64,000 bases of DNA, from positions 124,001 through 188,000 of IMG/VR virus record IMGVR_UViG_3300047994_000374. One strand, written 5' to 3'. Positions within the stretch are counted from its first letter, which is position 1, and each line of letters starts with the position of its first letter. The notes beneath the pieces were generated by a model that was not told the origin of the DNA, did no database searches, and saw only the letters and a list, made by a program, of their open reading frames with translations. The position numbers were made by a program, and so were the translations under genes. Positions 1 to 64,000 of the stretch are shown here, in pieces.

Positions 1-113
1 TGTAGTGATGTCGTTAAATTATAAGCATTGGATACATTTACTAAAACAGTCAAATCTCCATTAGCTGCCGTTGATGATGTACCAGAAGTAATTTTAACGA
101 TTTCACTTTTTTC
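1..113 (-). other. Open in-frame continuation beyond the TAA of the tailspike gene, running off the window
   Basis: After TAA (114-116) the same frame reads EKSEIVKITSGTSSTAANGDLTVLVNVSNAYNLTTSL with no start codon; fibre-like composition. Confidence 0.4.
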
Positions 114-3100
114 TTAAATAACCGTCCAAGTAGGCGTTAATAATTTCGTAGAAGATATACTCATTTCTTCGTAGCCCGCGCTCAATACTAAATGAGTATC
201 ATCTGTAATAGATTTAACTATATAGTATTTGTCCGGATCTGAACTAAAATATACAGGTTGATTTACTTTTAATAAAGTAGTAAATGATGTGCCCGTTCCA
301 GTAACATTTGCATTAAGCGCATTTAAAGATACTGTTCCATTTATTTGTAGTGGAGCACAACTCAGATAAGCTTTTTGTCCTGGATTTATTGGCACCGTCG
401 CGTTTGCATTACAACCAACGTTAATATTATAATTTGTATAGTTATAAATAATTCTTTCATACCCGGCAATACATGGTAAAAATAAATTATGCGATGTTGT
501 CATAACATTATTTGTATCTTGTACATAAATTGTTTTCCATAAGAAATCATTAACTAAAGCGGTGTAATCAGTGTCTGTTACCCAGTTAATTGTATGTGAG
601 CTTAATTCTTGCGGCGTAATGTAAACGGGTCCTTGAATTCCATATCCATCTTCAGGCATCCAAGGCTCATAGAATGGTAAATATATGGTCGTAGCAGTTG
701 CTGTGGTTCCCGAATAAGCTTGCGTCAATGTGAATGTAGTACTCGATGTGACTGTCGAGGCGACAATATATTTTGAATTTGGCTGCGTAATGAAAGTAAC
801 TGGAGCGCCAGCAATAAATGTTTGTGCTGTTGATGCGGTAACGGTATTCGATCCATTAATGACATGGAAGGTGCCAACTGCGGTGATATTTTTATTATCT
901 GGATAATATCTTTGACCAGACAATCGAATAGGCCCTGTTCGAAATCCATCTAATGTAACTGGTTCAAAATGAAATATACCTTGAGTTGGTAATGACCCGC
1001 CGATGTCCAAATCTAAAATAGCCTCAATATTTGTAGCTTGACACCCTCCCATTCTAAATAATGGAATACCTGGGCTTGTCGCTAATGCAATAGCGCCACC
1101 AAAAATATTCAATTGTGATAGTGATCCAATAAACATTGCACAATCTGTCACAAAAGTTTGGTCATCATAAATGTAATTATCTATAATTGTAGCTGGTTGC
1201 CCAGGACTAACATCTGCAAAAAAATAAGCTCCGAAGCCAGATGGAACAATGTATAAATTTGAAAACAATCCTCCACACTGTGATGTAATTGCCCAACCAT
1301 TTGAAACAATTTGTGTATTACTTACTTCTACGAATGCTGATCCCTGATCTATTCCAATACCAAAATTCCAATAATTACCAGCGGCGTTGCCTTGAACTTG
1401 GATAACACAATCTGATATTCGGGTTCTATAAGAGAATTGACAAATTTCTAATCCTCGACTGTAAGAGAAAAAATTACAACGACTTATATTGCTATTGAGC
1501 AATGCGCTTGTAGTAATACATGCGCCTATACTTTGGAACTGTAGATCGCTAACATTTGATCCAATAGAATAATTGTCTCCCCAAGGTTGAAATCTAAGCC
1601 AAACATGATATGGATTTAAATTGTAATTTACTGTTGTTGATTGTGCTATAATGTAGCCTGCCGCCAAATTTGGACTTCCAAAGCCTGTTGGGGCTGGAAC
1701 TACGGGTCGATGGGCGCTACTGAAATTTACTAAAAATGCCGTTAGTCGATTAATTAAAATTAGCTCAGATGTTGGAGCGGTAAAATTTGCATTATAAATG
1801 GCTTGTTGACACATTCTAACAGAACCATATTGAAACCCCGTTCCATAATTATATGCAAGATCGCCAACAGTAATGCCCCAACCCGAAACATCCTGACCAA
1901 TCATAATCGTTTCATAATTATTTTGAACGATAGTTCCCGTTGCAGTGGTAGAAGTTTTAGTACCATTAACAAAAACACACAAGTGAATTCCATCATAAGT
2001 AAAAGCAACATGATTCATATTTCCAGCTGTAACTGCATTTGTTGAAGTTACTGAAAAGGAGCCATTTGTTGTAGTGATATTGATAGAAATAAAATTACTG
2101 GAGTTGGTATAATTATTTGCGAATAAAAATGCTTCAGAAGCTGGTCCGGAACCACGACTTCCGCCCGAGCAAACTAATATTTGCGTTTGATTTGCGGTTA
2201 TTGGATCATAAAACATTTCAAAAGTCAGTCCAGAAATCCCCACAACTGCACCTGATGAAATAGTAGCGCCAGCAGCTGCGTTCTCTGGAAAGCCAGTATT
2301 ATATAATGAAATATGAGTGCTATCTATAACTGTCAGATTATAAATGCCACCTCCTATAATCCATACTTTTCCATTACCCGGATATGTGGTTGGAAACCCT
2401 GCCGTGCTAACTACTGAAACAGTAACGGCCGCATTGATTGCTGGCTGTGTAAAATTAGCAGTAGTTGTTGTTGATACTCCAAATCCATGAATATCATTTC
2501 CTAAAGTTTGTCCAAAATTAATTTGACCAAAAGTAGCATGTAATCCCAAACTACCAGGAGATACTGTCGCTGTAGTAATTGCTCCCCTAACTGTATAAAT
2601 TGGATCATAAACAGTTTGTCCTACTTGAAAAATTGGAAATGTATCACCATCACCTAAAGATATTGATGTTCCAATATTTACGCCATTTGTTCCAAAGGCG
2701 CCTGCTCCTTTTAAACTAACACCAAGGTATGGATTAAATATTGGTGCAGTTGTTCGGTAAATTGTAGTAGCACCAGTTAAAAGTTGAGCAGTAGCGATAC
2801 CAGTTACTGGAAAATATACAGTTTGTTCTGAGCCAACAGTATATGCATAGTTAATTGCAGCTTGAATGGCAGCGGTATCGTCCGTTATACCATCACCTTT
2901 GGCGCCAAAATCTAAAACATTGATATAAGAATTTTGTCTATTAATCCATTGATACCCATCATAAACTAATGCGTCTCCAACAGTAGAATTGTAGCCATCT
3001 ATTAATTTGCCGCCCCACCGCCAGAAATAATAATATTTTCTAATGTTGTTAATCGATTTGCTACTGTTCCATAAATACCAGCAGGATTAACACCCAAGGC

Positions 3101-3223
3101 TTGTTCAATGCCTAATATTGCAGATCGTAATTGATTAAATATATCGCCAGTAATGGGCGTCAGAAGATCAATTGCTTGCGGTAAAGTAATTATATTATCT
3201 ATTTGCGCAGGATAAACGGTCAT
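114..3223 (-). CDS. Tailspike/depolymerase-like virion protein (anchor module + pectate-lyase-3-type beta-helix + LamG-like domain), split by a -1 frameshift near 3013-3016
   Basis: 73-aa ORF 3002-3223 is homologous to the N-terminus of the 3272-5719 protein. The -1 frame continues without a start codon as GKLIDGYNSTVGDALVYDGYQWINRQNFYINVLDFGAKGDGITDDTAAIQAAIN directly into ORF 114-2549, which has LamG-like NHVAFTYDG..VFVNG. Confidence 0.75.
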
Positions 3224-3271
3224 GTAAGCCTATAAGAATGCGTAATTAGGAGTTGTATGTTAATATTTATA

Positions 3272-5719
3272 TTATTGAGTAATTATCAACTGCGCGCCAT
3301 AACAAACAACACTTGTTCCATTTGTTCCACTATATAATTCTGCAGTAATAACGCCTGAGCCAGTGACCGATTCCAATGCAGTTATTTCTACTCTAACATG
3401 ATGTAATGTAGAATCTGTACTATAAGAAACTAATGAGCTGGATATAACTGTAGGAATTCCACTTAATGTTATTCCACTAACATCAAATAAATCTAAATTA
3501 ACAGTCGTACCAGGTGAAGATGTTTGAATAATACAATCTAAATAAACTTTATTATGATTAGTTAGAGGAGTAAAATAACATGCTCCTATAATTAGTTTAC
3601 TTGTGTTATCATTTGTTGTTGAACTTACTCCTGATAATAATGAAAACTGTGTTAATGGGCCAATGACAACTGCAATGCCACCTAAAATTGACCAATTAGT
3701 TCCATCAGCTACTAACTCTATTGAGCCATAATTAGTTGCTAAAGTAAAAGAGCTATATCCATCTATTAAATCAGAACTATGATGTAATATACTAATATTA
3801 TTTGTTGAGGCATTTCCTGATGAGTCTTTAATTAATAGACGTCGGCCTGCTCGCGGCGAAGGTAGTGTAATTGTTGCAGGACTAGCGCGATTAACTAAAA
3901 TTGCCTGATCTGGGCCATAACCGTCTACAGTATATGTAGCTCCAGTAATAGTTCTTGCGGCTATCTGTAATGCTGCGCCAGATGTTATTAATGCATTAGT
4001 AGTATCTGCATTTTGCCCAATACTTAAAATATTAGTACCATTAATATTATATTTCCAAGATGTCAATAAAGAGTCTATACTATCAAAAGTAAATGCTCCT
4101 GTTACATTTACGGTTTTAAACGCTGGTATAATATAGGATACAATTGAATTTGAAGTTGTTGCTATTTGTAAATTGCCTACTGCACCGTTTAAAGAAACGA
4201 CCGTATTAGTTATTTGTAATCCATATTGTCCCGCTCCTGCACTAAATAAAACATCTCCAAAACCATCTGTTGATATTAACGGATAATCTGCATTATTAGC
4301 TGTATTCCGATAAGATAAAATGTTCAATTGTGTAGCTCGTGTATTATTATTAACATCGCCCAATCGAATTAATCCGGATTGAGCTAAACCGGTAGAGCCA
4401 ACTGAAATAAAACCAGAACCAATAACAAATTGTTCTGTAGCATTTGTATTAAATTGCCATGATGTTAATTCTGAATCGCTATCGAAAGTAAATGCGTGAT
4501 TCGAAGTATTTACGCTAGCCACATGATTTGCATTAAATCCACTGTTATATGCACTTTGAAGTTTAAATGAGGTATCATCGAAACCAAATGAATTGCCATA
4601 TCCAGTAATTAATTGAATCGTGGCGCTTTGCCCTAAAATTAAAGCACCAACGCCTGTACCAGTGGTTAAATAAATATCAGAAGCTGCATCAGTCCAAAGA
4701 ATTGGAATGTCAGAAGTATTAGCACTATTACGAGCTGATATGATATTTGTTGAATTATAAGACCCTGTAGATATAACATTTCCTAATCGAATTAAACCAG
4801 TAGAAGATTGATGTCCACTAGCGTCTGGAAAAGATAAGTGAGATCCATTTGGAATATTTATTTCAGTTGGTAAAATGCCCAATGCATTAGCGCCATTAAT
4901 ATTAAATTTCCATTCAGTTAAATTGACGTCAGAATCAAATGAGAATATTCCAGTATATCCAACGCTTTGAAAACCGCTATTGACGCCACTTTGTATATGA
5001 CCACTTATTACTGCTAATGAATTTCCCGCTGAAGCTAACAAATTAACATAATAACCTGCAATTTGCGTTACCATAGAATTTGATCCAAAATATAAATCAA
5101 GAGAGCCGTCAGTACTTATAATCGAAACATCTCCTGTATTTGTATAATTACGGCTAGTTATAATATTTGTTGCTATCTGCTCAACATTGCCTAATCGAAT
5201 TAATCCAGATTGAGCCACTCCTGAATGTGCTCCAAATTCTAATGAAGCACTTGGAATGTTAACTAATCCACCTAATCCTGTTAAACTAATAACTTGTTGA
5301 CTTGTAGCTGATCCTCTTAAATCACCACCCGCACTAAATCCTGCTGGAGCAGCTTTCGGTTCCCAATAACCATCTGTAGCTGACCAAGTTAAAATATATC
5401 CGTCAGATGGTGCAGTAGATGCTATTGGTCTTCCTTGAATGCCTATTACTTTTGGAGATGGATAACTTAAGCCAAGATCTCCGCTTGCTGGGCCGGTTGG
5501 TGTTCCGCCTCCACCGCCTGTAATAATGCTTTCAAGTGTATCTAAACGAGAACGAACTGTCCCGTAAATTGTGCTTGGTTTTACCCCTAATTCTTTTTCA
5601 ACGGCAACAATCGCATCTCTTAATGCATTGACGACCGAAGCGGCTACTGGCGTTAAATTGTCAGTAGAAGGCGGCAGCGTAATATTGTTGTCGATGCTAT
5701 CAGGGTAGTTGGTAGTCAA
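3272..5719 (-). CDS. Tail fibre-like virion protein with three internal repeats
   Basis: N-terminal anchor module, GDL..YP.PKVIGIQG motif, three copies of (S/T)GLIRLG.V...RN..N..D..I..TD; Gly/Ser/Thr-rich. Confidence 0.7.
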   Translation of the reverse strand: MTTNYPDSIDNNITLPPSTDNLTPVAASVVNALRDAIVAVEKELGVKPSTIYGTVRSRLDTLESIITGGGGGTPTGPASGDLGLSYPSPKVIGIQGRPIASTAPSDGYILTWSATDGYWEPKAAPAGFSAGGDLRGSATSQQVISLTGLGGLVNIPSASLEFGAHSGVAQSGLIRLGNVEQIATNIITSRNYTNTGDVSIISTDGSLDLYFGSNSMVTQIAGYYVNLLASAGNSLAVISGHIQSGVNSGFQSVGYTGIFSFDSDVNLTEWKFNINGANALGILPTEINIPNGSHLSFPDASGHQSSTGLIRLGNVISTGSYNSTNIISARNSANTSDIPILWTDAASDIYLTTGTGVGALILGQSATIQLITGYGNSFGFDDTSFKLQSAYNSGFNANHVASVNTSNHAFTFDSDSELTSWQFNTNATEQFVIGSGFISVGSTGLAQSGLIRLGDVNNNTRATQLNILSYRNTANNADYPLISTDGFGDVLFSAGAGQYGLQITNTVVSLNGAVGNLQIATTSNSIVSYIIPAFKTVNVTGAFTFDSIDSLLTSWKYNINGTNILSIGQNADTTNALITSGAALQIAARTITGATYTVDGYGPDQAILVNRASPATITLPSPRAGRRLLIKDSSGNASTNNISILHHSSDLIDGYSSFTLATNYGSIELVADGTNWSILGGIAVVIGPLTQFSLLSGVSSTTNDNTSKLIIGACYFTPLTNHNKVYLDCIIQTSSPGTTVNLDLFDVSGITLSGIPTVISSSLVSYSTDSTLHHVRVEITALESVTGSGVITAELYSGTNGTSVVCYGAQLIITQ

Positions 5720-5744
5720 TTATTTTCGCCTTTAATTCATTTAT

Positions 5745-5762
5745 ATGCGAAATATTTGGCAT
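5745..5762. promoter_or_regulatory. Near-palindromic bidirectional late-type promoter candidate ATGCGAAATATTTGGCAT
   Basis: Lies between divergent genes; reads AAATATTT(C/G)GCAT on both strands. Confidence 0.45.
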
Positions 5763-5795
5763 TAATCTGAATTCTCATTTTAACAAGGACCCTGA

Positions 5796-6233
5796 ATGAA
5801 ATCTCTCGATCAAATCAATAAGTTAGTTGCCAAGTTTGAAGCAAAATTATCATTAGCTCAAGATGTCCAGGTTCAGCAACAAGGAACCACCGAACTTTTC
5901 TTTGGTGATGAAAGTAAGCAAATGGCTTTCAATGCAAAAATTCAAGATGGTAAAGGAGCGGTCGCTAAGGTGCTTTTTGATTATTACAGCAAATCAGGTG
6001 GCAAGCCCTGCTCATTTAGTTTAAGTGCTTCTGCTAATCCAAATGTGGGCGCCAAATGGTCTTTAACGACTTCACCAGCATCATTGGCGACTCCTCTTGC
6101 AAAAGCGTTAGATGCAGCTTTACGAACCATTACGGGCAAGGGAATGGCAGATACACAAAAATTTGCTGATGCTGCTGCCAAAAAAGGTGGCGGGTCCGGC
6201 GAGCTTCAAATTGGCAGCTTAGACGCATCATGA
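5796..6233 (+). CDS. Hypothetical protein, possibly virion-associated
   Basis: 145-aa ORF, AAGGA Shine-Dalgarno, Ala/Gly/Lys-rich. Confidence 0.6.
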   Translation: MKSLDQINKLVAKFEAKLSLAQDVQVQQQGTTELFFGDESKQMAFNAKIQDGKGAVAKVLFDYYSKSGGKPCSFSLSASANPNVGAKWSLTTSPASLATPLAKALDAALRTITGKGMADTQKFADAAAKKGGGSGELQIGSLDAS

Positions 6234-6255
6234 GTAAAACATAATAGGAGTTAAT

Positions 6256-6915
6256 ATGGCATTTGATGATCTTGTAAAATTAATGATTACTTATTTTCCA
6301 AATGCCACTATTGCTTATAAAGACCAATCTCTATTAATGAAGTTATTAGGTTATCTTTTATTTTTTAATCCTGATTTCATGACAACTTTTACTACAACAA
6401 TTGGAAATACGATTTATTTTCCATCCCAAGATTATGTAAAGTCTCACCCTGTATCAGCTCAAGTGATATTACTTCATGAAATGACCCATCTTTATGATAA
6501 AAATAGATTGGGAACCTTTTTATTCACAACCTCTTATTTATTCCCTCAACTATTAGCTCCATTTACTTTGCTGCTATTATTTGTTTTATCATGGAAATTT
6601 GTATTACCACTATTTATTTTATGCTTATTACCATTGCCTGCTTATTTTCGAACTTACTTTGAGAAGCGAGCTTATATGGTTGCTATGTATGTTACTTATC
6701 TATTAAGCAAAAAAGAAAATTTTGATCCAAAGTTAGCGGTTCAGGAGGAAGATTTCTTGGGCTACATACATGGTTCGGGCTATTATTTTATGTGGCCATT
6801 TGCCGGGATAAATGCAGAATTTGATGCAGCAACCAAAAATATTGAAGCTAATCATCGTCCCTTTACAGATGATGCTTTATTTACGATGATTGAATCCATT
6901 ATTCAAAAATCATAA
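6256..6915 (+). CDS. Membrane-associated HExxH zinc metallopeptidase-like protein
   Basis: TTIGNTIYFP...LLHEMTH, hydrophobic hairpin, downstream FEKRAY; AGGAG SD. Confidence 0.6.
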   Translation: MAFDDLVKLMITYFPNATIAYKDQSLLMKLLGYLLFFNPDFMTTFTTTIGNTIYFPSQDYVKSHPVSAQVILLHEMTHLYDKNRLGTFLFTTSYLFPQLLAPFTLLLLFVLSWKFVLPLFILCLLPLPAYFRTYFEKRAYMVAMYVTYLLSKKENFDPKLAVQEEDFLGYIHGSGYYFMWPFAGINAEFDAATKNIEANHRPFTDDALFTMIESIIQKS

Positions 6916-6961
6916 AACATTAAATTCATTCGATATATTATACTGTTGAAAGGTATAATGA

Positions 6962-8221
6962 ATGACGAATAAAGATGTCTATGATGTGGCGATTGTAGGA
7001 ATGGGTGTTGCCGGAAGTTTAGCTTGCCTCCGAATTTCTACACATCATAAAAATACTTCTGTAATAGCCTTTGATACTGGACGTCCTCCTGCCAAACGAA
7101 GACTTCAAATGTCGGGTTTCTTGGGACTTTTGCCAATGGGGGATGGAAAACTTTATTCAAATGATATCGAAAAGGTAGCAGAAATTCTTGGCGAACGAAA
7201 AACCAAAGCTGCACTCACGTACTTTAAAAAAGAATTCTCTAAAATAAATGATATGAAGGTAATTAAAGATACGGCGCCATCTATTAATTTAAAAAAGAAG
7301 ATTGTAAAAACTGGATATGATGTGGTTTTAAATGATCATATCCAAATGATACCAAAAGAAATTCATTTGCTATCTAAAAATATCGCCGCCGTATTGAATG
7401 AAAATAAGAAAATAAACTTTCAATATGATACTGAAGTTCAATCTATCCACAAAGAAAAGAATGCATTTATTATCACGACCACGGAAGATAAAGAATATAA
7501 ATGCAAGAAGCTCATTATTTCAGTTGGTCGAAGTGGTTGGAAATGGGCGTCTGAAATTTATGAGAAGTTTGGAATTATTGAAGATAATGACATTGCTCGA
7601 TTTGGAATTTGTGTTGAAATGAACGCTAATTTAATGAAAGATTTTAACATGTCCAATTGCTCATTATTAAAGAATGACATTGAGATTGGTCCAATGAACT
7701 GGCATGGAACCGTTCTACCCGCTGATCATGGTGATATGGCAATTTCGGCATTTAGAGGGAATGAAGAACGGTGGGTTACAGATAAGGTTTCTTTCTCCCT
7801 AATTGGTCACAAGAAAATTGCCGATATCAAAACAAAAGAAACGGAACATTTGGGTGGCTATCAACAGACAAATCGTATTGGGCAACTTACATTCCTACAA
7901 ACTCAAGATCGCATTGCTAAGGAAAAAATTTCAACATTTTTAAAAGGCGGAAGTAAGATAAGAGACTATCGAGAGTATGATTGGATTAAAAGTATTGTTA
8001 ATGAGTTAAAAACAATTATTCCTGATATTACAACAAAAGCTTATATGCATATTCCGTGTATTGTTCCAATGGTTCCCAAAATTAATGTGGGTAGCGATTT
8101 ATCAACTGAAGTTAATAATTTATATGTTGCTGGGGAAAGCGCGGGACTTATGGGAATTTTATCAGCAGGACTTACAGGAATTTGTGTTGCCGATGCGGTT
8201 TGTAAAGGAAAAAATAAATGA
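6962..8221 (+). CDS. FAD-dependent oxidoreductase
   Basis: DVAIVGMGVAG Rossmann motif, ISVGRSG, C-terminal LYVAGESAG..GI.SA. Confidence 0.8.
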   Translation: MTNKDVYDVAIVGMGVAGSLACLRISTHHKNTSVIAFDTGRPPAKRRLQMSGFLGLLPMGDGKLYSNDIEKVAEILGERKTKAALTYFKKEFSKINDMKVIKDTAPSINLKKKIVKTGYDVVLNDHIQMIPKEIHLLSKNIAAVLNENKKINFQYDTEVQSIHKEKNAFIITTTEDKEYKCKKLIISVGRSGWKWASEIYEKFGIIEDNDIARFGICVEMNANLMKDFNMSNCSLLKNDIEIGPMNWHGTVLPADHGDMAISAFRGNEERWVTDKVSFSLIGHKKIADIKTKETEHLGGYQQTNRIGQLTFLQTQDRIAKEKISTFLKGGSKIRDYREYDWIKSIVNELKTIIPDITTKAYMHIPCIVPMVPKINVGSDLSTEVNNLYVAGESAGLMGILSAGLTGICVADAVCKGKNK

Positions 8222-8586
8222 GTGTTATTGCAGGAAGTGCTTTTAAAGGTGATGAAGATACCGTATTTGATAAAGAAGGTTCTGGTGGAAAAGGTGGATA
8301 TCCATTAAGTAAATTCGAACACGAACTTTTTAAAGATGAAGATAATGCGGTGATGCCTATTGTCCGTGTGAAATATGTTGGGGCGGCAAACAAAGTAGAA
8401 AAATGGAAAATTTTTAGGGATGATGAGGTTGTATTTGTCGTTGAAGGCATTAAATTAGCAAAGAAAGAAAAAGAATTCTTACGATCTATTCAGGGAGTTA
8501 ATTTTCTTATTCAGCAATTTAAAATGGGCGAAGCAAAATCTTTTAATCAACTTAAAAAAACAATTAAAGAAGCTATTAAAAAATGA
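8218..8586 (+). CDS. Hypothetical protein
   Basis: 122-aa ORF coupled to the upstream gene by ATGA overlap. Confidence 0.65.
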   Translation: MSVIAGSAFKGDEDTVFDKEGSGGKGGYPLSKFEHELFKDEDNAVMPIVRVKYVGAANKVEKWKIFRDDEVVFVVEGIKLAKKEKEFLRSIQGVNFLIQQFKMGEAKSFNQLKKTIKEAIKK

Positions 8587-8587
8587 C

Positions 8588-8615
8588 TTGACAATAAATC
8601 TTCTTTGGTTAGATT
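8588..8615 (+). promoter_or_regulatory. Sigma70-type promoter TTGACA-N16-TAGATT
   Basis: Consensus -35 and TANNNT -10, ATG at 8623. Confidence 0.55.
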
Positions 8616-8622
8616 GGCTAAC

Positions 8623-8796
8623 ATGACGAAACAACAAATTAAAGCTATGGTATTAGATGTTATCAAACAGGCGGATTATGATGTCTATAAATCTTTACTT
8701 CCTGATGCAACTGGTGATACGGAATTTGCAGCCCAACAACTTCAAGAGTTAATTGAGGTGGTTGAAAAGCATTTGAAAAATTCTATTAAAAAATGA
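8623..8796 (+). CDS. Small hypothetical protein (start revised to ATG 8623)
   Basis: The TTG at 8605 falls inside the promoter; ATGA coupling to the next gene. Confidence 0.55.
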   Translation: MTKQQIKAMVLDVIKQADYDVYKSLLPDATGDTEFAAQQLQELIEVVEKHLKNSIKK

Positions 8797-9386
8797 ATTA
8801 TACTTTATATTGGTTTGATACTGAAACAACTGGTCTTAATTCAGACTGTGATATCATTGAATTATCTCTTATTCGTTCAACGGATTATGCTCAAAAAACT
8901 TGGTGGTTAAAACCAATAAATACAAATTCAATTGAACTTGGCGCATTAAGAGTAAATGGTCATAAATTAGAAGATATTACTTGGCAAACAAAAACGGGTA
9001 AAGACACTTATCGAAATCCATCAGAGGTTATTGTTGAAATTGAAAATTGGGTAAACGAAGATATGACTCCAGCTGAAGATAGAATCTTAGTGGCTCATAA
9101 CGTAGTTTTTGATAAAAATAAAATGGAACAATTATGGGCAAGGTGCAGCTCAACAGATACTTTTCCATTTGGACGCCGGACCTTAGATACTGGGACTATT
9201 GAATTTTTTATGGATTGGTGTAAAGGCGAAATGGCAGAAGGATATAGCCTTCGAAATTTAGCTAAAAAATATGGCGTAAAAAATGATAAAGCTCACACAG
9301 CGGCTTCAGATACATTAACACTTAAAGACATTTTTGAAAAGCAAGTGGAAGCTTTTAAAAAGATATTAGTTAAACAAGGTGATTAA
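8793..9386 (+). CDS. DEDDh 3'-5' exonuclease (DnaQ/epsilon-like)
   Basis: FDTETTGL, VAHNVVFD, AHTAASD motifs. Confidence 0.9.
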   Translation: MNYTLYWFDTETTGLNSDCDIIELSLIRSTDYAQKTWWLKPINTNSIELGALRVNGHKLEDITWQTKTGKDTYRNPSEVIVEIENWVNEDMTPAEDRILVAHNVVFDKNKMEQLWARCSSTDTFPFGRRTLDTGTIEFFMDWCKGEMAEGYSLRNLAKKYGVKNDKAHTAASDTLTLKDIFEKQVEAFKKILVKQGD

Positions 9387-10389
9387 AATTGTTTATGCTG
9401 CTGGCAATTCATTAAATTCAAAGATCCAGTTGAAGAGATTTTTGAATGCCATAAAAAATAAGAATTATCGCATTAAGGTTGCAGCTTATAAAAAGTCATC
9501 CCCAGTCAATACAAATATCGATTGGACATTAGATGCTTTGTTGGATTTTAGGAAACCTTCTCGATTTACTTTTGACTCAGATAATTTTCAAACATTTTAC
9601 GATCAAGTAAAAGCTTTCAGCCCCGATCTTATTATTTCAGACCTTGAACATTTTTCCAGTTATATTGCAAATCAGTTGGGTTGCATTCTTTGGCAGTATA
9701 GCTCGATTTATATTTACCATGCACTGGAACGCCATTATAAAGAAGCAATGGCATTTAAGAGGCATTACCGCGAAGCCATGACCGCGGAGCCAAACTATGA
9801 GCAAACCATTAAGAACCTCATTTTAAATTCAGATAAAAATTACATATGCTCTCATTTTGGAGATGTTCCCAATCCCCCACAAATCGCTTCTAATTTTGAA
9901 TGGGTACGCCCCTACCATCAAATAGGCAAAATATCAAAGCCATGCAAACATAATATCGTCGCTGGGATGTCAAATAATCATAAGCCAATACTCAATGCTT
10001 TAAATCAAAACGAAGATTGTGTCGCTTTTACAGATGGATGCATTGAATATTACCGTAATATTGTAATTAAACCTTTTATCAATGAAGAAGAATATTACTG
10101 CAACTTAAAAAATTGTTCGCTGATGGTGAGTCAGGGGCAAACTACTTTTTTATCAGATGCTTATTACAATGGAAAGTTTAGCGCCTTATATTTAGATTAT
10201 AGCGATATGGAGTGTGTTACGAATGGTATGATTTCTGATAAATTATTTTTCAGTAAAACCATGCCTATAAATGGCGACAAATTAGATGATTTTTTAAATA
10301 TTGATCACGAACCGAAATATAATTCAGGAATAGATATGATTCACAAAAAAATTGAAAACCTCTCGATATATAAAACACAGGAGCTATGA
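9379..10389 (+). CDS. GT-B fold glycosyltransferase-like protein
   Basis: MIKIVYAA start, FSPDLIISDLEHFS, C-terminal G.TTFLSDAYYNGK resembling UDP-sugar-binding GT-B C-domain. Confidence 0.55.
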   Translation: MIKIVYAAGNSLNSKIQLKRFLNAIKNKNYRIKVAAYKKSSPVNTNIDWTLDALLDFRKPSRFTFDSDNFQTFYDQVKAFSPDLIISDLEHFSSYIANQLGCILWQYSSIYIYHALERHYKEAMAFKRHYREAMTAEPNYEQTIKNLILNSDKNYICSHFGDVPNPPQIASNFEWVRPYHQIGKISKPCKHNIVAGMSNNHKPILNALNQNEDCVAFTDGCIEYYRNIVIKPFINEEEYYCNLKNCSLMVSQGQTTFLSDAYYNGKFSALYLDYSDMECVTNGMISDKLFFSKTMPINGDKLDDFLNIDHEPKYNSGIDMIHKKIENLSIYKTQEL

Positions 10390-10868
10390 TGACCGAAGAA
10401 AAAAATAAGTTTTTAAAATTAGGCAAAGTTAAAGAAGTAAAGGGAAGCATCGTCAATCCAGAAAATGGCGGACTTCGCTTCATATTAAGTATCAACAATA
10501 TGGTTGGCAAGCCAGAAGGCAACCCACTATTAAGTATATTTGATAGAAAGTGGCCAAAGGTCCGCGCTGAAAGCAAAGGTTGGTATGGCAATAAAGATCG
10601 TAACTATGTATTGGGCGCGGTTCATAATGTTGCCGTTCAATCGGATGTTTGGGTAAATATGATGCTCGTTCAAGGCGACGATCTTAATGTTGATTTGATT
10701 GGATTAAAGAAAGCATTAGTAGAGGTTCAAAAGCAAGCTGCCGCTGAACAGGCATCAGTCCATGTTTCCAATGTTCTTGTTGATAAGGTTCCCGAGCTAA
10801 AACAATTGGTATCGACTTGTTTGGTTGAAAAGGGAACGAGCGTTTATTTCTACACTGAAACTGCGTAA
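10386..10868 (+). CDS. Divergent macro-domain-like protein
   Basis: VKEVKGSIVNP, I...NN..G, KWP, LGAV, VWV.MM.VQ, A....ASVH pattern; glycine-rich loops degenerate. Confidence 0.5.
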   Translation: MMTEEKNKFLKLGKVKEVKGSIVNPENGGLRFILSINNMVGKPEGNPLLSIFDRKWPKVRAESKGWYGNKDRNYVLGAVHNVAVQSDVWVNMMLVQGDDLNVDLIGLKKALVEVQKQAAAEQASVHVSNVLVDKVPELKQLVSTCLVEKGTSVYFYTETA

Positions 10869-10891
10869 GGTGATTAAATTAATATAACTAC

Positions 10892-11204
10892 ATGCACAAA
10901 CCTCTAAAACCTGAAGATAAAATATCCGTGGATAGTGAAGGGGTATATACTTATTTCCCTTCCTATTATTTTTTTGAAATCTATGTTCGTTGTTGATTAT
11001 AAATTTGTCAGTTTTTGGTGTAAAAGAAAAATTTATTAATGAGCCGGCAATTTATATTCAAGAAAGTTTGATTATAAAAAGATTGTAGAAATTTGTGAAG
11101 GAATTAGTTGTTGTAAATGTGGTGAGCACCATCAGTATGCCGAAGCAAATCAACCAAATGGCACTTTAGTTTGTTACTTATGTCGATTTAATCGTTTTAG
11201 ATAA
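10892..11204 (+). pseudogene. Frameshifted small gene with C-terminal zinc finger
   Basis: ATG 10892; pieces in different frames end in EGISCCKCGEHHQYAEANQPNGTLVCYLCRFNRFR*; that frame has no start codon. Confidence 0.55.
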
Positions 11205-12923
11205 TTAAACTATAATAACAGTTGCATCAGCTGTCATATCAGAAATAAAAGAGTTTGCAGAATTACTAACAAGAATGGTTGCATTTGTACTCGATACTGA
11301 AGCCTGAGTTGCAATTGATATTCCGGTATTACCAATGCTTGGAAAAGTCGACGCCGAATCTGCAGTGAATTGTGTGACAGTTCCTGCTGAATTACTAAAT
11401 CCATAATATTTTCTTGCCATGGTGCCTATTACAGAAGTAGTGCTTCGAGCCACAATAGTACAGTCTATAAAAACTGTTTTTCCAGTTGGTATAGGGATCG
11501 TTAAAATAGTTGTATTTCCTGCGGCGGCGCCCATACGTAATACTCCTTGATATCTTCTATATACTAAAGCTTGAGTATTGGCAGTACCTTGAACGTTTGG
11601 TCCCAAACTATAATCTATGAGTCCAGTAATTACTGAGTTCTGTGGGGAATAATGTAGCCCGTTAGCCGTATCTTGCCAAATCATTCCTGAGTTGATAAGG
11701 TTTGTAGTAGGAGGTGTAGATGTTTTTGCAATGGCTACTATACCAATTCCGCTAGCAAGAGGTCCCAAAAGTAAAATATCATTTCCGGCAGCGCCGAGAT
11801 GTAGTAAGCCATCAACAGAACGAGTATTTCCTGCCCCTGAATACAATTGAAGATCGCCACCTGTAGAGCCTGAGCCCTGCGCATATTGAGCGGTAATTAG
11901 AAGTGGTTGTGCGATAACTGATGTACCAGTATTGGCGATTTGTTTAATAGCAGGAGCCGTAACTGTCGATGCAAATTCTAAAAGTGGTGGAGTTAATGTA
12001 ATAGCAGAAGTAGAAAGATCAAATTGAGTTACTGCATTTATTTTAAATAACCAGTCTGTTAAATTGGTGTCTGAATCAAAGGCGAAGCTTGTGGCTGTAA
12101 TTGATTTTAACCCAGTATTATTTACGCTTGTTAATTGATTAAGAGACGCCTGAATTCCGCTAGCTCCAGCGCAAGAAAGAAAAGAGTAACCTGCGGCGCC
12201 GCAGGTTACTCTAGTTTGATTCCATGAAGATGAGCCGAAAATCATAACGATACTATCACTAGAAATCATTGGCTGATCAACGCCACCACTGACTGCCGCC
12301 AAATAAGTTTGAGCAGTTCCAGGCGAGGTGAATCTTAATGATCCAGTTGCGGGAAGACTTCCAAATGCACCAAAACCCAAATAACTTGAGCTTGGAATAT
12401 TTACTAATCCAGTATGGCTTCCATATCCACCAGTTAATTGCTGAACGACTGATGCTGCAGTCGTTCCTGTAACATCGCCCGCCATTGTTTGATTAGCTTG
12501 ATTGGCAGTAGGCAAAACACCAGTAACAAAATTAGATCCGCCTGCCAAATTAACAGCTGCATACCCTAAAGTAGAACTGCCAGTAACCTGCAAAACGTTT
12601 CCAGTAGTTAAAGAACCTGCAATTGGAACACTTGCACCATGAATATTGATAACGCTTGGACTAAATGCAGATCCTGATAAATCACCACCCCAAGTAATTA
12701 ATTTAGGTTCCCATCGACTATCTGCCGCGGAATAAATTAATAAATTATTATCTGCCGGTACAGCTTGTGATATTGGATAGCCTTGAATTCCAACGACAGT
12801 AGGAGTGGGGTAATTACCGGATAGATCGCCGCCTACAGTTCCAACAACTTTAACATTAGGATCTGTAATAAACTTTACGCCATCGTAGCGGACATAGCCG
12901 GGAGTTAAGAAATTTGGAAGCAT
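11205..12923 (-). CDS. Tail fibre-like virion protein, mosaic paralogue of 3272-5719
   Basis: GGDLSG repeats; GLVNIPS and FAFDSD..LTDW.F.IN segments shared with 3272-5719. Confidence 0.7.
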   Translation of the reverse strand: MLPNFLTPGYVRYDGVKFITDPNVKVVGTVGGDLSGNYPTPTVVGIQGYPISQAVPADNNLLIYSAADSRWEPKLITWGGDLSGSAFSPSVINIHGASVPIAGSLTTGNVLQVTGSSTLGYAAVNLAGGSNFVTGVLPTANQANQTMAGDVTGTTAASVVQQLTGGYGSHTGLVNIPSSSYLGFGAFGSLPATGSLRFTSPGTAQTYLAAVSGGVDQPMISSDSIVMIFGSSSWNQTRVTCGAAGYSFLSCAGASGIQASLNQLTSVNNTGLKSITATSFAFDSDTNLTDWLFKINAVTQFDLSTSAITLTPPLLEFASTVTAPAIKQIANTGTSVIAQPLLITAQYAQGSGSTGGDLQLYSGAGNTRSVDGLLHLGAAGNDILLLGPLASGIGIVAIAKTSTPPTTNLINSGMIWQDTANGLHYSPQNSVITGLIDYSLGPNVQGTANTQALVYRRYQGVLRMGAAAGNTTILTIPIPTGKTVFIDCTIVARSTTSVIGTMARKYYGFSNSAGTVTQFTADSASTFPSIGNTGISIATQASVSSTNATILVSNSANSFISDMTADATVIIV

Positions 12924-12938
12924 TGACCCTCACAAGGA

Positions 12939-12953
12939 ATGCCGTTTTATTAG
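12939..12953 (-). promoter_or_regulatory. Late-type promoter candidate CTAATAAAACGGCAT
   Basis: AATA-N5-GCAT also found at 49626-49638 and 62651-62663 upstream of structural genes. Confidence 0.45.
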
Positions 12954-12959
12954 CGGGAT

Positions 12960-13514
12960 TTAACCCATATGTAGATCAAGAACACTGGTTACTTCTCGGA
13001 TCCGTTCCTGCATATTCTCGGTATTGATGGTAAAATACTTGATTTCATGCTGCTCTAATAATAACTTAATCATGCCATCAATCGAAACAATAGCATCCCA
13101 ATTAAGTATCTCCCTAACCCCATCTGCTTTTAAAGTTGCCTTGGTGGGTCGTACGAAAAATACAAAAGAATTACGAGCCTTTAACATATCTAAATACTCA
13201 GTTAAATCCTGATGCTTCAATAGCTTGGGTAAAATTCGAGAATATTGAGCGGAGTAAGCTAAAATATCCAGCACGCTTCTATCGGAAACAAATTCTTTAT
13301 ATTTTTTCTCTTCTTCCAGCTGCCTATGAAATACATCCTCTTGAAACTTATCCGCCACATCCAAATTGCATCTCAGGCTATCAATCTGAAGCTCTTGTTC
13401 AGAAAGAATCATCCGTGCGGTTTCGCTAATAAAATTCATCTTATAATGTTTTGCAATGTGCCGTGCTACTGTGCTTTTTCCCAAACTCATACCGCCGCTG
13501 AAATACACTCTCAT
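12960..13514 (-). CDS. P-loop nucleotide kinase-like (NadR/AAA_28 type) protein
   Basis: SGGMSLGKST Walker A, SETAR, VSDRSVLD. Confidence 0.75.
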   Translation of the reverse strand: MRVYFSGGMSLGKSTVARHIAKHYKMNFISETARMILSEQELQIDSLRCNLDVADKFQEDVFHRQLEEEKKYKEFVSDRSVLDILAYSAQYSRILPKLLKHQDLTEYLDMLKARNSFVFFVRPTKATLKADGVREILNWDAIVSIDGMIKLLLEQHEIKYFTINTENMQERIREVTSVLDLHMG

Positions 13515-13958
13515 TCACATGAATCCTTTTAGCTTTTGAAACTTGGTTAATTTTTTAAATATAATCTCTTCACTATCTTTAAAAGTATTTTTAATTACAA
13601 AGAAGCATATGAAAGCGTCATTATAACTTGCCTCATATCCCATATTGTAATTATTCCAATGTATATTAATATATGGTATTTCATAAGTCAGTGGAAGTGC
13701 CAATGCATTTAATCCACGGTTAATATCATAGTGTGCAAAATGAGTGGATAAGTTATCTGGCACAGGTACAATAATAATCTTATCCCCAGTTGTATTATAA
13801 AGCTTTGTAAATTCATTTAAGAAATTATAATTTTTTACATTTTTATCAAAGTAATCTTGAATGTTTTGTGAAAATGTAAGTTTATATTTTTGCTTAATTT
13901 CTTTTAACAAATTATCAGCGTATGCTTGTTTGTTATCATTGAGCCGTTCATTGAACAT
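13515..13958 (-). CDS. Hypothetical protein with shared C-terminal motif
   Basis: Ends TKFQKLKGFM*. Confidence 0.6.
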   Translation of the reverse strand: MFNERLNDNKQAYADNLLKEIKQKYKLTFSQNIQDYFDKNVKNYNFLNEFTKLYNTTGDKIIIVPVPDNLSTHFAHYDINRGLNALALPLTYEIPYINIHWNNYNMGYEASYNDAFICFFVIKNTFKDSEEIIFKKLTKFQKLKGFM

Positions 13959-14121
13959 TAGCGATAAGCCTTTTGAATTCTTCTTCTGTCAGCTCCACGC
14001 TATTTAAAACTTTTTTCAAAGGTTCAAGATGATCTCTTGCCCCTATTGTTATTATGATTTTGCCAGGGTTATCGGACCTTGTGCATTCAATATAAGATTT
14101 GTCTGGCCAACTAATTTTCAA
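13948..14121 (-). CDS. Small hypothetical protein (57 aa, not in ORF track)
   Basis: TTG start overlapping the upstream TGA; MKISWPDKSYIECTRSDNPGKIIITIGARDHLEPLKKVLNSVELTEEEFKRLIANVQ; fills an operon gap. Confidence 0.55.
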   Translation of the reverse strand: MKISWPDKSYIECTRSDNPGKIIITIGARDHLEPLKKVLNSVELTEEEFKRLIANVQ

Positions 14122-14336
14122 TTGACACTCCGTGGAATATAAACTTCGCGCATTTCTTTCGTAAGAAGCTTTTGATTTATTACAGGTTCTTTTTGTGAAT
14201 GTTTGATTGTAAATTGAATGGCTTCTAATAAATCCATATGCAAAGTCATCTCAGATTGTGTGTTTGTTTCGATGTTTTTAAATTGATAAAGATACATATT
14301 AAATACTTTCGTTTGCTCTTTGAGTAACGACTTCAA
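14118..14336 (-). CDS. Small hypothetical protein
   Basis: ORF in operon; true start may be an internal ATG. Confidence 0.5.
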   Translation of the reverse strand: MKSLLKEQTKVFNMYLYQFKNIETNTQSEMTLHMDLLEAIQFTIKHSQKEPVINQKLLTKEMREVYIPRSVN

Positions 14337-15126
14337 CTTTGTTATTAACTATTGCAATTGTGTGTTCGAAATGTGAGTTATTTCTGACGGTCGTTACTGT
14401 CCAATTGTCAAGGGGATCAATATAGGTCTTTGTGTCGCCTCGTGTCAATAATGGTTCGATCGCAAATACCATATTGTTTTGAATTCGAACTCCCTCATTG
14501 GGTTCAGCCCGATTGCAAATAAAGGGATCGCCATGAGGAAGATTTTGTCCATTTAGAATGCCGACAATACCATGGCCACCATAAGTATTAATAGTCCTAA
14601 ATTGATCATTTTTAGCAGTCTTATAAATGATATCTCCAATAACTCCAATTCGTTTTCCAACAGCGACTGCTTTAATTGCATTATCTAAACAAAGCTTGGT
14701 TGTTTCTATTAAATCTCTATCTTCATTTGATTTGGGATGTCCGAAAATCATTGTAATGGCAGTATCAGCAATGGAGTTATTATATGTGGCTCCGAAGTCA
14801 AAACTAATAAGGTCGCCCTGTTTTAAATAGCGTTGTTTGGGAACTCCATGCACCAATTCATTATTTACAGATATACATGCAAAATTCGGAAACTTTTTAT
14901 AATCCTTAAAGGTTGCAATACAATTTCGTTTCGTAATCTCTTCACCTATAAAATTATCTAAATCAAGAAGAGATAATTTAGTTTCGTTCTTGATTAAATC
15001 TTCAAGAAGAACCATTATTTCAGCACAGCATTTTCCGGCAACTCTTAAATCCGCAATCCATTGATCATCATGAAGTCGAATGAAAGAGTTGTTAGAAAAT
15101 AATCCCTTTTGTTTTCCGTATTTCAT
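14299..15126 (-). CDS. map: Type I methionine aminopeptidase
   Basis: CISVNNELVHGVP, DFGA...ADTA, GHGI, IEP, HFEHT; metal ligands present. Confidence 0.93.
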   Translation of the reverse strand: MKYGKQKGLFSNNSFIRLHDDQWIADLRVAGKCCAEIMVLLEDLIKNETKLSLLDLDNFIGEEITKRNCIATFKDYKKFPNFACISVNNELVHGVPKQRYLKQGDLISFDFGATYNNSIADTAITMIFGHPKSNEDRDLIETTKLCLDNAIKAVAVGKRIGVIGDIIYKTAKNDQFRTINTYGGHGIVGILNGQNLPHGDPFICNRAEPNEGVRIQNNMVFAIEPLLTRGDTKTYIDPLDNWTVTTVRNNSHFEHTIAIVNNKVEVVTQRANESI

Positions 15127-15608
15127 GACTCCGCAAGAAATGAGGCAAATTCTTCTGAGCCCAATAAGCCTGCAATCTTCTTATCCAAAAGAGCTACCAT
15201 TGGATTATAAAGTTTGATTGCTGGGCGAGATGTATTGGTATTACCGATACAATCCCAAATATAATTACGAATAGCAATAAGACGCTGGACATTAGCAAGA
15301 TCATTTGCAAGCTTTAATGGCGCGGTGAATTTATCAACCGTGATGGTATCTAATTGCTTTAATAATCCACTTGCTTCTGTGCGAAAATCTTCAACTGACT
15401 GGAGGTTTTCAAGAGGCGCTTCTGTTTCTGCTGGAAGAGAAGTTGAACTTGGTGTTTCTTCTGGCGCAGCTGGGGCTATATCAGCCTTTTGGGGTTCAGG
15501 TGAGGTGCCAGTGCGTTTTATTGTGGAAGGCTTTTTAACTGCCTTTTTAGTAAGCTGGGTAGGGAGTTCCTGAGTTTCTAATTCTGGAGATACTTTCTTA
15601 TCAGTCAT
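15123..15608 (-). CDS. Hypothetical protein with disordered Pro/Thr/Glu-rich N-terminus
   Basis: 161-aa ORF coupled to map. Confidence 0.6.
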   Translation of the reverse strand: MTDKKVSPELETQELPTQLTKKAVKKPSTIKRTGTSPEPQKADIAPAAPEETPSSTSLPAETEAPLENLQSVEDFRTEASGLLKQLDTITVDKFTAPLKLANDLANVQRLIAIRNYIWDCIGNTNTSRPAIKLYNPMVALLDKKIAGLLGSEEFASFLAES

Positions 15609-15610
15609 TG

Positions 15611-15949
15611 TTATTGTCCTTTTGCTTGAGTTGAGTTGGCGCCACGGAGTATCTCGCCGCTTTCGCTCAATCCATCGGCAGCTGTCATCCCATATTTAGC
15701 AAATAACTGTGAAACAACCAAACGATATTCTAATTCAGATTTCTCGTTATTAGCAAGGGCTGTTTTTGCTTCCGCAACTGCCGTAAGCTTTTTTTGCTGG
15801 GCAAGCTGGAGGTGAAGAAAGTCTTCTGTTTGAAGTTTTTCCTTGGGTGCTTCAGGCGCAGGAACAACAACTGCTGGAGTTGAAACTGGCGCTGGTGGAG
15901 CGTTATCATGTGATACTAGTTTGAGATCTGGTGGCATTGATTCGGTCAT
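15611..15949 (-). CDS. Hypothetical coiled-coil protein
   Basis: 112-aa ORF, GGAG SD, GATATATA motif upstream. Confidence 0.6.
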   Translation of the reverse strand: MTESMPPDLKLVSHDNAPPAPVSTPAVVVPAPEAPKEKLQTEDFLHLQLAQQKKLTAVAEAKTALANNEKSELEYRLVVSQLFAKYGMTAADGLSESGEILRGANSTQAKGQ

Positions 15950-16020
15950 TTAATTCTCCGGTTATTGGTAAATAATACTACTTGATATGTTATATATCCA
16001 GTTTATAATAACTATTTATT

Positions 16021-16131
16021 TTAAGTAGTCAATGGTAGTTGATTAAGATATTCTAAAAATTCTGTTTTTAAATATTTTACAAGTTTTTTCCATAATATTT
16101 TCGTCCATCTATTCGTAATATATTTATTCAT
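16021..16131 (-). CDS. Possible 36-aa peptide
   Basis: MNKYITNRWTKILWKKLVKYLKTEFLEYLNQLPLTT downstream of TTGACG-N16-TAAGGT (16141-16168). Confidence 0.3.
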   Translation of the reverse strand: MNKYITNRWTKILWKKLVKYLKTEFLEYLNQLPLTT

Positions 16132-16175
16132 AGGTTTATTACCTTAATCATTTATGATAAAACGTCAATAGATAT

Positions 16176-17468
16176 TTATAATAAATCTGCTGCTGCATCA
16201 GCTAATGCACTTCGTTCGCATTTTACCAGATTAATTGAGCCGCCTAAATAAGATGGTTTGAACGCGTCAATAACTGCGACTATCCCATTATCAATGGCGC
16301 TTAATTCTTCTGCGTCGATTTGTTGTAAATCTCCAGTAAGTACGATACGCCCTTCACCCATTCTTGAAATGATTGTTTTTACTTGATCTTTCGGTAAATT
16401 TTGGCATTCATCCAACAGCACTAGGGTATTAGCAGAAAAAGTTCTCCCCCGACAATGCTCAATATTACCAAATTCTAATTTACCCTTTTCTTGCCACATT
16501 TCAACAGTTTGTTTAAAGTTACTGCCCTTCATAGAAAACAAAACCTCAAGGCTATCCATAATTGCTTGAAACCATGGAGCCAGTTTTTCGCCCTCAAGTC
16601 CTGGCAAAAATCCTAAAGTTTTGCCAACACTTTGAAATGGACGATAGATAACTAATTTATCATATTCTTTTTTATTAAAAACTAAATCTAAACAGGCGGC
16701 AAGACACAATAAGCTTTTTCCAGATCCTGTTTTTCCACATAAACTAACCAATGGAACAGAACAATCCATTAACAAATCTATTGCTAAAATTTGCTCATGA
16801 TTTCTTGGCTTTAAATTCCATGGATATAATCTCTTAACTATTTTAATTTTATCGGGGGATACTAATCTGCCAGACGAAATAATATCGCCGTTAAGATCTA
16901 AAAAATTAACGAACTCATGTGGATTTAATTGTAAGTTAAAGTCATTTGGATTAATTTCATTATTACATATTAATTCGCCACCTGCGTCTTCATCAATAAC
17001 ATCTTGAACACCGGTATATACTTCATTAAAATCTCTGTGTTCTGATTTGTGCTCTTCCGCATGAATGCCCTTCGATTTCGCTTTAACTCGAAGATTAATA
17101 TCATTGGTTAAAAGAATTAAATCTTTATTCTCTAACCAATTTGCATAAGCACAAGCTAAAATTTGTGAATCACCATAATCAGCAGGACCCATGCCTCTAA
17201 GAATTTCATGGTCTTCAGCGTCAATTTTAACCAAACAATCATTCTCTAAAAGAATGCCTGTTGTGATATCGCCTTTGTCGCAAATTTCATCTAAATAACG
17301 AATAGCAACTCTGGCATTTCTGGCAGAATCATTGAAACCTTTTTTTAATTTGTCAAGCTCAGTTAATACGGCAACTGGCAGAATGACATCACTTGCGGGA
17401 TAATGATCATAAACTTTAGGATTATTAATTAAAACACTTGTATCTAAAACAAAAACTGGTCGATCCAT
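16176..17468 (-). CDS. phoH: PIN-domain PhoH-family ATPase (PhoH2/YlaK-like)
   Basis: VLDTSVL..ELD..D..IL..TNDINLRVKA PIN domain; GKTGSGKS, LGFLPG, RGRT, DECQN, GDLQQID. Confidence 0.92.
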   Translation of the reverse strand: MDRPVFVLDTSVLINNPKVYDHYPASDVILPVAVLTELDKLKKGFNDSARNARVAIRYLDEICDKGDITTGILLENDCLVKIDAEDHEILRGMGPADYGDSQILACAYANWLENKDLILLTNDINLRVKAKSKGIHAEEHKSEHRDFNEVYTGVQDVIDEDAGGELICNNEINPNDFNLQLNPHEFVNFLDLNGDIISSGRLVSPDKIKIVKRLYPWNLKPRNHEQILAIDLLMDCSVPLVSLCGKTGSGKSLLCLAACLDLVFNKKEYDKLVIYRPFQSVGKTLGFLPGLEGEKLAPWFQAIMDSLEVLFSMKGSNFKQTVEMWQEKGKLEFGNIEHCRGRTFSANTLVLLDECQNLPKDQVKTIISRMGEGRIVLTGDLQQIDAEELSAIDNGIVAVIDAFKPSYLGGSINLVKCERSALADAAADLL

Positions 17469-17541
17469 TTACAGTCCATAAGTAAGTTGTTGGGTTACTT
17501 TATTGCCCGGTGAAACTTATCTTATTTAATATTCTTTGCCA

Positions 17542-17922
17542 TTATTCCTCTTGATCGAAAACTGAAAAACTTTCCACTGTCATTTCTAAATATACTTGCT
17601 TCTTTTTATCAGGTTGAGAAAGGTCTGTTTTCAATTTATATGCAGGTTTAGTCATAGAGGCTATTTTATCTTTTTCTAAATAAACCTCCATCGTTTCCGG
17701 GGTATCAATTACATGCAAATTGTAAATGGCAAGTAGTTGTCTTAATTCCATTTTTTGTTCTGTAGTCAATACGGTTTCTTCTGGCCAAATGAATTCTACT
17801 TTTTCAGCCGCTTCGGTATTATCAAACATCTGCAATAATAATGAACGAAGGAAGCGAGCTTTCTCTTCAGCTTCAACTTGCCTTGTATTTTCATTATGAT
17901 TGAGAAGTATAACTGTTTTCAC
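17542..17922 (-). CDS. Hypothetical protein
   Basis: 126-aa ORF directly after nrdA. Confidence 0.6.
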   Translation of the reverse strand: MKTVILLNHNENTRQVEAEEKARFLRSLLLQMFDNTEAAEKVEFIWPEETVLTTEQKMELRQLLAIYNLHVIDTPETMEVYLEKDKIASMTKPAYKLKTDLSQPDKKKQVYLEMTVESFSVFDQEE

Positions 17923-17924
17923 TT

Positions 17925-19634
17925 TTATCCTTCACAAGCCTTGCACTCATCTTCGCTTCGTGAGGCAAGATCACTTTTAATAACGCCTTCACTTCTGCAA
18001 TAGTATAATGTTTTAAGTCCAGTTTTCCATGCAGCTAAATGAACTTCATGAATATATTTTGGCGAAGAATTGGTCGCGAAAAATAAATTAACCGATTGAG
18101 CCTGATCCACATATCGTTGTCTTTGAACGGCAAGTTTTACAATAGTATGTTGATTAATTTCTCGGGCGGTTAGGAATACTTCTTTTTCTTGTTCACTTAA
18201 AAAGTTTAAATGATGAACGCTTCCACTTTGTTCATTAATTGATTTCCAAATCTCAGTTGTATTTTTACCCTTTGTTTCTAATAGAGCTTCAAGAGTTTTA
18301 TTTTTACGAATGAAAGTTCCTTTGGCTGATTTTTGAACGAAAACATTTGCCGAGAATGGTTCTATTCCTGCGCTATGTCCACCGGAAATAGTTGAATTTG
18401 AAACTGTTGGGGCTACGGCAAGCAAGTGGGTGTGCCTTCTATTAAATCCCTTACACCATTCTGGCTCGCCCAACTCTTTTGCTAGTAATGCTGTTTCTTC
18501 ATTTGCTTTTGTATGCATGCTTTTAAAAATTGTAGCATTTAGCATCATTGTGTCAAAACAATCAAATGGCAATCCTTTTTCTTGAAGAAGCGTGTGCCAG
18601 CCCAAGACGCCCAAGCCAATCGCTCTTCCTTTAATTGCAGAACGACGCGACGCCTCCATGCCCTTCATATTTTTTGTTTTTTCAATGTATTCGGATAGGA
18701 CGGCATCTAAAAATCGAATAGATAAATTAACTGTATCTGTATCTTTCCACTCTTCCCAACGAACTAAATTAAGAGAAGATAGACAACAAACGAAACTATG
18801 ATCGGGATCGGTATGCAATGTAATCTCTGTACAAATATTCGATCCCTTTACTGTCAGTCCATTTTTAACATAACATTCTGGATTAAGTTTATTAACATTG
18901 TCAGTAAAGAATAAGTATGGTTCGCCGGTTTCGACGCGGTTCTTTAAAATCTCTTCCCAAAGCTTTCGTTTATCTTTATCGCCCGCTAACATTGATTCCA
19001 TCCAAGCGTCAGTAATGCATACGCCATGATTGATATTTAAGCAACGACGATTAACATCTCCTGTGGGGCGGCGGATATTAATAAATTCATTGATATCTAA
19101 ATGCTCAATAGGTAAATAAATTGCGGACGCACCACGACGAGTTGAGCCTTGTGATACTGATACAGTTGTTTGATCCATTACTTTAGCCCAAGGAATTATG
19201 CCTTCTGATTTGCCATTTCCATTAATGCCGACGCCGCGACCACGGATGTCTCCAAAGAAAACGCCGACTCCGGCGCCATTTTTTGAAAGCATTGCAAGCT
19301 CATAGTTTTTCATAAAAATGGAGTCTAAGCTATCGCCAACATGAACTGTATTGCAGCTAATGGGTAGCCCTCTATTTGTTCCCATATTACTAAGAATGGG
19401 GGAGCTGGGACAAAGCCAATTCTTCCACATAATTTCAAAAAATTTATCTTCATAATTTTCAGAATAGTAAGATGCAGCTGCTTTTGCTACACGAGAATAC
19501 ATTCCTTTTGGAGTTTCATTTGGAAGCAGATATCCTGACAATAAAGTTTTATATCCAACAATGTCCATAAACTCAGGGGCTTCGCCAGTTTTTTTTAAAT
19601 CAATTAAAATATTTTCCACGCTATCATGAGCCAT
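17925..19634 (-). CDS. nrdA: Ribonucleotide reductase alpha subunit, short form without ATP cone (start revised to ATG 19634)
   Basis: PISCN, SNICTEI, CCLSSLN, APTVSNS, KTLYYCR, C-terminal CKACEG. Confidence 0.95.
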   Translation of the reverse strand: MAHDSVENILIDLKKTGEAPEFMDIVGYKTLLSGYLLPNETPKGMYSRVAKAAASYYSENYEDKFFEIMWKNWLCPSSPILSNMGTNRGLPISCNTVHVGDSLDSIFMKNYELAMLSKNGAGVGVFFGDIRGRGVGINGNGKSEGIIPWAKVMDQTTVSVSQGSTRRGASAIYLPIEHLDINEFINIRRPTGDVNRRCLNINHGVCITDAWMESMLAGDKDKRKLWEEILKNRVETGEPYLFFTDNVNKLNPECYVKNGLTVKGSNICTEITLHTDPDHSFVCCLSSLNLVRWEEWKDTDTVNLSIRFLDAVLSEYIEKTKNMKGMEASRRSAIKGRAIGLGVLGWHTLLQEKGLPFDCFDTMMLNATIFKSMHTKANEETALLAKELGEPEWCKGFNRRHTHLLAVAPTVSNSTISGGHSAGIEPFSANVFVQKSAKGTFIRKNKTLEALLETKGKNTTEIWKSINEQSGSVHHLNFLSEQEKEVFLTAREINQHTIVKLAVQRQRYVDQAQSVNLFFATNSSPKYIHEVHLAAWKTGLKTLYYCRSEGVIKSDLASRSEDECKACEG

Positions 19635-20622
19635 TCGAATCATCTCCCTTAACAATTATTTCCTCATCCCATATGGTAGAAAAATCAACAACTCCTTTGG
19701 AATATGTATCAACACGGCTGGCGAAAAAGTCAGCATGAGAAACGCCCGAAGAGAGGACATCGAACCAGGACATTCTTTCCACAGCATCCTTATCGATATT
19801 TTTCCAAACTTTCTTTAATCCTAAATCACCTAACTTAGTATTAGTTCGAAATCGAATAAATGTTTTAAGATCATGCGCATCAATCCCTTCAACTGTTCCA
19901 TTTTCAAATGCTTTGGAAATAAAGTTATCTTCTAATTCAACAGTTAGGCGAGCTGCATTATAAATTTCTTCTTTTAATTCATCCGTCATAATTTCTGGAA
20001 ATTCACTTATTAAAGTTCTAAATAACCAACAACCAGCGTCAGAATGTAATGATTCGTCCTTGATAGAAAATGCAATAATCTGTCCAAGCCCCTTCATCTT
20101 ATTAAATCGAGAAAAATTTAGTAATATGGCGAACGAAGAGAAGAGATTTACTCCCTCATTAAACGCAGAAAAAATAGCTAAACTTTTTGCAATCTCTTCT
20201 TTGGTCTTCCCCTTGGTTCCGATAAGGCGATCAATTTTTGCTTTGGCAGTTGGCTCATGTAAAAACGCTTCGAAATCTTCAAGTCCTAATGATTGATTTA
20301 GATAAGCATAAGCTACTGCATGAATACTTTCCATTGAAGAAAAGGAGGCTGCCATCATTTGGATTTCTGGCTTCTTGAACCACTTGCCAACCATCTGCCC
20401 CCAATACTCTTGAATAAAAACTTCCGACTGAGTGAAGCCTTTTAAAATATGTCCGATAACATTTTTTTCTGTTTCATTTAAATTAATCTTCCAATCATTA
20501 ATATCAGAAGCCATAGAAATTTCAGAATGAATCCAATGTGATTGCTGTTGAAGCTCCCAGTATTTATAGGCTTTTTCATATTCAAAGGGTGCATAAGTTG
20601 GGCGCGGTGTCAGTATCGTCAT
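19624..20622 (-). CDS. nrdB: Ribonucleotide reductase beta subunit, class Id-like
   Basis: FTQSEV, ESIHAVAY, EGVNLFSSF, DESLH, DFFA. Confidence 0.93.
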   Translation of the reverse strand: MTILTPRPTYAPFEYEKAYKYWELQQQSHWIHSEISMASDINDWKINLNETEKNVIGHILKGFTQSEVFIQEYWGQMVGKWFKKPEIQMMAASFSSMESIHAVAYAYLNQSLGLEDFEAFLHEPTAKAKIDRLIGTKGKTKEEIAKSLAIFSAFNEGVNLFSSFAILLNFSRFNKMKGLGQIIAFSIKDESLHSDAGCWLFRTLISEFPEIMTDELKEEIYNAARLTVELEDNFISKAFENGTVEGIDAHDLKTFIRFRTNTKLGDLGLKKVWKNIDKDAVERMSWFDVLSSGVSHADFFASRVDTYSKGVVDFSTIWDEEIIVKGDDSNGS

Positions 20623-20696
20623 GTAGCCTTGTTTTAGATAGAAGTGTCCATTAAGCTTGTATAGTGCAAGCTTTCTATATAACCTTTTGATTCGGA

Positions 20697-21329
20697 TTAT
20701 ATTTTAATATTATCTCGAAGTTTATCGAGAGCATCGTTTAAAATATCGATGCATTTGTTTCGATTGATATTAAGCTTATGACAAATTTTATTAATTGACA
20801 TTGGCTTATCACCATCAAAACCATAAGCTAACAAAATAACCGTTCGCTTTCGTTTCGTCAAGGACTTCAAAACATCGCGTATTGCTTTCGAAGTTTCTTT
20901 TTCCTCTGCAGAATCAAAAGCATTCATCCCCTCATCAATCATTTCTGGGATTTCAATTTCTTTATGAGGAGCAACGTCTTTTGCGATTTTCATTGGGTAT
21001 CGAATAGTGGAGTGCATGTTCGCGGCTCTTGAAATTCGCGTCCCAATATAATGATGTGCCCAGGAAAAGAAGCTTCCCTTTTTCTGATTGTAGGTTTTCA
21101 TCGCTCGCAAAAGAGCCTCAAAACCCTCTTGATTAAGATCGTCATAATTAGCAAATGACTTATATCTACCAGTGCGCACCGTAACCAAATACTTAAATTT
21201 TTCCATACAAACTTGAAGATGCTTATTTAATTCTTCTTGACTGCCATCTTCTTTTGCTTTAGCCTTGAGACCATTCAATTTGGTCATCAATTCTTTAGCT
21301 TCTTTTTCCGTAATCATTTCATCTCGCAT
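20697..21329 (-). CDS. Phage sigma70-family RNA polymerase sigma factor (start revised to ATG 21329 or 21317)
   Basis: DDLNQEGFEALLRAMKTY..KKGSFFSWA region 2; LTKRKRTVILLAYG...MS..KI region 4 HTH. Confidence 0.88.
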   Translation of the reverse strand: MRDEMITEKEAKELMTKLNGLKAKAKEDGSQEELNKHLQVCMEKFKYLVTVRTGRYKSFANYDDLNQEGFEALLRAMKTYNQKKGSFFSWAHHYIGTRISRAANMHSTIRYPMKIAKDVAPHKEIEIPEMIDEGMNAFDSAEEKETSKAIRDVLKSLTKRKRTVILLAYGFDGDKPMSINKICHKLNINRNKCIDILNDALDKLRDNIKI

Positions 21330-21405
21330 TTGGTGGTAAGTATATATTTCAATATCCCCATAGTTGTATTGCATCATACAGCTAATTATGGGTAAGTATT
21401 GAATT

Positions 21406-21549
21406 TTATTGCTGCATTTCCAATAAACTTTCTCGAACACTTTCTACGGTTGTTCTTAAAATTTCATCATCACTTAAAGATAAAGCAAACTCAAGCAATT
21501 CAATAATGCTTTGAATTTTATCTCTTTCAATGATGATTTTATTTTTCAC
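21406..21549 (-). CDS. Small helical protein (47 aa, not in ORF track)
   Basis: GTG immediately after the upstream TAA; MKNKIIIERDKIQSIIELLEFALSLSDDEILRTTVESVRESLLEMQQ. Confidence 0.55.
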   Translation of the reverse strand: MKNKIIIERDKIQSIIELLEFALSLSDDEILRTTVESVRESLLEMQQ

Positions 21550-21738
21550 TTATTTGTAGCCTTCTTTTGCCCACCCACCACCAACAAGTGCGAAATTTGT
21601 TGAAGAAATAAGACGCTTTAATTTCTTTGGTTCCAAGCCTTCTTCTTTACATTTCGGACATTCTTCTACTGTGTCTTTAATGGAATGTTGGAGTTCAAAA
21701 ACCTTATGAAGTTCGCACTCATATTCGTATACTGGCAT
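21550..21738 (-). CDS. FmdB-like zinc-ribbon protein
   Basis: MPVYEYEC..H.VFE...CPKC...RLIS...F...GGGW. Confidence 0.85.
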   Translation of the reverse strand: MPVYEYECELHKVFELQHSIKDTVEECPKCKEEGLEPKKLKRLISSTNFALVGGGWAKEGYK

Positions 21739-21748
21739 CGGGTTCCTT

Positions 21749-21958
21749 TTAGTTAATACTGTAAGACTCTAATTTAATTAATCTTTTAATATTGTCAAGT
21801 GCCTTCTCTACATTATCCAGCTTATTATTAATCATTTCGATTTCATAAGCCTTTTGACTGGCAGATAAGGATGTATCTTTACTTAAATCATCAATCTTTT
21901 TTAATGTTTCGATGAGTTCTGTTTTGAGTTCTAGTAGTTTGTCGGTATTGACACTCAT
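21749..21958 (-). CDS. Small coiled-coil protein
   Basis: 69-aa ORF with heptad pattern. Confidence 0.55.
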   Translation of the reverse strand: MSVNTDKLLELKTELIETLKKIDDLSKDTSLSASQKAYEIEMINNKLDNVEKALDNIKRLIKLESYSIN

Positions 21959-22266
21959 CGTTTTTTGCTTCGATCAATTTGTTGGGTAAGCTTTTGAAAA
22001 TTGGATTCGCCCAACAAATTTGCGTAAACCTTTTCTGATTTACTTGCATCTCTTTGTAGCTTAGCTGTATCTGACTTCATCTGGGCAACCAATTCATTTC
22101 CTGTGAGTTCGACGACACCCCTACTACCACCAGGACTAATCAAACGTTTTACTTCATGTTTCTGTCCAGTTGATTCGCACTTTGGGCAAAATTCTAATTT
22201 AATAGATATAGAATGAAATTCTTCAAACTCTCCGCAAGTTCCGCATTCGTATAAATAAGTGGGCAT
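21955..22266 (-). CDS. FmdB-like zinc-ribbon protein
   Basis: MPTYLYECGTCGEFE...CPKC...RLIS. Confidence 0.85.
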   Translation of the reverse strand: MPTYLYECGTCGEFEEFHSISIKLEFCPKCESTGQKHEVKRLISPGGSRGVVELTGNELVAQMKSDTAKLQRDASKSEKVYANLLGESNFQKLTQQIDRSKKR

Positions 22267-22308
22267 AATTATTTCCTTTTCTATTAAACATATATCCAGT
22301 CAAAACTA

Positions 22309-22569
22309 TTATTCGTTCCAAAATGCTTTCATTTTTAGCAATCTACTTGCACCATCTATACTAAAAGTGTTTAAATCAATTTCGGGCGACCATTCAAGAG
22401 CATTATAATTTATTACTTCATGTGGCTCAAGTGAGCAGTCACATACTCTTATTTTGTCGCTACTCATGGATGGATAATATGGTAAAATATTTAATTTCAT
22501 TAATTTAAGTCCTGTTCGATGAGTTTTATGATCGTAATAGTCTGCATATTTAATGTGCCCAGAATCCAT
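22309..22569 (-). CDS. Hypothetical protein with variant of the shared C-terminal motif
   Basis: Ends SRLLKMKAFWNE*. Confidence 0.5.
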   Translation of the reverse strand: MDSGHIKYADYYDHKTHRTGLKLMKLNILPYYPSMSSDKIRVCDCSLEPHEVINYNALEWSPEIDLNTFSIDGASRLLKMKAFWNE

Positions 22570-22620
22570 TTGATACCAGCATCATTGCATAATAGGGCGG
22601 CTTTTAAAACCAATTGGATA

Positions 22621-22800
22621 TTAGTCATTGACAGCTAAAGCCTTCCCAATAATCTTAAACTCAATATCGCTTAACCAATCACGAATAATAGTTTGCTTTA
22701 GTTTCTCGTCCTTAACTTCAAAGACAATATACATTCTACCGGTAAGATCGTCTCTCTCCACTCTTACGGCTTCGGCAACTATCTTTTCGTCAGGCTTCAA
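22621..22800 (-). CDS. Small hypothetical protein (start revised to TTG 22800)
   Basis: MKPDEKIVAEAVRVERDDLTGRMYIVFEV...; the longer N-terminus overlaps dnaB. Confidence 0.55.
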   Translation of the reverse strand: MKPDEKIVAEAVRVERDDLTGRMYIVFEVKDEKLKQTIIRDWLSDIEFKIIGKALAVND

Positions 22801-24220
22801 TTTCCAAATCCTCAATCTCTTCTGAAATGTCATCCATGTTATATTGAATGAATTGTTTATTGATATCGGAAGATCCCTCTTCTTCTTTTTCATCAATATT
22901 TAAAAGGGTAGCGCAAGCAAAGTTCTTAATCAACTTGCCCTGGGTTTTTGGACCCTTTCTATTTTTGATCAAGTGAAGTTTTAGATCAAAATGCTGCTCT
23001 TCTTGAGGGCGGGATTCAATTTGAAGAACGTGGGTGGCATGGGTTGCGATGGTTGCAGAACGAGCCAATCGTGATAAGCCAATGTTCTCTGCTGGGTCTT
23101 TACCAGTGCCTGCCTTTCGATTTAACTGAACGGCTGAAAAGATTGGAATGTTTCTACGACGAGCAATGCTACGGGTCTCATAAGATATAACTCCCTGCTT
23201 CAACCAATCTTGCTCATCTGAATTGCCTTCATTGGGCTTCATAATTCCAAGGTAGTCAATGATCGATACATCAACATTGAAAGTGCAGTCATCAATAATT
23301 GCATCAATATCATTTGCGCAAGCGTCTGGAATATCTACAATCTCGAAATGATTTGGATATCGTTTAATGAAATCCAATGCTTTTTTAAGTCGAGCCATCT
23401 CATCACGATCAAGTGTGGCGTTTTCAATCTTATGGGAAGACACTCCTGAAAGTCTGGATAATAAACGATTAAAGCAATCCTCATGATTCATTTCAAGGGA
23501 GAAGTAAATTACATTCTTGCCTGGTTTGAATTCAGTATCATCTATGGAATTTCCTTGCATCCAAATCTGAACCGCCATATTATTAAGGACCAGTGATTTG
23601 CCGAATCCAGACTCACCACAAACAAGAATGAAATCACTTCCTTTAATTCCATTGGTTGCCGTATCAAAGAATGTGTAGCCCGTTTTAATCCCAACATCTA
23701 AATCAGGATTATTCTTTCGAGCATTAAATCGTTCGGTAAATGAGGCGAGTGAATCCTTAATCGTTCTGCGTTCAAAAGACTTTGCTTCTTTGATGGACTT
23801 TACATTTTGTATAATCTTTTGAATATCTTGAACTGTCTTATCGACATTAACGGAACCTGGCTCTATTTTGGCTAATTGGTTCTTGGCTAATAGAATTTGT
23901 TCTTCTGAATAGCGCGTTTTAAGTTTATTAAGGAAATGCTTATACTCTTCCGGCTTTACATGAACTTCATCAAGCTCGCCCCAAACTCCATGGATATGTT
24001 CAAGTAGCTTTTCATTGTTTGGTTTGTTTAATTTTTCAGATAGAACTCGTAAGGTAGGAAGTTCCTTATGTGTCTTGATATAGGAAACAATGGTATTGGC
24101 AAAGTTCCAAACATCCACGGAAAATAACTTGGCGTCCGTTTCTGCCACAAATTCAAGGGCAAATTTCTTATTGGTGATTAAATTTTTAAGGACGATTAGG
24201 TCAATTTCTTGTATGCTCAT
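22790..24220 (-). CDS. dnaB: DnaB-family replicative helicase
   Basis: GESGFGKS, YFSLEM, IIDYLGIM, SAVQLNR, IKNRKG. Confidence 0.92.
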   Translation of the reverse strand: MSIQEIDLIVLKNLITNKKFALEFVAETDAKLFSVDVWNFANTIVSYIKTHKELPTLRVLSEKLNKPNNEKLLEHIHGVWGELDEVHVKPEEYKHFLNKLKTRYSEEQILLAKNQLAKIEPGSVNVDKTVQDIQKIIQNVKSIKEAKSFERRTIKDSLASFTERFNARKNNPDLDVGIKTGYTFFDTATNGIKGSDFILVCGESGFGKSLVLNNMAVQIWMQGNSIDDTEFKPGKNVIYFSLEMNHEDCFNRLLSRLSGVSSHKIENATLDRDEMARLKKALDFIKRYPNHFEIVDIPDACANDIDAIIDDCTFNVDVSIIDYLGIMKPNEGNSDEQDWLKQGVISYETRSIARRRNIPIFSAVQLNRKAGTGKDPAENIGLSRLARSATIATHATHVLQIESRPQEEQHFDLKLHLIKNRKGPKTQGKLIKNFACATLLNIDEKEEEGSSDINKQFIQYNMDDISEEIEDLEIEA

Positions 24221-24918
24221 TTTGCCTTTCGGAAGTCATTGCCAAATACTGGAAACATTGTCATATACCCATTAAATAAACTTCCAATACTTTCTTTCAA
24301 TGGTCCCTGTAAACTTTCAAGTATATTAGGTGAGTTAGTGCACATAATGGTCGGCAATTTATTTGAAGCCCTTGTTCTAAATACTGATTCTAAAGTCCGG
24401 GCATATAAATCACTGGCACTTGATGAGCCATACATTCTTGCATCAAATTCATCTAAAACTAAAAAATCAACCAAATTTAATTCTCTACGAGCCAAATATT
24501 TTTCATCATTATCTGCCGAGGTCATTACAGACACGACGCTTGACAAATCAGTATAAAGAGCAGTGTATCCTTTTTGAACCGCCTTCTTTAAAATACAGGT
24601 AGACGTTAGGGTTTTTCCACGACCATGCTGCCCCGCTAAACAAATTGAACCTCCTGACATGTAAGAGGACTTCATATCAGCCGTATACTCATCGAACTTT
24701 ACTTTAAGATTTGGATCGCCTTTAAAATCTCGCTCCATTTTTAAGCTCCAATACTCAATAGGAATATTAGCTTCTGCATAACGATTGATAGCAGTGGTGC
24801 GAACAAGCTTTTTCTGAATATCAATATCGCTTTCACTAACTACATTGAGCGCTTCTTGTAGTTTCTTTTGAGGAATATTGTTAAGTGCTTTTGAGCGACA
24901 AAAATTTTGGAAGTCCAT
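24217..24918 (-). CDS. DnaC/IstB-like AAA+ helicase loader
   Basis: GQHGRGKT, LVLDEF, R..NKLPTIMCTN, DFR; adjacent to dnaB. Confidence 0.85.
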   Translation of the reverse strand: MDFQNFCRSKALNNIPQKKLQEALNVVSESDIDIQKKLVRTTAINRYAEANIPIEYWSLKMERDFKGDPNLKVKFDEYTADMKSSYMSGGSICLAGQHGRGKTLTSTCILKKAVQKGYTALYTDLSSVVSVMTSADNDEKYLARRELNLVDFLVLDEFDARMYGSSSASDLYARTLESVFRTRASNKLPTIMCTNSPNILESLQGPLKESIGSLFNGYMTMFPVFGNDFRKAK

Positions 24919-25300
24919 AATCTACCGGCTTTACTTCATTGGTTATAGTGTGTGTGCTTAATTTTTCTGATAATTCTTTTCGCTCTTCTTCATTGAGTAA
25001 GCTTTTTAATTGAGCGAGATTTTTATTCTTTAAATCTGATGTAGGTTGTTCTTTTACTTCTTCAAACTTTTCTTCTAACTTTGCTTTTTGAACTTGTCGT
25101 GGTGATGTTTCTTTTGGGACTGATTTGCCTATTTCAATTTCCACCATTAGGATTGTTTCAGTTGGATGGTATATAATAAGCATCTTGGAGTTCTTTTCCA
25201 AGATGACATTGTCTTTATTCCATTCTTTTACGATACCATCAATACAAAGATCGTTCTTTAAAAAAACTTTTACTTGTTGACCTAAATTTGGGGTTTTCAT
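24881..25300 (-). CDS. Hypothetical protein (Sm/SH3-like beta N-terminus, charged C-terminus)
   Basis: GQQVKVFLKN...IDGIVKEW pattern. Confidence 0.55.
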   Translation of the reverse strand: MKTPNLGQQVKVFLKNDLCIDGIVKEWNKDNVILEKNSKMLIIYHPTETILMVEIEIGKSVPKETSPRQVQKAKLEEKFEEVKEQPTSDLKNKNLAQLKSLLNEEERKELSEKLSTHTITNEVKPVDYGLPKFLSLKST

Positions 25301-25656
25301 AAAAATGGTCCTAAATAATAAAATCTTTTATATTGTACAATGTAATCGTCATTTATTATAGCCACTTTATAATATGCAAATCCTTTAGGAATTGAATTCC
25401 AGAATTGTTTTGGAAACATTCCCCATAAAATAATATCATTATCTTTTATATACAAATAATTAAGAGGCAAACGATTTGGATTTTGCCCAGTAGAACCCGA
25501 TCCAACGACCACTGGGTTTTCTGCTATAATATACGCTTCTGTAATTGCAAATCCCATATAATTACCTGAGAGCAAATTTCCAATATAAGAATAAACAACC
25601 TTACTAAAAGGTTTTTCAGTTATTTTTTCAAATTCACTTACATGCATAAATCTCAT
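25297..25656 (-). CDS. Tandem paralogue A1 with shared C-terminal motif
   Basis: Starts MRFMHVSEFEKIT, ends YKRFYYLGPFL*. Confidence 0.65.
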   Translation of the reverse strand: MRFMHVSEFEKITEKPFSKVVYSYIGNLLSGNYMGFAITEAYIIAENPVVVGSGSTGQNPNRLPLNYLYIKDNDIILWGMFPKQFWNSIPKGFAYYKVAIINDDYIVQYKRFYYLGPFL

Positions 25657-25955
25657 AAGAACGCCATTATCTTATCGTATTTTTTATAGAGTTCTGGAAA
25701 TTTTTCATAACTCACAAACCACACGATCTTTGCGTTTGAATAACTTTCTTTCCATTGCCCATAAATGCAACAAAGATTATTTACATCCAATCCATTATTC
25801 GAAGCAAACATCCTACATCTTAATTGGAAATCTTTATCTTGTATGGCAGACACAAATGCTTGTATTTTTTGAATTCTGACAATTTCATTAAACTTATCTG
25901 GATCAAGGTACGTTCCTGTAATTTCTTTAAATGCATCTGCGCCAATAAATCTCAA
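25653..25955 (-). CDS. Tandem paralogue A2 with shared C-terminal motif
   Basis: Starts MRFIGADAFKEIT, ends YKKYDKIMAFL*. Confidence 0.65.
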   Translation of the reverse strand: MRFIGADAFKEITGTYLDPDKFNEIVRIQKIQAFVSAIQDKDFQLRCRMFASNNGLDVNNLCCIYGQWKESYSNAKIVWFVSYEKFPELYKKYDKIMAFL

Positions 25956-26272
25956 ACGAACGCCTCAATATTAAGAAATTTTTTATACATTTCCAATACG
26001 TCCATATCACTTATTAATACAACGCCAACTCGATTCGGATTATTTGTAAAACTAACTGAGCCAAATAAAACCACACAACGATCTGCGTCAAAGTAAGCGT
26101 AATACTTGTCTATTAATGCCCTACATTCTGTTTTAAAGAATTTCATTTCAACGCTTGTGTAGATGGCTGAAAAATTATCAAACACAGTGCGCATCTCGTT
26201 AAAAGTGCGCTGATCGAACTCTTCTCCAACTACTCGTTTAAATTGTTTGGGTCCGATGTATCTTATTTTCAT
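25952..26272 (-). CDS. Tandem paralogue A3 with shared C-terminal motif
   Basis: Starts MKIRYIGPKQFKRVV, ends YKKFLNIEAFV*. Confidence 0.65.
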   Translation of the reverse strand: MKIRYIGPKQFKRVVGEEFDQRTFNEMRTVFDNFSAIYTSVEMKFFKTECRALIDKYYAYFDADRCVVLFGSVSFTNNPNRVGVVLISDMDVLEMYKKFLNIEAFV

Positions 26273-26871
26273 ACAACCGTCGCTAAAATATTTCGATCAA
26301 ACCCTAATCGAGATAATTCTTCGAAGGCTTGAGAAAGATTATCAGACATGGGATCGGATTGATTTAAAAATGCTAAATCTCCATATGTCGATATAGATAT
26401 TCCATTACTTGCGAATACTTCCAGATAATTTGATGGCAATTGAGTAGATCGATTTATTCCATTTCCAACTTTATTTTTATTGGAGAACAACACTTTCATT
26501 TTATAATCGTGTATATTCTCTTCCTTGGCGATGAAGGAAATGGAGGTAAATCGCTTCTTTAATTGAGGGACCTTGTTTTCAAAAAGCCAATCAATGTACT
26601 CTTTTAGGAGGGCTGGATCTGATGTTAAATTCACACCCAACTTCTTAATGTTAAAGACTTCAAATGATTTTACCGGCGAGGGAGTATTAAATTTAAATTG
26701 ATACTTACACTTGTAGTATTGTTCATATACTTTTTTGAAGTAGCCGACTAAATGACCGACCTTCCACTCATGAACATCAAGCGTATCAATTTCTTTAAAC
26801 TTCTCGAAGAACTTTATATATTTTTGGTTAGGCAGTTCGCTAAGTTCTCCGCCAAAATCATCTGAATTCAT
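26269..26871 (-). CDS. Hypothetical protein, possibly replication-associated
   Basis: First gene of the run leading to dnaC-like/dnaB; own sigma70-type promoter. Confidence 0.55.
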   Translation of the reverse strand: MNSDDFGGELSELPNQKYIKFFEKFKEIDTLDVHEWKVGHLVGYFKKVYEQYYKCKYQFKFNTPSPVKSFEVFNIKKLGVNLTSDPALLKEYIDWLFENKVPQLKKRFTSISFIAKEENIHDYKMKVLFSNKNKVGNGINRSTQLPSNYLEVFASNGISISTYGDLAFLNQSDPMSDNLSQAFEELSRLGFDRNILATVV

Positions 26872-26877
26872 AAGGGT

Positions 26878-26905
26878 ATTGTAAGTATTGGAATGGTATT
26901 GTCAA
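26878..26905 (-). promoter_or_regulatory. Sigma70-type promoter TTGACA-N16-TACAAT
   Basis: Near-consensus; ATG starts 7 nt after the end of the -10 box. Confidence 0.6.
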
Positions 26906-26907
26906 CC

Positions 26908-28197
26908 CTACTCTATTTTATACATGCTTTGCGCTAAATTTATTTTTAATTCTGATATAATAACTTCTTTATATGATTGCCTTCTTATAATTCGTAAGAC
27001 TATATGTCGATCACAATTATATTTTTTAGATATTTCATTAATTTTTAATCCAGCAATAAAATCATCGAATACGTTTTCTACAATATGTGAATATCGTCCA
27101 TAATTAGGATCTTTTAATTTAAGGGCATGGCGGAGTTTTTGTTTAGATATTTTTAGTTGGTCCGATATTTCTTCTATAGTTTTTCCAGATTCAAATAGAG
27201 AAATTATCGTTAACTTAACGCTTGGAATAATTTGCTTCATTCTTCTTTGGAGTGGAATTTTATCAATAATTTTTAATAATTGAGATTCTATAATAATATT
27301 TTGCCATAATTTCATATCTAAAATATTATAAATTTTTTGCTGACTTAATTTATAAGTCTTACCTATATAATTTAATTTATTTTTATCTGGATAGACTTTA
27401 AATATTTGTGTTTTAATATCAACGCGGGATGCATCGTCCCTAATAATGTGACGAATATCATTTAAAATTTTTTGAGTTTTTGTAATAATTTTTGAATCTA
27501 TTGGTACGGTTTTCCAAGTCTGTCGCCGGAGAACAAACTCAATATTTGAAATTTGGACATTAAATATTTTGGCAACTTTTGTTAATGATTTTAATTTAAT
27601 AAATTTTGTAAAAATATCAGGAATAATTCTAGCTTTTAGCTTAATTAATTTCCCGTTTTCATTCATTTTTGGTATAAATTTACGATGTCGTTTAAGCCAT
27701 GTTTGATATAAAGTCTCATCATTAATAGCAATCGAAATATAAATTTTTCTATTTAAAATATCTTTAATAGATGATAAATTTATTTTATATTTTATAGCAA
27801 TTTCTGATGTACACATATCAGTATTAATATAATCTTTGAATATATTTTTAATAGCTCTTGGTCCGAGCTTCCTTCCTGAATCGCCAAACCCGCGGCCTCC
27901 CGATGTCAGATTATAACCAAATTTTTGCTTATTTGATTTAAATTGTGATATATATTCGATTTCCTTTAAATAAGCCAAATTTTCATTTTCTAAATATTCG
28001 ATTATGTCAAATTTAAAATTATCTAAACCATATTTTAAAATTGCCCTATGTATTGGTAGTTGTTTTTTAGTTTTTGATTTTAATGAATCTCGAACATGAT
28101 CCCTCCATCGTCTAGTTGGATTGGCGCTGGTTTTTCCTATATAAATTTTATTGTTCTTCATATTAGTAATTGAATATATACAAAAGTTTTTGTTCAT
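26908..28197 (-). CDS. GIY-YIG homing endonuclease with repeated HTH-like C-terminal domains
   Basis: CIYSITN..NNKIYIGKT...RRW..H, E..YI, GYNLTSGG. Confidence 0.88.
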   Translation of the reverse strand: MNKNFCIYSITNMKNNKIYIGKTSANPTRRWRDHVRDSLKSKTKKQLPIHRAILKYGLDNFKFDIIEYLENENLAYLKEIEYISQFKSNKQKFGYNLTSGGRGFGDSGRKLGPRAIKNIFKDYINTDMCTSEIAIKYKINLSSIKDILNRKIYISIAINDETLYQTWLKRHRKFIPKMNENGKLIKLKARIIPDIFTKFIKLKSLTKVAKIFNVQISNIEFVLRRQTWKTVPIDSKIITKTQKILNDIRHIIRDDASRVDIKTQIFKVYPDKNKLNYIGKTYKLSQQKIYNILDMKLWQNIIIESQLLKIIDKIPLQRRMKQIIPSVKLTIISLFESGKTIEEISDQLKISKQKLRHALKLKDPNYGRYSHIVENVFDDFIAGLKINEISKKYNCDRHIVLRIIRRQSYKEVIISELKINLAQSMYKIE

Positions 28198-29663
28198 TTC
28201 ATCTCTTTGCTTTTTACTACTTTAAATCCTCTTTCAGCTTTATAAATATTGTATCGAATTTTAGAATGTTTTCTTAGAAATTTAGATTGATCAAAAAAAT
28301 CTATTACTGCGGCATATTTTTTGCCTTGCCTTAAAATTCTACCCACGCGCTGAGTTGCCTTTACACTGCTACAGCCTCCTCCGGCTAAAACCAAACCACT
28401 TAATATTGGCCAATTTATACCTATATCAAAAATGGTACTTGCCAATATAACATCTACCGCCTTATTGTACAACTGTGTTTTAACTTTATTCCTTTTTTCT
28501 AAACTGTCGTTTCCATCAAGTAGGGCAACTTTAATTCCTTCTGCCTCTAATAGCTCAAGTAATATTTCACCATGCTTTATTTGTTTAAATAAAACAAGTG
28601 GCACATATTTTTGTTTTAATAGCTGTTTAACTGATTTTATTATTAAATTATTTCTAACTTCATTCTCAACTATATATTTTTTATAAACGCCTTGATACGT
28701 ATCATCAGGAAATTGTTGATTTGGAACAGTAATAAACTGAATAATAGGTTGAGCTAGTAAATCTTTTCCTATAAGTTCCGAAGCAGATATATTAATAATC
28801 TGTTCTCCAAGAATGGAATTTATTAATAAGTCTGTATTGTCATCTCGATACGGCGTTCCTGAAAGTCCATAGATGCGTTCAGGGTCGATGATCTTATAGA
28901 TAGCCCGAATTGTATCTGAGGCTACAATATGGGATTCGTCGAACAAATGTATGGGAGTTGTTTCAAGAAGTTTAATTATTTTGTCGCAATTCTCTTGAGA
29001 TTGTGATTTTTCTTTTATGGCAACATCTGCGTCCATAAAGATTTGTTTTTTATCCATTCGCAATGCACTGCCCACTGTCCAAACTGAAACAATATTGATG
29101 CGTTGAATATCACAGATACCATTTCCAACATAACCGATTTTCTCATTAAATATTGAAGTAAAGAGATCGTGAAATTGTCCAAGAAGATCTAATCCAATGA
29201 CATAGATATTTGTGGGCTTATTGAAATGCGCAGCAATCATCGCGGCTGTCAAGGTTTTCCCTGATCCCGTGCATGATCTGATGATGCCTTTTGAATTTTG
29301 AATAGTGGCTTGGAGAATTTTTTCCTGATGATCTCGAGGAACTAAATTAAGAGATTTAAGCTTTTCAGATATATCAAGTGGTTGGGCAGGGATAATGGCT
29401 TTACGATTATCTGTTAAAGTGAAGGGTATTTTATTGTCATTTAAATATTCTTTGAATTGAGATACTAATCCAGAACCGAACGATCCTTTTGGAGTAATTA
29501 AATAGGTGACACCATCCCATCCTGAATTTTGACTTGCGTAACTAAATTCATAGCCTTCAATGCGATAGGAGAATGCTTTACGAACAGTTGATAATAGCTT
29601 CGGATCTTCTGTTATAAATTGAGCTTTTTTATTGTTATGAATGATTAATTGATTTTCGGTCAT
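28194..29663 (-). CDS. SF2 DExH helicase (UvsW-like)
   Basis: CTGSGKT, FDESH, GLSGTPYR, DIGIN, QRVGRILR. Confidence 0.9.
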   Translation of the reverse strand: MTENQLIIHNNKKAQFITEDPKLLSTVRKAFSYRIEGYEFSYASQNSGWDGVTYLITPKGSFGSGLVSQFKEYLNDNKIPFTLTDNRKAIIPAQPLDISEKLKSLNLVPRDHQEKILQATIQNSKGIIRSCTGSGKTLTAAMIAAHFNKPTNIYVIGLDLLGQFHDLFTSIFNEKIGYVGNGICDIQRINIVSVWTVGSALRMDKKQIFMDADVAIKEKSQSQENCDKIIKLLETTPIHLFDESHIVASDTIRAIYKIIDPERIYGLSGTPYRDDNTDLLINSILGEQIINISASELIGKDLLAQPIIQFITVPNQQFPDDTYQGVYKKYIVENEVRNNLIIKSVKQLLKQKYVPLVLFKQIKHGEILLELLEAEGIKVALLDGNDSLEKRNKVKTQLYNKAVDVILASTIFDIGINWPILSGLVLAGGGCSSVKATQRVGRILRQGKKYAAVIDFFDQSKFLRKHSKIRYNIYKAERGFKVVKSKEMK

Positions 29664-29689
29664 AGCTGTCCGAGAACCTATATATCAAG

Positions 29690-30550
29690 TCATCTACCAA
29701 ATTTATTTTTTATGAAATTAAAGATGGAAGTGAATGCACTAACTTCAGCTTGAGTTGGGGCTGTAAGAATAGTTTTAACTGTGTCTAATACTTTGGTGCC
29801 GGTGGTTGGCGCAGTTGGTTGGGCTGGTGGTGGCACAGGAATGGGGGATGTAGGGGCTGGTGTTGAATAGATATCAACTGGTGGGGGCGCGTTATAAATA
29901 TCGACTGGGGGCGTATTTATGACTGATGGTGCGGCAGTTGAGAATATAGATAGATCGGGACATTCATCAAGATCTGTATTTACTCCGGTTCCAGGTAATG
30001 GTCCTTGTCCTTTTTGCCATAAAACATAGTTAGTCCAAGGCGCTGGAATAGCTGGGGTGGATTCATATGACGCAATCCAAAGTGGATATTGGGTAAAATC
30101 TGAAGTAAATTTAACATTGGCACAAAAATCCGGATATGTATAGATCATTGGCTTACGACCACTCAATCGCTCATATTCAGTTAGATATGCTTGAGCCCAT
30201 GTTTTAATTTGCGAAGCCGAGCACCCCCAGGTAGCCCAGTCTTTGGGGAGCGGCCACTCTAAATCGCAAACCATTACTTCGCCAAGACTTGCATTAAAGT
30301 GATACTGTGCTTGAGCTACTGGGTCTCTCGAAGGCTTTCCTGTCGCGGGAGGCAATGGATATACGAAGTGATAGCAGGCAGTTGATAATCCAGCTGATTT
30401 TGCTGCAGCTACATTGTGCGCATAGTTCTTATCTATACTATCATTGCCAATTCCACAACGAAGGACAACGAAGGTAGCTCCACTGCTTTTTATAGCCGTC
30501 CAGTTTGGCACACCTTGTATTGCACTTATATCAAATCCATTAAATGGCAT
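29690..30550 (-). CDS. GH25 muramidase endolysin with Pro/Thr-rich linker and amphipathic C-terminal tail
   Basis: GFDISAIQG, YHF, DLE, PMIYT, YPLWIASY, WQ, DLD. Confidence 0.9.
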   Translation of the reverse strand: MPFNGFDISAIQGVPNWTAIKSSGATFVVLRCGIGNDSIDKNYAHNVAAAKSAGLSTACYHFVYPLPPATGKPSRDPVAQAQYHFNASLGEVMVCDLEWPLPKDWATWGCSASQIKTWAQAYLTEYERLSGRKPMIYTYPDFCANVKFTSDFTQYPLWIASYESTPAIPAPWTNYVLWQKGQGPLPGTGVNTDLDECPDLSIFSTAAPSVINTPPVDIYNAPPPVDIYSTPAPTSPIPVPPPAQPTAPTTGTKVLDTVKTILTAPTQAEVSAFTSIFNFIKNKFGR

Positions 30551-30576
30551 ATAAAAATGCCGTTAAAATGATAGAA

Positions 30577-30825
30577 CTATCTTTTAAGTAGTATCATCAG
30601 TTTTGGTGTGCCGCCCAAATATCCAAATAACTTTAATAAATAAAAAGCTATTATAAAAGTAAATTCATCATCATTATCAAATCCACCAAAACTCCCACCT
30701 AAAGTCATTTGTTTGCTATTTGATTTTATAAGTTTAAAATAATATCCTATTTTATATAGGAATCCGCCTGCATTTAATACAAATGCAATAATAACAATGA
30801 CAGATGCAATAACAGTAATTATCAT
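30577..30825 (-). CDS. Small membrane protein, holin candidate
   Basis: Two hydrophobic segments, immediately upstream of the endolysin. Confidence 0.4.
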   Translation of the reverse strand: MIITVIASVIVIIAFVLNAGGFLYKIGYYFKLIKSNSKQMTLGGSFGGFDNDDEFTFIIAFYLLKLFGYLGGTPKLMILLKR

Positions 30826-32240
30826 TTTCTACGATCGATCTTGCCACCGCCCATAAGCTTGCCAAATGAGCTGCTCTGACTTGCAATCTTGTCCTTGATC
30901 TTTTGAGCTGCACTGACATTTGCTTCCGTTCCCGTATCAATCTTCAAATTCAAAGAGCGGTTCTCATCTTTGACTTTTGCCTTTTGATTAAGCTCCTTTG
31001 TCTCTGCCTTTAACTGTTCAATTCGTGCATCAGGTAACAGTAGTCCAGAAAACAACGAATATACTTTGACAACATTCTCTGGCATGTTAGTCTCATAAAT
31101 TCCTTTGAAGATATTTTTTGGAGATCCACAAGCGTCATTCACCATAGCAAGCGCATAATTGATCGAAGCATTTGGAATTTTTGCCCACACATCTTTATTA
31201 GCGACAAAGAGCACTCCAACATAGGCTGATTGTTTAAGATCAAATCCACCGGCTAAAAGATTATTATTCATATTATTGATAACGGCTTCTGCCAATGAAG
31301 TTTCTTCTTCAAAATTATCAACTGATAACTCTCCATAAACAGTTAAACCTGAAGTGCCCAAAAGAAGCTTCGTAAATTCAGCTTCATCCAATCCCTTTGT
31401 AGCAGACGGAGTGCTTGACAAAGTATTGAAAACATCTAGTGGTTCAACAATAGCTTTGTTTGCCACATTGAAGAAACTCATTGGACTGACATCCGCGTAG
31501 ATTGCTTCTAACTTAGCATTATCAACGACAATGAGATTTGAGATTTTATTATTCTGAGCAAGATTGGCTAATTTAGAAAGTGTCGTCAAAGCATTTGATT
31601 TCGTTTGTGAATCCTCAGAATCCATTGGTAAGGCTGCAATAACAATCACAGGCCTTCCAACTTCATTTAAGACCTCAACCATTGTTTCCGCTGACCCTGC
31701 GCCTGAACCACCACCGAGTGAAGTGCAGAAAATATTTACTTGTGAGTCTGCAAGCTTATCATTGACTAATTGAAGAATTTCACCTTTGTAAGAAATTGCA
31801 GCGGAATGTCCAATCTGCAATTCTTTCGCGGCACCTCCGATATGCTGCTCTAATAAAAGCTTATTCGCATCTGGAATATTAATGCCCTTTAAATCAACAA
31901 GCGTAGTATTGCAAACAACCGCCGCATAACCTAAATTATAAAAGGCTTCGGCAAGTCTTGAACCGCATTGACCTGATCCAACAATACCAAACTGCAAACT
32001 TCTTTCTTTCTTTGCTACAATCTTCGCTGCCATCTTACTCTCCTGTGCCTTCGCTGCACTTTTCGCTTTTAATGCCGCCAACTTTTTCTCATCAACTGGA
32101 GCTTCTGGTTGTTTGACTTCCAAATCACTTACATCGTCTTTTACTTCTTCGGTCATATTTTTCTCTTCCATTTCGGTCTTTGAGGTTGCAGTCATAGTGT
32201 TATCAATCCTTATTCTCGGGATACGCGGTGGATTATGCAT
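30822..32240 (-). CDS. Tubulin/FtsZ-superfamily GTPase (PhuZ/TubZ-like); start may be slightly downstream
   Basis: GIVGSGQCGSRLA, GGAAKE..IG, SLGGGSGAG signature, VVDN, LDEAEF T7-like loop. Confidence 0.88.
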   Translation of the reverse strand: MHNPPRIPRIRIDNTMTATSKTEMEEKNMTEEVKDDVSDLEVKQPEAPVDEKKLAALKAKSAAKAQESKMAAKIVAKKERSLQFGIVGSGQCGSRLAEAFYNLGYAAVVCNTTLVDLKGINIPDANKLLLEQHIGGAAKELQIGHSAAISYKGEILQLVNDKLADSQVNIFCTSLGGGSGAGSAETMVEVLNEVGRPVIVIAALPMDSEDSQTKSNALTTLSKLANLAQNNKISNLIVVDNAKLEAIYADVSPMSFFNVANKAIVEPLDVFNTLSSTPSATKGLDEAEFTKLLLGTSGLTVYGELSVDNFEEETSLAEAVINNMNNNLLAGGFDLKQSAYVGVLFVANKDVWAKIPNASINYALAMVNDACGSPKNIFKGIYETNMPENVVKVYSLFSGLLLPDARIEQLKAETKELNQKAKVKDENRSLNLKIDTGTEANVSAAQKIKDKIASQSSSFGKLMGGGKIDRRK

Positions 32241-33039
32241 TTTTTAAAATCAAGTATTCGTTGTTATTTTTCCAAGCTTTTTTGGCGCCGTCGATACAAT
32301 AATCAACAGCCATATCCATCATCTCTACATACTTTTGAGATTGATAAAGATCTTGGATTGCTAAATGCTTATCATAACTTAATAACCATTTGTTTTTTGT
32401 CAATAGTGTATTTCTTAATCTTTCATGGTCTTGGTGATTCATCGTTTCAAAATACAACCCGTTCCCTTTTTGATAATACGGTGGATCAAGATAAACCGGG
32501 CAATCTTTATCTTTTAAGTATTCATCAAAGTCTTCGTTATCTACAATTGTCCTACCTGATAATAATTTATTGATTTTTAAAACTTTATCTTTAAGAAGTT
32601 TTGCATTATAGCGACAATCAACTTTATACTTTCCTGTTTGTTCTTTACCGCCGATGGGTCCAGACTTTAATATTCCAGAGAAAGCTGTTCGATTAAAAAA
32701 GAGCGCTTTATAGGCGCAATGAATTTTATCGTTGTTCTTATCCGTTCGAAGTTCATAAAACAAATCAATCGTAGGTTTGGCAGATAGCTTTTCGATAAGC
32801 ACATTGACATCATCTGAAATAACCACTTGCCAAAAACAACTCATCCAATAATCTTTATCATTAATAAAAAGTTGCAAATTAGGATGTTGTGTAGCCACTT
32901 CAAGAACAACAGATCCGCCTCCTACAAATGGCTCACAAAAACTATCGGCATCTTGAAGCAAAACGTTCATGTGCTTCATGATGGCTGGGAGCATTTTATT
33001 TTTAGCGCCAGGATAACGGAAGCAACTTAGATTTGCCAA
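32233..33039 (-). CDS. Dam/D12-class N6-adenine DNA methyltransferase
   Basis: FRYPGAK, EPFVGGGSV, NRTAFSG, YLDPPYY, LLSYD. Confidence 0.92.
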   Translation of the reverse strand: MANLSCFRYPGAKNKMLPAIMKHMNVLLQDADSFCEPFVGGGSVVLEVATQHPNLQLFINDKDYWMSCFWQVVISDDVNVLIEKLSAKPTIDLFYELRTDKNNDKIHCAYKALFFNRTAFSGILKSGPIGGKEQTGKYKVDCRYNAKLLKDKVLKINKLLSGRTIVDNEDFDEYLKDKDCPVYLDPPYYQKGNGLYFETMNHQDHERLRNTLLTKNKWLLSYDKHLAIQDLYQSQKYVEMMDMAVDYCIDGAKKAWKNNNEYLILKNA

Positions 33040-33590
33040 AGATTACCAATACTTGCTAATGAGTTATAATAAACTGCCTTCTTATTTGAACGCAAGCTTT
33101 CCTTTTTCATTTCTTCAAAAAGATTATGCTCTTGTAAATAAGACGTTTTCACTACAGACTTTACTTCGCCCGTTTTGTTCAATAAGTCTATCTGCACAAA
33201 CATACAGTAATGATCATCTGATGCGTTGTCAAATATTTCTTTATCATACCCAACTTTTTTCTTGTCGTCCTTTTGAAATACCCAAGATACTTCATATTGA
33301 TTTGCCATTCGTATCTCTTGGGATTTGACTGCAAATTTTCTTGAGCCGGACATTTCTTTTAAATCTGATTCCCAAGACTTTTCGGTTGCCTCGTAGATTT
33401 TAAAATCAGGATAATAAACTTTAACACCAATCGATTGCAAATAAGCTCCGGCTACAATTTCACCAAGCTTACCCACATAAATATCTTGAATAATTTTTAA
33501 TGGATCCGATTGTCCTCTTGCTCCATAATTATTGGATTGAAGGGTGGCGAACTTGTATGACTTATCAATATCTTGTTGACGAAGTTTCAT
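33027..33590 (-). CDS. Putative PD-(D/E)xK-like nuclease
   Basis: GKLGE...PDF...SDL...AVKSQ; overlaps the methylase start. Confidence 0.45.
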   Translation of the reverse strand: MKLRQQDIDKSYKFATLQSNNYGARGQSDPLKIIQDIYVGKLGEIVAGAYLQSIGVKVYYPDFKIYEATEKSWESDLKEMSGSRKFAVKSQEIRMANQYEVSWVFQKDDKKKVGYDKEIFDNASDDHYCMFVQIDLLNKTGEVKSVVKTSYLQEHNLFEEMKKESLRSNKKAVYYNSLASIGNLWQI

Positions 33591-34516
33591 TCGGTATTTA
33601 ATTTAAACAATGAGCTATTATTTGAACACCACTGAATAGTTTCACTTAATCCATCTTTAAGTTTATATCCTGATTTCCAGCCGAGCGCTTCGATCTTATC
33701 CATTTCCATAGCTCTTGAAAAATCATTAGGTTTTACTTTGTCGAAAGTAATAAGACCATAGCTCTTATTCATGATCGAACAAATCATATGGGCAACCTCT
33801 AATACCGAGAACTCTTGTCCGGCTCCCACATTGTATATCTCATTTGGCTGACCCTTTTCTAAAATACACATAATTGAGGAAACGGTATCAAAAATATAAG
33901 TCCAATCTCTCGTTACGCTACCATCTCCATGAACAACAACTGGCTGATCATTTAACAAAGCGCGAATAGATTTGGAAATAAACTTATCTGAACGATCCCA
34001 ATTGCCATACGTATTTCCAAGCCGAAGAATATTATAATGCATACCACTTACTTTGGATCGTGCCATAAGAATATCTTCTTCATCTAATTTATAAATATTT
34101 TCTGATCGTGTTCGATTTGTTTCAGCGTGCTCGGAAAGTGGATTAGAAGCTTTTGCATAGACTTGATCAGAAGACAAATAAATAAACTTTGATACTTTAT
34201 ATTTTTCGCAAACATCCATTACATTATTGATCCCGAATACATCTGCTTTATATGTATCGGAGGCATAATTAATTGATGCGCCATAAATAACATAATCTGG
34301 CTTTTCTTTTTCGAAAATGCGATTTAGAATATTGGCATCTCGAATATCAGCTGGATAAAAAGTATGATAACGATTAGTGTAAATTGTATTAAAATCACCA
34401 TTCGTTAAGTTATCAATGGATACAAGAGCATAACTTTCTTTATGACCATAGATAATTTTTCTTACAAAATTACCAAGTATGAACCCTGCCGATCCAATGC
34501 ATAATATTTTTTTCAT
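33587..34516 (-). CDS. Extended-SDR NAD-dependent epimerase/dehydratase (RmlB-like, divergent active site)
   Basis: GSAGFILG, SSDQVY, LRLGNTYG, HGDGSVTRDWTY, EIYNVG. Confidence 0.85.
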   Translation of the reverse strand: MKKILCIGSAGFILGNFVRKIIYGHKESYALVSIDNLTNGDFNTIYTNRYHTFYPADIRDANILNRIFEKEKPDYVIYGASINYASDTYKADVFGINNVMDVCEKYKVSKFIYLSSDQVYAKASNPLSEHAETNRTRSENIYKLDEEDILMARSKVSGMHYNILRLGNTYGNWDRSDKFISKSIRALLNDQPVVVHGDGSVTRDWTYIFDTVSSIMCILEKGQPNEIYNVGAGQEFSVLEVAHMICSIMNKSYGLITFDKVKPNDFSRAMEMDKIEALGWKSGYKLKDGLSETIQWCSNNSSLFKLNTE

Positions 34517-35322
34517 TTAGGTGCTCGATATAGATTTAAATTTGGGTTCTTCATATAATCATTCTCGTCAAGCTTATATTTACCACGCCACTTTTTCATA
34601 AAATATTGAATGTTGTGTGGCATGAATAACTTATTCACTGGGTTCTTTTTAAGGGAAGCCGATTCTTCGTGGTAAATATTTGTTTGACCACAATAGATTA
34701 TTTTTTTACCGATATTATATTTTATTTTTAAAGCCAAATCCACATCGTCGAAACACCAAATAAAATTACAATCAAACCCATTTACCTTTTTAAAATCTTC
34801 TGCTCTCATCAACATCACGGCGCCGGTCACAACTTGGAACTCTCTATTTTGACTGTCAATCTTGGTCGCCTCTTGCCCTATTTTAAAATGAGTTGGAGTT
34901 TGATGATGGTTATGAAAGACTACCCCGCAATGTTGTATCTTATTCGTGTTCGTATAAAGAAGTTTTGCTCCGACAACGCCAACAGTAGAATCATTTTCCA
35001 TAATAGAGATCATATTCTTTATAGAGTGCGTATCATTGATAATTACATCGTTGTTCAGCAATAAAATATAATCGTCATCTTTGGGATTGGCTTTGTCGAA
35101 AAGATAATTCATCCCTTGAGCAAAATTATCTTTATTATGTGGATAAGGAAATACTTTTACTTTATCGCCCCAAGTAGAAATCTCTTCTACTGTTCCATCT
35201 GTTGAGACATTGTCACGAATTAGCCATTCATAATCCAAATCATTTAAAGCTGGTTGAAGAGATGCTCGAAGAAATTTTAATTTGTCAAGTCCGTTCCAGG
35301 AGAGGGTTTGTATTTTGATCAT
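34513..35322 (-). CDS. GT2 glycosyltransferase
   Basis: DNVSTDGT, NFAQGMN, LLNND, VGAKLLY, VTGAVML, DDVDL. Confidence 0.9.
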   Translation of the reverse strand: MIKIQTLSWNGLDKLKFLRASLQPALNDLDYEWLIRDNVSTDGTVEEISTWGDKVKVFPYPHNKDNFAQGMNYLFDKANPKDDDYILLLNNDVIINDTHSIKNMISIMENDSTVGVVGAKLLYTNTNKIQHCGVVFHNHHQTPTHFKIGQEATKIDSQNREFQVVTGAVMLMRAEDFKKVNGFDCNFIWCFDDVDLALKIKYNIGKKIIYCGQTNIYHEESASLKKNPVNKLFMPHNIQYFMKKWRGKYKLDENDYMKNPNLNLYRAPK

Positions 35323-36698
35323 AATGAGCCATTCTTATTGCGGCTGATGAGCGATTTTTTAGTATTGTTACAAATTGGGCACCAAGTTTTATTATTTCTG
35401 ATATTCTTATAATATGATTTCCAAGTGTGTCCCAGATGACATTGCCATTTTAATTTTTTAGATTTATCAAGTTTAAGTGATAGGCATGTTCCATTATTAT
35501 TTTTGGCATCTAATTTAGCATCTTCTATTGTTAGTTTTTTTAAACCAACACATTCTGCGCACCAAGCTCCGCTTTTAAGGTTATTCAACGACATTTTAAA
35601 TAAATGATTTTTATTACATTTTATTTTTAAATAAAAATGTGTGTTAATATAATTTGGACTCAATAAAATCCCGTTTTTTAAAATTATTATTTTTTGCGCC
35701 TCATTATAATAATAATTACTTGAATTAACTGACGATAAATTTATTTCTTGTTCAAAATCATAACCTGATATATCTAATTTATTTTTTAGACATTTATTTT
35801 TAATAAAAGAGGCTAAATTTTTTAATTTTGTTCGTTGCATTAATTGAGGAATTTGTATTAAAATAATATTTCTATCATTGCATAGTTTAACTTTTACTTT
35901 ATCATCGATTTTTCTTTGTTTTAAAGAAAAATCGCCAAAATAATTAGAGTTTGTTTTATTTTTAGTAAAATGTTGTTCGCCCTGATGTTCAAAAGCTAAA
36001 AATTTACCATTAATCATAATTTCACTTAGTCCGTCTAATTCCATACAATTATTTCTGTCATTTAAAAGCCATTTCGGCCTTACTTTTTTAAATGCAGTAT
36101 TAAATATTTTCTCTAAAAATGTCCTACATATTTCTTCTGAACTCCAACATGAGCACTCCGGACACCAAATCTTTTTTCCAGCAATTATTTCAGTTAATTT
36201 TTTCGAAAAAATATGTCCATGGCGGCACTTCCATTTTAACTTAGTATTTGCATTAATATATTTTTTGCTTAATAATTTGCCGCCATTATTTTGAGCTGCC
36301 TTTTTAGCGTCGCCTATGTTTAGTTTAAAATTACCAGCGCATTTTGGACACCATCTACCTGCTCTAATTTGCATAAATGTCGCATTCCATTGATGTTTTT
36401 TACTACACTCCCAGATCATTTTAGTAGCGGTATTAATATAATTAATAGATAAGCAATGACCGCCATTTTGTTTGGCAATTTTTTTCGCGTCATTTATATT
36501 TAATTTTTTATTATTATCACTGCATATTCTGCACCAACTTTTTCTATTTTTTATAGAATCAATCTTTGCATACCATTCGTGATCTTTTGAACATCTCCAT
36601 AATAATTTTTGGCACGAACTATATGTTTCTGATAAACAAATTCCATTATTTTCTAATGCTATTTGCTTTGCTAATTCAATAGATAATTTTTTCCCCAT
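35319..36698 (-). CDS. Zinc-ribbon repeat protein with ELDG..FEHQGEQH endonuclease domain (putative homing endonuclease)
   Basis: Repeated G.CLS..Y......L.W.C...H.W........WC..C units around a Vsr/PD-(D/E)xK-like core. Confidence 0.7.
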   Translation of the reverse strand: MGKKLSIELAKQIALENNGICLSETYSSCQKLLWRCSKDHEWYAKIDSIKNRKSWCRICSDNNKKLNINDAKKIAKQNGGHCLSINYINTATKMIWECSKKHQWNATFMQIRAGRWCPKCAGNFKLNIGDAKKAAQNNGGKLLSKKYINANTKLKWKCRHGHIFSKKLTEIIAGKKIWCPECSCWSSEEICRTFLEKIFNTAFKKVRPKWLLNDRNNCMELDGLSEIMINGKFLAFEHQGEQHFTKNKTNSNYFGDFSLKQRKIDDKVKVKLCNDRNIILIQIPQLMQRTKLKNLASFIKNKCLKNKLDISGYDFEQEINLSSVNSSNYYYNEAQKIIILKNGILLSPNYINTHFYLKIKCNKNHLFKMSLNNLKSGAWCAECVGLKKLTIEDAKLDAKNNNGTCLSLKLDKSKKLKWQCHLGHTWKSYYKNIRNNKTWCPICNNTKKSLISRNKNGSL

Positions 36699-37709
36699 TT
36701 AAAGTCCTACTTGCAATCCTAATAATGCCCCAAAATTACCAGAAGTATCTAAGAATACACTTGGACCAAAATATGTATTATGGAGCAGAGGAACAATTTT
36801 ACCAATATTAAAAGTTATCGGAGTTATGAGTAACTCTGGTTTTCTACTGATGACACCATATCCAATGCCAACAGCCGCAATCGATAAATCAGGAGTTGTT
36901 TTAAATTGCCCATATGAAAACAATGCTAAATCTAAATTTGGAGAAAATTCACCCTGCACCGGGTTTAAAGCTATACCACCAGCGATACCAATAAGGGGGC
37001 GAGGATTGAAACTAAATGATGCCGTTGGAACTTGCTGAACAGTCTTGGCAGTAGTAATAGGGAGCGTATAAGTTTGACCATTAACAACTATTGTAAATTT
37101 ATTGAAAAATGCTACCTGTCCATTCGTATCTGTGGCAACCACATTATCTACATTGTATTGACGAGGATAAACATTCAATGTCCAGGGCGTATTTGACCAT
37201 GCTGAAAATCCTGCATTCCCCCATGGAACTTGCGTAGATGGTGCAAAATCTTCATTGAGAACCAAATTCTGTTGTGTTTTTTGATAACCAAACGGATCTG
37301 CATTTGGACATACCGCAGTTGAACCTGTACAAGGAACCGTAGTGGTTGCTACGGGATTTGGATTGACCGGACCATTGGAAGAACTTACTCCATTCTTTAC
37401 GGCTTGACCTTGGCTATTGACTTGAATAGTATTGGCAGCAGTAATCGTTCCATTCAACTTATCTACTGCATCTTGCACGGTCTTTAAATTAACACCATTT
37501 TGAGTGATGAAATTGTCAAGGTCTGATTTTGTTGCAAATTGACTTGAGCTTTGTGTAATGCCGTTGATCAATTGTTGTTGGGCAATTTGTGAATTAGCAA
37601 TTGTTGTTTGTTGCACTTTCATTTCGTGCTGGAGATAAATAATAACTCCAAGTGCGGCGACAAGAATGAGTGATCCCAAAGCAATTAAAATTTTGTTCAA
37701 AGTCGTCAT
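36699..37709 (-). CDS. Envelope protein: N-terminal TM helix, coiled coil, C-terminal amphipathic beta-strands
   Basis: ILIALGSLILVAALGVIIYL; Gln-rich coil; ends FGALLGLQVGL. Confidence 0.55.
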   Translation of the reverse strand: MTTLNKILIALGSLILVAALGVIIYLQHEMKVQQTTIANSQIAQQQLINGITQSSSQFATKSDLDNFITQNGVNLKTVQDAVDKLNGTITAANTIQVNSQGQAVKNGVSSSNGPVNPNPVATTTVPCTGSTAVCPNADPFGYQKTQQNLVLNEDFAPSTQVPWGNAGFSAWSNTPWTLNVYPRQYNVDNVVATDTNGQVAFFNKFTIVVNGQTYTLPITTAKTVQQVPTASFSFNPRPLIGIAGGIALNPVQGEFSPNLDLALFSYGQFKTTPDLSIAAVGIGYGVISRKPELLITPITFNIGKIVPLLHNTYFGPSVFLDTSGNFGALLGLQVGL

Positions 37710-37735
37710 AGTTCTTCCTTTTAACTTAATGTGCT

Positions 37736-37763
37736 AATGTAATATTTAATCAATAATTGTCAA
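37736..37763 (-). promoter_or_regulatory. Sigma70-type promoter TTGACA-N16-TACATT
   Basis: Intergenic, upstream of 37709 with AAGGAAG SD. Confidence 0.55.
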
Positions 37764-37771
37764 GTGGTGAA

Positions 37772-38071
37772 TTAAGAAAATGCTGATAACCTATTGTATC
37801 GTTCTACTGCTGCCAACAAGGTATCATCTGCATATTTCTTTCCATCTTTAATATATGGTGAATACATTAAATCCCAACGTCTTTGTTTCGGAGCGTATGG
37901 TTCCAAATAAAGTAGGCGAGCCCAATTGATAATCCACTTATAATTTTCGTCATCTCTTTTAATTCCAAACTCTATCCAGGACTCATTATTAACTCTAACA
38001 TAATCATTTCTCATCCATCTTTTATGCCAAGGACTTAATATGATTTTCTTTTTACCTACAATAATTTTCAT
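37772..38071 (-). CDS. Tandem paralogue B1 with shared C-terminal motif
   Basis: KIILSPWHK...; ends VERYNRLSAFS*. Confidence 0.6.
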   Translation of the reverse strand: MKIIVGKKKIILSPWHKRWMRNDYVRVNNESWIEFGIKRDDENYKWIINWARLLYLEPYAPKQRRWDLMYSPYIKDGKKYADDTLLAAVERYNRLSAFS

Positions 38072-38406
38072 ATAAACGTCTGTAATTTAAGGTATCTTTT
38101 AAGAATATATAGGGATTGATCTTGAGCTGCTTTTAATGTTTCAAATTTATTGTTTAATTTATTTAGAAACATTTCATTCAAAAAAGATAAATCATGAAAA
38201 AATTTAATATGATATTTATCGCCCTTTCTAATGCTACATAAATTTCCCATTGTTTTTCCAGCTGCATAAGATGTTCCGCTATCCCAACGACTATCTAATC
38301 CGCTGCAAAAATGTTGCTTATCTTTGGGACGAAAATAAATCTTTTCTTCTTCCCAATAATTAAGTATAAATTCTCGATTATCTAATTTAAATTTTAGTAA
38401 TGACAT
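38068..38406 (-). CDS. Tandem paralogue B2 with shared C-terminal motif
   Basis: EFILNYWEE...; ends LKRYLKLQTFI*. Confidence 0.6.
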   Translation of the reverse strand: MSLLKFKLDNREFILNYWEEEKIYFRPKDKQHFCSGLDSRWDSGTSYAAGKTMGNLCSIRKGDKYHIKFFHDLSFLNEMFLNKLNNKFETLKAAQDQSLYILKRYLKLQTFI

Positions 38407-38691
38407 TTATAAAAATGCCTTTATCGACATATACTTTTCTAAAATACGATCGGCGAGATCACAAGCTTCTTTTATATTATTAAAGATAATGGGTGATGGA
38501 AGTAATTGGTTAGTTGGTTCAAATTCACGATAAAATTTAATACTCCATCTGTCGCTTATACCAAAATGCTGGACAACAATAGCAAATGGCTGTGATTCTA
38601 TTAAAAATGAACGACTATAAATGATGCGGATTTGTTCATCGATACCAGATCCACTCCATTTATGCCAATCTGTTAAATTTATTTTCCCCAT
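38407..38691 (-). CDS. Tandem paralogue B3 with shared C-terminal motif
   Basis: KINLTDWHK...; ends LEKYMSIKAFL*. Confidence 0.6.
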   Translation of the reverse strand: MGKINLTDWHKWSGSGIDEQIRIIYSRSFLIESQPFAIVVQHFGISDRWSIKFYREFEPTNQLLPSPIIFNNIKEACDLADRILEKYMSIKAFL

Positions 38692-39371
38692 TTTTCAACA
38701 AATATCTTTCTTGCCTCTGAATAAAGTTTTGATGTATTTAATTGTTTAGAACTAACTTTACCAAAATGAACTACTGGCACCTCTATTACTTTAGATGGGA
38801 TCCCTAATTGCCTCGCTAAAAATCCCATATGAGTGTCTTCGAAATAACAAAAATATCTTTCTGAAAATGGACCTCTGTCATTTCCTTCAATCAATTTATT
38901 AAATGTTTCTTTTAATCCGCCCAAACACCATCCTGACATATATGAGTTTCCGGGCAATACTTTATTTGCCTCTTGCACAAAATTTAAATCTTTATCGAGC
39001 TGTCCCATTGTTGGACCTACTATACAACCATCTCTAGCCTCTTTAATAATTACATCGATCCAATTTGTATGATTGCTTTTAACTCGCACATCATTATTTA
39101 AAAATAAAACATTAGGTGCTGATGCGACTTGAAACCCAATATTTGAAGCGCGACCGAACCCAATATTCTCATTATTTCTTATATAGGTAATTCTTTTATT
39201 TTTACTTAATTCTGCTTCAGTTTCGTCGGAGGAGGCGTTATCTACTATAATTATTTCCACATCATCTGGCAATTTAGACAAATCAGATAAATAACTTTTC
39301 GTAAAATTAACCTTATTAAAAACTGGGGTAATAATAGATAATCGTTTTCTCATATTGCTTTTAGCTCCCAT
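38679..39371 (-). CDS. GT2 glycosyltransferase
   Basis: SIITPVFN, VDNASSDET, NIGFGRASN, FLNND, YFED. Confidence 0.9.
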   Translation of the reverse strand: MGAKSNMRKRLSIITPVFNKVNFTKSYLSDLSKLPDDVEIIIVDNASSDETEAELSKNKRITYIRNNENIGFGRASNIGFQVASAPNVLFLNNDVRVKSNHTNWIDVIIKEARDGCIVGPTMGQLDKDLNFVQEANKVLPGNSYMSGWCLGGLKETFNKLIEGNDRGPFSERYFCYFEDTHMGFLARQLGIPSKVIEVPVVHFGKVSSKQLNTSKLYSEARKIFVEKWGK

Positions 39372-40033
39372 ACAAATTGATATACCTCACCATAAACTCT
39401 CGACTTTAAAAACTCTGCCACATGATCTGGAACAAGATTATAAGCCCCTGCAAATTCTGAACAATCTACGGCATTCTTTAAATTTCTTCGCATGACCACT
39501 TTATAACCACAGTCTTCTACCATTTCTTGTAAAGAGTTGTTTGTAAAAAATTTAATATGAGTATTGTCCAATAGCCCGACCTCTCTGTATGTAAATTGAT
39601 CATTCATTAGCTCACATATAATTCCATTGTACGATGCGTTAGGAATAGATATCCAAATAGTTCCGTTTGGTTTTAATAATGTCTTTGTTGATTTTAAAAC
39701 CCATTCCGGATCTTTTAAATGCTCCAATACATCGGCAAAAATTACTGTATCATAGAATTGCTTTCTTTGAACTAAGTCGTGAAACAACATTCCTTCAATA
39801 TCTCCATAATCATCCAAATAAGCATTACGAGCCCATAATCCCGCGACCTTACCGGCTTGCAAATTTGGCTCTACAATATCAACCGTACAGTTTAACTGTT
39901 CTTTAAGATATTTGGTCATTCTACCGTATGCTGATCCAACCTCTAATACTGTGCTATTGGGGGCTATATTTTTTAGTATAGTAGAATTAGAATTTTCTGA
40001 ATCCATATCTAAATCGAAATTATATTTACTCAT
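39350..40033 (-). CDS. Class I SAM-dependent methyltransferase (glycan-associated type)
   Basis: VLEVGSAYG, FADVLEHL.DP, ISIPN, GLLDNTHIKFFT, YQFV. Confidence 0.88.
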   Translation of the reverse strand: MSKYNFDLDMDSENSNSTILKNIAPNSTVLEVGSAYGRMTKYLKEQLNCTVDIVEPNLQAGKVAGLWARNAYLDDYGDIEGMLFHDLVQRKQFYDTVIFADVLEHLKDPEWVLKSTKTLLKPNGTIWISIPNASYNGIICELMNDQFTYREVGLLDNTHIKFFTNNSLQEMVEDCGYKVVMRRNLKNAVDCSEFAGAYNLVPDHVAEFLKSRVYGEVYQFVWELKAI

Positions 40034-41178
40034 TTTCTTTTATACTTTCCTCGATTTTTATTGGCGCAATGGGGGCACCAACTTCCTTTTTTTATAACGT
40101 ATGGAAATTGCTCCCATACATGTCCAAATTTACATTTCCATTTCAATTTTTGATTAGCGGCGCCGCAATAATCAGACAGGCATTTACCTCCTTTTGATTT
40201 AGCTATGTTCAAATATACATCAAAAGATTTTTTATCATAACAATTACTTAAATTTATATTTATATTTGGATAAGGTATATATATTTTATTATCTTTACAA
40301 AAATTAATTATTATGTTTCTTAATTTATTTAATGGAGTATTATTAAATAAATGTTTAATGACTATTAAATAAACGTTATATTTTTTACACATTTTTAATT
40401 TTAATTTATCATTTTTAATACAAGCGCTATTATCTCTTTTTTTATTTTTATAATGGAAAGTTCCGTTATGTTCGAAAGCTAAATTTAATTTTTCACAATA
40501 CCCATCTAATTCTAAATTGTATCCATTAGACTTTTTTAACCAATTAGGGCGAACATTGATAAATTTTTCTCCAAACATTTGTTCAAAATATGCTCTACAA
40601 ATTTCTTCACTTATATTATTTGTTCGAGAACATTTTGGGCACCAATGTTTATTATCAATTGCGCAATAATATACCATATAAAATATATGTTTGTTTTTGC
40701 ATTTAAATTTTAATTTTGATAAACTACCATTATATTTTTTAGATAAACAAATGCCACCCCTTTTTTCGGCATGTTCTTTTGCTTTTATTAATTGAGATAT
40801 TTGAAAGCATTTTTTACATCTAATAAAATCTTTGTCCATACCGTTTTTAGATTGTTTAAAATTAAAATTACATTTTAAACATTGCCATTTTAAAATATGT
40901 TTATTATCAATGTAGATCGTAGAAATGCACTTTACATTTTTACTTATATATTGATTATTTATTTTATTAATATCTAATTTTGCAATTCCAGAACACTCTC
41001 TGCACCATCGTTTGTCAAAAATACTTGATGGATCCATATAAAAAATATGATTATTTTTACATTGAAATTTTAATTTAGTTTTAATATTTATGTATGATTC
41101 AGATAAACATTCTCCATTTTTTTTATTACAAAAATTTAAAATTTTTATAAATTGCTTTTCCTTATTTACTGGACGCAT
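40030..41178 (-). CDS. Second zinc-ribbon repeat endonuclease-like protein, paralogue of 35319-36698
   Basis: G.CLS..Y repeats, WCP.C, SEEICR..., RP.WL, LELDGY..LAFEHNG..H. Confidence 0.7.
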   Translation of the reverse strand: MRPVNKEKQFIKILNFCNKKNGECLSESYINIKTKLKFQCKNNHIFYMDPSSIFDKRWCRECSGIAKLDINKINNQYISKNVKCISTIYIDNKHILKWQCLKCNFNFKQSKNGMDKDFIRCKKCFQISQLIKAKEHAEKRGGICLSKKYNGSLSKLKFKCKNKHIFYMVYYCAIDNKHWCPKCSRTNNISEEICRAYFEQMFGEKFINVRPNWLKKSNGYNLELDGYCEKLNLAFEHNGTFHYKNKKRDNSACIKNDKLKLKMCKKYNVYLIVIKHLFNNTPLNKLRNIIINFCKDNKIYIPYPNININLSNCYDKKSFDVYLNIAKSKGGKCLSDYCGAANQKLKWKCKFGHVWEQFPYVIKKGSWCPHCANKNRGKYKRK

Positions 41179-42292
41179 AATTTTATTATTTCGTGAGCTA
41201 TATTATCCCAGCTATATTTAGTAAAAATATATTCTTTATCAATATTCGCATTAATAATTTCATAATTACTATATGCCTGTTTAAGCTTATCGGCTGCTTC
41301 ATCTGTATTGGGATTAAAACATATGGCATTATTTTTCCCTTCCCAATACATACTTTTAGGATCTGCTCTCATTTCTTTGCCAGACACTAATAATGAATTA
41401 TTTTCATTTAAAAAATCTAATTGCCCGCCCCACGCAGGAGCAATAACCATTTTTCCGCAAGCAATAGATTCAAGTCCTGGAAAAAAAAAAATCCCTCACA
41501 GTGGCTTAAGGTAAAAGTACAATCAATGCTTCTATAAAGATCTGACATGTCTTCTATAAATTCTGTGTAAATTTTAAGTTCTGCGTGCTTTGGAAATTTT
41601 TTATTAAAATCAGATAGGCACTCTTTTAAAGATACATCGAAGGCTTGAACAATTGGCTTTTCTTTTGCCTTTAGAATTAAACATACGTCATCTTGGTTCG
41701 TAAAGGCTTTTCCATATGCTTCTAATATTCCTGGGATATTCTTTCTTTTATGATTTTGAGCCAAATTTACAAGTAATTTAAATTTCTTATTTGTTTTTAA
41801 ATCAATGGCGGTAGTCTTCTTATAATTTTCAACATTGATTCCGTGTGGTATAACTTTGATCGCAGAATATGGAATGCCTGAATTCATAAATACATCTTTA
41901 GCAAAATTGGTTGGAGCTAACAAATAATCGCAGGCTTTATAATTTTTAGCAAAACCTGATGGCAATACATTTTTGCCCTGCCACTCATAGCACCAGATTC
42001 CGAAACGATTTTTAGTTCCGTTTGAAAGATACATTGGGAAATTCCTCATTGCTGTATAGCTAATTTGAGCATCATATTCTGGATCAGGAAGACGTCCAAC
42101 TAATTTTTCTGGCTTATTTAATTCACAATAACCAATAACATGCGGTTTCAAATGATTTGGAATATGTTCAATGCCATCCGTCGAAAATAAATGAACTTCG
42201 TGTCCTTGTTTGATTAAAGCAGTTGCAATTCCATGCCCTACCTCAACCCAGCTATGCAACTTCCCTAAAAATTGTCTAATTAATATTTTCAT
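41166..42292 (-). pseudogene. GT4 glycosyltransferase split at a T11 homopolymer (41481-41491)
   Basis: KVIPHG, RKN motifs; a T9 allele would restore EGFFFPGLE (E-X7-E) and SIACGKMVIAPAWGG in one ORF. Confidence 0.8.
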
Positions 42293-42347
42293 GTGAAACT
42301 ACTAATTGTTTGAGATATATACATTATAGGTCCAAAGGAATAATAAA

Positions 42348-43196
42348 ATGAAAAAAGTAGGTCGTCCATCAATATTAAATATAACACAGAAAAAGGAAGT
42401 TGTCAAATATTATATCGAAAATCAAATGACACCAAATAAAATATGTAAAATTTTTTCTGTTTCAGAAGAAACAATTAGAAACATATTGATATCAGAAAAA
42501 GTGCCAAGAAGAACTTGCGCCGATTCTAAAAAACTAAGAATGAAATTTACATTCACAAAAATGAATAAAGATAAGGCTTTTTTATTGGGATTAATTTATG
42601 GCGACGGTTCAATAAGCAATAGGCAGTGCTATATTAATATAACTTCCGGTGATTTAGATTTACTAGAAAAAGCCCAAAATACATTTAAAAAATATGAAGG
42701 TGAATTTAAAATAGAACAAGTGAAGGGTAAAAAATATTATAGGGGTCATACCTATACTAAAAAACTGTGTGTGGAGTTATTTGATTTATTTAAGCTTACT
42801 AATAATAAGAGTGATAAATTAATATGGCCAAAATTAGATGATAAATTATTGCCTTATTTTATATCAGGATATTTAGCCACTGATGGTTGTATCACAATAG
42901 CAAAAAAAGATAATTTGTTACAGCTTATTTTTTATTCTTGTTCAGAGGGGCACTTGCAATCCTTAAATGAATACCTTTGTTATAAGACCAATTTGCCATT
43001 ACGTAAAATTTATAAACGTACAAAAATAAAAGGACATTTTGGTAAAAAGCCACTTTTTACTTTAAATTTCAATGGAATTAAAGCTGAAAAAGCTTGTGAA
43101 TTTATATTTGCCAATACTACTTCAGAAACAAGAAGTGATAGAAAGTTTTTAATATATAAAGAATTTATGAAATCTAAATATAATATTATTATTTAA
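42348..43196 (+). CDS. LAGLIDADG homing endonuclease with N-terminal HTH
   Basis: FLLGLIYGDGSI and FISGYLATDGCI motifs; opposite strand to neighbours. Confidence 0.85.
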   Translation: MKKVGRPSILNITQKKEVVKYYIENQMTPNKICKIFSVSEETIRNILISEKVPRRTCADSKKLRMKFTFTKMNKDKAFLLGLIYGDGSISNRQCYINITSGDLDLLEKAQNTFKKYEGEFKIEQVKGKKYYRGHTYTKKLCVELFDLFKLTNNKSDKLIWPKLDDKLLPYFISGYLATDGCITIAKKDNLLQLIFYSCSEGHLQSLNEYLCYKTNLPLRKIYKRTKIKGHFGKKPLFTLNFNGIKAEKACEFIFANTTSETRSDRKFLIYKEFMKSKYNIII

Positions 43197-43897
43197 GTCC
43201 AAAGCCATTTTCTAATTTTTATCAATCTCAAAATCATCTCTTCTTCTTGAGCTGCATTATACGCTTCTATTTCATTTAATTTTTTCCACCAAATTTCTTG
43301 ATCTGGTCGATTTTTCATTCGAGCCTCGTGCCAAGCATCAAGTGTATTTTCGGCGTCTTCTAATTTTCTTGGACGATCTTCATTCCACCATTTATGAAGA
43401 GCGAGCATCTCTAATCCAGCCTCTCTTTGATCAGACGATAATCCGCCCATATCATTTTCATTTTTTTCTATTTCATCTTCTGGTGGTATATAAAAATTGC
43501 TAAATTCATTATTCATAAAATTATTTAATATATTGAATAGGGCGTATAGAATTTGCTTATCTGAATCGCACCAACCATAATTGTAGTATTCTGGATTTGG
43601 TTTATTATTTTTTAATTTTGGTTGGCGTAAATCTAAAATATGATATCGATGTGATGGTATAAAATGACACTTAAACCAATAAATAGCATCTTTAATATGT
43701 CGTTTGGGAGCCCAGAAATATGTAGGTAATTGTTCTAATAGCCAGTAGCGAATTGGATAAGAAGATTTAACTTCTGTTCGCCAATCATCCCAAGTATAAG
43801 CTGACGAGTCACAATTAGAAAAGCCTTTTATTGGCAAGGCGTTTGATTTTGAACGACCCAATTCTTTTGGAGTTGGAAGGTGAAAAAATTTAAACAT
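43193..43897 (-). CDS. Trp-rich hypothetical phage protein
   Basis: 234-aa ORF behind TTGACT-N16-TACATT (43904-43931). Confidence 0.65.
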   Translation of the reverse strand: MFKFFHLPTPKELGRSKSNALPIKGFSNCDSSAYTWDDWRTEVKSSYPIRYWLLEQLPTYFWAPKRHIKDAIYWFKCHFIPSHRYHILDLRQPKLKNNKPNPEYYNYGWCDSDKQILYALFNILNNFMNNEFSNFYIPPEDEIEKNENDMGGLSSDQREAGLEMLALHKWWNEDRPRKLEDAENTLDAWHEARMKNRPDQEIWWKKLNEIEAYNAAQEEEMILRLIKIRKWLWT

Positions 43898-43976
43898 TGT
43901 TGCAATGTAATGATTATTTTTTAAAAGTCAAATAGAATGCGTAACGATCTAATTTATATGCCACCCTTGTCCCACT

Positions 43977-45859
43977 TTATGATCCTAGGCTTTGAAATAC
44001 TGGGGCAGCTATGGCAGCAATCAATGCGCAGCCCGCTGGTGTTGGGTGAACTCCACCAGATTGAAAATATGTAGCATTATTTTTAGCACCAACGGTATTT
44101 AGTAGAGGTTGCGTGGTTAAATTTACTACTGCGTCGGCTCCTGCGGCGTTTGCAATAACAAGTGCGTTAAATGTAGCCCTATTAGTATCATATGTTGATT
44201 GTGGTGTAGATCCGGCATTTCGATCTATCATAGTCCATGCAATTACTTTCCAACCTGCTGCCTGTCTGGTTTGAATATATGATGTATAATTTGCATATAC
44301 CGATGCAGCACTTACCGATCCATTTGCAAGGTCATTTGTGCCACCAAAGCAGCTGCAAATATTAAGCTGAAATGCATCATAAAGTGGATCGATATATGTG
44401 GGTGCCAACTGAATCATTCCGGGCGTTCCAGCCAAGGTTTGTCCGCTTATTCCTTTATTTATTAATTTACCGAATTTATTGCCTAATAATGCTTCCAACT
44501 GTCCGACATAACCCTGTGTTGCAATATTGGTTAAGCCAAATCCTGCAGTAATTGAGTCGCCATCTGCTACAACATTATAAATTTGTGGGAATGATGGTAT
44601 GATATGCATAAACGGCGCATTTGCCGTTGGATATCCTTCAATCATTTGAACGCGCGAAGTCATTTGTAATGTTGTGCCATAGCCATTAATATTCATTCCG
44701 CCAGAAGGTGAGATACTTGCAAAAGTTGTTGCCCCAGAACTACCAAGGCTAATAAGCGGCTTTCCTACTGACATATAAGAGGCAGAGCTTTGTCCAGCAC
44801 CAAATGAAATCATAAAATGAAGTGATTTATTTTTTTTCCATGATAATACAACAGATGATAACCAGGCAGAACTATGTACAACGACATTGAGCTTACGAGT
44901 AGATGTAATCTCAATATATGTGGTTGAATCATTTGGATCGCTCCACAATCTACGTGGAAATGCGTATGCGGAAATATCAGCTTTTGGACACCATTGAAGA
45001 TGTAAATTTAGGCGTCCGCCCGAAAAGCATGCAGCTCCGTTTGGAATAAGAATTTCTTCACCCTGTCGACTCGCTGGATTAGGTGCAGTAGTTGCTGCAT
45101 TTGGAATATATTCAGTTGCAACTTGCCCAGCTTCTACTTGAAATCCCCATACATAAACACTAACAGGAACGATAGTGGGTTGTGTTCTTTGATCAAATGT
45201 CAATGCAGTCGCTGGTGAAACATATTGTTCAAAGCGATGCCAAATTGGTGTTGCATTGAAAGGTGGCAAATCATATGGTTTTACTTCGGTCGCGACGCCA
45301 TTTAAATTAATAAAAAGGTTTGTTGCTCCAGATCCAGAACTCCATTGGCATAATGAAAGCTCCAAATCGAGTTGGATTGTTGATTGCTTTCAAGCCAAAA
45401 TGCGTTATATGAGCTGGTATCTGGAACTGTAAGTAATGTTGCTGTTAAATTTCCGTCTGGCGCTTGTTCATTAGCCGTGGCAGTCCCGGTGCCTGGAGTG
45501 AATGCCCAAATCGATCCACTGCCCGTTGCACCTGGACCAACTGAAACGGGTCCGTTATTACTAGATGCATGATCAATAACAAGTCCGCGAGTTTCTGCAC
45601 TTTCACCAGCTTGACCAATACGAGCAATATTAGCTAATATTCCAGTAATAACGTCACCTTCACTAACTCTAACAGAGGCTGGAGGATCAGATGTTGTATT
45701 TGCGCATGCTCGAAGTAAAGATATTGTACCAGCGATTGGATCGGTTGGTAAAGTAGTTTGAGGTCCAATTCCTAATTTCGTAAAATCAAAAGACCATGAT
45801 GGAGTTATGGTTGAGCTTGATACAAATCCATTTTCATTTAATATAACGCCAATGCCCAT
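43977..45859 (-). CDS. Virion-associated carbohydrate-binding + SGNH/GDSL esterase protein, split by a -1 frameshift in 45302-45365
   Basis: APDG..TATLL half-domain in ORF 45302-45859 is continued by WHRF..VWGFQVEAG..ATEYIP in ORF 43977-45365; DGDSIT, GISG, GTND, VHP SGNH blocks. Confidence 0.7.
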
Positions 45860-48800
45860 TATAGTAATTCCTTACTATTTACGTCAATGGTCCAATCAAT
45901 AGTGGTTGTGTCACCAGCAATTTGTACAAGCCATGTATTACCTATTATGCCGATGGATGCCCCCCAAGCGGAACCATTACCAAATGTATCTGGCGCTGAA
46001 TCTGATGACCCACCTGATAATAAGTGTGGAGCGCTGGCGTTGTATCTATTGTAAGTTGCATGAAGTTTCCACTTAGCACTATCAGGACCATTTTTATTCT
46101 TAGCTAAAACCGTTACCTCGATAGCTGTTAAAGAGTCATCCTTTAAAGCTACTGGAGCAAAAGCATTTACAGGCGTTGCAGATGTCGTTCTAATTTTATA
46201 TTTGTTGGCTAATTCAGTTTGCTGACCATTACCATCAACCAATATCCATGATTGCGAGCCGCCGATCATTTGGAAAGATGAGAAAATTCCAATAGGTGGA
46301 GAAACTTCAGCTAAGTTTAAACCACCGCCGAAACCACTTACTAAACTTAACATATTTTGAACTTTACTCGAACCAACGAACAGTGGAGCGTTATTGAATC
46401 CGCCCTTCTTTAAAAATACGTTAACTTGAACTTTGGTGCTTAATGTAGTTAGAACTGCGTCTTCATAAAGATTTGTGAAATTTAATGTTAATAATCCGGT
46501 TGTGTAATCAATATTAACGCCCATCTTGCCATCTACAATTGCGCCATAATATCCGTCAGAACTTAAGCCATTGGTATTAGGCGAAAAGGATTGAACCGCA
46601 ACGCTGAAGCGCAACTGATCATTTGTTAGCGCTTCTGAAGTTACAAATGAACAATCGGCAAATCTTAATGATGGAAAACCTAGACGAGTGGTTCCATTGC
46701 CCGTATAATCGACAATGAAATCGTTCATAATATCAATCGTCTTTTCTGCACCAAAGAACCCGTCTGGAATTTCCAAAACAATGGTGCCTACTTCAAAATC
46801 TACCTTATAAAAATCACCATCTGGGCGCTTTAATTCACCAGTTCCAATGATTAAGTTATTGGGCGCGAAGACATCGACAACACCTGGATCGAAATCTTGC
46901 GGAACTGGATAAACGGATGATTGAACGCCTTCAATACTACAGTTATTAACAATCAATCCATTTTCAGAGCTAAAAATAGTGGGGACCAAACGACCCTGGC
47001 TGCTTACTGAAATAAGTGATTTATCCCAAGTTAATTCTTTATCAATCGCAATAGGAAGTGGGAAATGAAAGAAATCATGACCAGCTAAATAACCATCACC
47101 CAAGAAAATATCTTGCACTGGATGGACGGATACTGCACGAGTAGCTGGGTTTGAAGTGTAATCATCATTTCGATCGACAAACAACTCTACTCTTAATCGA
47201 ATGACATTGAAGCGGGAACCAATTTTAAGATAAGGATCTGAAGTGGGTCCTGGATACAAAGTAGATGCTGTTGGTATCGTTGGATTAACTTGCCTTTCAA
47301 TATATGCATTTAATAAATAGCCATCTGCATTTGAAATAACGAAATCGCCATCAATATCTGCTCTAAACATCTGGGCTAAATTATCACCCGTTAAAAATGT
47401 CTTACTAATCGTTAATGCGTTCGCTTCCACATCTAAACTAACAATATTAAATCCGCCCCAATCCGCCTCATTCACCGTAGAATTGAAGATAACAAGATTA
47501 TAAGAGCTTAACCCTATAATCTCATTAAAGAGCACTGTAGAGCTTGTAAAGACCGCCGTAGATGGAGATGAAGGATCAACGACAATGTATCCGTCATAAC
47601 CATCTGCTGCAACTAAATTGGTAGCAGGATCAACCAGTTGAAATTGAATAGTGGATAAATTAGCGAATGGCTGTGTTAATGTTTGATAGCCATTTGAAAA
47701 AGTTGTTGTATAGCCATCTGAAACGATTGTTGTGTGAGCCTGTAAGCCGACATTTAAATTATAACCTAAATAATTATTAAGAAGATCTAGATCACTTTCA
47801 TCTACAATCCCATCGCCGTTCACATCACCTAAAATCATTGAATCAAGGTGAGCATCTGCAATACGATAAAAAGTGGATGGATTGGTTGCATCTGGAATAA
47901 TTTTAGCACCAACTAAATCGCCATTAAGAAGATTGGTCATCAATCCAGAAACAGAAGTGTCGAACCTTTTTGCATCGGTAGGATCGTCAACCACTTTAAT
48001 AAGAAGCTCGTCAAAGGCAAATGCAGCTGAATACAAAGTGCTATTGATTTGTGAATCGCTTGGATTAAATGACTTAATGTTTTTATCAGATATTGTGCCG
48101 AGAACTAATGGCTCTGAAGCATTTTCTAAATTCGTAATATCAATTGTATTGAGAAGTTCAATAGATGGTTCATTTTGCTGACGAGAAAATACTGGATTGC
48201 CCGTTCTTTGATCTGGAACGGGAACGCTTTCAACATTTGCACTTTGATACACCAAACTATAAACATCATTGCCAGTGAATGAAGTTGCTGGAAATACATA
48301 ATCAATAGTGGATTGGGTGGTGGGGTCAAGGATAGTTTTCGTAATTTGAGATCCAACCCCCTGATCATAAGCTGCACCATCCGTAATTGTTGCCGAGTCG
48401 GTCCATACTTGAAACCATAAATCTTGATCTGTTAAATCAACCCACAATGAGCCTGTAAAAGAAGTCACTCTCGCATTGGCTGTTAAATCGCCACCGCCTG
48501 AAACAAGAATATCACAGGCATTATTTGAGCCGGATCGTTTGAGGGCGAAACAAAGATAAGAGCCAATATCAATTGTATTTCCATTAGCTACAGCAGAATT
48601 AGAGAAAATAAAATCGACAGGTTGTGGAATACTTGATAACACGATACCGGCTGCCATTAAGCTTGTGTAATTAAAGCTAATTTGAGCGAGTGGAATATTT
48701 GATGGTGAAAAATCAATGGGCAAGTTTGGAGTAATATCAGAATCGCAATTAACCGTAGATTGAAGTGGATAGATGCTTAAAATTAAATCACCAGTCCAAT

Positions 48801-49611
48801 TTAAATTTGTCGATTGTCCGAGTGTTGTATTTTGAACACTTAATAATACAGTTATCTTTTGAATGTTATTTGTGGTGGCTAAAAACTTTTCACCGATTTG
48901 AGAGGTTACATCATTTGCGGCAAGAGTAAATGCTTGGAGCTGTTGCGTTTGAATATTAAGCCGTGTAATATCGTAAAGTGGCAACGCTGCAATCAACATG
49001 TTTTGAAGCGAAGTGAAGCCCGTTGATGGATCTAAGAAGAAATTGGCAAATGGAAGATTAGGCTGCTCGACCTGTGATACCATGATTGGAGATGAGCTTA
49101 AAGTTAAAGGCGCTGCTTCTGAAATAACAAGACGACCACCCAAATTGAAACTGACTTTTGGATCACCATTTAAATCATTAAATAGAAGAACTAAAATTTT
49201 TGCGAAATGCTTTCTTGATATAAGCGTTTCATTGGTTTTAAAAATAAATGTTTCGTATTGAAGGTTGGAATTAAAATCAAGACCAATAACGATAACTTTA
49301 ACTTGTTTCGATCCGCTTGCTAAACTATTCGTTAATGATAAAGACAGTTGATTGCCGAAATTATTATCGGATGGTTGTGCTTGAGGAGAAATACTTTTAC
49401 CATCAATATAACCAACAACCAAATCGCTATCAAAAAGAATTGGTGCGATGAGATTTGAAGAAAGGATGCCTGACCCTATATGATTATTAATTAAAGCTAC
49501 GGTGGTTTGTGTTTGCGAATTTTGAAGCTCAGTCAGGTCTTCCGATTCGACTTGCTGAGAATCATAGAAGAGGCTTGTTTGAACACTGATTGGCAGTCTA
49601 TTATTAGGCAT
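45859..49611 (-). CDS. Large virion structural protein with split dockerin-like Ca-binding repeats
   Basis: GDVNGDGIVDESDL..L..YL and ADIDGDFVISNADG.LL..YI; late-type motif upstream. Confidence 0.65.
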   Translation of the reverse strand: MPNNRLPISVQTSLFYDSQQVESEDLTELQNSQTQTTVALINNHIGSGILSSNLIAPILFDSDLVVGYIDGKSISPQAQPSDNNFGNQLSLSLTNSLASGSKQVKVIVIGLDFNSNLQYETFIFKTNETLISRKHFAKILVLLFNDLNGDPKVSFNLGGRLVISEAAPLTLSSSPIMVSQVEQPNLPFANFFLDPSTGFTSLQNMLIAALPLYDITRLNIQTQQLQAFTLAANDVTSQIGEKFLATTNNIQKITVLLSVQNTTLGQSTNLNWTGDLILSIYPLQSTVNCDSDITPNLPIDFSPSNIPLAQISFNYTSLMAAGIVLSSIPQPVDFIFSNSAVANGNTIDIGSYLCFALKRSGSNNACDILVSGGGDLTANARVTSFTGSLWVDLTDQDLWFQVWTDSATITDGAAYDQGVGSQITKTILDPTTQSTIDYVFPATSFTGNDVYSLVYQSANVESVPVPDQRTGNPVFSRQQNEPSIELLNTIDITNLENASEPLVLGTISDKNIKSFNPSDSQINSTLYSAAFAFDELLIKVVDDPTDAKRFDTSVSGLMTNLLNGDLVGAKIIPDATNPSTFYRIADAHLDSMILGDVNGDGIVDESDLDLLNNYLGYNLNVGLQAHTTIVSDGYTTTFSNGYQTLTQPFANLSTIQFQLVDPATNLVAADGYDGYIVVDPSSPSTAVFTSSTVLFNEIIGLSSYNLVIFNSTVNEADWGGFNIVSLDVEANALTISKTFLTGDNLAQMFRADIDGDFVISNADGYLLNAYIERQVNPTIPTASTLYPGPTSDPYLKIGSRFNVIRLRVELFVDRNDDYTSNPATRAVSVHPVQDIFLGDGYLAGHDFFHFPLPIAIDKELTWDKSLISVSSQGRLVPTIFSSENGLIVNNCSIEGVQSSVYPVPQDFDPGVVDVFAPNNLIIGTGELKRPDGDFYKVDFEVGTIVLEIPDGFFGAEKTIDIMNDFIVDYTGNGTTRLGFPSLRFADCSFVTSEALTNDQLRFSVAVQSFSPNTNGLSSDGYYGAIVDGKMGVNIDYTTGLLTLNFTNLYEDAVLTTLSTKVQVNVFLKKGGFNNAPLFVGSSKVQNMLSLVSGFGGGLNLAEVSPPIGIFSSFQMIGGSQSWILVDGNGQQTELANKYKIRTTSATPVNAFAPVALKDDSLTAIEVTVLAKNKNGPDSAKWKLHATYNRYNASAPHLLSGGSSDSAPDTFGNGSAWGASIGIIGNTWLVQIAGDTTTIDWTIDVNSKELL

Positions 49612-49625
49612 GTGTTTCCATTATT

Positions 49626-49638
49626 ATGCGTGAATATT
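49626..49638 (-). promoter_or_regulatory. Late-type promoter candidate AATATTCACGCAT
   Basis: AATA-N5-GCAT about 15 nt upstream of ATG 49611. Confidence 0.45.
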
Positions 49639-49718
49639 GGGTGGGCTTACTTTTGACTTTATACCTATTATATATCCAATAAAATAATTGATTTTTTAAT
49701 AAAATCTACTAAAGTATT

Positions 49719-49734
49719 GATATATAGTTATATA
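49719..49734 (+). promoter_or_regulatory. GATATATAGTTATATA promoter candidate
   Basis: Identical 16-mer at 62161-62176 (minus) upstream of the baseplate J gene. Confidence 0.55.
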
Positions 49735-49737
49735 CAG

Positions 49738-50928
49738 ATGCTCAAGTCCTATAAATATCGCATTTATCCCACTAAAGAACAAGAAAAACACTTTGTTTAA
49801 TCAATGGGTTGTGTTCGTTATATTTATAATAAAGGTCTCGAAACAAAAATAAAATACTACGAAACAAATGGTAAAACATTAAATTATTTTGATATGGCAG
49901 GACCGACAGGGCTTTTAATTAAAGAAAAACGAGAATATACTTGGCTAAATATTCCCAATGCCCAGTCTCTTCAGATGAGTTTGAGGAATTTAGATAATGC
50001 TTTTACAAATTTTTTCAAAAAGAAAAGTAAATTCCCAGTATTTAAAAAGAAATCTGGACATGAGTCAATTCAATATCCACAATATGTTTTTGTAGATTTT
50101 AAAAATAACATAACTAAAATTCCAAAAGCAGGAAAAGTATTTACAGTTTTTGACAGGAAATTTGATGGCAAGATTAAAACTTGTACTGTATCCAAGACAC
50201 CAACTAATAAGTTTTTCATCTCAATTCTTGTGGATGATTCAAAAGAACTTCCAATGAAAGCACAGATCAATTCACTTACGGCAGTTGGTATCGATCTGGG
50301 CATTAAAGACTTCGCTATACTTTCAAATGGGGAAAAGGTCGCGAACCCAAAATATCTAAAGAAAGTTTTAAATAGAATTAAAGTTTTACAAAAAAGAGCC
50401 TCAAAGAAAACGAAAGGATCAAATAATAAAAAGAAAGCAAATTTAAAGATAGCAAGAGCTTATGAAAAAGTATCTAACCAGCGCACAGATTTTTTACAGA
50501 AGACTTCCACAAAAATAATTCGTGAGAACCAAACGATTATTTTAGAGGATCTTAATGTATCTGGTATGATGAAAAATCATAAGTTGTCTCAAGCAATCTC
50601 GGATGTTAGTTGGTCAGAATTCATACGCATGCTCACATACAAAGCCGAGTGGAATGGGAAAAACATTATTCACATAGGGCGGTTTGAACCGAGCAGCAAG
50701 TTATGTAATGAATGCGGTTGGAAGAATAAAGAATTAACTTTGGCAGACCGAGAGTGGTCATGCAAAGAATGCGGCGTAGTTCATGACAGAGATCTGAATG
50801 CCGCAATAAACATTAAAAAGTTTGGTCTGATAAAGGCTAAATCAGGGCAGGAATTGTCCGAAGAGCTTGTGGAGATGCCTCGTTGTAAAGGGGATCAAAG
50901 AAACAAGAAGTCAAAAACCGCAAGGTAA
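49738..50928 (+). mobile_element. tnpB: Solo IS200/IS605-family TnpB with in-frame TAA at 49798-49800
   Basis: MLKSYKYRIYPTKEQEKHFV*SMGCVRYIYN HTH start; RuvC GIDLG, ILEDL, DRDLNAA; CNEC/CKEC zinc finger; no tnpA in the window. Confidence 0.9.
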
Positions 50929-50960
50929 TTGATAGTTCACATCCGTTCTTTAAGCGTATT
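50843..50960 (+). ncRNA. Putative TnpB omega-RNA 3' scaffold/right end (ending TAGTTCAC at 50940) plus guide ATCCGTTCTTTAAGCGTATT
   Basis: Hairpins GGGCAG-GAA-TTGTCC and TCAA-AA-ACC-GCAA-GGT-AA-TTGA; TTCAC terminus typical of IS605 right ends; 5' boundary uncertain. Confidence 0.6.
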
Positions 50961-53900
50961 TTATAAAAGGACGGGAATTTGCAGGAGAAAGTGTTAGTAT
51001 GAGGCTGTTCAATATTTCTTTGAGCTTGGCGGAATTGGCAATCAAAGAGAATTCATCAAATATTGTTATTGTGAAATCGTTTGAATCATCACTGATTAGC
51101 GTTGCAAAATTCGTCACTAAAGATTTAGTCGAGTTGTCTTGCTGCAAATAAGTAGTGTATAAGTCTGATTCCACTGGAAAATTATTCTTTAAAATGCTCG
51201 TATAATTAACATCTAAATTCTCACCGAATACAGTATAAAGCGGACGATAAGCATTTGAAATACGAAGGTTGCTCAATAATGTATCAGCCCCTGACTGCTC
51301 TAAATAATCAGATCCTACATAAAGATAATTGATTGGATCACTAAAAAGAATAGTAGTCCCACTTAAGCCAGACCCACCTACCGTTGTTGATCCGAAGGTA
51401 TATGGATTTGAACCAAATAAAGCCCCTTGACCGAAAAGAAGGTTATTGTATTCGTATCCATCAAGGAATAAAGCCATCGTGCTATTTTTTGAATTAACCC
51501 GATATTGACATTTTACACGATGCCATGAGCCTGCATCCCAAACTGCCTGGGCTCTTAATGCATAATCCACATTGCTGGCTCGTATTTTGAAATTCATATA
51601 CCCAGCCGTATCTTTATAAATAGAAATGCGATCCCCTTGAACGCCTTGGGGCAGATAATTAACAACTACTTGACTATTTTGACTTGGAAGCTGTCTGTTT
51701 AATCTGATGACTTGACCGTTTAGGTTATTGTCTCCAGTGGCAGTTGATTTATAAATAACGCTCATTGTCAAATTACTTCTTGGCAAGGTTATACTCAAAT
51801 AAATTGTCTTGCCATCACTGCCGATAACGGAATCTTGTCCATAATCTTTGCCAGAAAGATCGCCGACAATTTTAACACTAATAACTTGTAGGATGGCTTG
51901 AGATACCTTGACCGATCCGTTGCCTTGGCTTGTGGTATTTTCTTGAATGGCGTTTTCCGTATCAATGCTCAATGTTCCACCAGCAAAATAATCGATAGTT
52001 GGATCGCCCGCTTTCAAAGTGACGCTTAAAATTTGACTTGCAGGATTGCTAATTTTTACACTGACATTATTCGTGCTTATGGCTTCCTCAACAATGGCAG
52101 AAGAGGCATCAAAGTAATACCGCTCTTGTGGGTCATTAGCCGTATCGTAAAGAGGGCTCATCCAAAATTCAATGGTTCCTTCTTTTTTGGTATCTAAAAG
52201 TCCTTCATTTGACAATACGATAGGCTTATCTAAAATAACAATGGACTGTGGAAAATTATCATTGACTGCCCAAGAACTTTGAAGTAAAGCTGTTTGCGAG
52301 TTACCGTTTGTATAAAAGTTAGCTATATTTGTAAAAGGAAATTCGTCGAAATTTATGAAAACCAGCGTATTCATATCTGGGTTCCATGGCTTTAAAGAGT
52401 TAAAATCTTTGGTGATGGAACGTTGGTTATTGGGTACAGACATTCCAATTCGAGTATCTTCTAGCATGATTGAATAAATGACCGTTTGATCAAGAACTGA
52501 ATTTGCCTGATGATGCCCAAACATATCTGAACCCAAATAAATATATTCAGCGCTAAATGGCTTGAACTTAATACTGGCATAAGTTTCATATTCCAATTTA
52601 TAAAAACCATCTCTCAAAAGATATGGCGTACCTGGCATATTTTTTAATTCAAATGTAAAGAACCCGTTTTGCAATCCAGAGCGGTAAGCATTGACATCTA
52701 AAATTTGATAAGTGCCAGCGGTAAATGAAGCGACTGTTCCACCGCCAACTGGACTGACAGTTAATGAGTGCCTGTCCGTAGATACTGCCGAAATAACATA
52801 ATATCCTGCCGCTTGTGCTGGAGAGCTAATCATCAAATAATTTCCGACATCGCCCATTGAAAATAAATTATATCCATCTGAAACGGTCGAGCCCGAACCT
52901 GATAATGTATAGCCTCCACCAATGTGATATGAGAAACGAACAATAGGAACATAGCCGTCAGAAAATTCAGCATAAGTTAATGGATATTTTTCTTCTACTA
53001 TAACAGCTCCAGCATTCTTGGATGAATTAATTGGTTTTACAACTACCTGAATATAACTGATAGCCTGATAAGCATGAACAAAATTCAATGTACCATAATC
53101 AGAGAATGATATGGTTTCAGTGATTGGTGAATTCGATGATGTTCCATGAATAATTACTTGAGCCGGTGTTGTAAAATCGATATTAGTTCCAGACAATGTT
53201 GCAGACAGCGTTCGCCCTAAAATATTATTAGTTGGCGGCGAGAATGGTAAATTATTTGAAGTAAAAATACCGCCTGACAATGTTGAGTTCGCTGGTCCAA
53301 TCGCAATATTTGGAACGATAATTTTTGTGATTGTCGCTTGGTCTAATGAGATGGGTGGCGGCAACTGGGTCATGAGCACATTCTCATAGCCATCACTCCA
53401 TACATAATAATTTTGTTTAACTGTCCTACTATTTATTCCGAAGGTGCGAATAAGAATTAAATCATTTTTGAAAACATCATTGAATACGGTAAGTACATTA
53501 TTGAAATTACTATCTTGTGATATAGAATAGTCTGGACGAAGTGCATTAACCCCAGGCAACTCATTCTCTGTATTGGAATAAATTTGATAAGTTGCGTTTG
53601 TTAAATTGATTGTAGCTTCATCTGTTATTGTTAATGAATGCCCTGAAACCTGAAGGATCGTATAGGTTAAATTAAATGCGCCGTTATCAATTCTTAATAA
53701 ATAACCTGGAAGAACATTTGCAGTCGTAAAGTTTGTTGAAGTAGAAGATACGGTTGGTGAATTAATGGTTACTTGTAAGTCGGCTCCCGTGATAAATGTA
53801 TGAATGGTTGAAATCGCAACGCTTGGAGCTACATTGATATCTGATGTAATAAAATAGTTTGTTTGATTCACTGAAAATCGCGCATTTGTCAATGTGGTTG

Positions 53901-56900
53901 GCATTGCCGTATTCAAAGTAAGCGTTTGCCCATTAATGTTTGTAATGGTGTATCCTGCAGTATTAAATCCGATCTCGTTAATAAATATCGTATTGCCGAT
54001 CGATATGTTATAGGCAGAAAAATTAATAGATGAAGTTACAACGGGAGATCCTATTGCCGTAACTAAATCGTCTGAACCAATAATGTCTGATGAGGCTAAT
54101 CCAACAACTTCTTCCGGATCAATGGTTCTGTATTTCTCATGCAGATATGGATTAAGTTTTTGTCCATATCTAATGATATTTGGAACTTCAAATCCATCAA
54201 TAAATAAGTGCATCTCATCACGGTTGTTTCTGGAATTTAATTTCCATGAGGCTGCAACCATATGTGGTTCATTCATTTTCCATGAAGATATATCTGATGA
54301 TAATGAGTACGCAACGCCATTTTTATCAAAAACTCTAAAATTCATATAACCGGAAACATCTTTAAAAATAGAAAGGCGTGAGTTATTTTTCGCTGTTCCA
54401 AAATCCAAAATAAAATGCTCTATATCTGAAACAAAACTAAATCCTTCATCAATAGGAAATCCACCTGTAATTGTAACGGTCGCTGAATTGGTTCCAGTAG
54501 TAGTTGTAAGATTGGAGGGCTTTGGAAGTGTTAAAGATTGAAGGTCATAAAACTTTCCATTTGAACTAATTTTAACTGTATAGGTATTATTATTAGCAAA
54601 TACATAGCCGTCAATGATTTCTACATACCAGCGAAGATAATTGCCAGAAGCATCATTATCATAATAAATGAATACGCCATCTTTATTTGTATTTGGATAA
54701 CCAGATACATTATCATTCTTATTGAGTGAAAAATTGCCAGCAGATATTATTGGGTGATATTCTGATGCTCCAATGAATACTCGTGACGGGGCAATGGGCA
54801 AATTATTAACTGTGATTTGAAATGTCAATTCTGCATCATTATCCAAACCATTCCATTGTGGAAGTATCCATTGTTCAAATGATCCTTCTTCTAATCGTAA
54901 GTTTGAATTAGCAGGAATTTTTATAGTTTGATTGCTATTAATTAGAGCGCCGTTGCCATACTTTGCAGGAACCAATTGAAACGAGCCAGTTGTGATTGGT
55001 GGTTCAGGAAATAGAATAGACGATCCTAATGACCAAGAATTAAATGCAGATTCAACAATGGCTGGTTCAATGTGAGAAATAATTTGTCCAATATTTTTCA
55101 TTGCCGCAATCGTTGGACCCTGAATGAATGAAGATAGGGCTGCCATTAATGCATCACGATATCTTTCACGATCAAGCTCCAAATCAAAAGTAGCAAGTAA
55201 AGGAACATTAACAAGCGTTCCGAAATTTTTTAATAAGGCATCACGGAGAGCACCAACTTTATAAGAAACATAATATTGCGTTCCTTGTGGTAAATTTTTA
55301 TTTTGACGAAAATCTAATGCATTGTCACCATATTCATAAGAAACAAGAATTTCATCGGCAACATAACTGTAATCAATAAAGAAATCACCTTTATTGTAAT
55401 CAACAACTACCCTAGCTAATGAATTGATTGTGAATGAATAATTGACATTAACTAAATCTCCAATAGCAGGAGATCCAGTTCCAGGCAATACTAATTTAAT
55501 TGGATTTCCTGGAACAACAGATCCAGAACTACTATTCCATAATTGCTGCCCATCAGACACTCGAACAACACTAAATGTGTATGTAATTGTTGAAGATAAA
55601 AATGGAATATTTTCATTTAAATTAACATAAAAATGCGTTCCATCATATTGAACGTTTTCAAAAGCCTGTTTATTAATAGGCTGAACTGTAATCACATTGC
55701 CAGAGAACGTAGAAGATTGGGCAAAATTAGTTGGAGAAGTGTTATTCGATAAATCATTAAAATCAAAAATAGATCGAACGAATTTGATTTGATTTGTGAC
55801 ACCGTCTACGAAAGTTGAACCAACAAACGCTCCAATTTCATTATTGAATATTTGATATGGTGCAGAAACGGTATCATTCAAAAATGCTTCATCAGAGACA
55901 TCTAAATTATCTGGAACAATACTTGTATCCCCAAATGATACATAAGTAAATTGTTTATTTTTTGGATTAAGTGGTGAAATGCGATAATAAATATCATTAA
56001 CACTTATGATATGTGAATTATCCGGCACGATACTATTTTTCTTATAAGATGCCGAGCCAATATTGAAATCTTGATCGTTCGCTACTGCAACATAAACAAT
56101 ACCATTTCCATAATCAACCATATATTGTCCAACAGCTGTTAATCGCTGTAGATTGGTTGTCACATTAAACTCAATATTGTACCATTTTTCAGAAACGAAA
56201 ACTGCTGTATTATTAAATGTAAGGGTCGTATTAAAAGAAGATCCGATCGCATCTTGTGTGCCAGCAATAATATTATTATCTGCCAAAAATATGGTGAAAA
56301 TTTTAATACCATTATTAACCGTATTATTAACTGTTAAAAGCTCATTGGAGACATCTAAAAATGAAGAATTCTCACCTATGTTTGAAAGTATTCTTGGGGC
56401 ACTATTGTATCTAAAATAAACGCGGTTGTCTTCCCAACGATCAACATTATAAATTTCACCAGACGTTTCGTTATATACTTGAAAAACATCAGTAATGGGT
56501 GAGTTTTCAGTAGTCAAAACATTGATTGCATTTAAACGATTGGCAACTCTTTCATTTAACGATTCTTCATGAACTTCTGCAATATAATCAGTACCAGGAA
56601 CTAAAATTTGTTCGTAATTAAAAGTAACCGTTCCTGGAAAATTAATTAAAGAACCGTTTGGTAATGAAACTACATCTAAACTATCAGGATCAAGAACATA
56701 ATCGATTTCTGAACTGTAATCAAATTTGTAGTAGTAAGTTGCTAATGGTGGAGATGGTCCTGTTCCGTCATTAAGTCCGCTTGAACCATATACATAAACA
56801 GTTCCATTTGGATAATCAATTGAATATTGTCCAATCATAAATGGAAGTGATGATAAGCTGAATGGAATTTCAGTTGTAAACGCTGGGTGAGGCGTACCAA

Positions 56901-58056
56901 GAGTAGAATTAGGATCTGTGAAAACAACATCCCCTATTTCGCCAGGATTATTCGAAGCATCTGTGATAGGGGCGTTCTTTAAATTAAATACATTAATGAT
57001 TGGAGGTAATACTTCACGAATAGATTGTAGCGTTGTAAAAACATCAAGTGAGGCATCGTCAATCTGACGCCCTAAACTTTTATATTCGTATTGTATTGTG
57101 ATATTAAAAATTTGATCGATGGCAAAGTTTGGATCCTCTAAAACTTTTTCACTTAATTTAACTTGATTGTCTTCAAGCAGTAGGTAAGATGATGCAAAAT
57201 CCTGATCATATCTTGAACTTTCTAATTGATAGCCGAGAGTTGGGATATCATAAGTATAGTTTGGATAAGATGTAAGTAAAGTAAAAGTAATGCTATCTAC
57301 CTTACTTATTGGGTTGTTTTGCAAATTAAAAGTGAGCGTATTGATGTTAAAAGTTCCAACTTGATCTTCTGATGATGGTAAAATTAAATCAGTTGTGATT
57401 TGGCGCTGTAAAGTAATTGGATATGAAGGGAAATCATCAAACACCATATTCATAGTTGCATTTGATGCAGTTGGACCTAGGCCGACCCGCATTACTTCGT
57501 AGGCACTCTCTTCATTTAAACGATCAAATGGTCCGGGTCCTCGATATTTCTGTTCGTCAATGATTGTGTAAGATAAGTAATTTTCATTTTTAGCTTGACG
57601 AATATCATAAAGCGCGCGTGACATATTAATCGAAAGTGATTGAATATAACTTGCGAGGACTGGACTTGCTAAATCATAAATATTATTCTGAAAATATGCG
57701 GACAGGTAATTGGCAACTGGATTATCAGATGACATTGGTCCAGTGATTAATGTTTTATTTGATATGCCATCATTACCGATTTGCGCATCTGCATTGATAG
57801 AGATAAATGGATTAGCTGCGGTCGATTGAAATTGAAGAAAATACGCAGCCAATGTAGTAAGTGGCTGGCATGTAATAGTTAGTGTAGCTCCTACAACACT
57901 CACTTGAAGAACTTCTGAATCAGGAGCGTTTGGCGTTTGAGATAAAATAGAAACGTTTGCCGGCACTAATTCTGGAGTCAAATTCGAAGTGAAAGTGACT
58001 GCGATTTCAGTGGAACTATTGATAACAACATTGAGTATTCTAAGGTTTTGTGCCAT
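50950..58056 (-). CDS. Very large baseplate/wedge-type structural protein with LamG-like domains
   Basis: 2368 aa; RERYRDAL...FIQGPT..AM baseplate-wedge-like segment; EG(S/T).E.W..P, HMVAASW, LFIDG/LFLDG LamG motifs; coupled to baseplate J. Confidence 0.65.
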   Translation of the reverse strand: MAQNLRILNVVINSSTEIAVTFTSNLTPELVPANVSILSQTPNAPDSEVLQVSVVGATLTITCQPLTTLAAYFLQFQSTAANPFISINADAQIGNDGISNKTLITGPMSSDNPVANYLSAYFQNNIYDLASPVLASYIQSLSINMSRALYDIRQAKNENYLSYTIIDEQKYRGPGPFDRLNEESAYEVMRVGLGPTASNATMNMVFDDFPSYPITLQRQITTDLILPSSEDQVGTFNINTLTFNLQNNPISKVDSITFTLLTSYPNYTYDIPTLGYQLESSRYDQDFASSYLLLEDNQVKLSEKVLEDPNFAIDQIFNITIQYEYKSLGRQIDDASLDVFTTLQSIREVLPPIINVFNLKNAPITDASNNPGEIGDVVFTDPNSTLGTPHPAFTTEIPFSLSSLPFMIGQYSIDYPNGTVYVYGSSGLNDGTGPSPPLATYYYKFDYSSEIDYVLDPDSLDVVSLPNGSLINFPGTVTFNYEQILVPGTDYIAEVHEESLNERVANRLNAINVLTTENSPITDVFQVYNETSGEIYNVDRWEDNRVYFRYNSAPRILSNIGENSSFLDVSNELLTVNNTVNNGIKIFTIFLADNNIIAGTQDAIGSSFNTTLTFNNTAVFVSEKWYNIEFNVTTNLQRLTAVGQYMVDYGNGIVYVAVANDQDFNIGSASYKKNSIVPDNSHIISVNDIYYRISPLNPKNKQFTYVSFGDTSIVPDNLDVSDEAFLNDTVSAPYQIFNNEIGAFVGSTFVDGVTNQIKFVRSIFDFNDLSNNTSPTNFAQSSTFSGNVITVQPINKQAFENVQYDGTHFYVNLNENIPFLSSTITYTFSVVRVSDGQQLWNSSSGSVVPGNPIKLVLPGTGSPAIGDLVNVNYSFTINSLARVVVDYNKGDFFIDYSYVADEILVSYEYGDNALDFRQNKNLPQGTQYYVSYKVGALRDALLKNFGTLVNVPLLATFDLELDRERYRDALMAALSSFIQGPTIAAMKNIGQIISHIEPAIVESAFNSWSLGSSILFPEPPITTGSFQLVPAKYGNGALINSNQTIKIPANSNLRLEEGSFEQWILPQWNGLDNDAELTFQITVNNLPIAPSRVFIGASEYHPIISAGNFSLNKNDNVSGYPNTNKDGVFIYYDNDASGNYLRWYVEIIDGYVFANNNTYTVKISSNGKFYDLQSLTLPKPSNLTTTTGTNSATVTITGGFPIDEGFSFVSDIEHFILDFGTAKNNSRLSIFKDVSGYMNFRVFDKNGVAYSLSSDISSWKMNEPHMVAASWKLNSRNNRDEMHLFIDGFEVPNIIRYGQKLNPYLHEKYRTIDPEEVVGLASSDIIGSDDLVTAIGSPVVTSSINFSAYNISIGNTIFINEIGFNTAGYTITNINGQTLTLNTAMPTTLTNARFSVNQTNYFITSDINVAPSVAISTIHTFITGADLQVTINSPTVSSTSTNFTTANVLPGYLLRIDNGAFNLTYTILQVSGHSLTITDEATINLTNATYQIYSNTENELPGVNALRPDYSISQDSNFNNVLTVFNDVFKNDLILIRTFGINSRTVKQNYYVWSDGYENVLMTQLPPPISLDQATITKIIVPNIAIGPANSTLSGGIFTSNNLPFSPPTNNILGRTLSATLSGTNIDFTTPAQVIIHGTSSNSPITETISFSDYGTLNFVHAYQAISYIQVVVKPINSSKNAGAVIVEEKYPLTYAEFSDGYVPIVRFSYHIGGGYTLSGSGSTVSDGYNLFSMGDVGNYLMISSPAQAAGYYVISAVSTDRHSLTVSPVGGGTVASFTAGTYQILDVNAYRSGLQNGFFTFELKNMPGTPYLLRDGFYKLEYETYASIKFKPFSAEYIYLGSDMFGHHQANSVLDQTVIYSIMLEDTRIGMSVPNNQRSITKDFNSLKPWNPDMNTLVFINFDEFPFTNIANFYTNGNSQTALLQSSWAVNDNFPQSIVILDKPIVLSNEGLLDTKKEGTIEFWMSPLYDTANDPQERYYFDASSAIVEEAISTNNVSVKISNPASQILSVTLKAGDPTIDYFAGGTLSIDTENAIQENTTSQGNGSVKVSQAILQVISVKIVGDLSGKDYGQDSVIGSDGKTIYLSITLPRSNLTMSVIYKSTATGDNNLNGQVIRLNRQLPSQNSQVVVNYLPQGVQGDRISIYKDTAGYMNFKIRASNVDYALRAQAVWDAGSWHRVKCQYRVNSKNSTMALFLDGYEYNNLLFGQGALFGSNPYTFGSTTVGGSGLSGTTILFSDPINYLYVGSDYLEQSGADTLLSNLRISNAYRPLYTVFGENLDVNYTSILKNNFPVESDLYTTYLQQDNSTKSLVTNFATLISDDSNDFTITIFDEFSLIANSAKLKEILNSLILTLSPANSRPFIKYA

Positions 58057-61000
58057 TAACGAACTTCCGTATTGATAATAATATTGTTGGGCTCAAATCC
58101 CTGATCTCCGTTGGCATTGAAAGTTAATATTTGTCCTTTCAATCCAGTTTGATTAAAATATAAAATGCGGGCTCTTGAAATACCAGTTACGGCTTGCGCT
58201 ACATTGATAAGCGTCACCTGATCGATTGTCTCTCCCAAAGTGGTGCTCGTTAACGCTGTCACCAATTGATTTCTCAAATTTTGAAGAACTGTCGTAGTTG
58301 AATTTAGATAGTTAGCAGCAATAACTACATTTATTGTAAGATCAAGTTGAGCTAATTTGTCGCCGCGCACGAGAACATCTGCATTTATAGGTCGTGAATT
58401 TTCTACCGAGAAAGTTACATCTGAAATAAGCTTATTGTAGTTATATTGGATTACAATTCTTTCATTTTGCTTTGGTGCCAAATAATCATAAAATGCTGTA
58501 TAGCGGGCACCGAGGTTTGGTTTAGTAAATGATGTGGCTGTAAATTTCGTAGCTTGTGATGCACCGAAACCTGAACTAACATACATCTTATTAATCAATG
58601 CAAACTTTTTATTTGTATAAAGAGTCCCAATACGAGTAAATGATAAACTTTCCTGATCATTATCAGTCGTGTAATAAAATGTTATGCGAAGCTGATCTCC
58701 AATAGCTGGCAAATTATTGGTCGCCCCAGTTGAAGAATTATTTACAGTGTTTGGAAGTATAAAATCTAAACTTGATAGTGCTGGATTTGCCAACATATCT
58801 TCTGCATAATAAAGGTTGCTTGAGAGCGTTGTATTTTTTATATCATATGTAGCTAATGTCTCGAGGACGATATCACTGCCAATAGTATATGTATCTACTT
58901 TTTCAAGTTTAACAATTTTAGCTATCTTGATATTTGATGGAATTGATGCTGATGAATTTAAGTTCAGTGTTTTGCGTAGGGCTTCTTGTAAATTTTGGTA
59001 AAGCCCAGTTGCCGTTGCAGTAAAAACAATGTCTTGTGCTAATGTCATTGTAGTTCCGGCAATATTAATAACGCCAGTATTTACATTTTGATCTGCAATG
59101 GTTCCAATTATTCTTGTTGGTGCTTGACGAATGTTCTGAAAATTAAAGAACATAACAAAGACTTCATCGCCAACAGAAGCATTAGTACTTACAGGAATTA
59201 ATAGACGATTATTTACTAAATCAATTGTTCCAGAATAATTCCATAACTCTTGCCCATCTAACAGTCTAACAACGGCAATTTGATCTTTAATAAGATGTGA
59301 TGTCGTTAAAGTAATTGTAATTTCATTTGTTGAGGCGTTATAGCTTAAAATATCATATGTACCATTGTTATTTGGCGTAGATGCATTAATAATTTTCACG
59401 ACCTTGTTGGTGATATCTGGTAATGTAGAAAAATTAACTGTCGGGCTTGTAACTTGCGCTTGCCCTGAACCATTAAACGATAAGTATCCATCCGAAACAA
59501 CAAAGTAATATCCATCTGAATTTGCATCAATAACATTAAATGACAGTCCGCTTACCTGTGCCGTGAAACTTGAAATTGGAACAGTAAAACTATTCGTCGC
59601 CACATCTAAACTTAGCTGATTAACGGATGTCTTGATAACTTCATTGTTAAAGCTAAATGGTTGAAATCTGCGAACATCAAGGGCATAGTATAAAATCAGA
59701 ACACGATCATTAGTAACTGGAGCATTGAATCCTGTTAAAATGAGTTGGTAGTTTCCATCTGTGCCATTGACAATCTGACCGCCATTATTTTCGTTCCATA
59801 ATTCTTTACCATCTGATAAACGAATAATTGAAATGACTTGCCCTTGAAGCAAAGAATAATCTGTCGTATTTATACTTAATTCAACAAAGTATTGGTTGCT
59901 TAAATTCTTTTGAACAATTTGATTTTCACGACGAGATACATTGACAATTGAAAAATTATTAAAACCATTATTGTTTAATGTGTTATATCCATTTCCACAT
60001 CGGCTTGCTGGTAAAGATGTAACCGCCGATGAGTAAAGATCAGAAACATTTGCAATATAAGTGACTTTCAAAACAATGCTATCGCCTGTCGTATTGATCA
60101 ACGAAGATGGTATCGTGATTTGAGTTCCTGAAGAGCTTCCTTGTGCAGTTGAAGATTGATAAACATTGGTTGAATTCAAATATACTGAAACGACATCATT
60201 GACAGAAGCTACTGCATCGCTTGGAAGAATGATTGTCGTAGTATAAAGTAAATTTGTGCCAACTACAATTGGTATGCTCGTAAAGCTGCCGTTTGATTGT
60301 GCAGTATCATAAAGTTCAACATTTGAATTGGTTAAAACAACGCTATCAACCGTATTTGTTGCAATTGCCAAAAAGCTCGTAACAACGGACAATCTTCCGG
60401 TAAAAATTCCAGATTGAACTTGCTGAATATAACCATCAATCTTTAAATAATTATCAGTTGATATTACTGTGTCTATTGGATGGCTTGTATTTCCAATAAA
60501 ATAATTATTGCCAGTAACTGCTGTAAATTCAATTAATTCATTCCGAACGGCAGAGGCATATCCCCAATCAATGCTGTCCGTTGAGGGACGTGGATTTTCA
60601 GTGCTTTTAAGCCCATCAAAGTCAGAGTATGGATCAAATCCGATTATCCAAGTATAATCAACTTGTAATACATCACTTGGGGAAGGAAGCGTGTTGCCTG
60701 AAATCTGAATACGTCCAGTTAAATTGTAGGTTGGTGTGTTGTCGTAATTTTGGTTGGTAACAACATAGCGTTCGCCCGTATTGGTGTTAAAAACTCGAGT
60801 TACACTGGCAGCTGGAGTATGAATAAGTTGAATGATAGAACGATCGGTTGTGACTGCACTATTTTCATTAGTAATATTTAAATTTTGTGTTGCAGATGTA
60901 ATTTCTGTAACATCGGTAAAGGTAGTTGCATCTTGTCCGTTATTTTGACCCTTGACAATATCTTCTTGGAAGTCAATTGCATTTGAAGTCCAAGCAAAGG

Positions 61001-62150
61001 TATCAAATCCAAAAGGACTTCCGCCATATGCACCCATGTCTTTAATGAGTTCAAAATTTCCTGATACACGACCATAACTATCGGTGGTTTTTGGGGTAAA
61101 ATTCGATCCGCTCAATGATCCAGTAACCGTCAGAAGCGTATCAACGGGTTGTGCTGGCAATTGTCCATTTGCGATATCATCAATCCGACGACGATTAATG
61201 GTTTTATTTGCATCGGCTGCAATTTGACCTAATACAAAGTTATTTTTTGGATTGGTTGGATCGCCTGTATTGCTTTTATCTTGGTAAATATAAGTGTCAG
61301 TATTTTGAACTTCGTTAGTTCCGAGGACAACGACATCTACCTTGCCTCCGGAGCCTTCAGAAATGACCGTTAAAACGCCATTCTCCACAGCTGATACAGT
61401 TCCATCCCTGGTCATCAAAGGATTACCTGGACCGATTACAGCCGCATCTTGAACGCCTGTTGTTCCAAGCGCTGCATTCAAATATCCTAATGTCGTTCCA
61501 ACGCTTGATCCAGAGAACGCAGATAGAATTCGATTTCGAAAAGCAGCATCTGTTTCTTGATCTGTTCCGCCATTAAAAGCATTTACATTGGTTACATTAT
61601 TGACACCAGAAATCGATGTAGATGATAAAGCATATTGCCCTATGTTGCTGGATGAACCTGGAGCCGATGCAATAACCGTCACTTGAATAGCGTATTGATC
61701 TGTAATGCCAGCAAATGCTAATTGAGCTTGAAATTGCGTGGCAACAGAACGATAATAATTAAGATTAGATGGAATTAGTGAAACGCCCGTATTAACAACG
61801 AATGATAACCCATTGTTTGCCGTGATACTCGCGCCCTTGTTTACATTGATTGTCGCATTAAGTGATGAAAATGTAAGTAAAGCAATTCCGGTAGAAGTTG
61901 TGGATTGCTTTCGAATAAGACCGAAATTTTTTGCTAATTTATCTAAATCTGAGCCAACAGAAAGGCGAAGTGACTGTTTGTTTGAAATTCCAGAAAGCTC
62001 ATCATATAATAAAGAAAGTTGGGCTGCGGGACCTTCAATAAATAGATCGCGAGCTACTGAACCGGGCGAGGTCGTCATGTTAGGCTGCGCCAGACGAAAA
62101 AAATCGAGCAGATTTAAAATAATTTCTGACGATGACCTTAAGTTTACCAA
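58056..62150 (-). CDS. Baseplate J-like protein with large insertion
   Basis: PGSVARDLFI, DLDKLAKNFGLIRK, G..SNI, GGTDQETDAAFRNRI, GGKVDVVV. Confidence 0.85.
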   Translation of the reverse strand: MVNLRSSSEIILNLLDFFRLAQPNMTTSPGSVARDLFIEGPAAQLSLLYDELSGISNKQSLRLSVGSDLDKLAKNFGLIRKQSTTSTGIALLTFSSLNATINVNKGASITANNGLSFVVNTGVSLIPSNLNYYRSVATQFQAQLAFAGITDQYAIQVTVIASAPGSSSNIGQYALSSTSISGVNNVTNVNAFNGGTDQETDAAFRNRILSAFSGSSVGTTLGYLNAALGTTGVQDAAVIGPGNPLMTRDGTVSAVENGVLTVISEGSGGKVDVVVLGTNEVQNTDTYIYQDKSNTGDPTNPKNNFVLGQIAADANKTINRRRIDDIANGQLPAQPVDTLLTVTGSLSGSNFTPKTTDSYGRVSGNFELIKDMGAYGGSPFGFDTFAWTSNAIDFQEDIVKGQNNGQDATTFTDVTEITSATQNLNITNENSAVTTDRSIIQLIHTPAASVTRVFNTNTGERYVVTNQNYDNTPTYNLTGRIQISGNTLPSPSDVLQVDYTWIIGFDPYSDFDGLKSTENPRPSTDSIDWGYASAVRNELIEFTAVTGNNYFIGNTSHPIDTVISTDNYLKIDGYIQQVQSGIFTGRLSVVTSFLAIATNTVDSVVLTNSNVELYDTAQSNGSFTSIPIVVGTNLLYTTTIILPSDAVASVNDVVSVYLNSTNVYQSSTAQGSSSGTQITIPSSLINTTGDSIVLKVTYIANVSDLYSSAVTSLPASRCGNGYNTLNNNGFNNFSIVNVSRRENQIVQKNLSNQYFVELSINTTDYSLLQGQVISIIRLSDGKELWNENNGGQIVNGTDGNYQLILTGFNAPVTNDRVLILYYALDVRRFQPFSFNNEVIKTSVNQLSLDVATNSFTVPISSFTAQVSGLSFNVIDANSDGYYFVVSDGYLSFNGSGQAQVTSPTVNFSTLPDITNKVVKIINASTPNNNGTYDILSYNASTNEITITLTTSHLIKDQIAVVRLLDGQELWNYSGTIDLVNNRLLIPVSTNASVGDEVFVMFFNFQNIRQAPTRIIGTIADQNVNTGVINIAGTTMTLAQDIVFTATATGLYQNLQEALRKTLNLNSSASIPSNIKIAKIVKLEKVDTYTIGSDIVLETLATYDIKNTTLSSNLYYAEDMLANPALSSLDFILPNTVNNSSTGATNNLPAIGDQLRITFYYTTDNDQESLSFTRIGTLYTNKKFALINKMYVSSGFGASQATKFTATSFTKPNLGARYTAFYDYLAPKQNERIVIQYNYNKLISDVTFSVENSRPINADVLVRGDKLAQLDLTINVVIAANYLNSTTTVLQNLRNQLVTALTSTTLGETIDQVTLINVAQAVTGISRARILYFNQTGLKGQILTFNANGDQGFEPNNIIINTEVR

Positions 62151-62160
62151 AATCGCTCCT

Positions 62161-62176
62161 TATATAACTATATATC
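62161..62176 (-). promoter_or_regulatory. GATATATAGTTATATA promoter candidate
   Basis: Intergenic, followed by AGGAG SD. Confidence 0.55.
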
Positions 62177-62192
62177 GCTTACTTTCTTATAT

Positions 62193-62636
62193 TTATTGAT
62201 TTGTTTGGATATTTGAAACAGTAAATCCTGTAGAAACTTGTTGGAAGCCCTTGGTTATAACATTGATTGTGATGCTAAAAAGTCGCGGATCAATAGTGCT
62301 TCGTCCAACATCTAATGCTAAAATTGCAGCTAACTGTTCATCTGCACTTACCTGTTGAAAAGATTTTACTTGAAGCGCTTGAAGCTGTTGTAAATTAGTG
62401 AGCGCTGTATTAAGTTGTGATTTGGCAATTTGAACAAGAGCATCTGATGCCATAGCAGAACCAATAATCGAGCGAGACAAATAAGATCCATAGCCTGGCT
62501 GACTTGGATTACTACCGATATCTGTTAAGCAAATTTTTAATATATCTTGTGTGAGTTTTGCCGCATCTTTAACGGTCTGTAATTGACCGTTTGCGATAAC
62601 TAAGTCGCCATTCACCAATTGTAAGTCAAAAGACAT
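62193..62636 (-). CDS. gp25/GPW-like baseplate wedge subunit
   Basis: DLQLVNGDL, L.QDILK..LT..GSNP..PGYGS, DPR; directly upstream of baseplate J. Confidence 0.75.
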   Translation of the reverse strand: MSFDLQLVNGDLVIANGQLQTVKDAAKLTQDILKICLTDIGSNPSQPGYGSYLSRSIIGSAMASDALVQIAKSQLNTALTNLQQLQALQVKSFQQVSADEQLAAILALDVGRSTIDPRLFSITINVITKGFQQVSTGFTVSNIQTNQ

Positions 62637-62650
62637 ATTTCCTCACAATG

Positions 62651-62663
62651 ATGCAAAATTATT
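62651..62663 (-). promoter_or_regulatory. Late-type promoter candidate AATAATTTTGCAT
   Basis: AATA-N5-GCAT followed by GAGG SD. Confidence 0.45.
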
Positions 62664-62676
62664 AGGACAGTCTTAA

Positions 62677-64000
62677 TTAAACGTTGGAGGCATTGTTATT
62701 TAATGTGTCCGCAAATATAATGTCCATTATTTGATATAATCCTTGAATATTATAAGCTAAAGTAGCCATGGCACCTGGAAGATTGCCTGTGTTATCTACA
62801 TTGGTTCCGAGAGCTTGGTTCATTCGGTTAATTGAATCGCTATCCAGAAATTCCAGTAAATCTGTTTCACTCATCAAATACAATCCGCCCATAATCGCAA
62901 TAATATCGCAAAGACCAAATCCAGAATACTCGCCCATAATCTGCTCAATGGTTTGAAGGGCTTGTCCAGCTTGATTTAACTGCTGATCTCGTAATGAATT
63001 AAGTTTGTCCAAGGTTGTTGTAGCATTGTCACCATAAGATGAACTTGAATCTGTTCCAAAGGTTAATGAGAATGCCTTAAAAGCGAATGAACCAACATCA
63101 GGTGTAGAATTATCGGTTGAACCTGCGCTTGTTAAATTATTAATTGTGGTTTGTGCTGACTTAAAAATAATATCAATATCTTTAGGCGTAACTAAATTTG
63201 ATGACATTGTGGATGAGATAATTACTGGCTGGCTTGTAATACCACCCTCAACACCACTGGAAGAAACCTTGGGTAAGAAATAATAAAGACCCTGCGCTTT
63301 TTGGACGATCTTAAGTGATTCAACTAATTTCGTCATCATACTTTGAATAATAGATAAATATTGCGCGAAAGAATTTTGTTGTGAATAAATATTGGCAGAA
63401 CTTACTTGATTAACAAGCACGCTATCTTGAATTGTTTTTACCGACTTAATATAATCAATAATATTTTGATTTGCCGTCCCCACATCTTGACTTTGTGCAA
63501 ATTTTTCTCGAATAATCTTTTCAAGTAATGGTCGTTGAGCATAAGCCGTCGCACTTGCCTTTAAAAAAGTCTGATCTGGAACAAATGGAACAGCCACTCG
63601 TTTAGCTACATTGGCATGAGTTCCCGAATCAACCGGATAAACACTAAAGTCAATGCGAGGATCGACAATAAATGGTTTTATGATATGGCTATGTGATCCC
63701 AATAAATTTAGATTAGGGAAATTGCCATTTGCATCTTGAAAATTAGCTAATGGAACTTCAACATTTCCGACTAAACTTGACATTCCATTTTGATTTAAAG
63801 AGTATGACTGATTTAATGGATTGATATCAAATGCGTCAGAACTAATTGTAAATGGAGCGTTGAATTGACGAATATTAATTGTGCTATTAACGCCATAAGT
63901 CCCAGATGTTAATGCTAAAACACTTGAATCAATGCTGCCAGGAATAGAAAACACTTTCGCGTTATTTACTACATACTGTTCTCGTGCAAAAGATAATTTT
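62677..64000 (-). CDS. Partial structural-module protein (5' end outside the window)
   Basis: Frame stays open from 63954 to the window edge. Confidence 0.6.
   Translation of the reverse strand, partial: KLSFAREQYVVNNAKVFSIPGSIDSSVLALTSGTYGVNSTINIRQFNAPFTISSDAFDINPLNQSYSLNQNGMSSLVGNVEVPLANFQDANGNFPNLNLLGSHSHIIKPFIVDPRIDFSVYPVDSGTHANVAKRVAVPFVPDQTFLKASATAYAQRPLLEKIIREKFAQSQDVGTANQNIIDYIKSVKTIQDSVLVNQVSSANIYSQQNSFAQYLSIIQSMMTKLVESLKIVQKAQGLYYFLPKVSSSGVEGGITSQPVIISSTMSSNLVTPKDIDIIFKSAQTTINNLTSAGSTDNSTPDVGSFAFKAFSLTFGTDSSSSYGDNATTTLDKLNSLRDQQLNQAGQALQTIEQIMGEYSGFGLCDIIAIMGGLYLMSETDLLEFLDSDSINRMNQALGTNVDNTGNLPGAMATLAYNIQGLYQIMDIIFADTLNNNASNV

What the first reader, a model, noticed from the sequence alone, without database searches (positions are those of the whole stretch)
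41481..41491. T11 tract inside the catalytic E-X7-E motif of the GT4 gene: possible phase-variable switch
Seen: GAG GGA T11 CCA GGA CTT GAA. T9 gives EGFFFPGLE with correct GT4 E-X7-E spacing and joins both ORFs; T11 truncates the enzyme. The usual EGFGLP is replaced by FFF encoded entirely by TTT, creating a slippery tract. Established: homopolymer phase variation of glycosyltransferases in bacteria. Inference: ON/OFF glycoform switching in the phage population. A homopolymer sequencing error is an equally simple explanation.
Basis: partly seen in the sequence, partly recalled or inferred. Interest (0 to 1): 0.6.

Follow-up and report, generated by a model that had tools for sequence, protein, structure and literature searches.

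The report
Slippery T11 run breaks phage glycosyltransferase
A run of 11 T's, the longest single-base run in this 394-kb jumbo phage genome, really does split a conserved sugar-transferase gene inside its catalytic motif, and two other related phages carry the same break, so this is a slippage hotspot and not a sequencing slip; whether it acts as a switch remains untested.

Summary
T11 (A11 on the + strand, 41481-41491) lies between the two glutamates of the EX7E motif of a GT4/GT-B glycosyltransferase gene (41166-42292, minus strand) and shifts the frame. T9 or T12 would restore it.

The run is not an assembly accident. Two samples and two assemblers give an identical T11. It is the only homopolymer of 10 or more bases in the 394-kb genome, which otherwise avoids such runs in coding DNA.

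Most orthologues break the run (TTT TAT TTT, or TTT TTC TTT). Among the seven lineages with a pure run:
- three are T9, in frame;
- one is T12, in frame (EX8E);
- three are T11, out of frame: the window, L003 and L004.

The three T11 lineages have the same flanks and sit in different clades of the best tree. In all three the 104-106-codon C-terminal frame is intact and as conserved as in unbroken genes.

Best reading: a slippage-prone tract. The gene is off at DNA level in the majority genotype. Full-length enzyme is possible only after a +1 slip, by RNA polymerase (as in tssM1 A11) and/or in replication (phase-variation-like).

Read-level tract lengths could not be obtained, so switching is not shown. 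A conserved family-wide switch is refuted. Recent, non-adaptive inactivation at a mutational hotspot remains a serious rival.

The parts
41481..41491 (-). T11 homopolymer (A11 on the + strand). It follows codons E266-G267 of the glycosyltransferase and lies between the two glutamates of the EX7E motif. This is the frameshift site.
   Evidence: Identical in a second sample and in other assemblies.
41417..42292 (-). Upstream reading frame, 291 aa. It holds 267 native residues (the N-terminal Rossmann domain and the start of the C-terminal domain, up to EG), then FFFF plus a 20-residue out-of-frame tail ending at TAG (41417-41419).
   Evidence: Pfam Glyco_transf_4 at 4e-8. PHROG 2170 glycosyltransferase at 2e-20. 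574 homologues, almost all 372-376 aa.
41166..41480 (-). Downstream reading frame starting directly after the tract: PGLE...LCVQ, 104 aa with no stop. It carries the second glutamate of EX7E and the rest of the donor-binding domain.
   Evidence: Weak Glycos_transf_1 hit. Its conservation relative to the N-part is normal for the family.
41166..42292 (-). The whole GT4-type glycosyltransferase gene. It would be 374 aa with T9 or 375 aa with T12.
   Evidence: Intact orthologues of 374-376 aa. The model of the T12 orthologue is a GT-B fold and its nearest solved structures are GT4 enzymes.
40030..41178 (-). Conserved downstream neighbour, 382 aa, Cys-rich with treble-clef zinc-finger repeats (HNH-endonuclease-like PHROG 559). 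It overlaps the end of the GT4 gene by 13 bases and is part of the same gene cluster.
   Evidence: It is 52-56% identical to the genes in the same position in L003, L004, L005 and L126.
39350..40033 (-). SAM-dependent methyltransferase gene of the cluster.
   Evidence: Pfam Methyltransf_23 at 1e-20.
38679..39371 (-). GT2-family glycosyltransferase gene, the conserved partner of the GT4 gene in related phages.
   Evidence: Pfam Glycos_transf_2 at 3e-17. Synteny.
42348..43196 (+). LAGLIDADG homing-endonuclease-like gene on the opposite strand, immediately upstream of the GT4 gene. It is context, not part of the switch.
   Evidence: Pfam LAGLIDADG_3 at 2e-9. No such gene is called (no LAGLIDADG Pfam hit) beside the nearest relative's GT4 gene.

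Best explanation
The T11 run is a real, slippage-prone tract that puts the GT4 glycosyltransferase gene of this jumbo myophage out of frame in the majority genotype.

Shown:
- The DNA as it stands encodes only a 291-aa truncated protein. It lacks the second catalytic-motif glutamate and most of the donor-binding domain.
- The rest of the gene lies intact in the frame that one added T (or U), or two removed, would reach.
- The tract arose where the family's usual F-Y-F (TTT TAT TTT) became F-F-F.
- Once the run is pure, it is found at T9 (in frame), T12 (in frame, with one extra Phe) and T11 (out of frame) in different phage lineages.

Inferred mechanism:
Full-length enzyme is made only from the minority of templates or transcripts that gained one base.
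- RNA polymerase slippage on the 11-T run could give U12 mRNA. This happens on the A11 run of Citrobacter rodentium tssM1, where about 20% of product is frame-restored.
- Replication slippage could give T12 sub-populations, which is phase-variation-like heterogeneity.
Either route yields EGFFFFPGLE, the same protein form that a related phage encodes directly.

The result would be low or heterogeneous expression of a glycosyltransferase that sits in a GT4 / GT2 / methyltransferase cluster next to the baseplate and fibre genes. What it glycosylates is unknown.
For: - T11 is present and is the only homopolymer of 10 or more bases in 394 kb.
- The same T11 is found in a second sample and in independent assemblies.
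- The genome otherwise avoids pure 9-mers in coding DNA.
- Two further phages, about 65% identical in protein, carry exactly GGA-T11-CCAGGA at the same codon: L003 and L004.
- These three lie in three different clades of the best tree.
- All three keep an open 104-106-codon C-terminal frame. Its conservation relative to the N-part is normal, with residual ranks of 0.29, 0.81 and 0.71 among intact genes.
- An intact T12 allele exists (L005, 376 aa) and pure T9 alleles exist (L014, L129, L134).
- None of the loci found by tblastn that hold the whole gene shows a break, so the family is under purifying selection.
- Precedent for RNA-level rescue at an 11-base A/T run: PMC4256274. Bacterial RNA polymerase slips on runs of 7 or more T (PMC6260861).
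- No phage RNA polymerase was recognised in the genome, so host polymerase probably transcribes the gene.
- A second gene of this genome, a DNA methyltransferase, is also frameshifted at a homopolymer (A8), while its orthologues are intact and lack the run.
Against: - No read-level or RNA data exist. Only contigs were available, they drop minor variants, and no contig showed another tract length.
- No in-frame allele of this phage's own gene was found among 5.8 billion proteins.
- Most orthologues break the run, and 6 of 9 in-frame FFF alleles have TTC in the middle codon. This suggests selection against the tract, not for it.
- Three of three out-of-frame alleles being T11 and none T10 is not significant (about 1 in 8).
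- The AU test does not reject a single origin of the three T11 alleles (p 0.19), so independent recurrence is the best estimate and not proven.
- Whether the EX8E (FFFF) enzyme is active is unknown.
Confidence: 0.55

Rival explanations
1. Recent, non-adaptive inactivation at a mutational hotspot. Once Y became F the pure T run became hypermutable. In three lineages a slip knocked out an accessory gene that was dispensable in that setting. The alleles are simply young null alleles, and any slippage product is irrelevant noise.
For: - Most orthologues avoid the run, and many FFF alleles are interrupted by TTC. This is as expected if the pure tract is a liability.
- The same genome carries a second homopolymer frameshift in another accessory-type gene, a DNA methyltransferase.
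- No in-frame allele of this phage was found.
- The out-of-frame tails differ in length (20, 10 and 2 codons), so nothing is selected in the shifted frame.
Against: - Three lineages have the identical out-of-frame length, and none has any further lesion in 104-106 AT-rich codons.
- There is no excess divergence of the C-part.
- No decayed copy occurs among the loci found by tblastn that hold the whole gene.
- The allele is the majority in two samples.
- At 11 bases some polymerase slippage is physically expected (PMC4256274, PMC6260861), so a true null is unlikely.
Confidence: 0.27
2. Programmed -1 ribosomal frameshifting. The ribosome slips back one base on U_UUU_UUC (the last seven bases of the run plus C) and continues in the PGLE frame, giving a fixed ratio of truncated to full-length protein from unedited mRNA.
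For: - The zero-frame codons UUU UUC, preceded by U, form a canonical X_XXY_YYZ heptamer (read directly from the sequence).
- A -1 shift gives the same EGFFFFPGLE product as the natural T12 allele.
- All three out-of-frame alleles need exactly this shift.
Against: - There is no T11-specific downstream stimulatory structure. The window has z -1.1 and L003 has z +0.4. The hairpins seen in L004 also occur in the in-frame genes L005 and L126.
- The GAGGGA just upstream is simply the conserved Glu-Gly codons.
- On so long a run, polymerase slippage is the better documented route (PMC4256274).
Confidence: 0.07
3. Sequencing or assembly error at a homopolymer. The true tract is T9 or T12 and the gene is intact.
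For: - Homopolymers are a classic source of indel errors.
- The sequencing platform is not on record for the runs.
- Only consensus contigs could be inspected.
Against: - The same T11 appears in the source-run contig at depth 41.7 made by a different assembler.
- It appears in a contig from a second sample and in a separate scaffold from another assembly.
- Two unrelated data sets from other phages give T11 at the same site, while others give clean T9 and T12.
- The second frameshift of the genome is at a run of only 8, a length that short-read platforms read reliably (general knowledge).
Confidence: 0.06

Closest known systems
Transcriptional slippage rescue of tssM1 in Citrobacter rodentium (A11 run), and the related Shigella mxiE / spa13 sites
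   Same: - An 11-base A/T homopolymer inside a gene leaves the annotated frame truncated.
- The missing C-terminal domain lies intact in another frame.
- In tssM1, RNA polymerase adds bases (10-15 A seen in mRNA) and about 20% of the product is full length (PMC4256274).
   Different: - Here nothing is shown at RNA or protein level.
- The run is poly-T in the coding strand.
- It sits inside a catalytic motif, so the rescued product carries an extra Phe (EX8E).
- The host is an uncultured jumbo phage.
- The out-of-frame state is found in 3 lineages and is not conserved across the family.
Homopolymer (simple sequence repeat) phase variation of bacterial surface glycosyltransferases, e.g. Campylobacter, Haemophilus and Neisseria contingency loci
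   Same: - A homopolymer inside a glycosyltransferase reading frame.
- In-frame and out-of-frame lengths are both found among related genomes.
- The downstream part of the gene is kept intact.
   Different: - Classical loci are mostly poly-G/C, and their tracts are conserved among strains.
- Their reversible switching has been demonstrated.
- Here the tract is poly-T, is absent from most orthologues, and within-population variation was not measurable.
Hypermutable polyG tracts in Campylobacter phages (Sorensen et al. 2021, Cell Rep 35:109214, as cited in PMC10877375)
   Same: A phage genome, not the host, carries a slippage-prone homopolymer in a gene, creating sub-populations with different phenotypes.
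   Different: - Those tracts are polyG. From my own recollection of that paper, which I did not read here, they lie in receptor-binding or structural genes.
- They were shown experimentally to vary.
- This one is poly-T in an enzyme gene and is untested.
GT4 retaining glycosyltransferases of GT-B fold (BshA, PimA, HepE, PglA, PBCV NY2A 3oy2)
   Same: - Two Rossmann-like domains.
- The EX7E motif in the C-terminal domain.
- Foldseek probability 1.0 with TM 0.64-0.73.
- Profile match to the EGFGLPALE stretch.
   Different: - Only 10-17% sequence identity to solved structures.
- The motif interior is F[Y/F]FPG instead of FGLPA.
- Donor and acceptor are unknown.

Membership tests
GT4-type glycosyltransferase (GT-B fold, Pfam Glyco_transf_4 + Glycos_transf_1) | N-terminal Glyco_transf_4 domain | tested here: met
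   PF13439 at 4.4e-8, above its cut-off, on the 291-aa frame. PHROG 2170 glycosyltransferase at 2e-20.
GT4-type glycosyltransferase (GT-B fold, Pfam Glyco_transf_4 + Glycos_transf_1) | C-terminal Glycos_transf_1 domain with the E-X7-E motif | tested here: inconclusive
   - The motif is split by the frameshift. The first Glu is in one frame and the second Glu in the other.
- The spacing is EX7E only at T9, and EX8E at T12.
- The fragment alone scores below the Pfam cut-off (18.4 against 26.4 bits).
- Intact homologues carry PF00534 and align to EGFGLPALE of 5i45.
GT4-type glycosyltransferase (GT-B fold, Pfam Glyco_transf_4 + Glycos_transf_1) | GT-B two-domain fold | tested here: met
   This was tested on the T12 orthologue P0098, not on the window's broken gene. 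The AlphaFold2 model has pLDDT 91.9. The top Foldseek matches are GT4 enzymes with TM 0.64-0.73.
Simple-sequence-repeat phase-variable (contingency) locus | Repeat tract inside the reading frame, longer than composition explains | tested here: met
   It is the only run of 10 or more bases in 394 kb, against about 6.5 expected. Coding DNA avoids pure 9-mers.
Simple-sequence-repeat phase-variable (contingency) locus | In-frame and out-of-frame tract lengths among related genomes, with the rest of the gene intact | tested here: met
   T9 in 3 lineages, T12 in 1 and T11 in 3. The C-terminal frames are intact and not relaxed. This variation is between lineages that differ by about 35% in protein, not between strains.
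Simple-sequence-repeat phase-variable (contingency) locus | Tract length heterogeneity and reversible switching within one population | not testable with these tools
   All runs are kept as contigs only. No contig shows another length. No in-frame allele of this phage was found.
Simple-sequence-repeat phase-variable (contingency) locus | Tract conserved among orthologues | tested here: not met
   Most orthologues have TTT TAT TTT or other codons. Six of 9 in-frame FFF alleles carry TTC in the middle codon.
Programmed transcriptional slippage site (tssM1 / mxiE type) | A/T run of about 9 or more at the junction of two overlapping frames, with the distal frame encoding the expected rest of the protein | tested here: met
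Programmed transcriptional slippage site (tssM1 / mxiE type) | Out-of-frame genomic state conserved in relatives | tested here: inconclusive
   Three lineages share T11 with identical flanks. Nearest relatives are in frame with no run or a broken run. A single origin is not rejected (p-AU 0.19).
Programmed transcriptional slippage site (tssM1 / mxiE type) | Heterogeneous run length in mRNA but not in DNA, and two protein products | not testable with these tools
   No listed run that holds the stretch is on record as RNA.
-1 programmed ribosomal frameshift site | X_XXY_YYZ slippery heptamer in the zero frame | tested here: met
   U_UUU_UUC at the 3' end of the run (read).
-1 programmed ribosomal frameshift site | Stimulatory structure 5-9 nt downstream, specific to shifted genes | tested here: not met
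   Folding of 80 nt downstream gives z -1.1 for the window and +0.4 for L003. The hairpins in L004 also occur in the in-frame genes L005 and L126.

The most novel reading that the evidence does not exclude
The T11 state is not an accident but a selected, convergently evolved recoding site. In several jumbo phage lineages the glycosyltransferase would be deliberately encoded one base short. Polymerase slippage on the run would then set a low, fixed ratio of full-length enzyme (EX8E form) to truncated N-domain protein, as in tssM1. Together with the A8-interrupted DNA methyltransferase, this phage would carry a small set of slippage-controlled modification genes.
Probability: 0.15. Interest if true: 0.7.

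Novelty: new member of a known kind. Interest (0 to 1): 0.45.

Why it matters
Slippage-controlled genes are well known in bacteria, but experimental evidence in phages is, to my knowledge, limited to a few cases such as the Campylobacter phage polyG tracts. Three uncultured jumbo phage lineages, whose genomes otherwise avoid homopolymers, carry the same out-of-frame T11 in the catalytic motif of a strongly conserved glycosyltransferase.

If slippage does control this gene, large phages could tune or diversify a glycosylation function without extra regulators. Automatic annotation would then wrongly call such genes pseudogenes or split them in two.

There is a practical lesson as well. A frameshift at a long homopolymer in a metagenome-assembled phage should be checked against other samples and relatives before it is dismissed as an error.

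Tried and rejected
- DNA searches in the 'phages' collection found nothing, by megablast or blastn. By protein, the nearest cultured phages are Streptomyces phages at under 25% identity, so there is no cultured relative.
- An exact-flank pattern scan of IMG/VR for other alleles of this very locus found nothing.
- A scan for GGA-T10+...CCNG gave 36 hits, none at a glycosyltransferase site.
- Two protein word searches meant to enrich for other frameshifted alleles found nothing new: the out-of-frame tail region 240-291 and the C-terminal fragment.
- Read laying returned contigs only. It showed no indel, no other letters and no joints, and the tract is not covered in runs X5/X6.
- An NCLDV origin is not supported. 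There is no NCLDV capsid match, though that search rang nowhere. The baseplate wedge hit, the tRNAs, the gene density and the one-directional genes say tailed jumbo phage.
- An alternative genetic code does not explain the break. The shifted frame has several stops, TAG is a rare stop, and reading TAG as sense adds no coding density. No other code was used.
- A split two-piece enzyme with an internal restart is unlikely. The ATG at 41450 is not conserved: L003 and L004 have Leu codons there.
- Other homopolymer sites with long frames on both sides proved to be ordinary gene junctions, apart from the methyltransferase.
- No DNA was available for the window's nearest relative P0003 or for P0057.
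- For the tree and the conservation test only, the three broken genes were read through inside a script with XXXX at the break.

Full report
**1. The observation**

The window has A11 at 41481-41491 on the + strand. The gene is on the minus strand, where the sequence reads GAG GGA T11 CCA GGA CTT GAA.

- The frame that starts at 42292 runs 267 native codons to Glu266-Gly267. It then reads FFFF QDLNLLLAEKWLLLLRGAGN and stops at TAG 41417-41419, giving 291 aa.
- The frame that begins directly after the tract reads PGLESIACGK...LCVQ, 104 codons without a stop, ending at 41166.
- Removing two T (T9) gives EGFFFPGLE. Adding one (T12) gives EGFFFFPGLE.

It missed only that T12 is also an in-frame length.

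**2. Is it more than chance, and is it real?**

The window is part of an IMG/VR virus record of 394,192 bp (92% complete, 36% G+C). The T11 is the longest homopolymer of the whole genome and the only one of 10 or more bases. Base composition alone predicts about 6.5 A/T runs of that length.

In coding DNA the genome avoids pure 9-mers. Of 44 Lys-Lys-Lys tripeptides only 4 are AAA AAA AAA, against 18.3 expected. Of 10 Phe-Phe-Phe tripeptides only this site is pure, against 4.1 expected.

Six public runs, all moss metagenomes, hold the stretch. They are kept as contigs only.
- A 91-kb contig of the probable source run (depth 41.7, a different assembler) matches 39500-43500 without any difference.
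- A 635-bp contig from another sample (depth 5.5) spans the tract without any difference.
- The remaining two runs do not cover the tract.
- A separate 1681-bp scaffold of another assembly (L150) is 100% identical over 1503 bp and has T11.

A random sequencing or assembly error is therefore unlikely. The distribution of tract lengths in single reads could not be obtained.

**3. What the gene and the genome are**

The 291-aa frame matches Pfam Glyco_transf_4 and PHROG 2170 glycosyltransferase. The fragment after the tract weakly matches Glycos_transf_1.

A word-based search found 574 homologues. Nearly all are 372-376 aa, at 60-73% identity, and many lie on contigs of 200-500 kb. A profile of 32 of them aligns to solved GT4 chains, with SHCEGFFFPGLEALAS against SHKEGFGLPALEAMAS of 5i45. 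The tract therefore lies inside the EX7E motif, and T9 gives the canonical spacing.

An AlphaFold2 model of the T12 orthologue is confident (pLDDT 91.9). Its best structural matches are GT4 retaining enzymes such as BshA, PimA, HepE, PglA and a chlorovirus enzyme.

The genome is a tailed jumbo phage:
- it has a baseplate wedge protein;
- it has five tRNAs, dense genes and mostly one-directional genes;
- it has no NCLDV capsid match.

No close relative exists among cultured phages.

The gene sits in a conserved cluster: GT4, a 320-382-aa Cys-rich protein, a methyltransferase (in this phage) and GT2. The cluster lies next to very large genes of unknown function (no family match) and, beyond them, the baseplate-wedge gene.

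**4. What relatives do at this site**

Among 120 listed homologues the motif is most often EGFYFPGLE (53 cases). FFF occurs in about 15. DNA was obtained for about 60 loci. The usual codons are TTT TAT TTT.

For the FFF type the tally of distinct lineages is:

| State | Lineages | Count |
|---|---|---|
| Interrupted by TTC in the middle codon | L048, L065, L126, L131, L132, L133 | 6 |
| Pure T9, in frame | L014/L052, L129, L134 | 3 |
| Pure T12, in frame, intact 376-aa gene | L005 | 1 |
| Pure T11, out of frame | window, L003, L004 | 3 |

The three T11 loci come from unrelated data sets. They differ at many flanking positions but share GGA-T11-CCAGGA.

In the maximum-likelihood tree they fall into three different clades, with supports of 95, 84 and 97. 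Each is surrounded by intact FYF or FYM genes. However, an AU test does not reject a tree that holds them together (p 0.19). Independent origin is therefore the best estimate, not a proven fact.

The pure run is a derived and unstable state.

**5. Is the broken gene decaying?**

In all three T11 loci the frame after the tract is open for 104-106 codons of AT-rich DNA and ends at the family's normal C-terminus.

I fitted C-part identity against N-part identity over 6216 pairs of intact genes. The three broken genes show no excess divergence in the C-part: their mean residuals rank at 0.29, 0.81 and 0.71 among intact genes.

None of the loci found by tblastn that hold the whole gene shows a break or decay, so the family is under purifying selection.

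Hence one of two things holds:
- the frameshifts are all very young; or
- the C-terminal part is still expressed often enough to be selected.

If the three alleles did share one origin, the frameshift would have persisted through about 35% protein divergence with both halves conserved. That would argue even more strongly for expression.

**6. How full-length protein could be made**

Restoration needs +1 or -2 bases. Three routes give +1.

(a) RNA polymerase slippage.
- On the A11 run of Citrobacter rodentium tssM1, mRNAs with 10-15 A are made and about 20% of the protein is frame-restored (PMC4256274).
- E. coli RNA polymerase begins to slip at 7 T, and slippage rises with run length (PMC6260861).
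- No phage RNA polymerase was recognised in this genome, so host polymerase probably transcribes the gene.

(b) Replication slippage to T12, which would be classical phase variation. Phage precedent exists for polyG tracts in Campylobacter phages (cited in PMC10877375).

(c) -1 ribosomal frameshifting on U_UUU_UUC.
- I found no downstream structure specific to the shifted genes.
- This route is therefore the least supported.

All three routes give EGFFFFPGLE, the form encoded directly by L005.

That all three out-of-frame alleles are T11 and none is T10 fits rescue by +1. With three cases the odds are only about 1 in 8, which is not significant.

**7. A second case in the same genome**

Outside the window, at G000:C1:51882-51889, an A8 run splits a putative N6-adenine DNA methyltransferase.
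- The piece with motif AGTGSF matches PHROG 5172 profile positions 16-93.
- The piece with GNPPFG matches positions 93-278.
- Fourteen orthologues are single intact genes with both motifs in one frame and no run at that place.
- A7 would be in frame.

So in a genome that avoids homopolymers, at least two of the longest runs coincide with frameshifts in modification enzymes. This fits both a small set of slippage-controlled genes and loss of dispensable accessory genes at mutational hotspots.

**8. Verdict**

| Reading | Confidence |
|---|---|
| Real slippage-prone tract: gene off at DNA level in the majority genotype, one base from an in-frame form, full-length enzyme only through +1 slippage at RNA and/or DNA level | 0.55 |
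| Young, non-adaptive null alleles at a hotspot | 0.27 |
| Dedicated -1 ribosomal frameshift | 0.07 |
| Artefact | 0.06 |

The finding is a new member of a known kind (homopolymer slippage loci). It is of moderate interest because of the recurrence in three uncultured jumbo phage lineages and its position inside a catalytic motif. The decisive data, tract lengths in single DNA and RNA reads, were out of reach here.

Noticed in passing
outside the window: G000:C1:51882-51889 (= L130:1083-1090, minus strand); pieces at L130:1052-1351 and L130:520-1113: An A8 run splits a putative N6-adenine DNA methyltransferase (motif I AGTGSF in one frame, motif IV GNPPFG in the next). Both pieces match consecutive parts of PHROG 5172. 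Fourteen orthologues are intact and have no run there. A7 would be in frame. This is a second homopolymer frameshift in the same genome.
   Followed up: yes
outside the window: G000:C1:333703-333777 (minus strand): A tRNA with anticodon CTA (an amber suppressor, called tRNA-Pyl by ARAGORN) is among the five tRNAs. TAG ends only 14 of 414 long ORFs. Reading TAG as sense adds no coding density, so there is no sign of wholesale recoding.
   Followed up: partly
window 42348-43196 (+), and the 40-44 kb stretch: A LAGLIDADG homing-endonuclease-like gene sits on the opposite strand directly upstream of the GT4 gene. No such gene is called (no LAGLIDADG Pfam hit) beside the nearest relative's GT4 gene, where GT2 also follows GT4 directly. 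The 40-44 kb stretch has the lowest G+C of the window (28%).
   Followed up: partly
window 40030-41178 (-): A 382-aa Cys-rich protein with repeated CxxC treble-clef units matches HNH-endonuclease PHROG 559. It is nevertheless a conserved syntenic partner of the GT4 gene (52-56% identity to 320-326-aa genes in four other phages). Here it has about 60 extra N-terminal residues that repeat an internal unit.
   Followed up: partly
whole genome G000, window included: Pure 9-base homopolymers are strongly avoided in coding DNA. Lys-Lys-Lys is AAA AAA AAA in 4 of 44 cases against 18.3 expected, usually being broken by AAG in the middle. Runs of 10 or more number 1 against about 6.5 expected.
   Followed up: yes
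orthologue loci L048, L065, L126, L131, L132, L133: In-frame FFF alleles of the family place TTC specifically in the middle codon in 6 of 9 lineages. The first codon is TTT in 9 of 9 and the third in 8 of 9. This suggests selection to break the run. Ignoring shared ancestry, the rough binomial p is about 0.01 against 26% TTC use.
   Followed up: partly
outside the window: G000:C1:1-100000: The first 100 kb of the genome has a much lower density of ORFs of 100 aa or more (0.50-0.66) than the rest (0.87-0.97). It probably holds many small genes, and all but one of the tRNAs lie there.
   Followed up: no

What the first reader, a model, noticed from the sequence alone, without database searches (positions are those of the whole stretch)
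49719..50960. Solo tnpB wired to a phage promoter, with intact RuvC and omega-RNA but an early stop
Seen: tnpB lies antisense between two virion genes with no tnpA and no obvious left-end hairpin. Just before its ATG is GATATATAGTTATATA, identical to the 16-mer upstream of the baseplate J gene. Catalytic D/E/D residues and the zinc finger are intact. The right end TAGTTCAC is followed by a guide that runs into the 3' end of the 2368-aa baseplate gene. Codon 21 is TAA, with an ATG two codons later. Inference: it behaves like an RNA-guided free-standing homing endonuclease cutting tnpB-less relatives, now inactivated or attenuated; the omega-RNA would also be antisense to the structural transcript. 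TTGAT at 49688 and 49717 are possible TAM/left-junction positions (speculative).
Basis: partly seen in the sequence, partly recalled or inferred. Interest (0 to 1): 0.6.

Follow-up and report, generated by a model that had tools for sequence, protein, structure and literature searches.

The report
Broken solo TnpB element in huge phage
A 1.25-kb selfish element encoding an RNA-guided nuclease (TnpB) and its guide RNA sits between two tail-module genes of a 394-kb phage. It is an ordinary member of a known element type, recently disabled by a stop codon, and the promoter-like box in front of it belongs to the element rather than to the phage.

Summary
The window is part of a 394-kb viral contig. 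Related phages have only 4-10 nt, or in one case a free-standing HNH endonuclease gene, where this phage has tnpB.

Comparison with an 85%-identical copy in a different context sets the element at 49693-50940. A TTGAT lies just 5' of it, at 49688-49692. The right end ...TAGTTCAC lies 12 nt after the stop codon, and the guide is the next 16-20 nt, running into the end of the 2368-aa gene.

The RuvC D/E/D residues and the zinc finger are intact. The guide-RNA scaffold keeps all 23 covarying stem pairs and an ISDra2-like pseudoknot.

Codon 21 is TAA where nine of ten homologues have Gln. An independent assembly carries the same TAA, so the stop is real and recent.

The 16-mer is not phage wiring. 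It lies inside the element's left end and is kept 15/16 in the other copy. Its first 8 nt, GATATATA, are a genuine gene-start motif of this phage. The exact 16/16 match upstream of baseplate J remains unexplained.

Homing between co-infecting phages is a reasonable inference but could not be tested, because no tnpB-less allele exists in the databases. TnpB in phages and TnpB homing are already known.

The parts
49688..49692 (+). TTGAT, candidate transposon-adjacent motif (TAM) immediately 5' of the left end
   Evidence: T[T/C]GAT lies at the aligned position in 6 of 10 aligned copies in different contexts, and -GAT in 8. Sequence further 5' is unrelated between copies. It is the same TAM as ISDra2, the closest natural solved relative (PMC10097598).
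49693..49737 (+). Left end of the element, 45 nt, with no Shine-Dalgarno sequence before the ATG
   Evidence: DNA homology with L013 (different flanks) begins at about 49693-49700. The block is conserved across the clade. There is no significant hairpin in this copy (z = -0.47) and no consensus structure across copies.
49719..49734 (+). Promoter-like box GATATATAGTTATATA inside the left end
   Evidence: L013 keeps 15/16 of it, and a G[AG]TATA box lies at this place in 7 of 11 clade copies. Its first 8 nt equal the phage's gene-start motif.
49738..49800 (+). First 20 codons of tnpB plus the TAA at codon 21 (49798-49800)
   Evidence: The 20 residues are identical to L013, with 6 synonymous and 0 non-synonymous codon differences. 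Nine of ten homologues have CAG or CAA (Gln) at codon 21. The TAA is also present in an independent assembly, L056.
49804..50928 (+). Remaining tnpB ORF, 374 aa from Met23. RuvC residues are D186 (50293-95), E270 (50545-47) and D352 (50791-93); the zinc finger is at 50704-50772
   Evidence: Pfam families. Alignment to ISDra2 TnpB 8bf8/8exa, E = 8e-69, starting at residue 25 of that protein. dN/dS against L013 is 0.07 over codons 1-350.
50824..50940 (+). Guide-RNA (omega RNA) scaffold of about 117 nt, lying inside the 3' end of tnpB plus 12 nt. The 5' limit is approximate
   Evidence: Five helices, 23 pairs, 90.7% of cells paired against 34-49% when partners are slid, 16 pairs with compensatory changes, 0 of 500 shuffles as good. 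The window forms a standard pair at all 23. A pseudoknot joins GAA 50851-53 with UUC 50936-38, with a compensatory change in L062. dS falls to 0.17 here.
50933..50940 (+). Right-end terminus TAGTTCAC
   Evidence: (T)AGTTCAY or a close variant ends the homology in all ten copies. The sequence beyond it is unrelated between copies.
50941..50960 (+). Guide segment (the next 16-20 nt): a 9-nt spacer, the stop codon and the last codons of the 2368-aa gene, read antisense
   Evidence: Its position follows from the right-end boundary. In TnpB elements the guide is the flank 3' of the right end (PMC10097598; PMC10055086)..
50950..58056 (-). 2368-aa gene of the tail/baseplate module, with an intact C-terminus
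   Evidence: It ends ...FIKYA*, against ...FIQYTK* in relatives. It matches no family.
45859..49611 (-). 1250-aa gene downstream of the insertion
   Evidence: Its N-terminus is homologous to the 1331-1333-aa genes that follow the big gene directly in relatives.
49669..49676 (-). GATATATA box of the phage itself, 57 nt 5' of the 1250-aa gene and just outside the element
62161..62176 (-). Second exact copy of the 16-mer, abutting the Shine-Dalgarno sequence of the Baseplate_J gene (TTG start at 62150)
   Evidence: It is absent at this place in most of 46 relatives.

Best explanation
This is a 1248-bp, TnpA-less element of the IS200/IS605 family: a solo tnpB with its guide RNA, related to ISDra2.

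What is shown:
- It is inserted 3' of a TTGAT in the spacer between two large tail-module genes of a 394-kb phage, antisense to them.
- Its 45-nt left end carries its own promoter-like box placed so close to the ATG that the mRNA would have almost no leader.
- The guide-RNA scaffold occupies the last ~105 nt of the gene plus 12 nt.
- The guide is whatever lies beyond ...GTTCAC, here the end of the 2368-aa gene.

What is inferred from published TnpB biology: when intact, the nuclease-RNA complex would cut any copy of this phage locus that lacks the element, where TTGAT is directly followed by the guide-matching sequence. Repair from an element-bearing genome would then copy the element in. That amounts to homing between co-infecting or replicating phage genomes.

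Present state: a recent nonsense mutation at conserved Gln21 has cut off the first WED-domain strand. At best, re-initiation at Met23 gives a 374-aa protein that is probably inactive. The element is therefore most likely a newly disabled selfish passenger, not a working phage function.
For: - Family and catalytic centre.
- It is an insertion. Relatives L006, L008 and L009 have the stop, then 4-7 nt, then the next ATG. L012 has an HNH endonuclease gene at the same junction.
- Boundaries come from the 83%-identical copy L013 in other flanks and from nine further copies.
- Guide-RNA structure with covariation and a pseudoknot. The synonymous rate collapses over that stretch.
- The stop is real and recent. 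It appears in a second assembly. Gln is present in nine of ten homologues, the first 20 codons show only synonymous differences, dN/dS is 0.07, and there is no other lesion.
- Met23 aligns with residue 25 of ISDra2 TnpB, whose WED strand beta-1 is residues 1-12 (PMC10097598).
- All ten contexts of homologues at least 60% identical look like phage DNA and lack tnpA. The best hit among 185,579 species genomes is 58% identical.
- Homing by TnpB: PMC10055086. Homing between co-infecting phages has been proposed: PMC13565253.
Against: - No tnpB-less allele of this phage could be found, so TAM-plus-target adjacency in an empty site is not shown.
- ISDra2 K76, which reads the G of TTGAT, is Ala in this protein (my reading of the alignment). 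The TAM therefore rests on flank comparison only, and two aligned copies deviate (TTCAT, GTAAT).
- Some relatives have a strong left-end hairpin (L015 and L060, z about -3.2). TnpA acting in trans is therefore not excluded for the lineage.
- Whether the truncated protein is dead has not been tested.
- Only 64 kb of the 394 kb were read, so a tnpA or further copies elsewhere in the genome cannot be ruled out.
Confidence: 0.6

Rival explanations
1. The element is attenuated rather than dead. Ribosomes that stop at TAA (49798-49800) restart at the ATG 3 nt later, and the 374-aa protein, alone or together with the 20-aa peptide, still binds the guide RNA and cuts.
For: The ATG lies 3 nt after the stop. 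The other 374 codons carry no lesion, and the guide RNA is intact. The same allele was assembled in further samples, so it persists.
Against: The product would lack beta-1 of the seven-stranded WED barrel, which holds the guide-RNA pseudoknot and the start of the heteroduplex (PMC10097598). Lack of further decay is equally expected for a very recent mutation.
Confidence: 0.2
2. It is an ordinary insertion sequence that hopped in from the unknown host, mobilised in trans by a TnpA. It has no phage-specific life style, and the promoter box is a generic -10-like element.
For: TnpB genes are common in phage records: 427 of 50,697 have a hit, and some are identical to host copies (bioRxiv 10.64898/2026.02.14.705889). 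The TAM, the right-end hairpin and, in some relatives, a left-end hairpin fit the IS200/IS605 pattern. The other contigs that carry clade members show little GATATATR use outside the element.
Against: No homologue above 58% identity exists in 185,579 species genomes, whereas all those at 60-85% are on phage-like contigs without tnpA. The left end of this copy has no significant hairpin. The host lineage may, however, simply be unsampled.
Confidence: 0.15
3. The locus serves the phage as RNA. The tnpB or guide-RNA transcript, antisense to the tail-module operon, regulates or terminates structural transcription.
For: The element is antisense to both neighbours, and no terminator-like site lies between them. 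A phage-type box restarts the 1250-aa gene just outside the element.
Against: Only 16-20 nt of guide overlap the structural gene. Clade members sit in either orientation: antisense in 4 contexts and co-directional in 7. Relatives do without any insert at this site.
Confidence: 0.04
4. The TAA is an assembly or sequencing error and the gene is intact.
For: The data come from metagenome assembly, with no reads at hand.
Against: A 2575-bp contig from a different assembly (ERZ12298642) is 100% identical, including the TAA.
Confidence: 0.01

Closest known systems
ISDra2 TnpB with its omega/reRNA (Deinococcus radiodurans; PDB 8bf8, 8exa, 8h1j)
   Same: - It is the best natural solved relative (E = 8e-69; an AI-designed nuclease, 9yyg, scores higher at 1.9e-76), with the same domain order.
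- The D/E/D residues and the zinc finger match.
[quoted passage not shown]
- A pseudoknot uses the UUC three to five nt before the guide (PMC10097598).
- TTGAT lies 5' of the left end.
   Different: - There is no tnpA in the element.
- The left end is only 45 nt and has no clear hairpin in this copy.
- Only 12 nt separate the stop codon from the right end.
- The TAM-reading K76 is not conserved.
- The element sits in a phage and its ORF is broken.
TnpA-less (IS1341-type) tnpB-only elements of the IS200/IS605 family
   Same: A single tnpB flanked by family-type ends, with a target motif 5' of the left end and the guide taken from the 3' flank.
   Different: Those are typically multi-copy in cellular genomes and mobilised in trans. 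Here a single copy was seen in 64 kb, and the nearest relatives are all on phage-like contigs.
Free-standing homing endonuclease genes of large phages (T4 Seg/Mob type)
   Same: - It sits between conserved genes and is absent from relatives.
- A relative has an HNH endonuclease gene at the same junction.
- This phage's own LAGLIDADG gene (42348-43196) is likewise antisense to its neighbours and preceded by GATATATA.
   Different: Target recognition would be by RNA guide plus TAM, not by protein. The element has defined transposon ends. Homing has not been shown here.
TldR, nuclease-dead phage-encoded TnpB relatives that act as RNA-guided repressors
   Same: A phage-borne TnpB-family protein with a guide RNA.
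   Different: TldR proteins have lost the RuvC catalytic residues and have guides matching host promoters (bioRxiv 10.1101/2023.11.30.569447). Here D/E/D are intact, and the guide is simply the flank of the element.

Membership tests
IS200/IS605-family TnpB (OMEGA) element | TnpB protein architecture: N-terminal HTH/WED, OrfB_IS605 RuvC, zinc-finger TNB | tested here: met
   Pfam PF12323, PF01385 and PF07282. Alignment to ISDra2 TnpB, E = 8e-69.
IS200/IS605-family TnpB (OMEGA) element | RuvC D-E-D triad and CxxC...CxxC | tested here: met
   D186, E270 and D352; C323/C326/C342/C345.
IS200/IS605-family TnpB (OMEGA) element | Structured guide RNA overlapping the 3' end of tnpB and ending at the right end | tested here: met
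   23 pairs, 16 with compensatory changes, 0 of 500 shuffles as good, plus a pseudoknot. Expression was not tested. There is no Rfam family for it.
IS200/IS605-family TnpB (OMEGA) element | Conserved target/TAM motif directly 5' of the left end | tested here: inconclusive
   T[T/C]GAT in 6 of 10 aligned copies, and -GAT in 8. No empty site is available and no cleavage assay was done.
IS200/IS605-family TnpB (OMEGA) element | Subterminal hairpins at both ends for the Y1 transposase | tested here: inconclusive
   A right-end hairpin is present in all copies. The left end has z = -0.47 in the window and -3.2 in L015 and L060, with no consensus structure.
IS200/IS605-family TnpB (OMEGA) element | Cognate tnpA in the element (autonomous form) | tested here: not met
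   The flanks are structural genes. No Y1 transposase is among 10 of the 13 ORFs of 112-187 aa in the window. The rest of the 394-kb genome was not read.
IS200/IS605-family TnpB (OMEGA) element | Uninterrupted tnpB reading frame | tested here: not met
   TAA at codon 21.
Free-standing phage homing endonuclease (works like) | Present or absent between conserved neighbouring genes in related phages | tested here: met
   There is an HNH gene at the same junction in L012.
Free-standing phage homing endonuclease (works like) | Cuts the allele that lacks it and is copied in by repair | not testable with these tools
   The nearest relatives are 53-65% identical in the flanking proteins. There is no empty allele.
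TldR-type domesticated TnpB | Loss of RuvC catalytic residues | tested here: not met
   The triad is intact.

The most novel reading that the evidence does not exclude
The TnpB clade at least 60% identical to this one is a phage-resident lineage. It spreads without TnpA, by RNA-guided homing between co-infecting phage genomes. It carries in a short, hairpin-poor left end a promoter tuned to the transcription system it lives in. Pieces of such left ends are occasionally left behind as promoters of phage genes, which would explain the exact 16-mer in front of baseplate J.
Probability: 0.2. Interest if true: 0.6.

Novelty: new member of a known kind. Interest (0 to 1): 0.35.

Why it matters
TnpB is the ancestor of Cas12 and a genome-editing tool, and how TnpA-less copies persist and spread is still debated.

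This locus adds a well-delimited phage-borne example with four useful features:
- A clean insertion site.
- A covariation-supported guide RNA of ISDra2 type packed almost wholly inside the coding sequence.
- A left end that carries a promoter-like box directly before a leaderless-type start.
- Relatives that are all on phage contigs.

It also shows that the same junction between tail genes is used by a protein-guided HNH endonuclease in a sister phage. That is the kind of evidence expected if TnpB behaves as an RNA-guided homing endonuclease in phages.

The copy itself is broken, and the general ideas are already published, so its value is as a documented case and as a source of intact homologues to test. 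It is not a new mechanism.

Tried and rejected
- Rfam: no hit at gathering thresholds in the window. Only two chance-level hits (E = 1.5 and 2.5) in 49500-51100.
- GenBank phages: no close DNA relative.
- Empty-site search. The 22-nt right flank occurs only in this contig in IMG/VR. The left-end pattern also occurs only here. The nearest homologue of the 1250-aa protein among 5.8 billion proteins is 65% identical.
- Consensus hairpin of the left end: RNAalifold finds none.
- Sigma-70 and terminator scan of 49400-51200: counts are no better than shuffles, the box is not picked up, and no terminator is found.
- The 16-mer as pure chance: rejected. The first half is a real motif (P about 5e-9), and the second half is not shared by the other six boxes.
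- The 16-mer as a phage promoter captured at this site: rejected, because L013 carries 15/16 of it in another genome.
- Stop-codon recoding: rejected, because the 1250-2368-aa ORFs read through under the standard code.
- The GATATA box as a general feature of TnpB left ends: rejected. It occurs in 1 of 51 viral and 0 of 13 genomic relatives of about 50% identity. The gut-virus copies have TAnnTTTG there instead.
- The box as evidence that all clade hosts share the phage's promoter type: not supported.
- Other copies: no second tnpB and no right-end fragment in the window.

Full report
WHAT IS THERE

The window is part of IMGVR_UViG_3300047994_000374, a 394,192-bp viral contig of about 35% G+C. 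Around the finding almost all genes run on the minus strand, in this order:
- a gp25-like baseplate gene (62193-62636);
- a 1364-aa Baseplate_J/wedge gene (58056-62150; Pfam 1e-19, phrog_6 7e-33);
- a 2368-aa gene (50950-58056);
- a 1250-aa gene (45859-49611);
- a 462-aa gene with a GDSL-lipase domain.

The two giant proteins match no family. Calling them virion genes rests on position only.

Between them, on the plus strand, lies tnpB, with ATG at 49738 and stop at 50926-50928. Pfam finds HTH_OrfB_IS605, OrfB_IS605 (8e-30) and Cas12f1-like_TNB (1e-23). The closest natural solved structure is ISDra2 TnpB (E = 8e-69; an AI-designed nuclease, 9yyg, scores slightly higher). The catalytic D186, E270 and D352 and both CxxC pairs are in place. 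Codon 21 is TAA and codon 23 is ATG.

IT IS AN INSERTION, AND ITS ENDS CAN BE SET

Seven related huge-phage contigs carry the homologous pair of giant genes, about 53-55% identical in protein. In L006, L008 and L009 the stop of the first gene is followed after 4-7 nt by the ATG of the second, and in L007 after 10 nt. L010 and L011 have longer spacers. The window has 1338 nt there. The C-terminus of the 2368-aa protein (...FIKYA*) and the N-terminus of the 1250-aa protein are both intact and homologous to those of the relatives.

The closest TnpB in 5.8 billion proteins is P0002: 85% identical, 396 aa and uninterrupted. It sits on a small phage-like contig (L013) between quite different genes. 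DNA identity between the two copies is 83%. It starts at window position ~49693-49700 and stops at 50940-50942.

Nine further copies, 60-69% identical in protein and in other contexts, agree on the ends:
- On the right, every copy ends with a short hairpin followed by (T)AGTTCAY or a close variant. Beyond that the sequences are unrelated.
- On the left, a conserved block of 40-52 nt precedes the ATG. At its outer edge 6 of 10 aligned copies have T[T/C]GAT, and 8 have -GAT. The window has TTGAT at 49688-49692.

The element is therefore 49693-50940 (1248 bp). Its TAM candidate is the TTGAT at 49688, and its guide starts at 50941. The second TTGAT (49717) lies inside the left end.

THE GUIDE RNA

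Only 12 nt separate the stop codon from the right end, so the scaffold must lie inside the coding sequence. RNAalifold on ten copies recovers three helices, with 10 of 14 pairs showing compensatory changes.

A five-helix model read from the alignment gives the following:
- 90.7% of cells paired, against 34-49% when the partners are slid by 1-3 columns;
- 16 of 23 pairs with changes on both sides;
- no shuffle out of 500 as good.

The window forms a standard pair at all 23 positions. The loop GAA (50851-53) can pair with the UUC three to five nt before the guide (50936-38). ISDra2 has the same pseudoknot (PMC10097598). L062 has changed both sides, GGA with UCC.

Between the window and L013 the synonymous rate is about 1.0 over codons 1-350 but 0.17 over codons 351-396, where dN/dS rises to 1.2. 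That is the signature of an RNA-level constraint. The scaffold, about 117 nt from 50824 to 50940, is intact. Expression was not tested, and Rfam has no family for it.

THE STOP CODON

Nine of the ten homologues read Gln (CAG or CAA) at codon 21, in the motif HFVQ[SA]MGC; L277 has Arg. A 2575-bp contig from a separate assembly is 100% identical to the window, including the TAA. It is therefore not an assembly error.

Several observations say the protein was under strong purifying selection until very recently:
- The first 20 codons differ from L013 only by six synonymous changes.
- dN/dS over the body of the gene is 0.07.
- There is no other lesion.

Met23 aligns with residue 25 of ISDra2 TnpB. 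In that protein, residues 1-12 are strand beta-1 of the seven-stranded WED barrel, and the REC domain is inserted after it (PMC10097598). A product restarted at the ATG 3 nt after the stop would lack that strand. I infer that it is inactive or badly impaired. This has not been shown.

THE '16-MER PROMOTER'

The 16-mer occurs exactly twice. The second copy abuts the Shine-Dalgarno sequence of the Baseplate_J gene.

Its first 8 nt, GATATATA, occur eight times in the window. Seven of those lie within 70 nt 5' of a start codon in the sense orientation. Those zones cover only 3.15% of strand positions, and 4.9% of same-composition 8-mers fall there. GATATATA ranks first of 280 permutations, with P about 5e-9. 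It precedes these genes:
- baseplate J;
- the 1250-aa gene (box at 49676-49669, just outside the element);
- the genes starting at 10386, 29663 and 15949;
- a LAGLIDADG homing endonuclease gene (42348-43196), which is itself antisense to its neighbours;
- tnpB.

It is therefore a real gene-start motif of this phage and is promoter-like.

The box in front of tnpB nevertheless lies inside the element. L013 has 15/16 of it in another genome, and related boxes (G[AG]TATA..., then TATAsA 7-9 nt before the ATG, with no Shine-Dalgarno sequence) are present across the clade. The element brings this box with it. It was not plugged into a resident promoter.

More distant TnpBs carry other boxes at the same spot. 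Gut-virus copies have TAnnTTTG, which to my knowledge is the Bacteroidota -7 type. Only 1 of 51 viral and 0 of 13 genomic relatives have G[AG]TATA there. Left ends thus appear to carry whatever promoter suits their setting. I could not show that the other clade hosts use GATATATR for their own genes.

The identity of positions 9-16 with the baseplate J box is not explained by the motif, because the other six boxes differ there. Most of 46 relatives have no such box in front of baseplate J. L241 has one that resembles the left end of L062 in 16 of 17 positions. Three readings remain open:
- a longer bipartite consensus;
- gene conversion between the two boxes;
- a left-end fragment left behind in front of baseplate J.

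HOW IT MOST LIKELY WORKS

The anatomy is shown: TAM, short left end with a promoter-like box, tnpB, an internal guide-RNA scaffold, the right end, and a guide taken from the flank.

The mechanism is inferred from established TnpB biology. TnpB-guide RNA complexes cut TAM-flanked sites that match the guide, which are the sites that lack the element, and recombination restores or copies the element (PMC10055086). The same process between co-infecting phages has been proposed as 'non-restorative homing' (PMC13565253).

Circumstantial support here:
- The element is absent from relatives.
- A sister phage has a free-standing HNH endonuclease gene at the very same junction (L012 9553-10467, phrog_559 9e-28).
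- All ten contexts of homologues at least 60% identical look like phage DNA and lack tnpA.
- The best match in one genome for each of 185,579 species is 58% identical.

Points against, or still open:
- No empty allele exists to test TAM-target adjacency.
- Some relatives have a strong left-end hairpin, so TnpA acting in trans cannot be excluded.
- Only 64 kb of the genome were searched for tnpA and for other copies.
- The antisense-regulator idea has nothing specific in its favour. Clade members sit in either orientation.

COMPARISON AND NOVELTY

By protein, catalytic centre, guide RNA and ends, this is a member of the IS200/IS605 TnpB family, of the TnpA-less kind and nearest to ISDra2. It fails two tests: the reading frame is interrupted, and there is no tnpA.

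It works like a free-standing phage homing endonuclease gene, but that has not been tested. It is not a TldR-type domesticated repressor, because the catalytic triad is intact.

TnpB genes occur in 427 of 50,697 GenBank phage records, and their homing role is published. The finding is therefore a new member of a known kind. The modestly new observations are the promoter-like box carried inside a very short left end, the apparent restriction of the close clade to phage contigs, and the unexplained 16-mer identity with a structural-gene promoter.

VERDICT

Interest is 0.35.

Noticed in passing
window 42348-43196 (+), box at 42314-42321: A 282-aa LAGLIDADG homing endonuclease gene (PF14528 1.6e-9; phrog_4645 1e-29). 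It is antisense to its minus-strand neighbours and preceded by the same GATATATA box as tnpB.
   Followed up: partly
L012 9553-10467 (+): In a related phage, the junction that holds tnpB in the window is occupied by a 304-aa HNH-type endonuclease ORF (phrog_559 9e-28), overlapping the end of the 2378-aa gene by 11 nt. The junction looks like a hot spot for selfish nuclease genes.
   Followed up: partly
window 10365, 15998, 22296, 29686, 42314, 49676, 49719, 62176 (5' ends of the boxes, each on the strand of its gene): GATATAT[AG] is a gene-start-associated motif of this phage. Eight of ten copies lie within 70 nt 5' of a start codon in the sense orientation. Which RNA polymerase or sigma factor reads it is unknown.
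   Followed up: partly
window 62150 (-): The Baseplate_J gene starts with TTG, whereas all 46 related loci have ATG at the homologous codon. It is also unusual among them in having a 42-nt spacer with the 16-mer box.
   Followed up: no
window 49612-49692: Apart from the element, this phage has an 81-nt spacer with its own GATATATA box before the 1250-aa gene, where L006, L008 and L009 have 4-7 nt. Whether it predates the insertion or is a remnant of an earlier one is unknown.
   Followed up: no
L065-L105 (viral contigs, mostly sample 3300045988): TnpB relatives of about 50% identity carry TAnnTTTG 5-7 nt before the ATG instead of the GATATA box. This suggests that left-end promoters track the host transcription system, with starts of the leaderless type.
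   Followed up: no
L057 2067-2116: In this homologue the annotated tnpB ORF (P0003, 412 aa) runs 49 nt past the right end (...GAGTTCAT at 2067) into flanking DNA. The C-terminal tail of the called protein is therefore flank-encoded.
   Followed up: no
window 43977-45365 (-): A 462-aa protein with a C-terminal GDSL lipase/acylhydrolase domain (PF13472 1.7e-17) and a weak tail-protein match lies within the tail module. It is possibly a tail-associated esterase.
   Followed up: no
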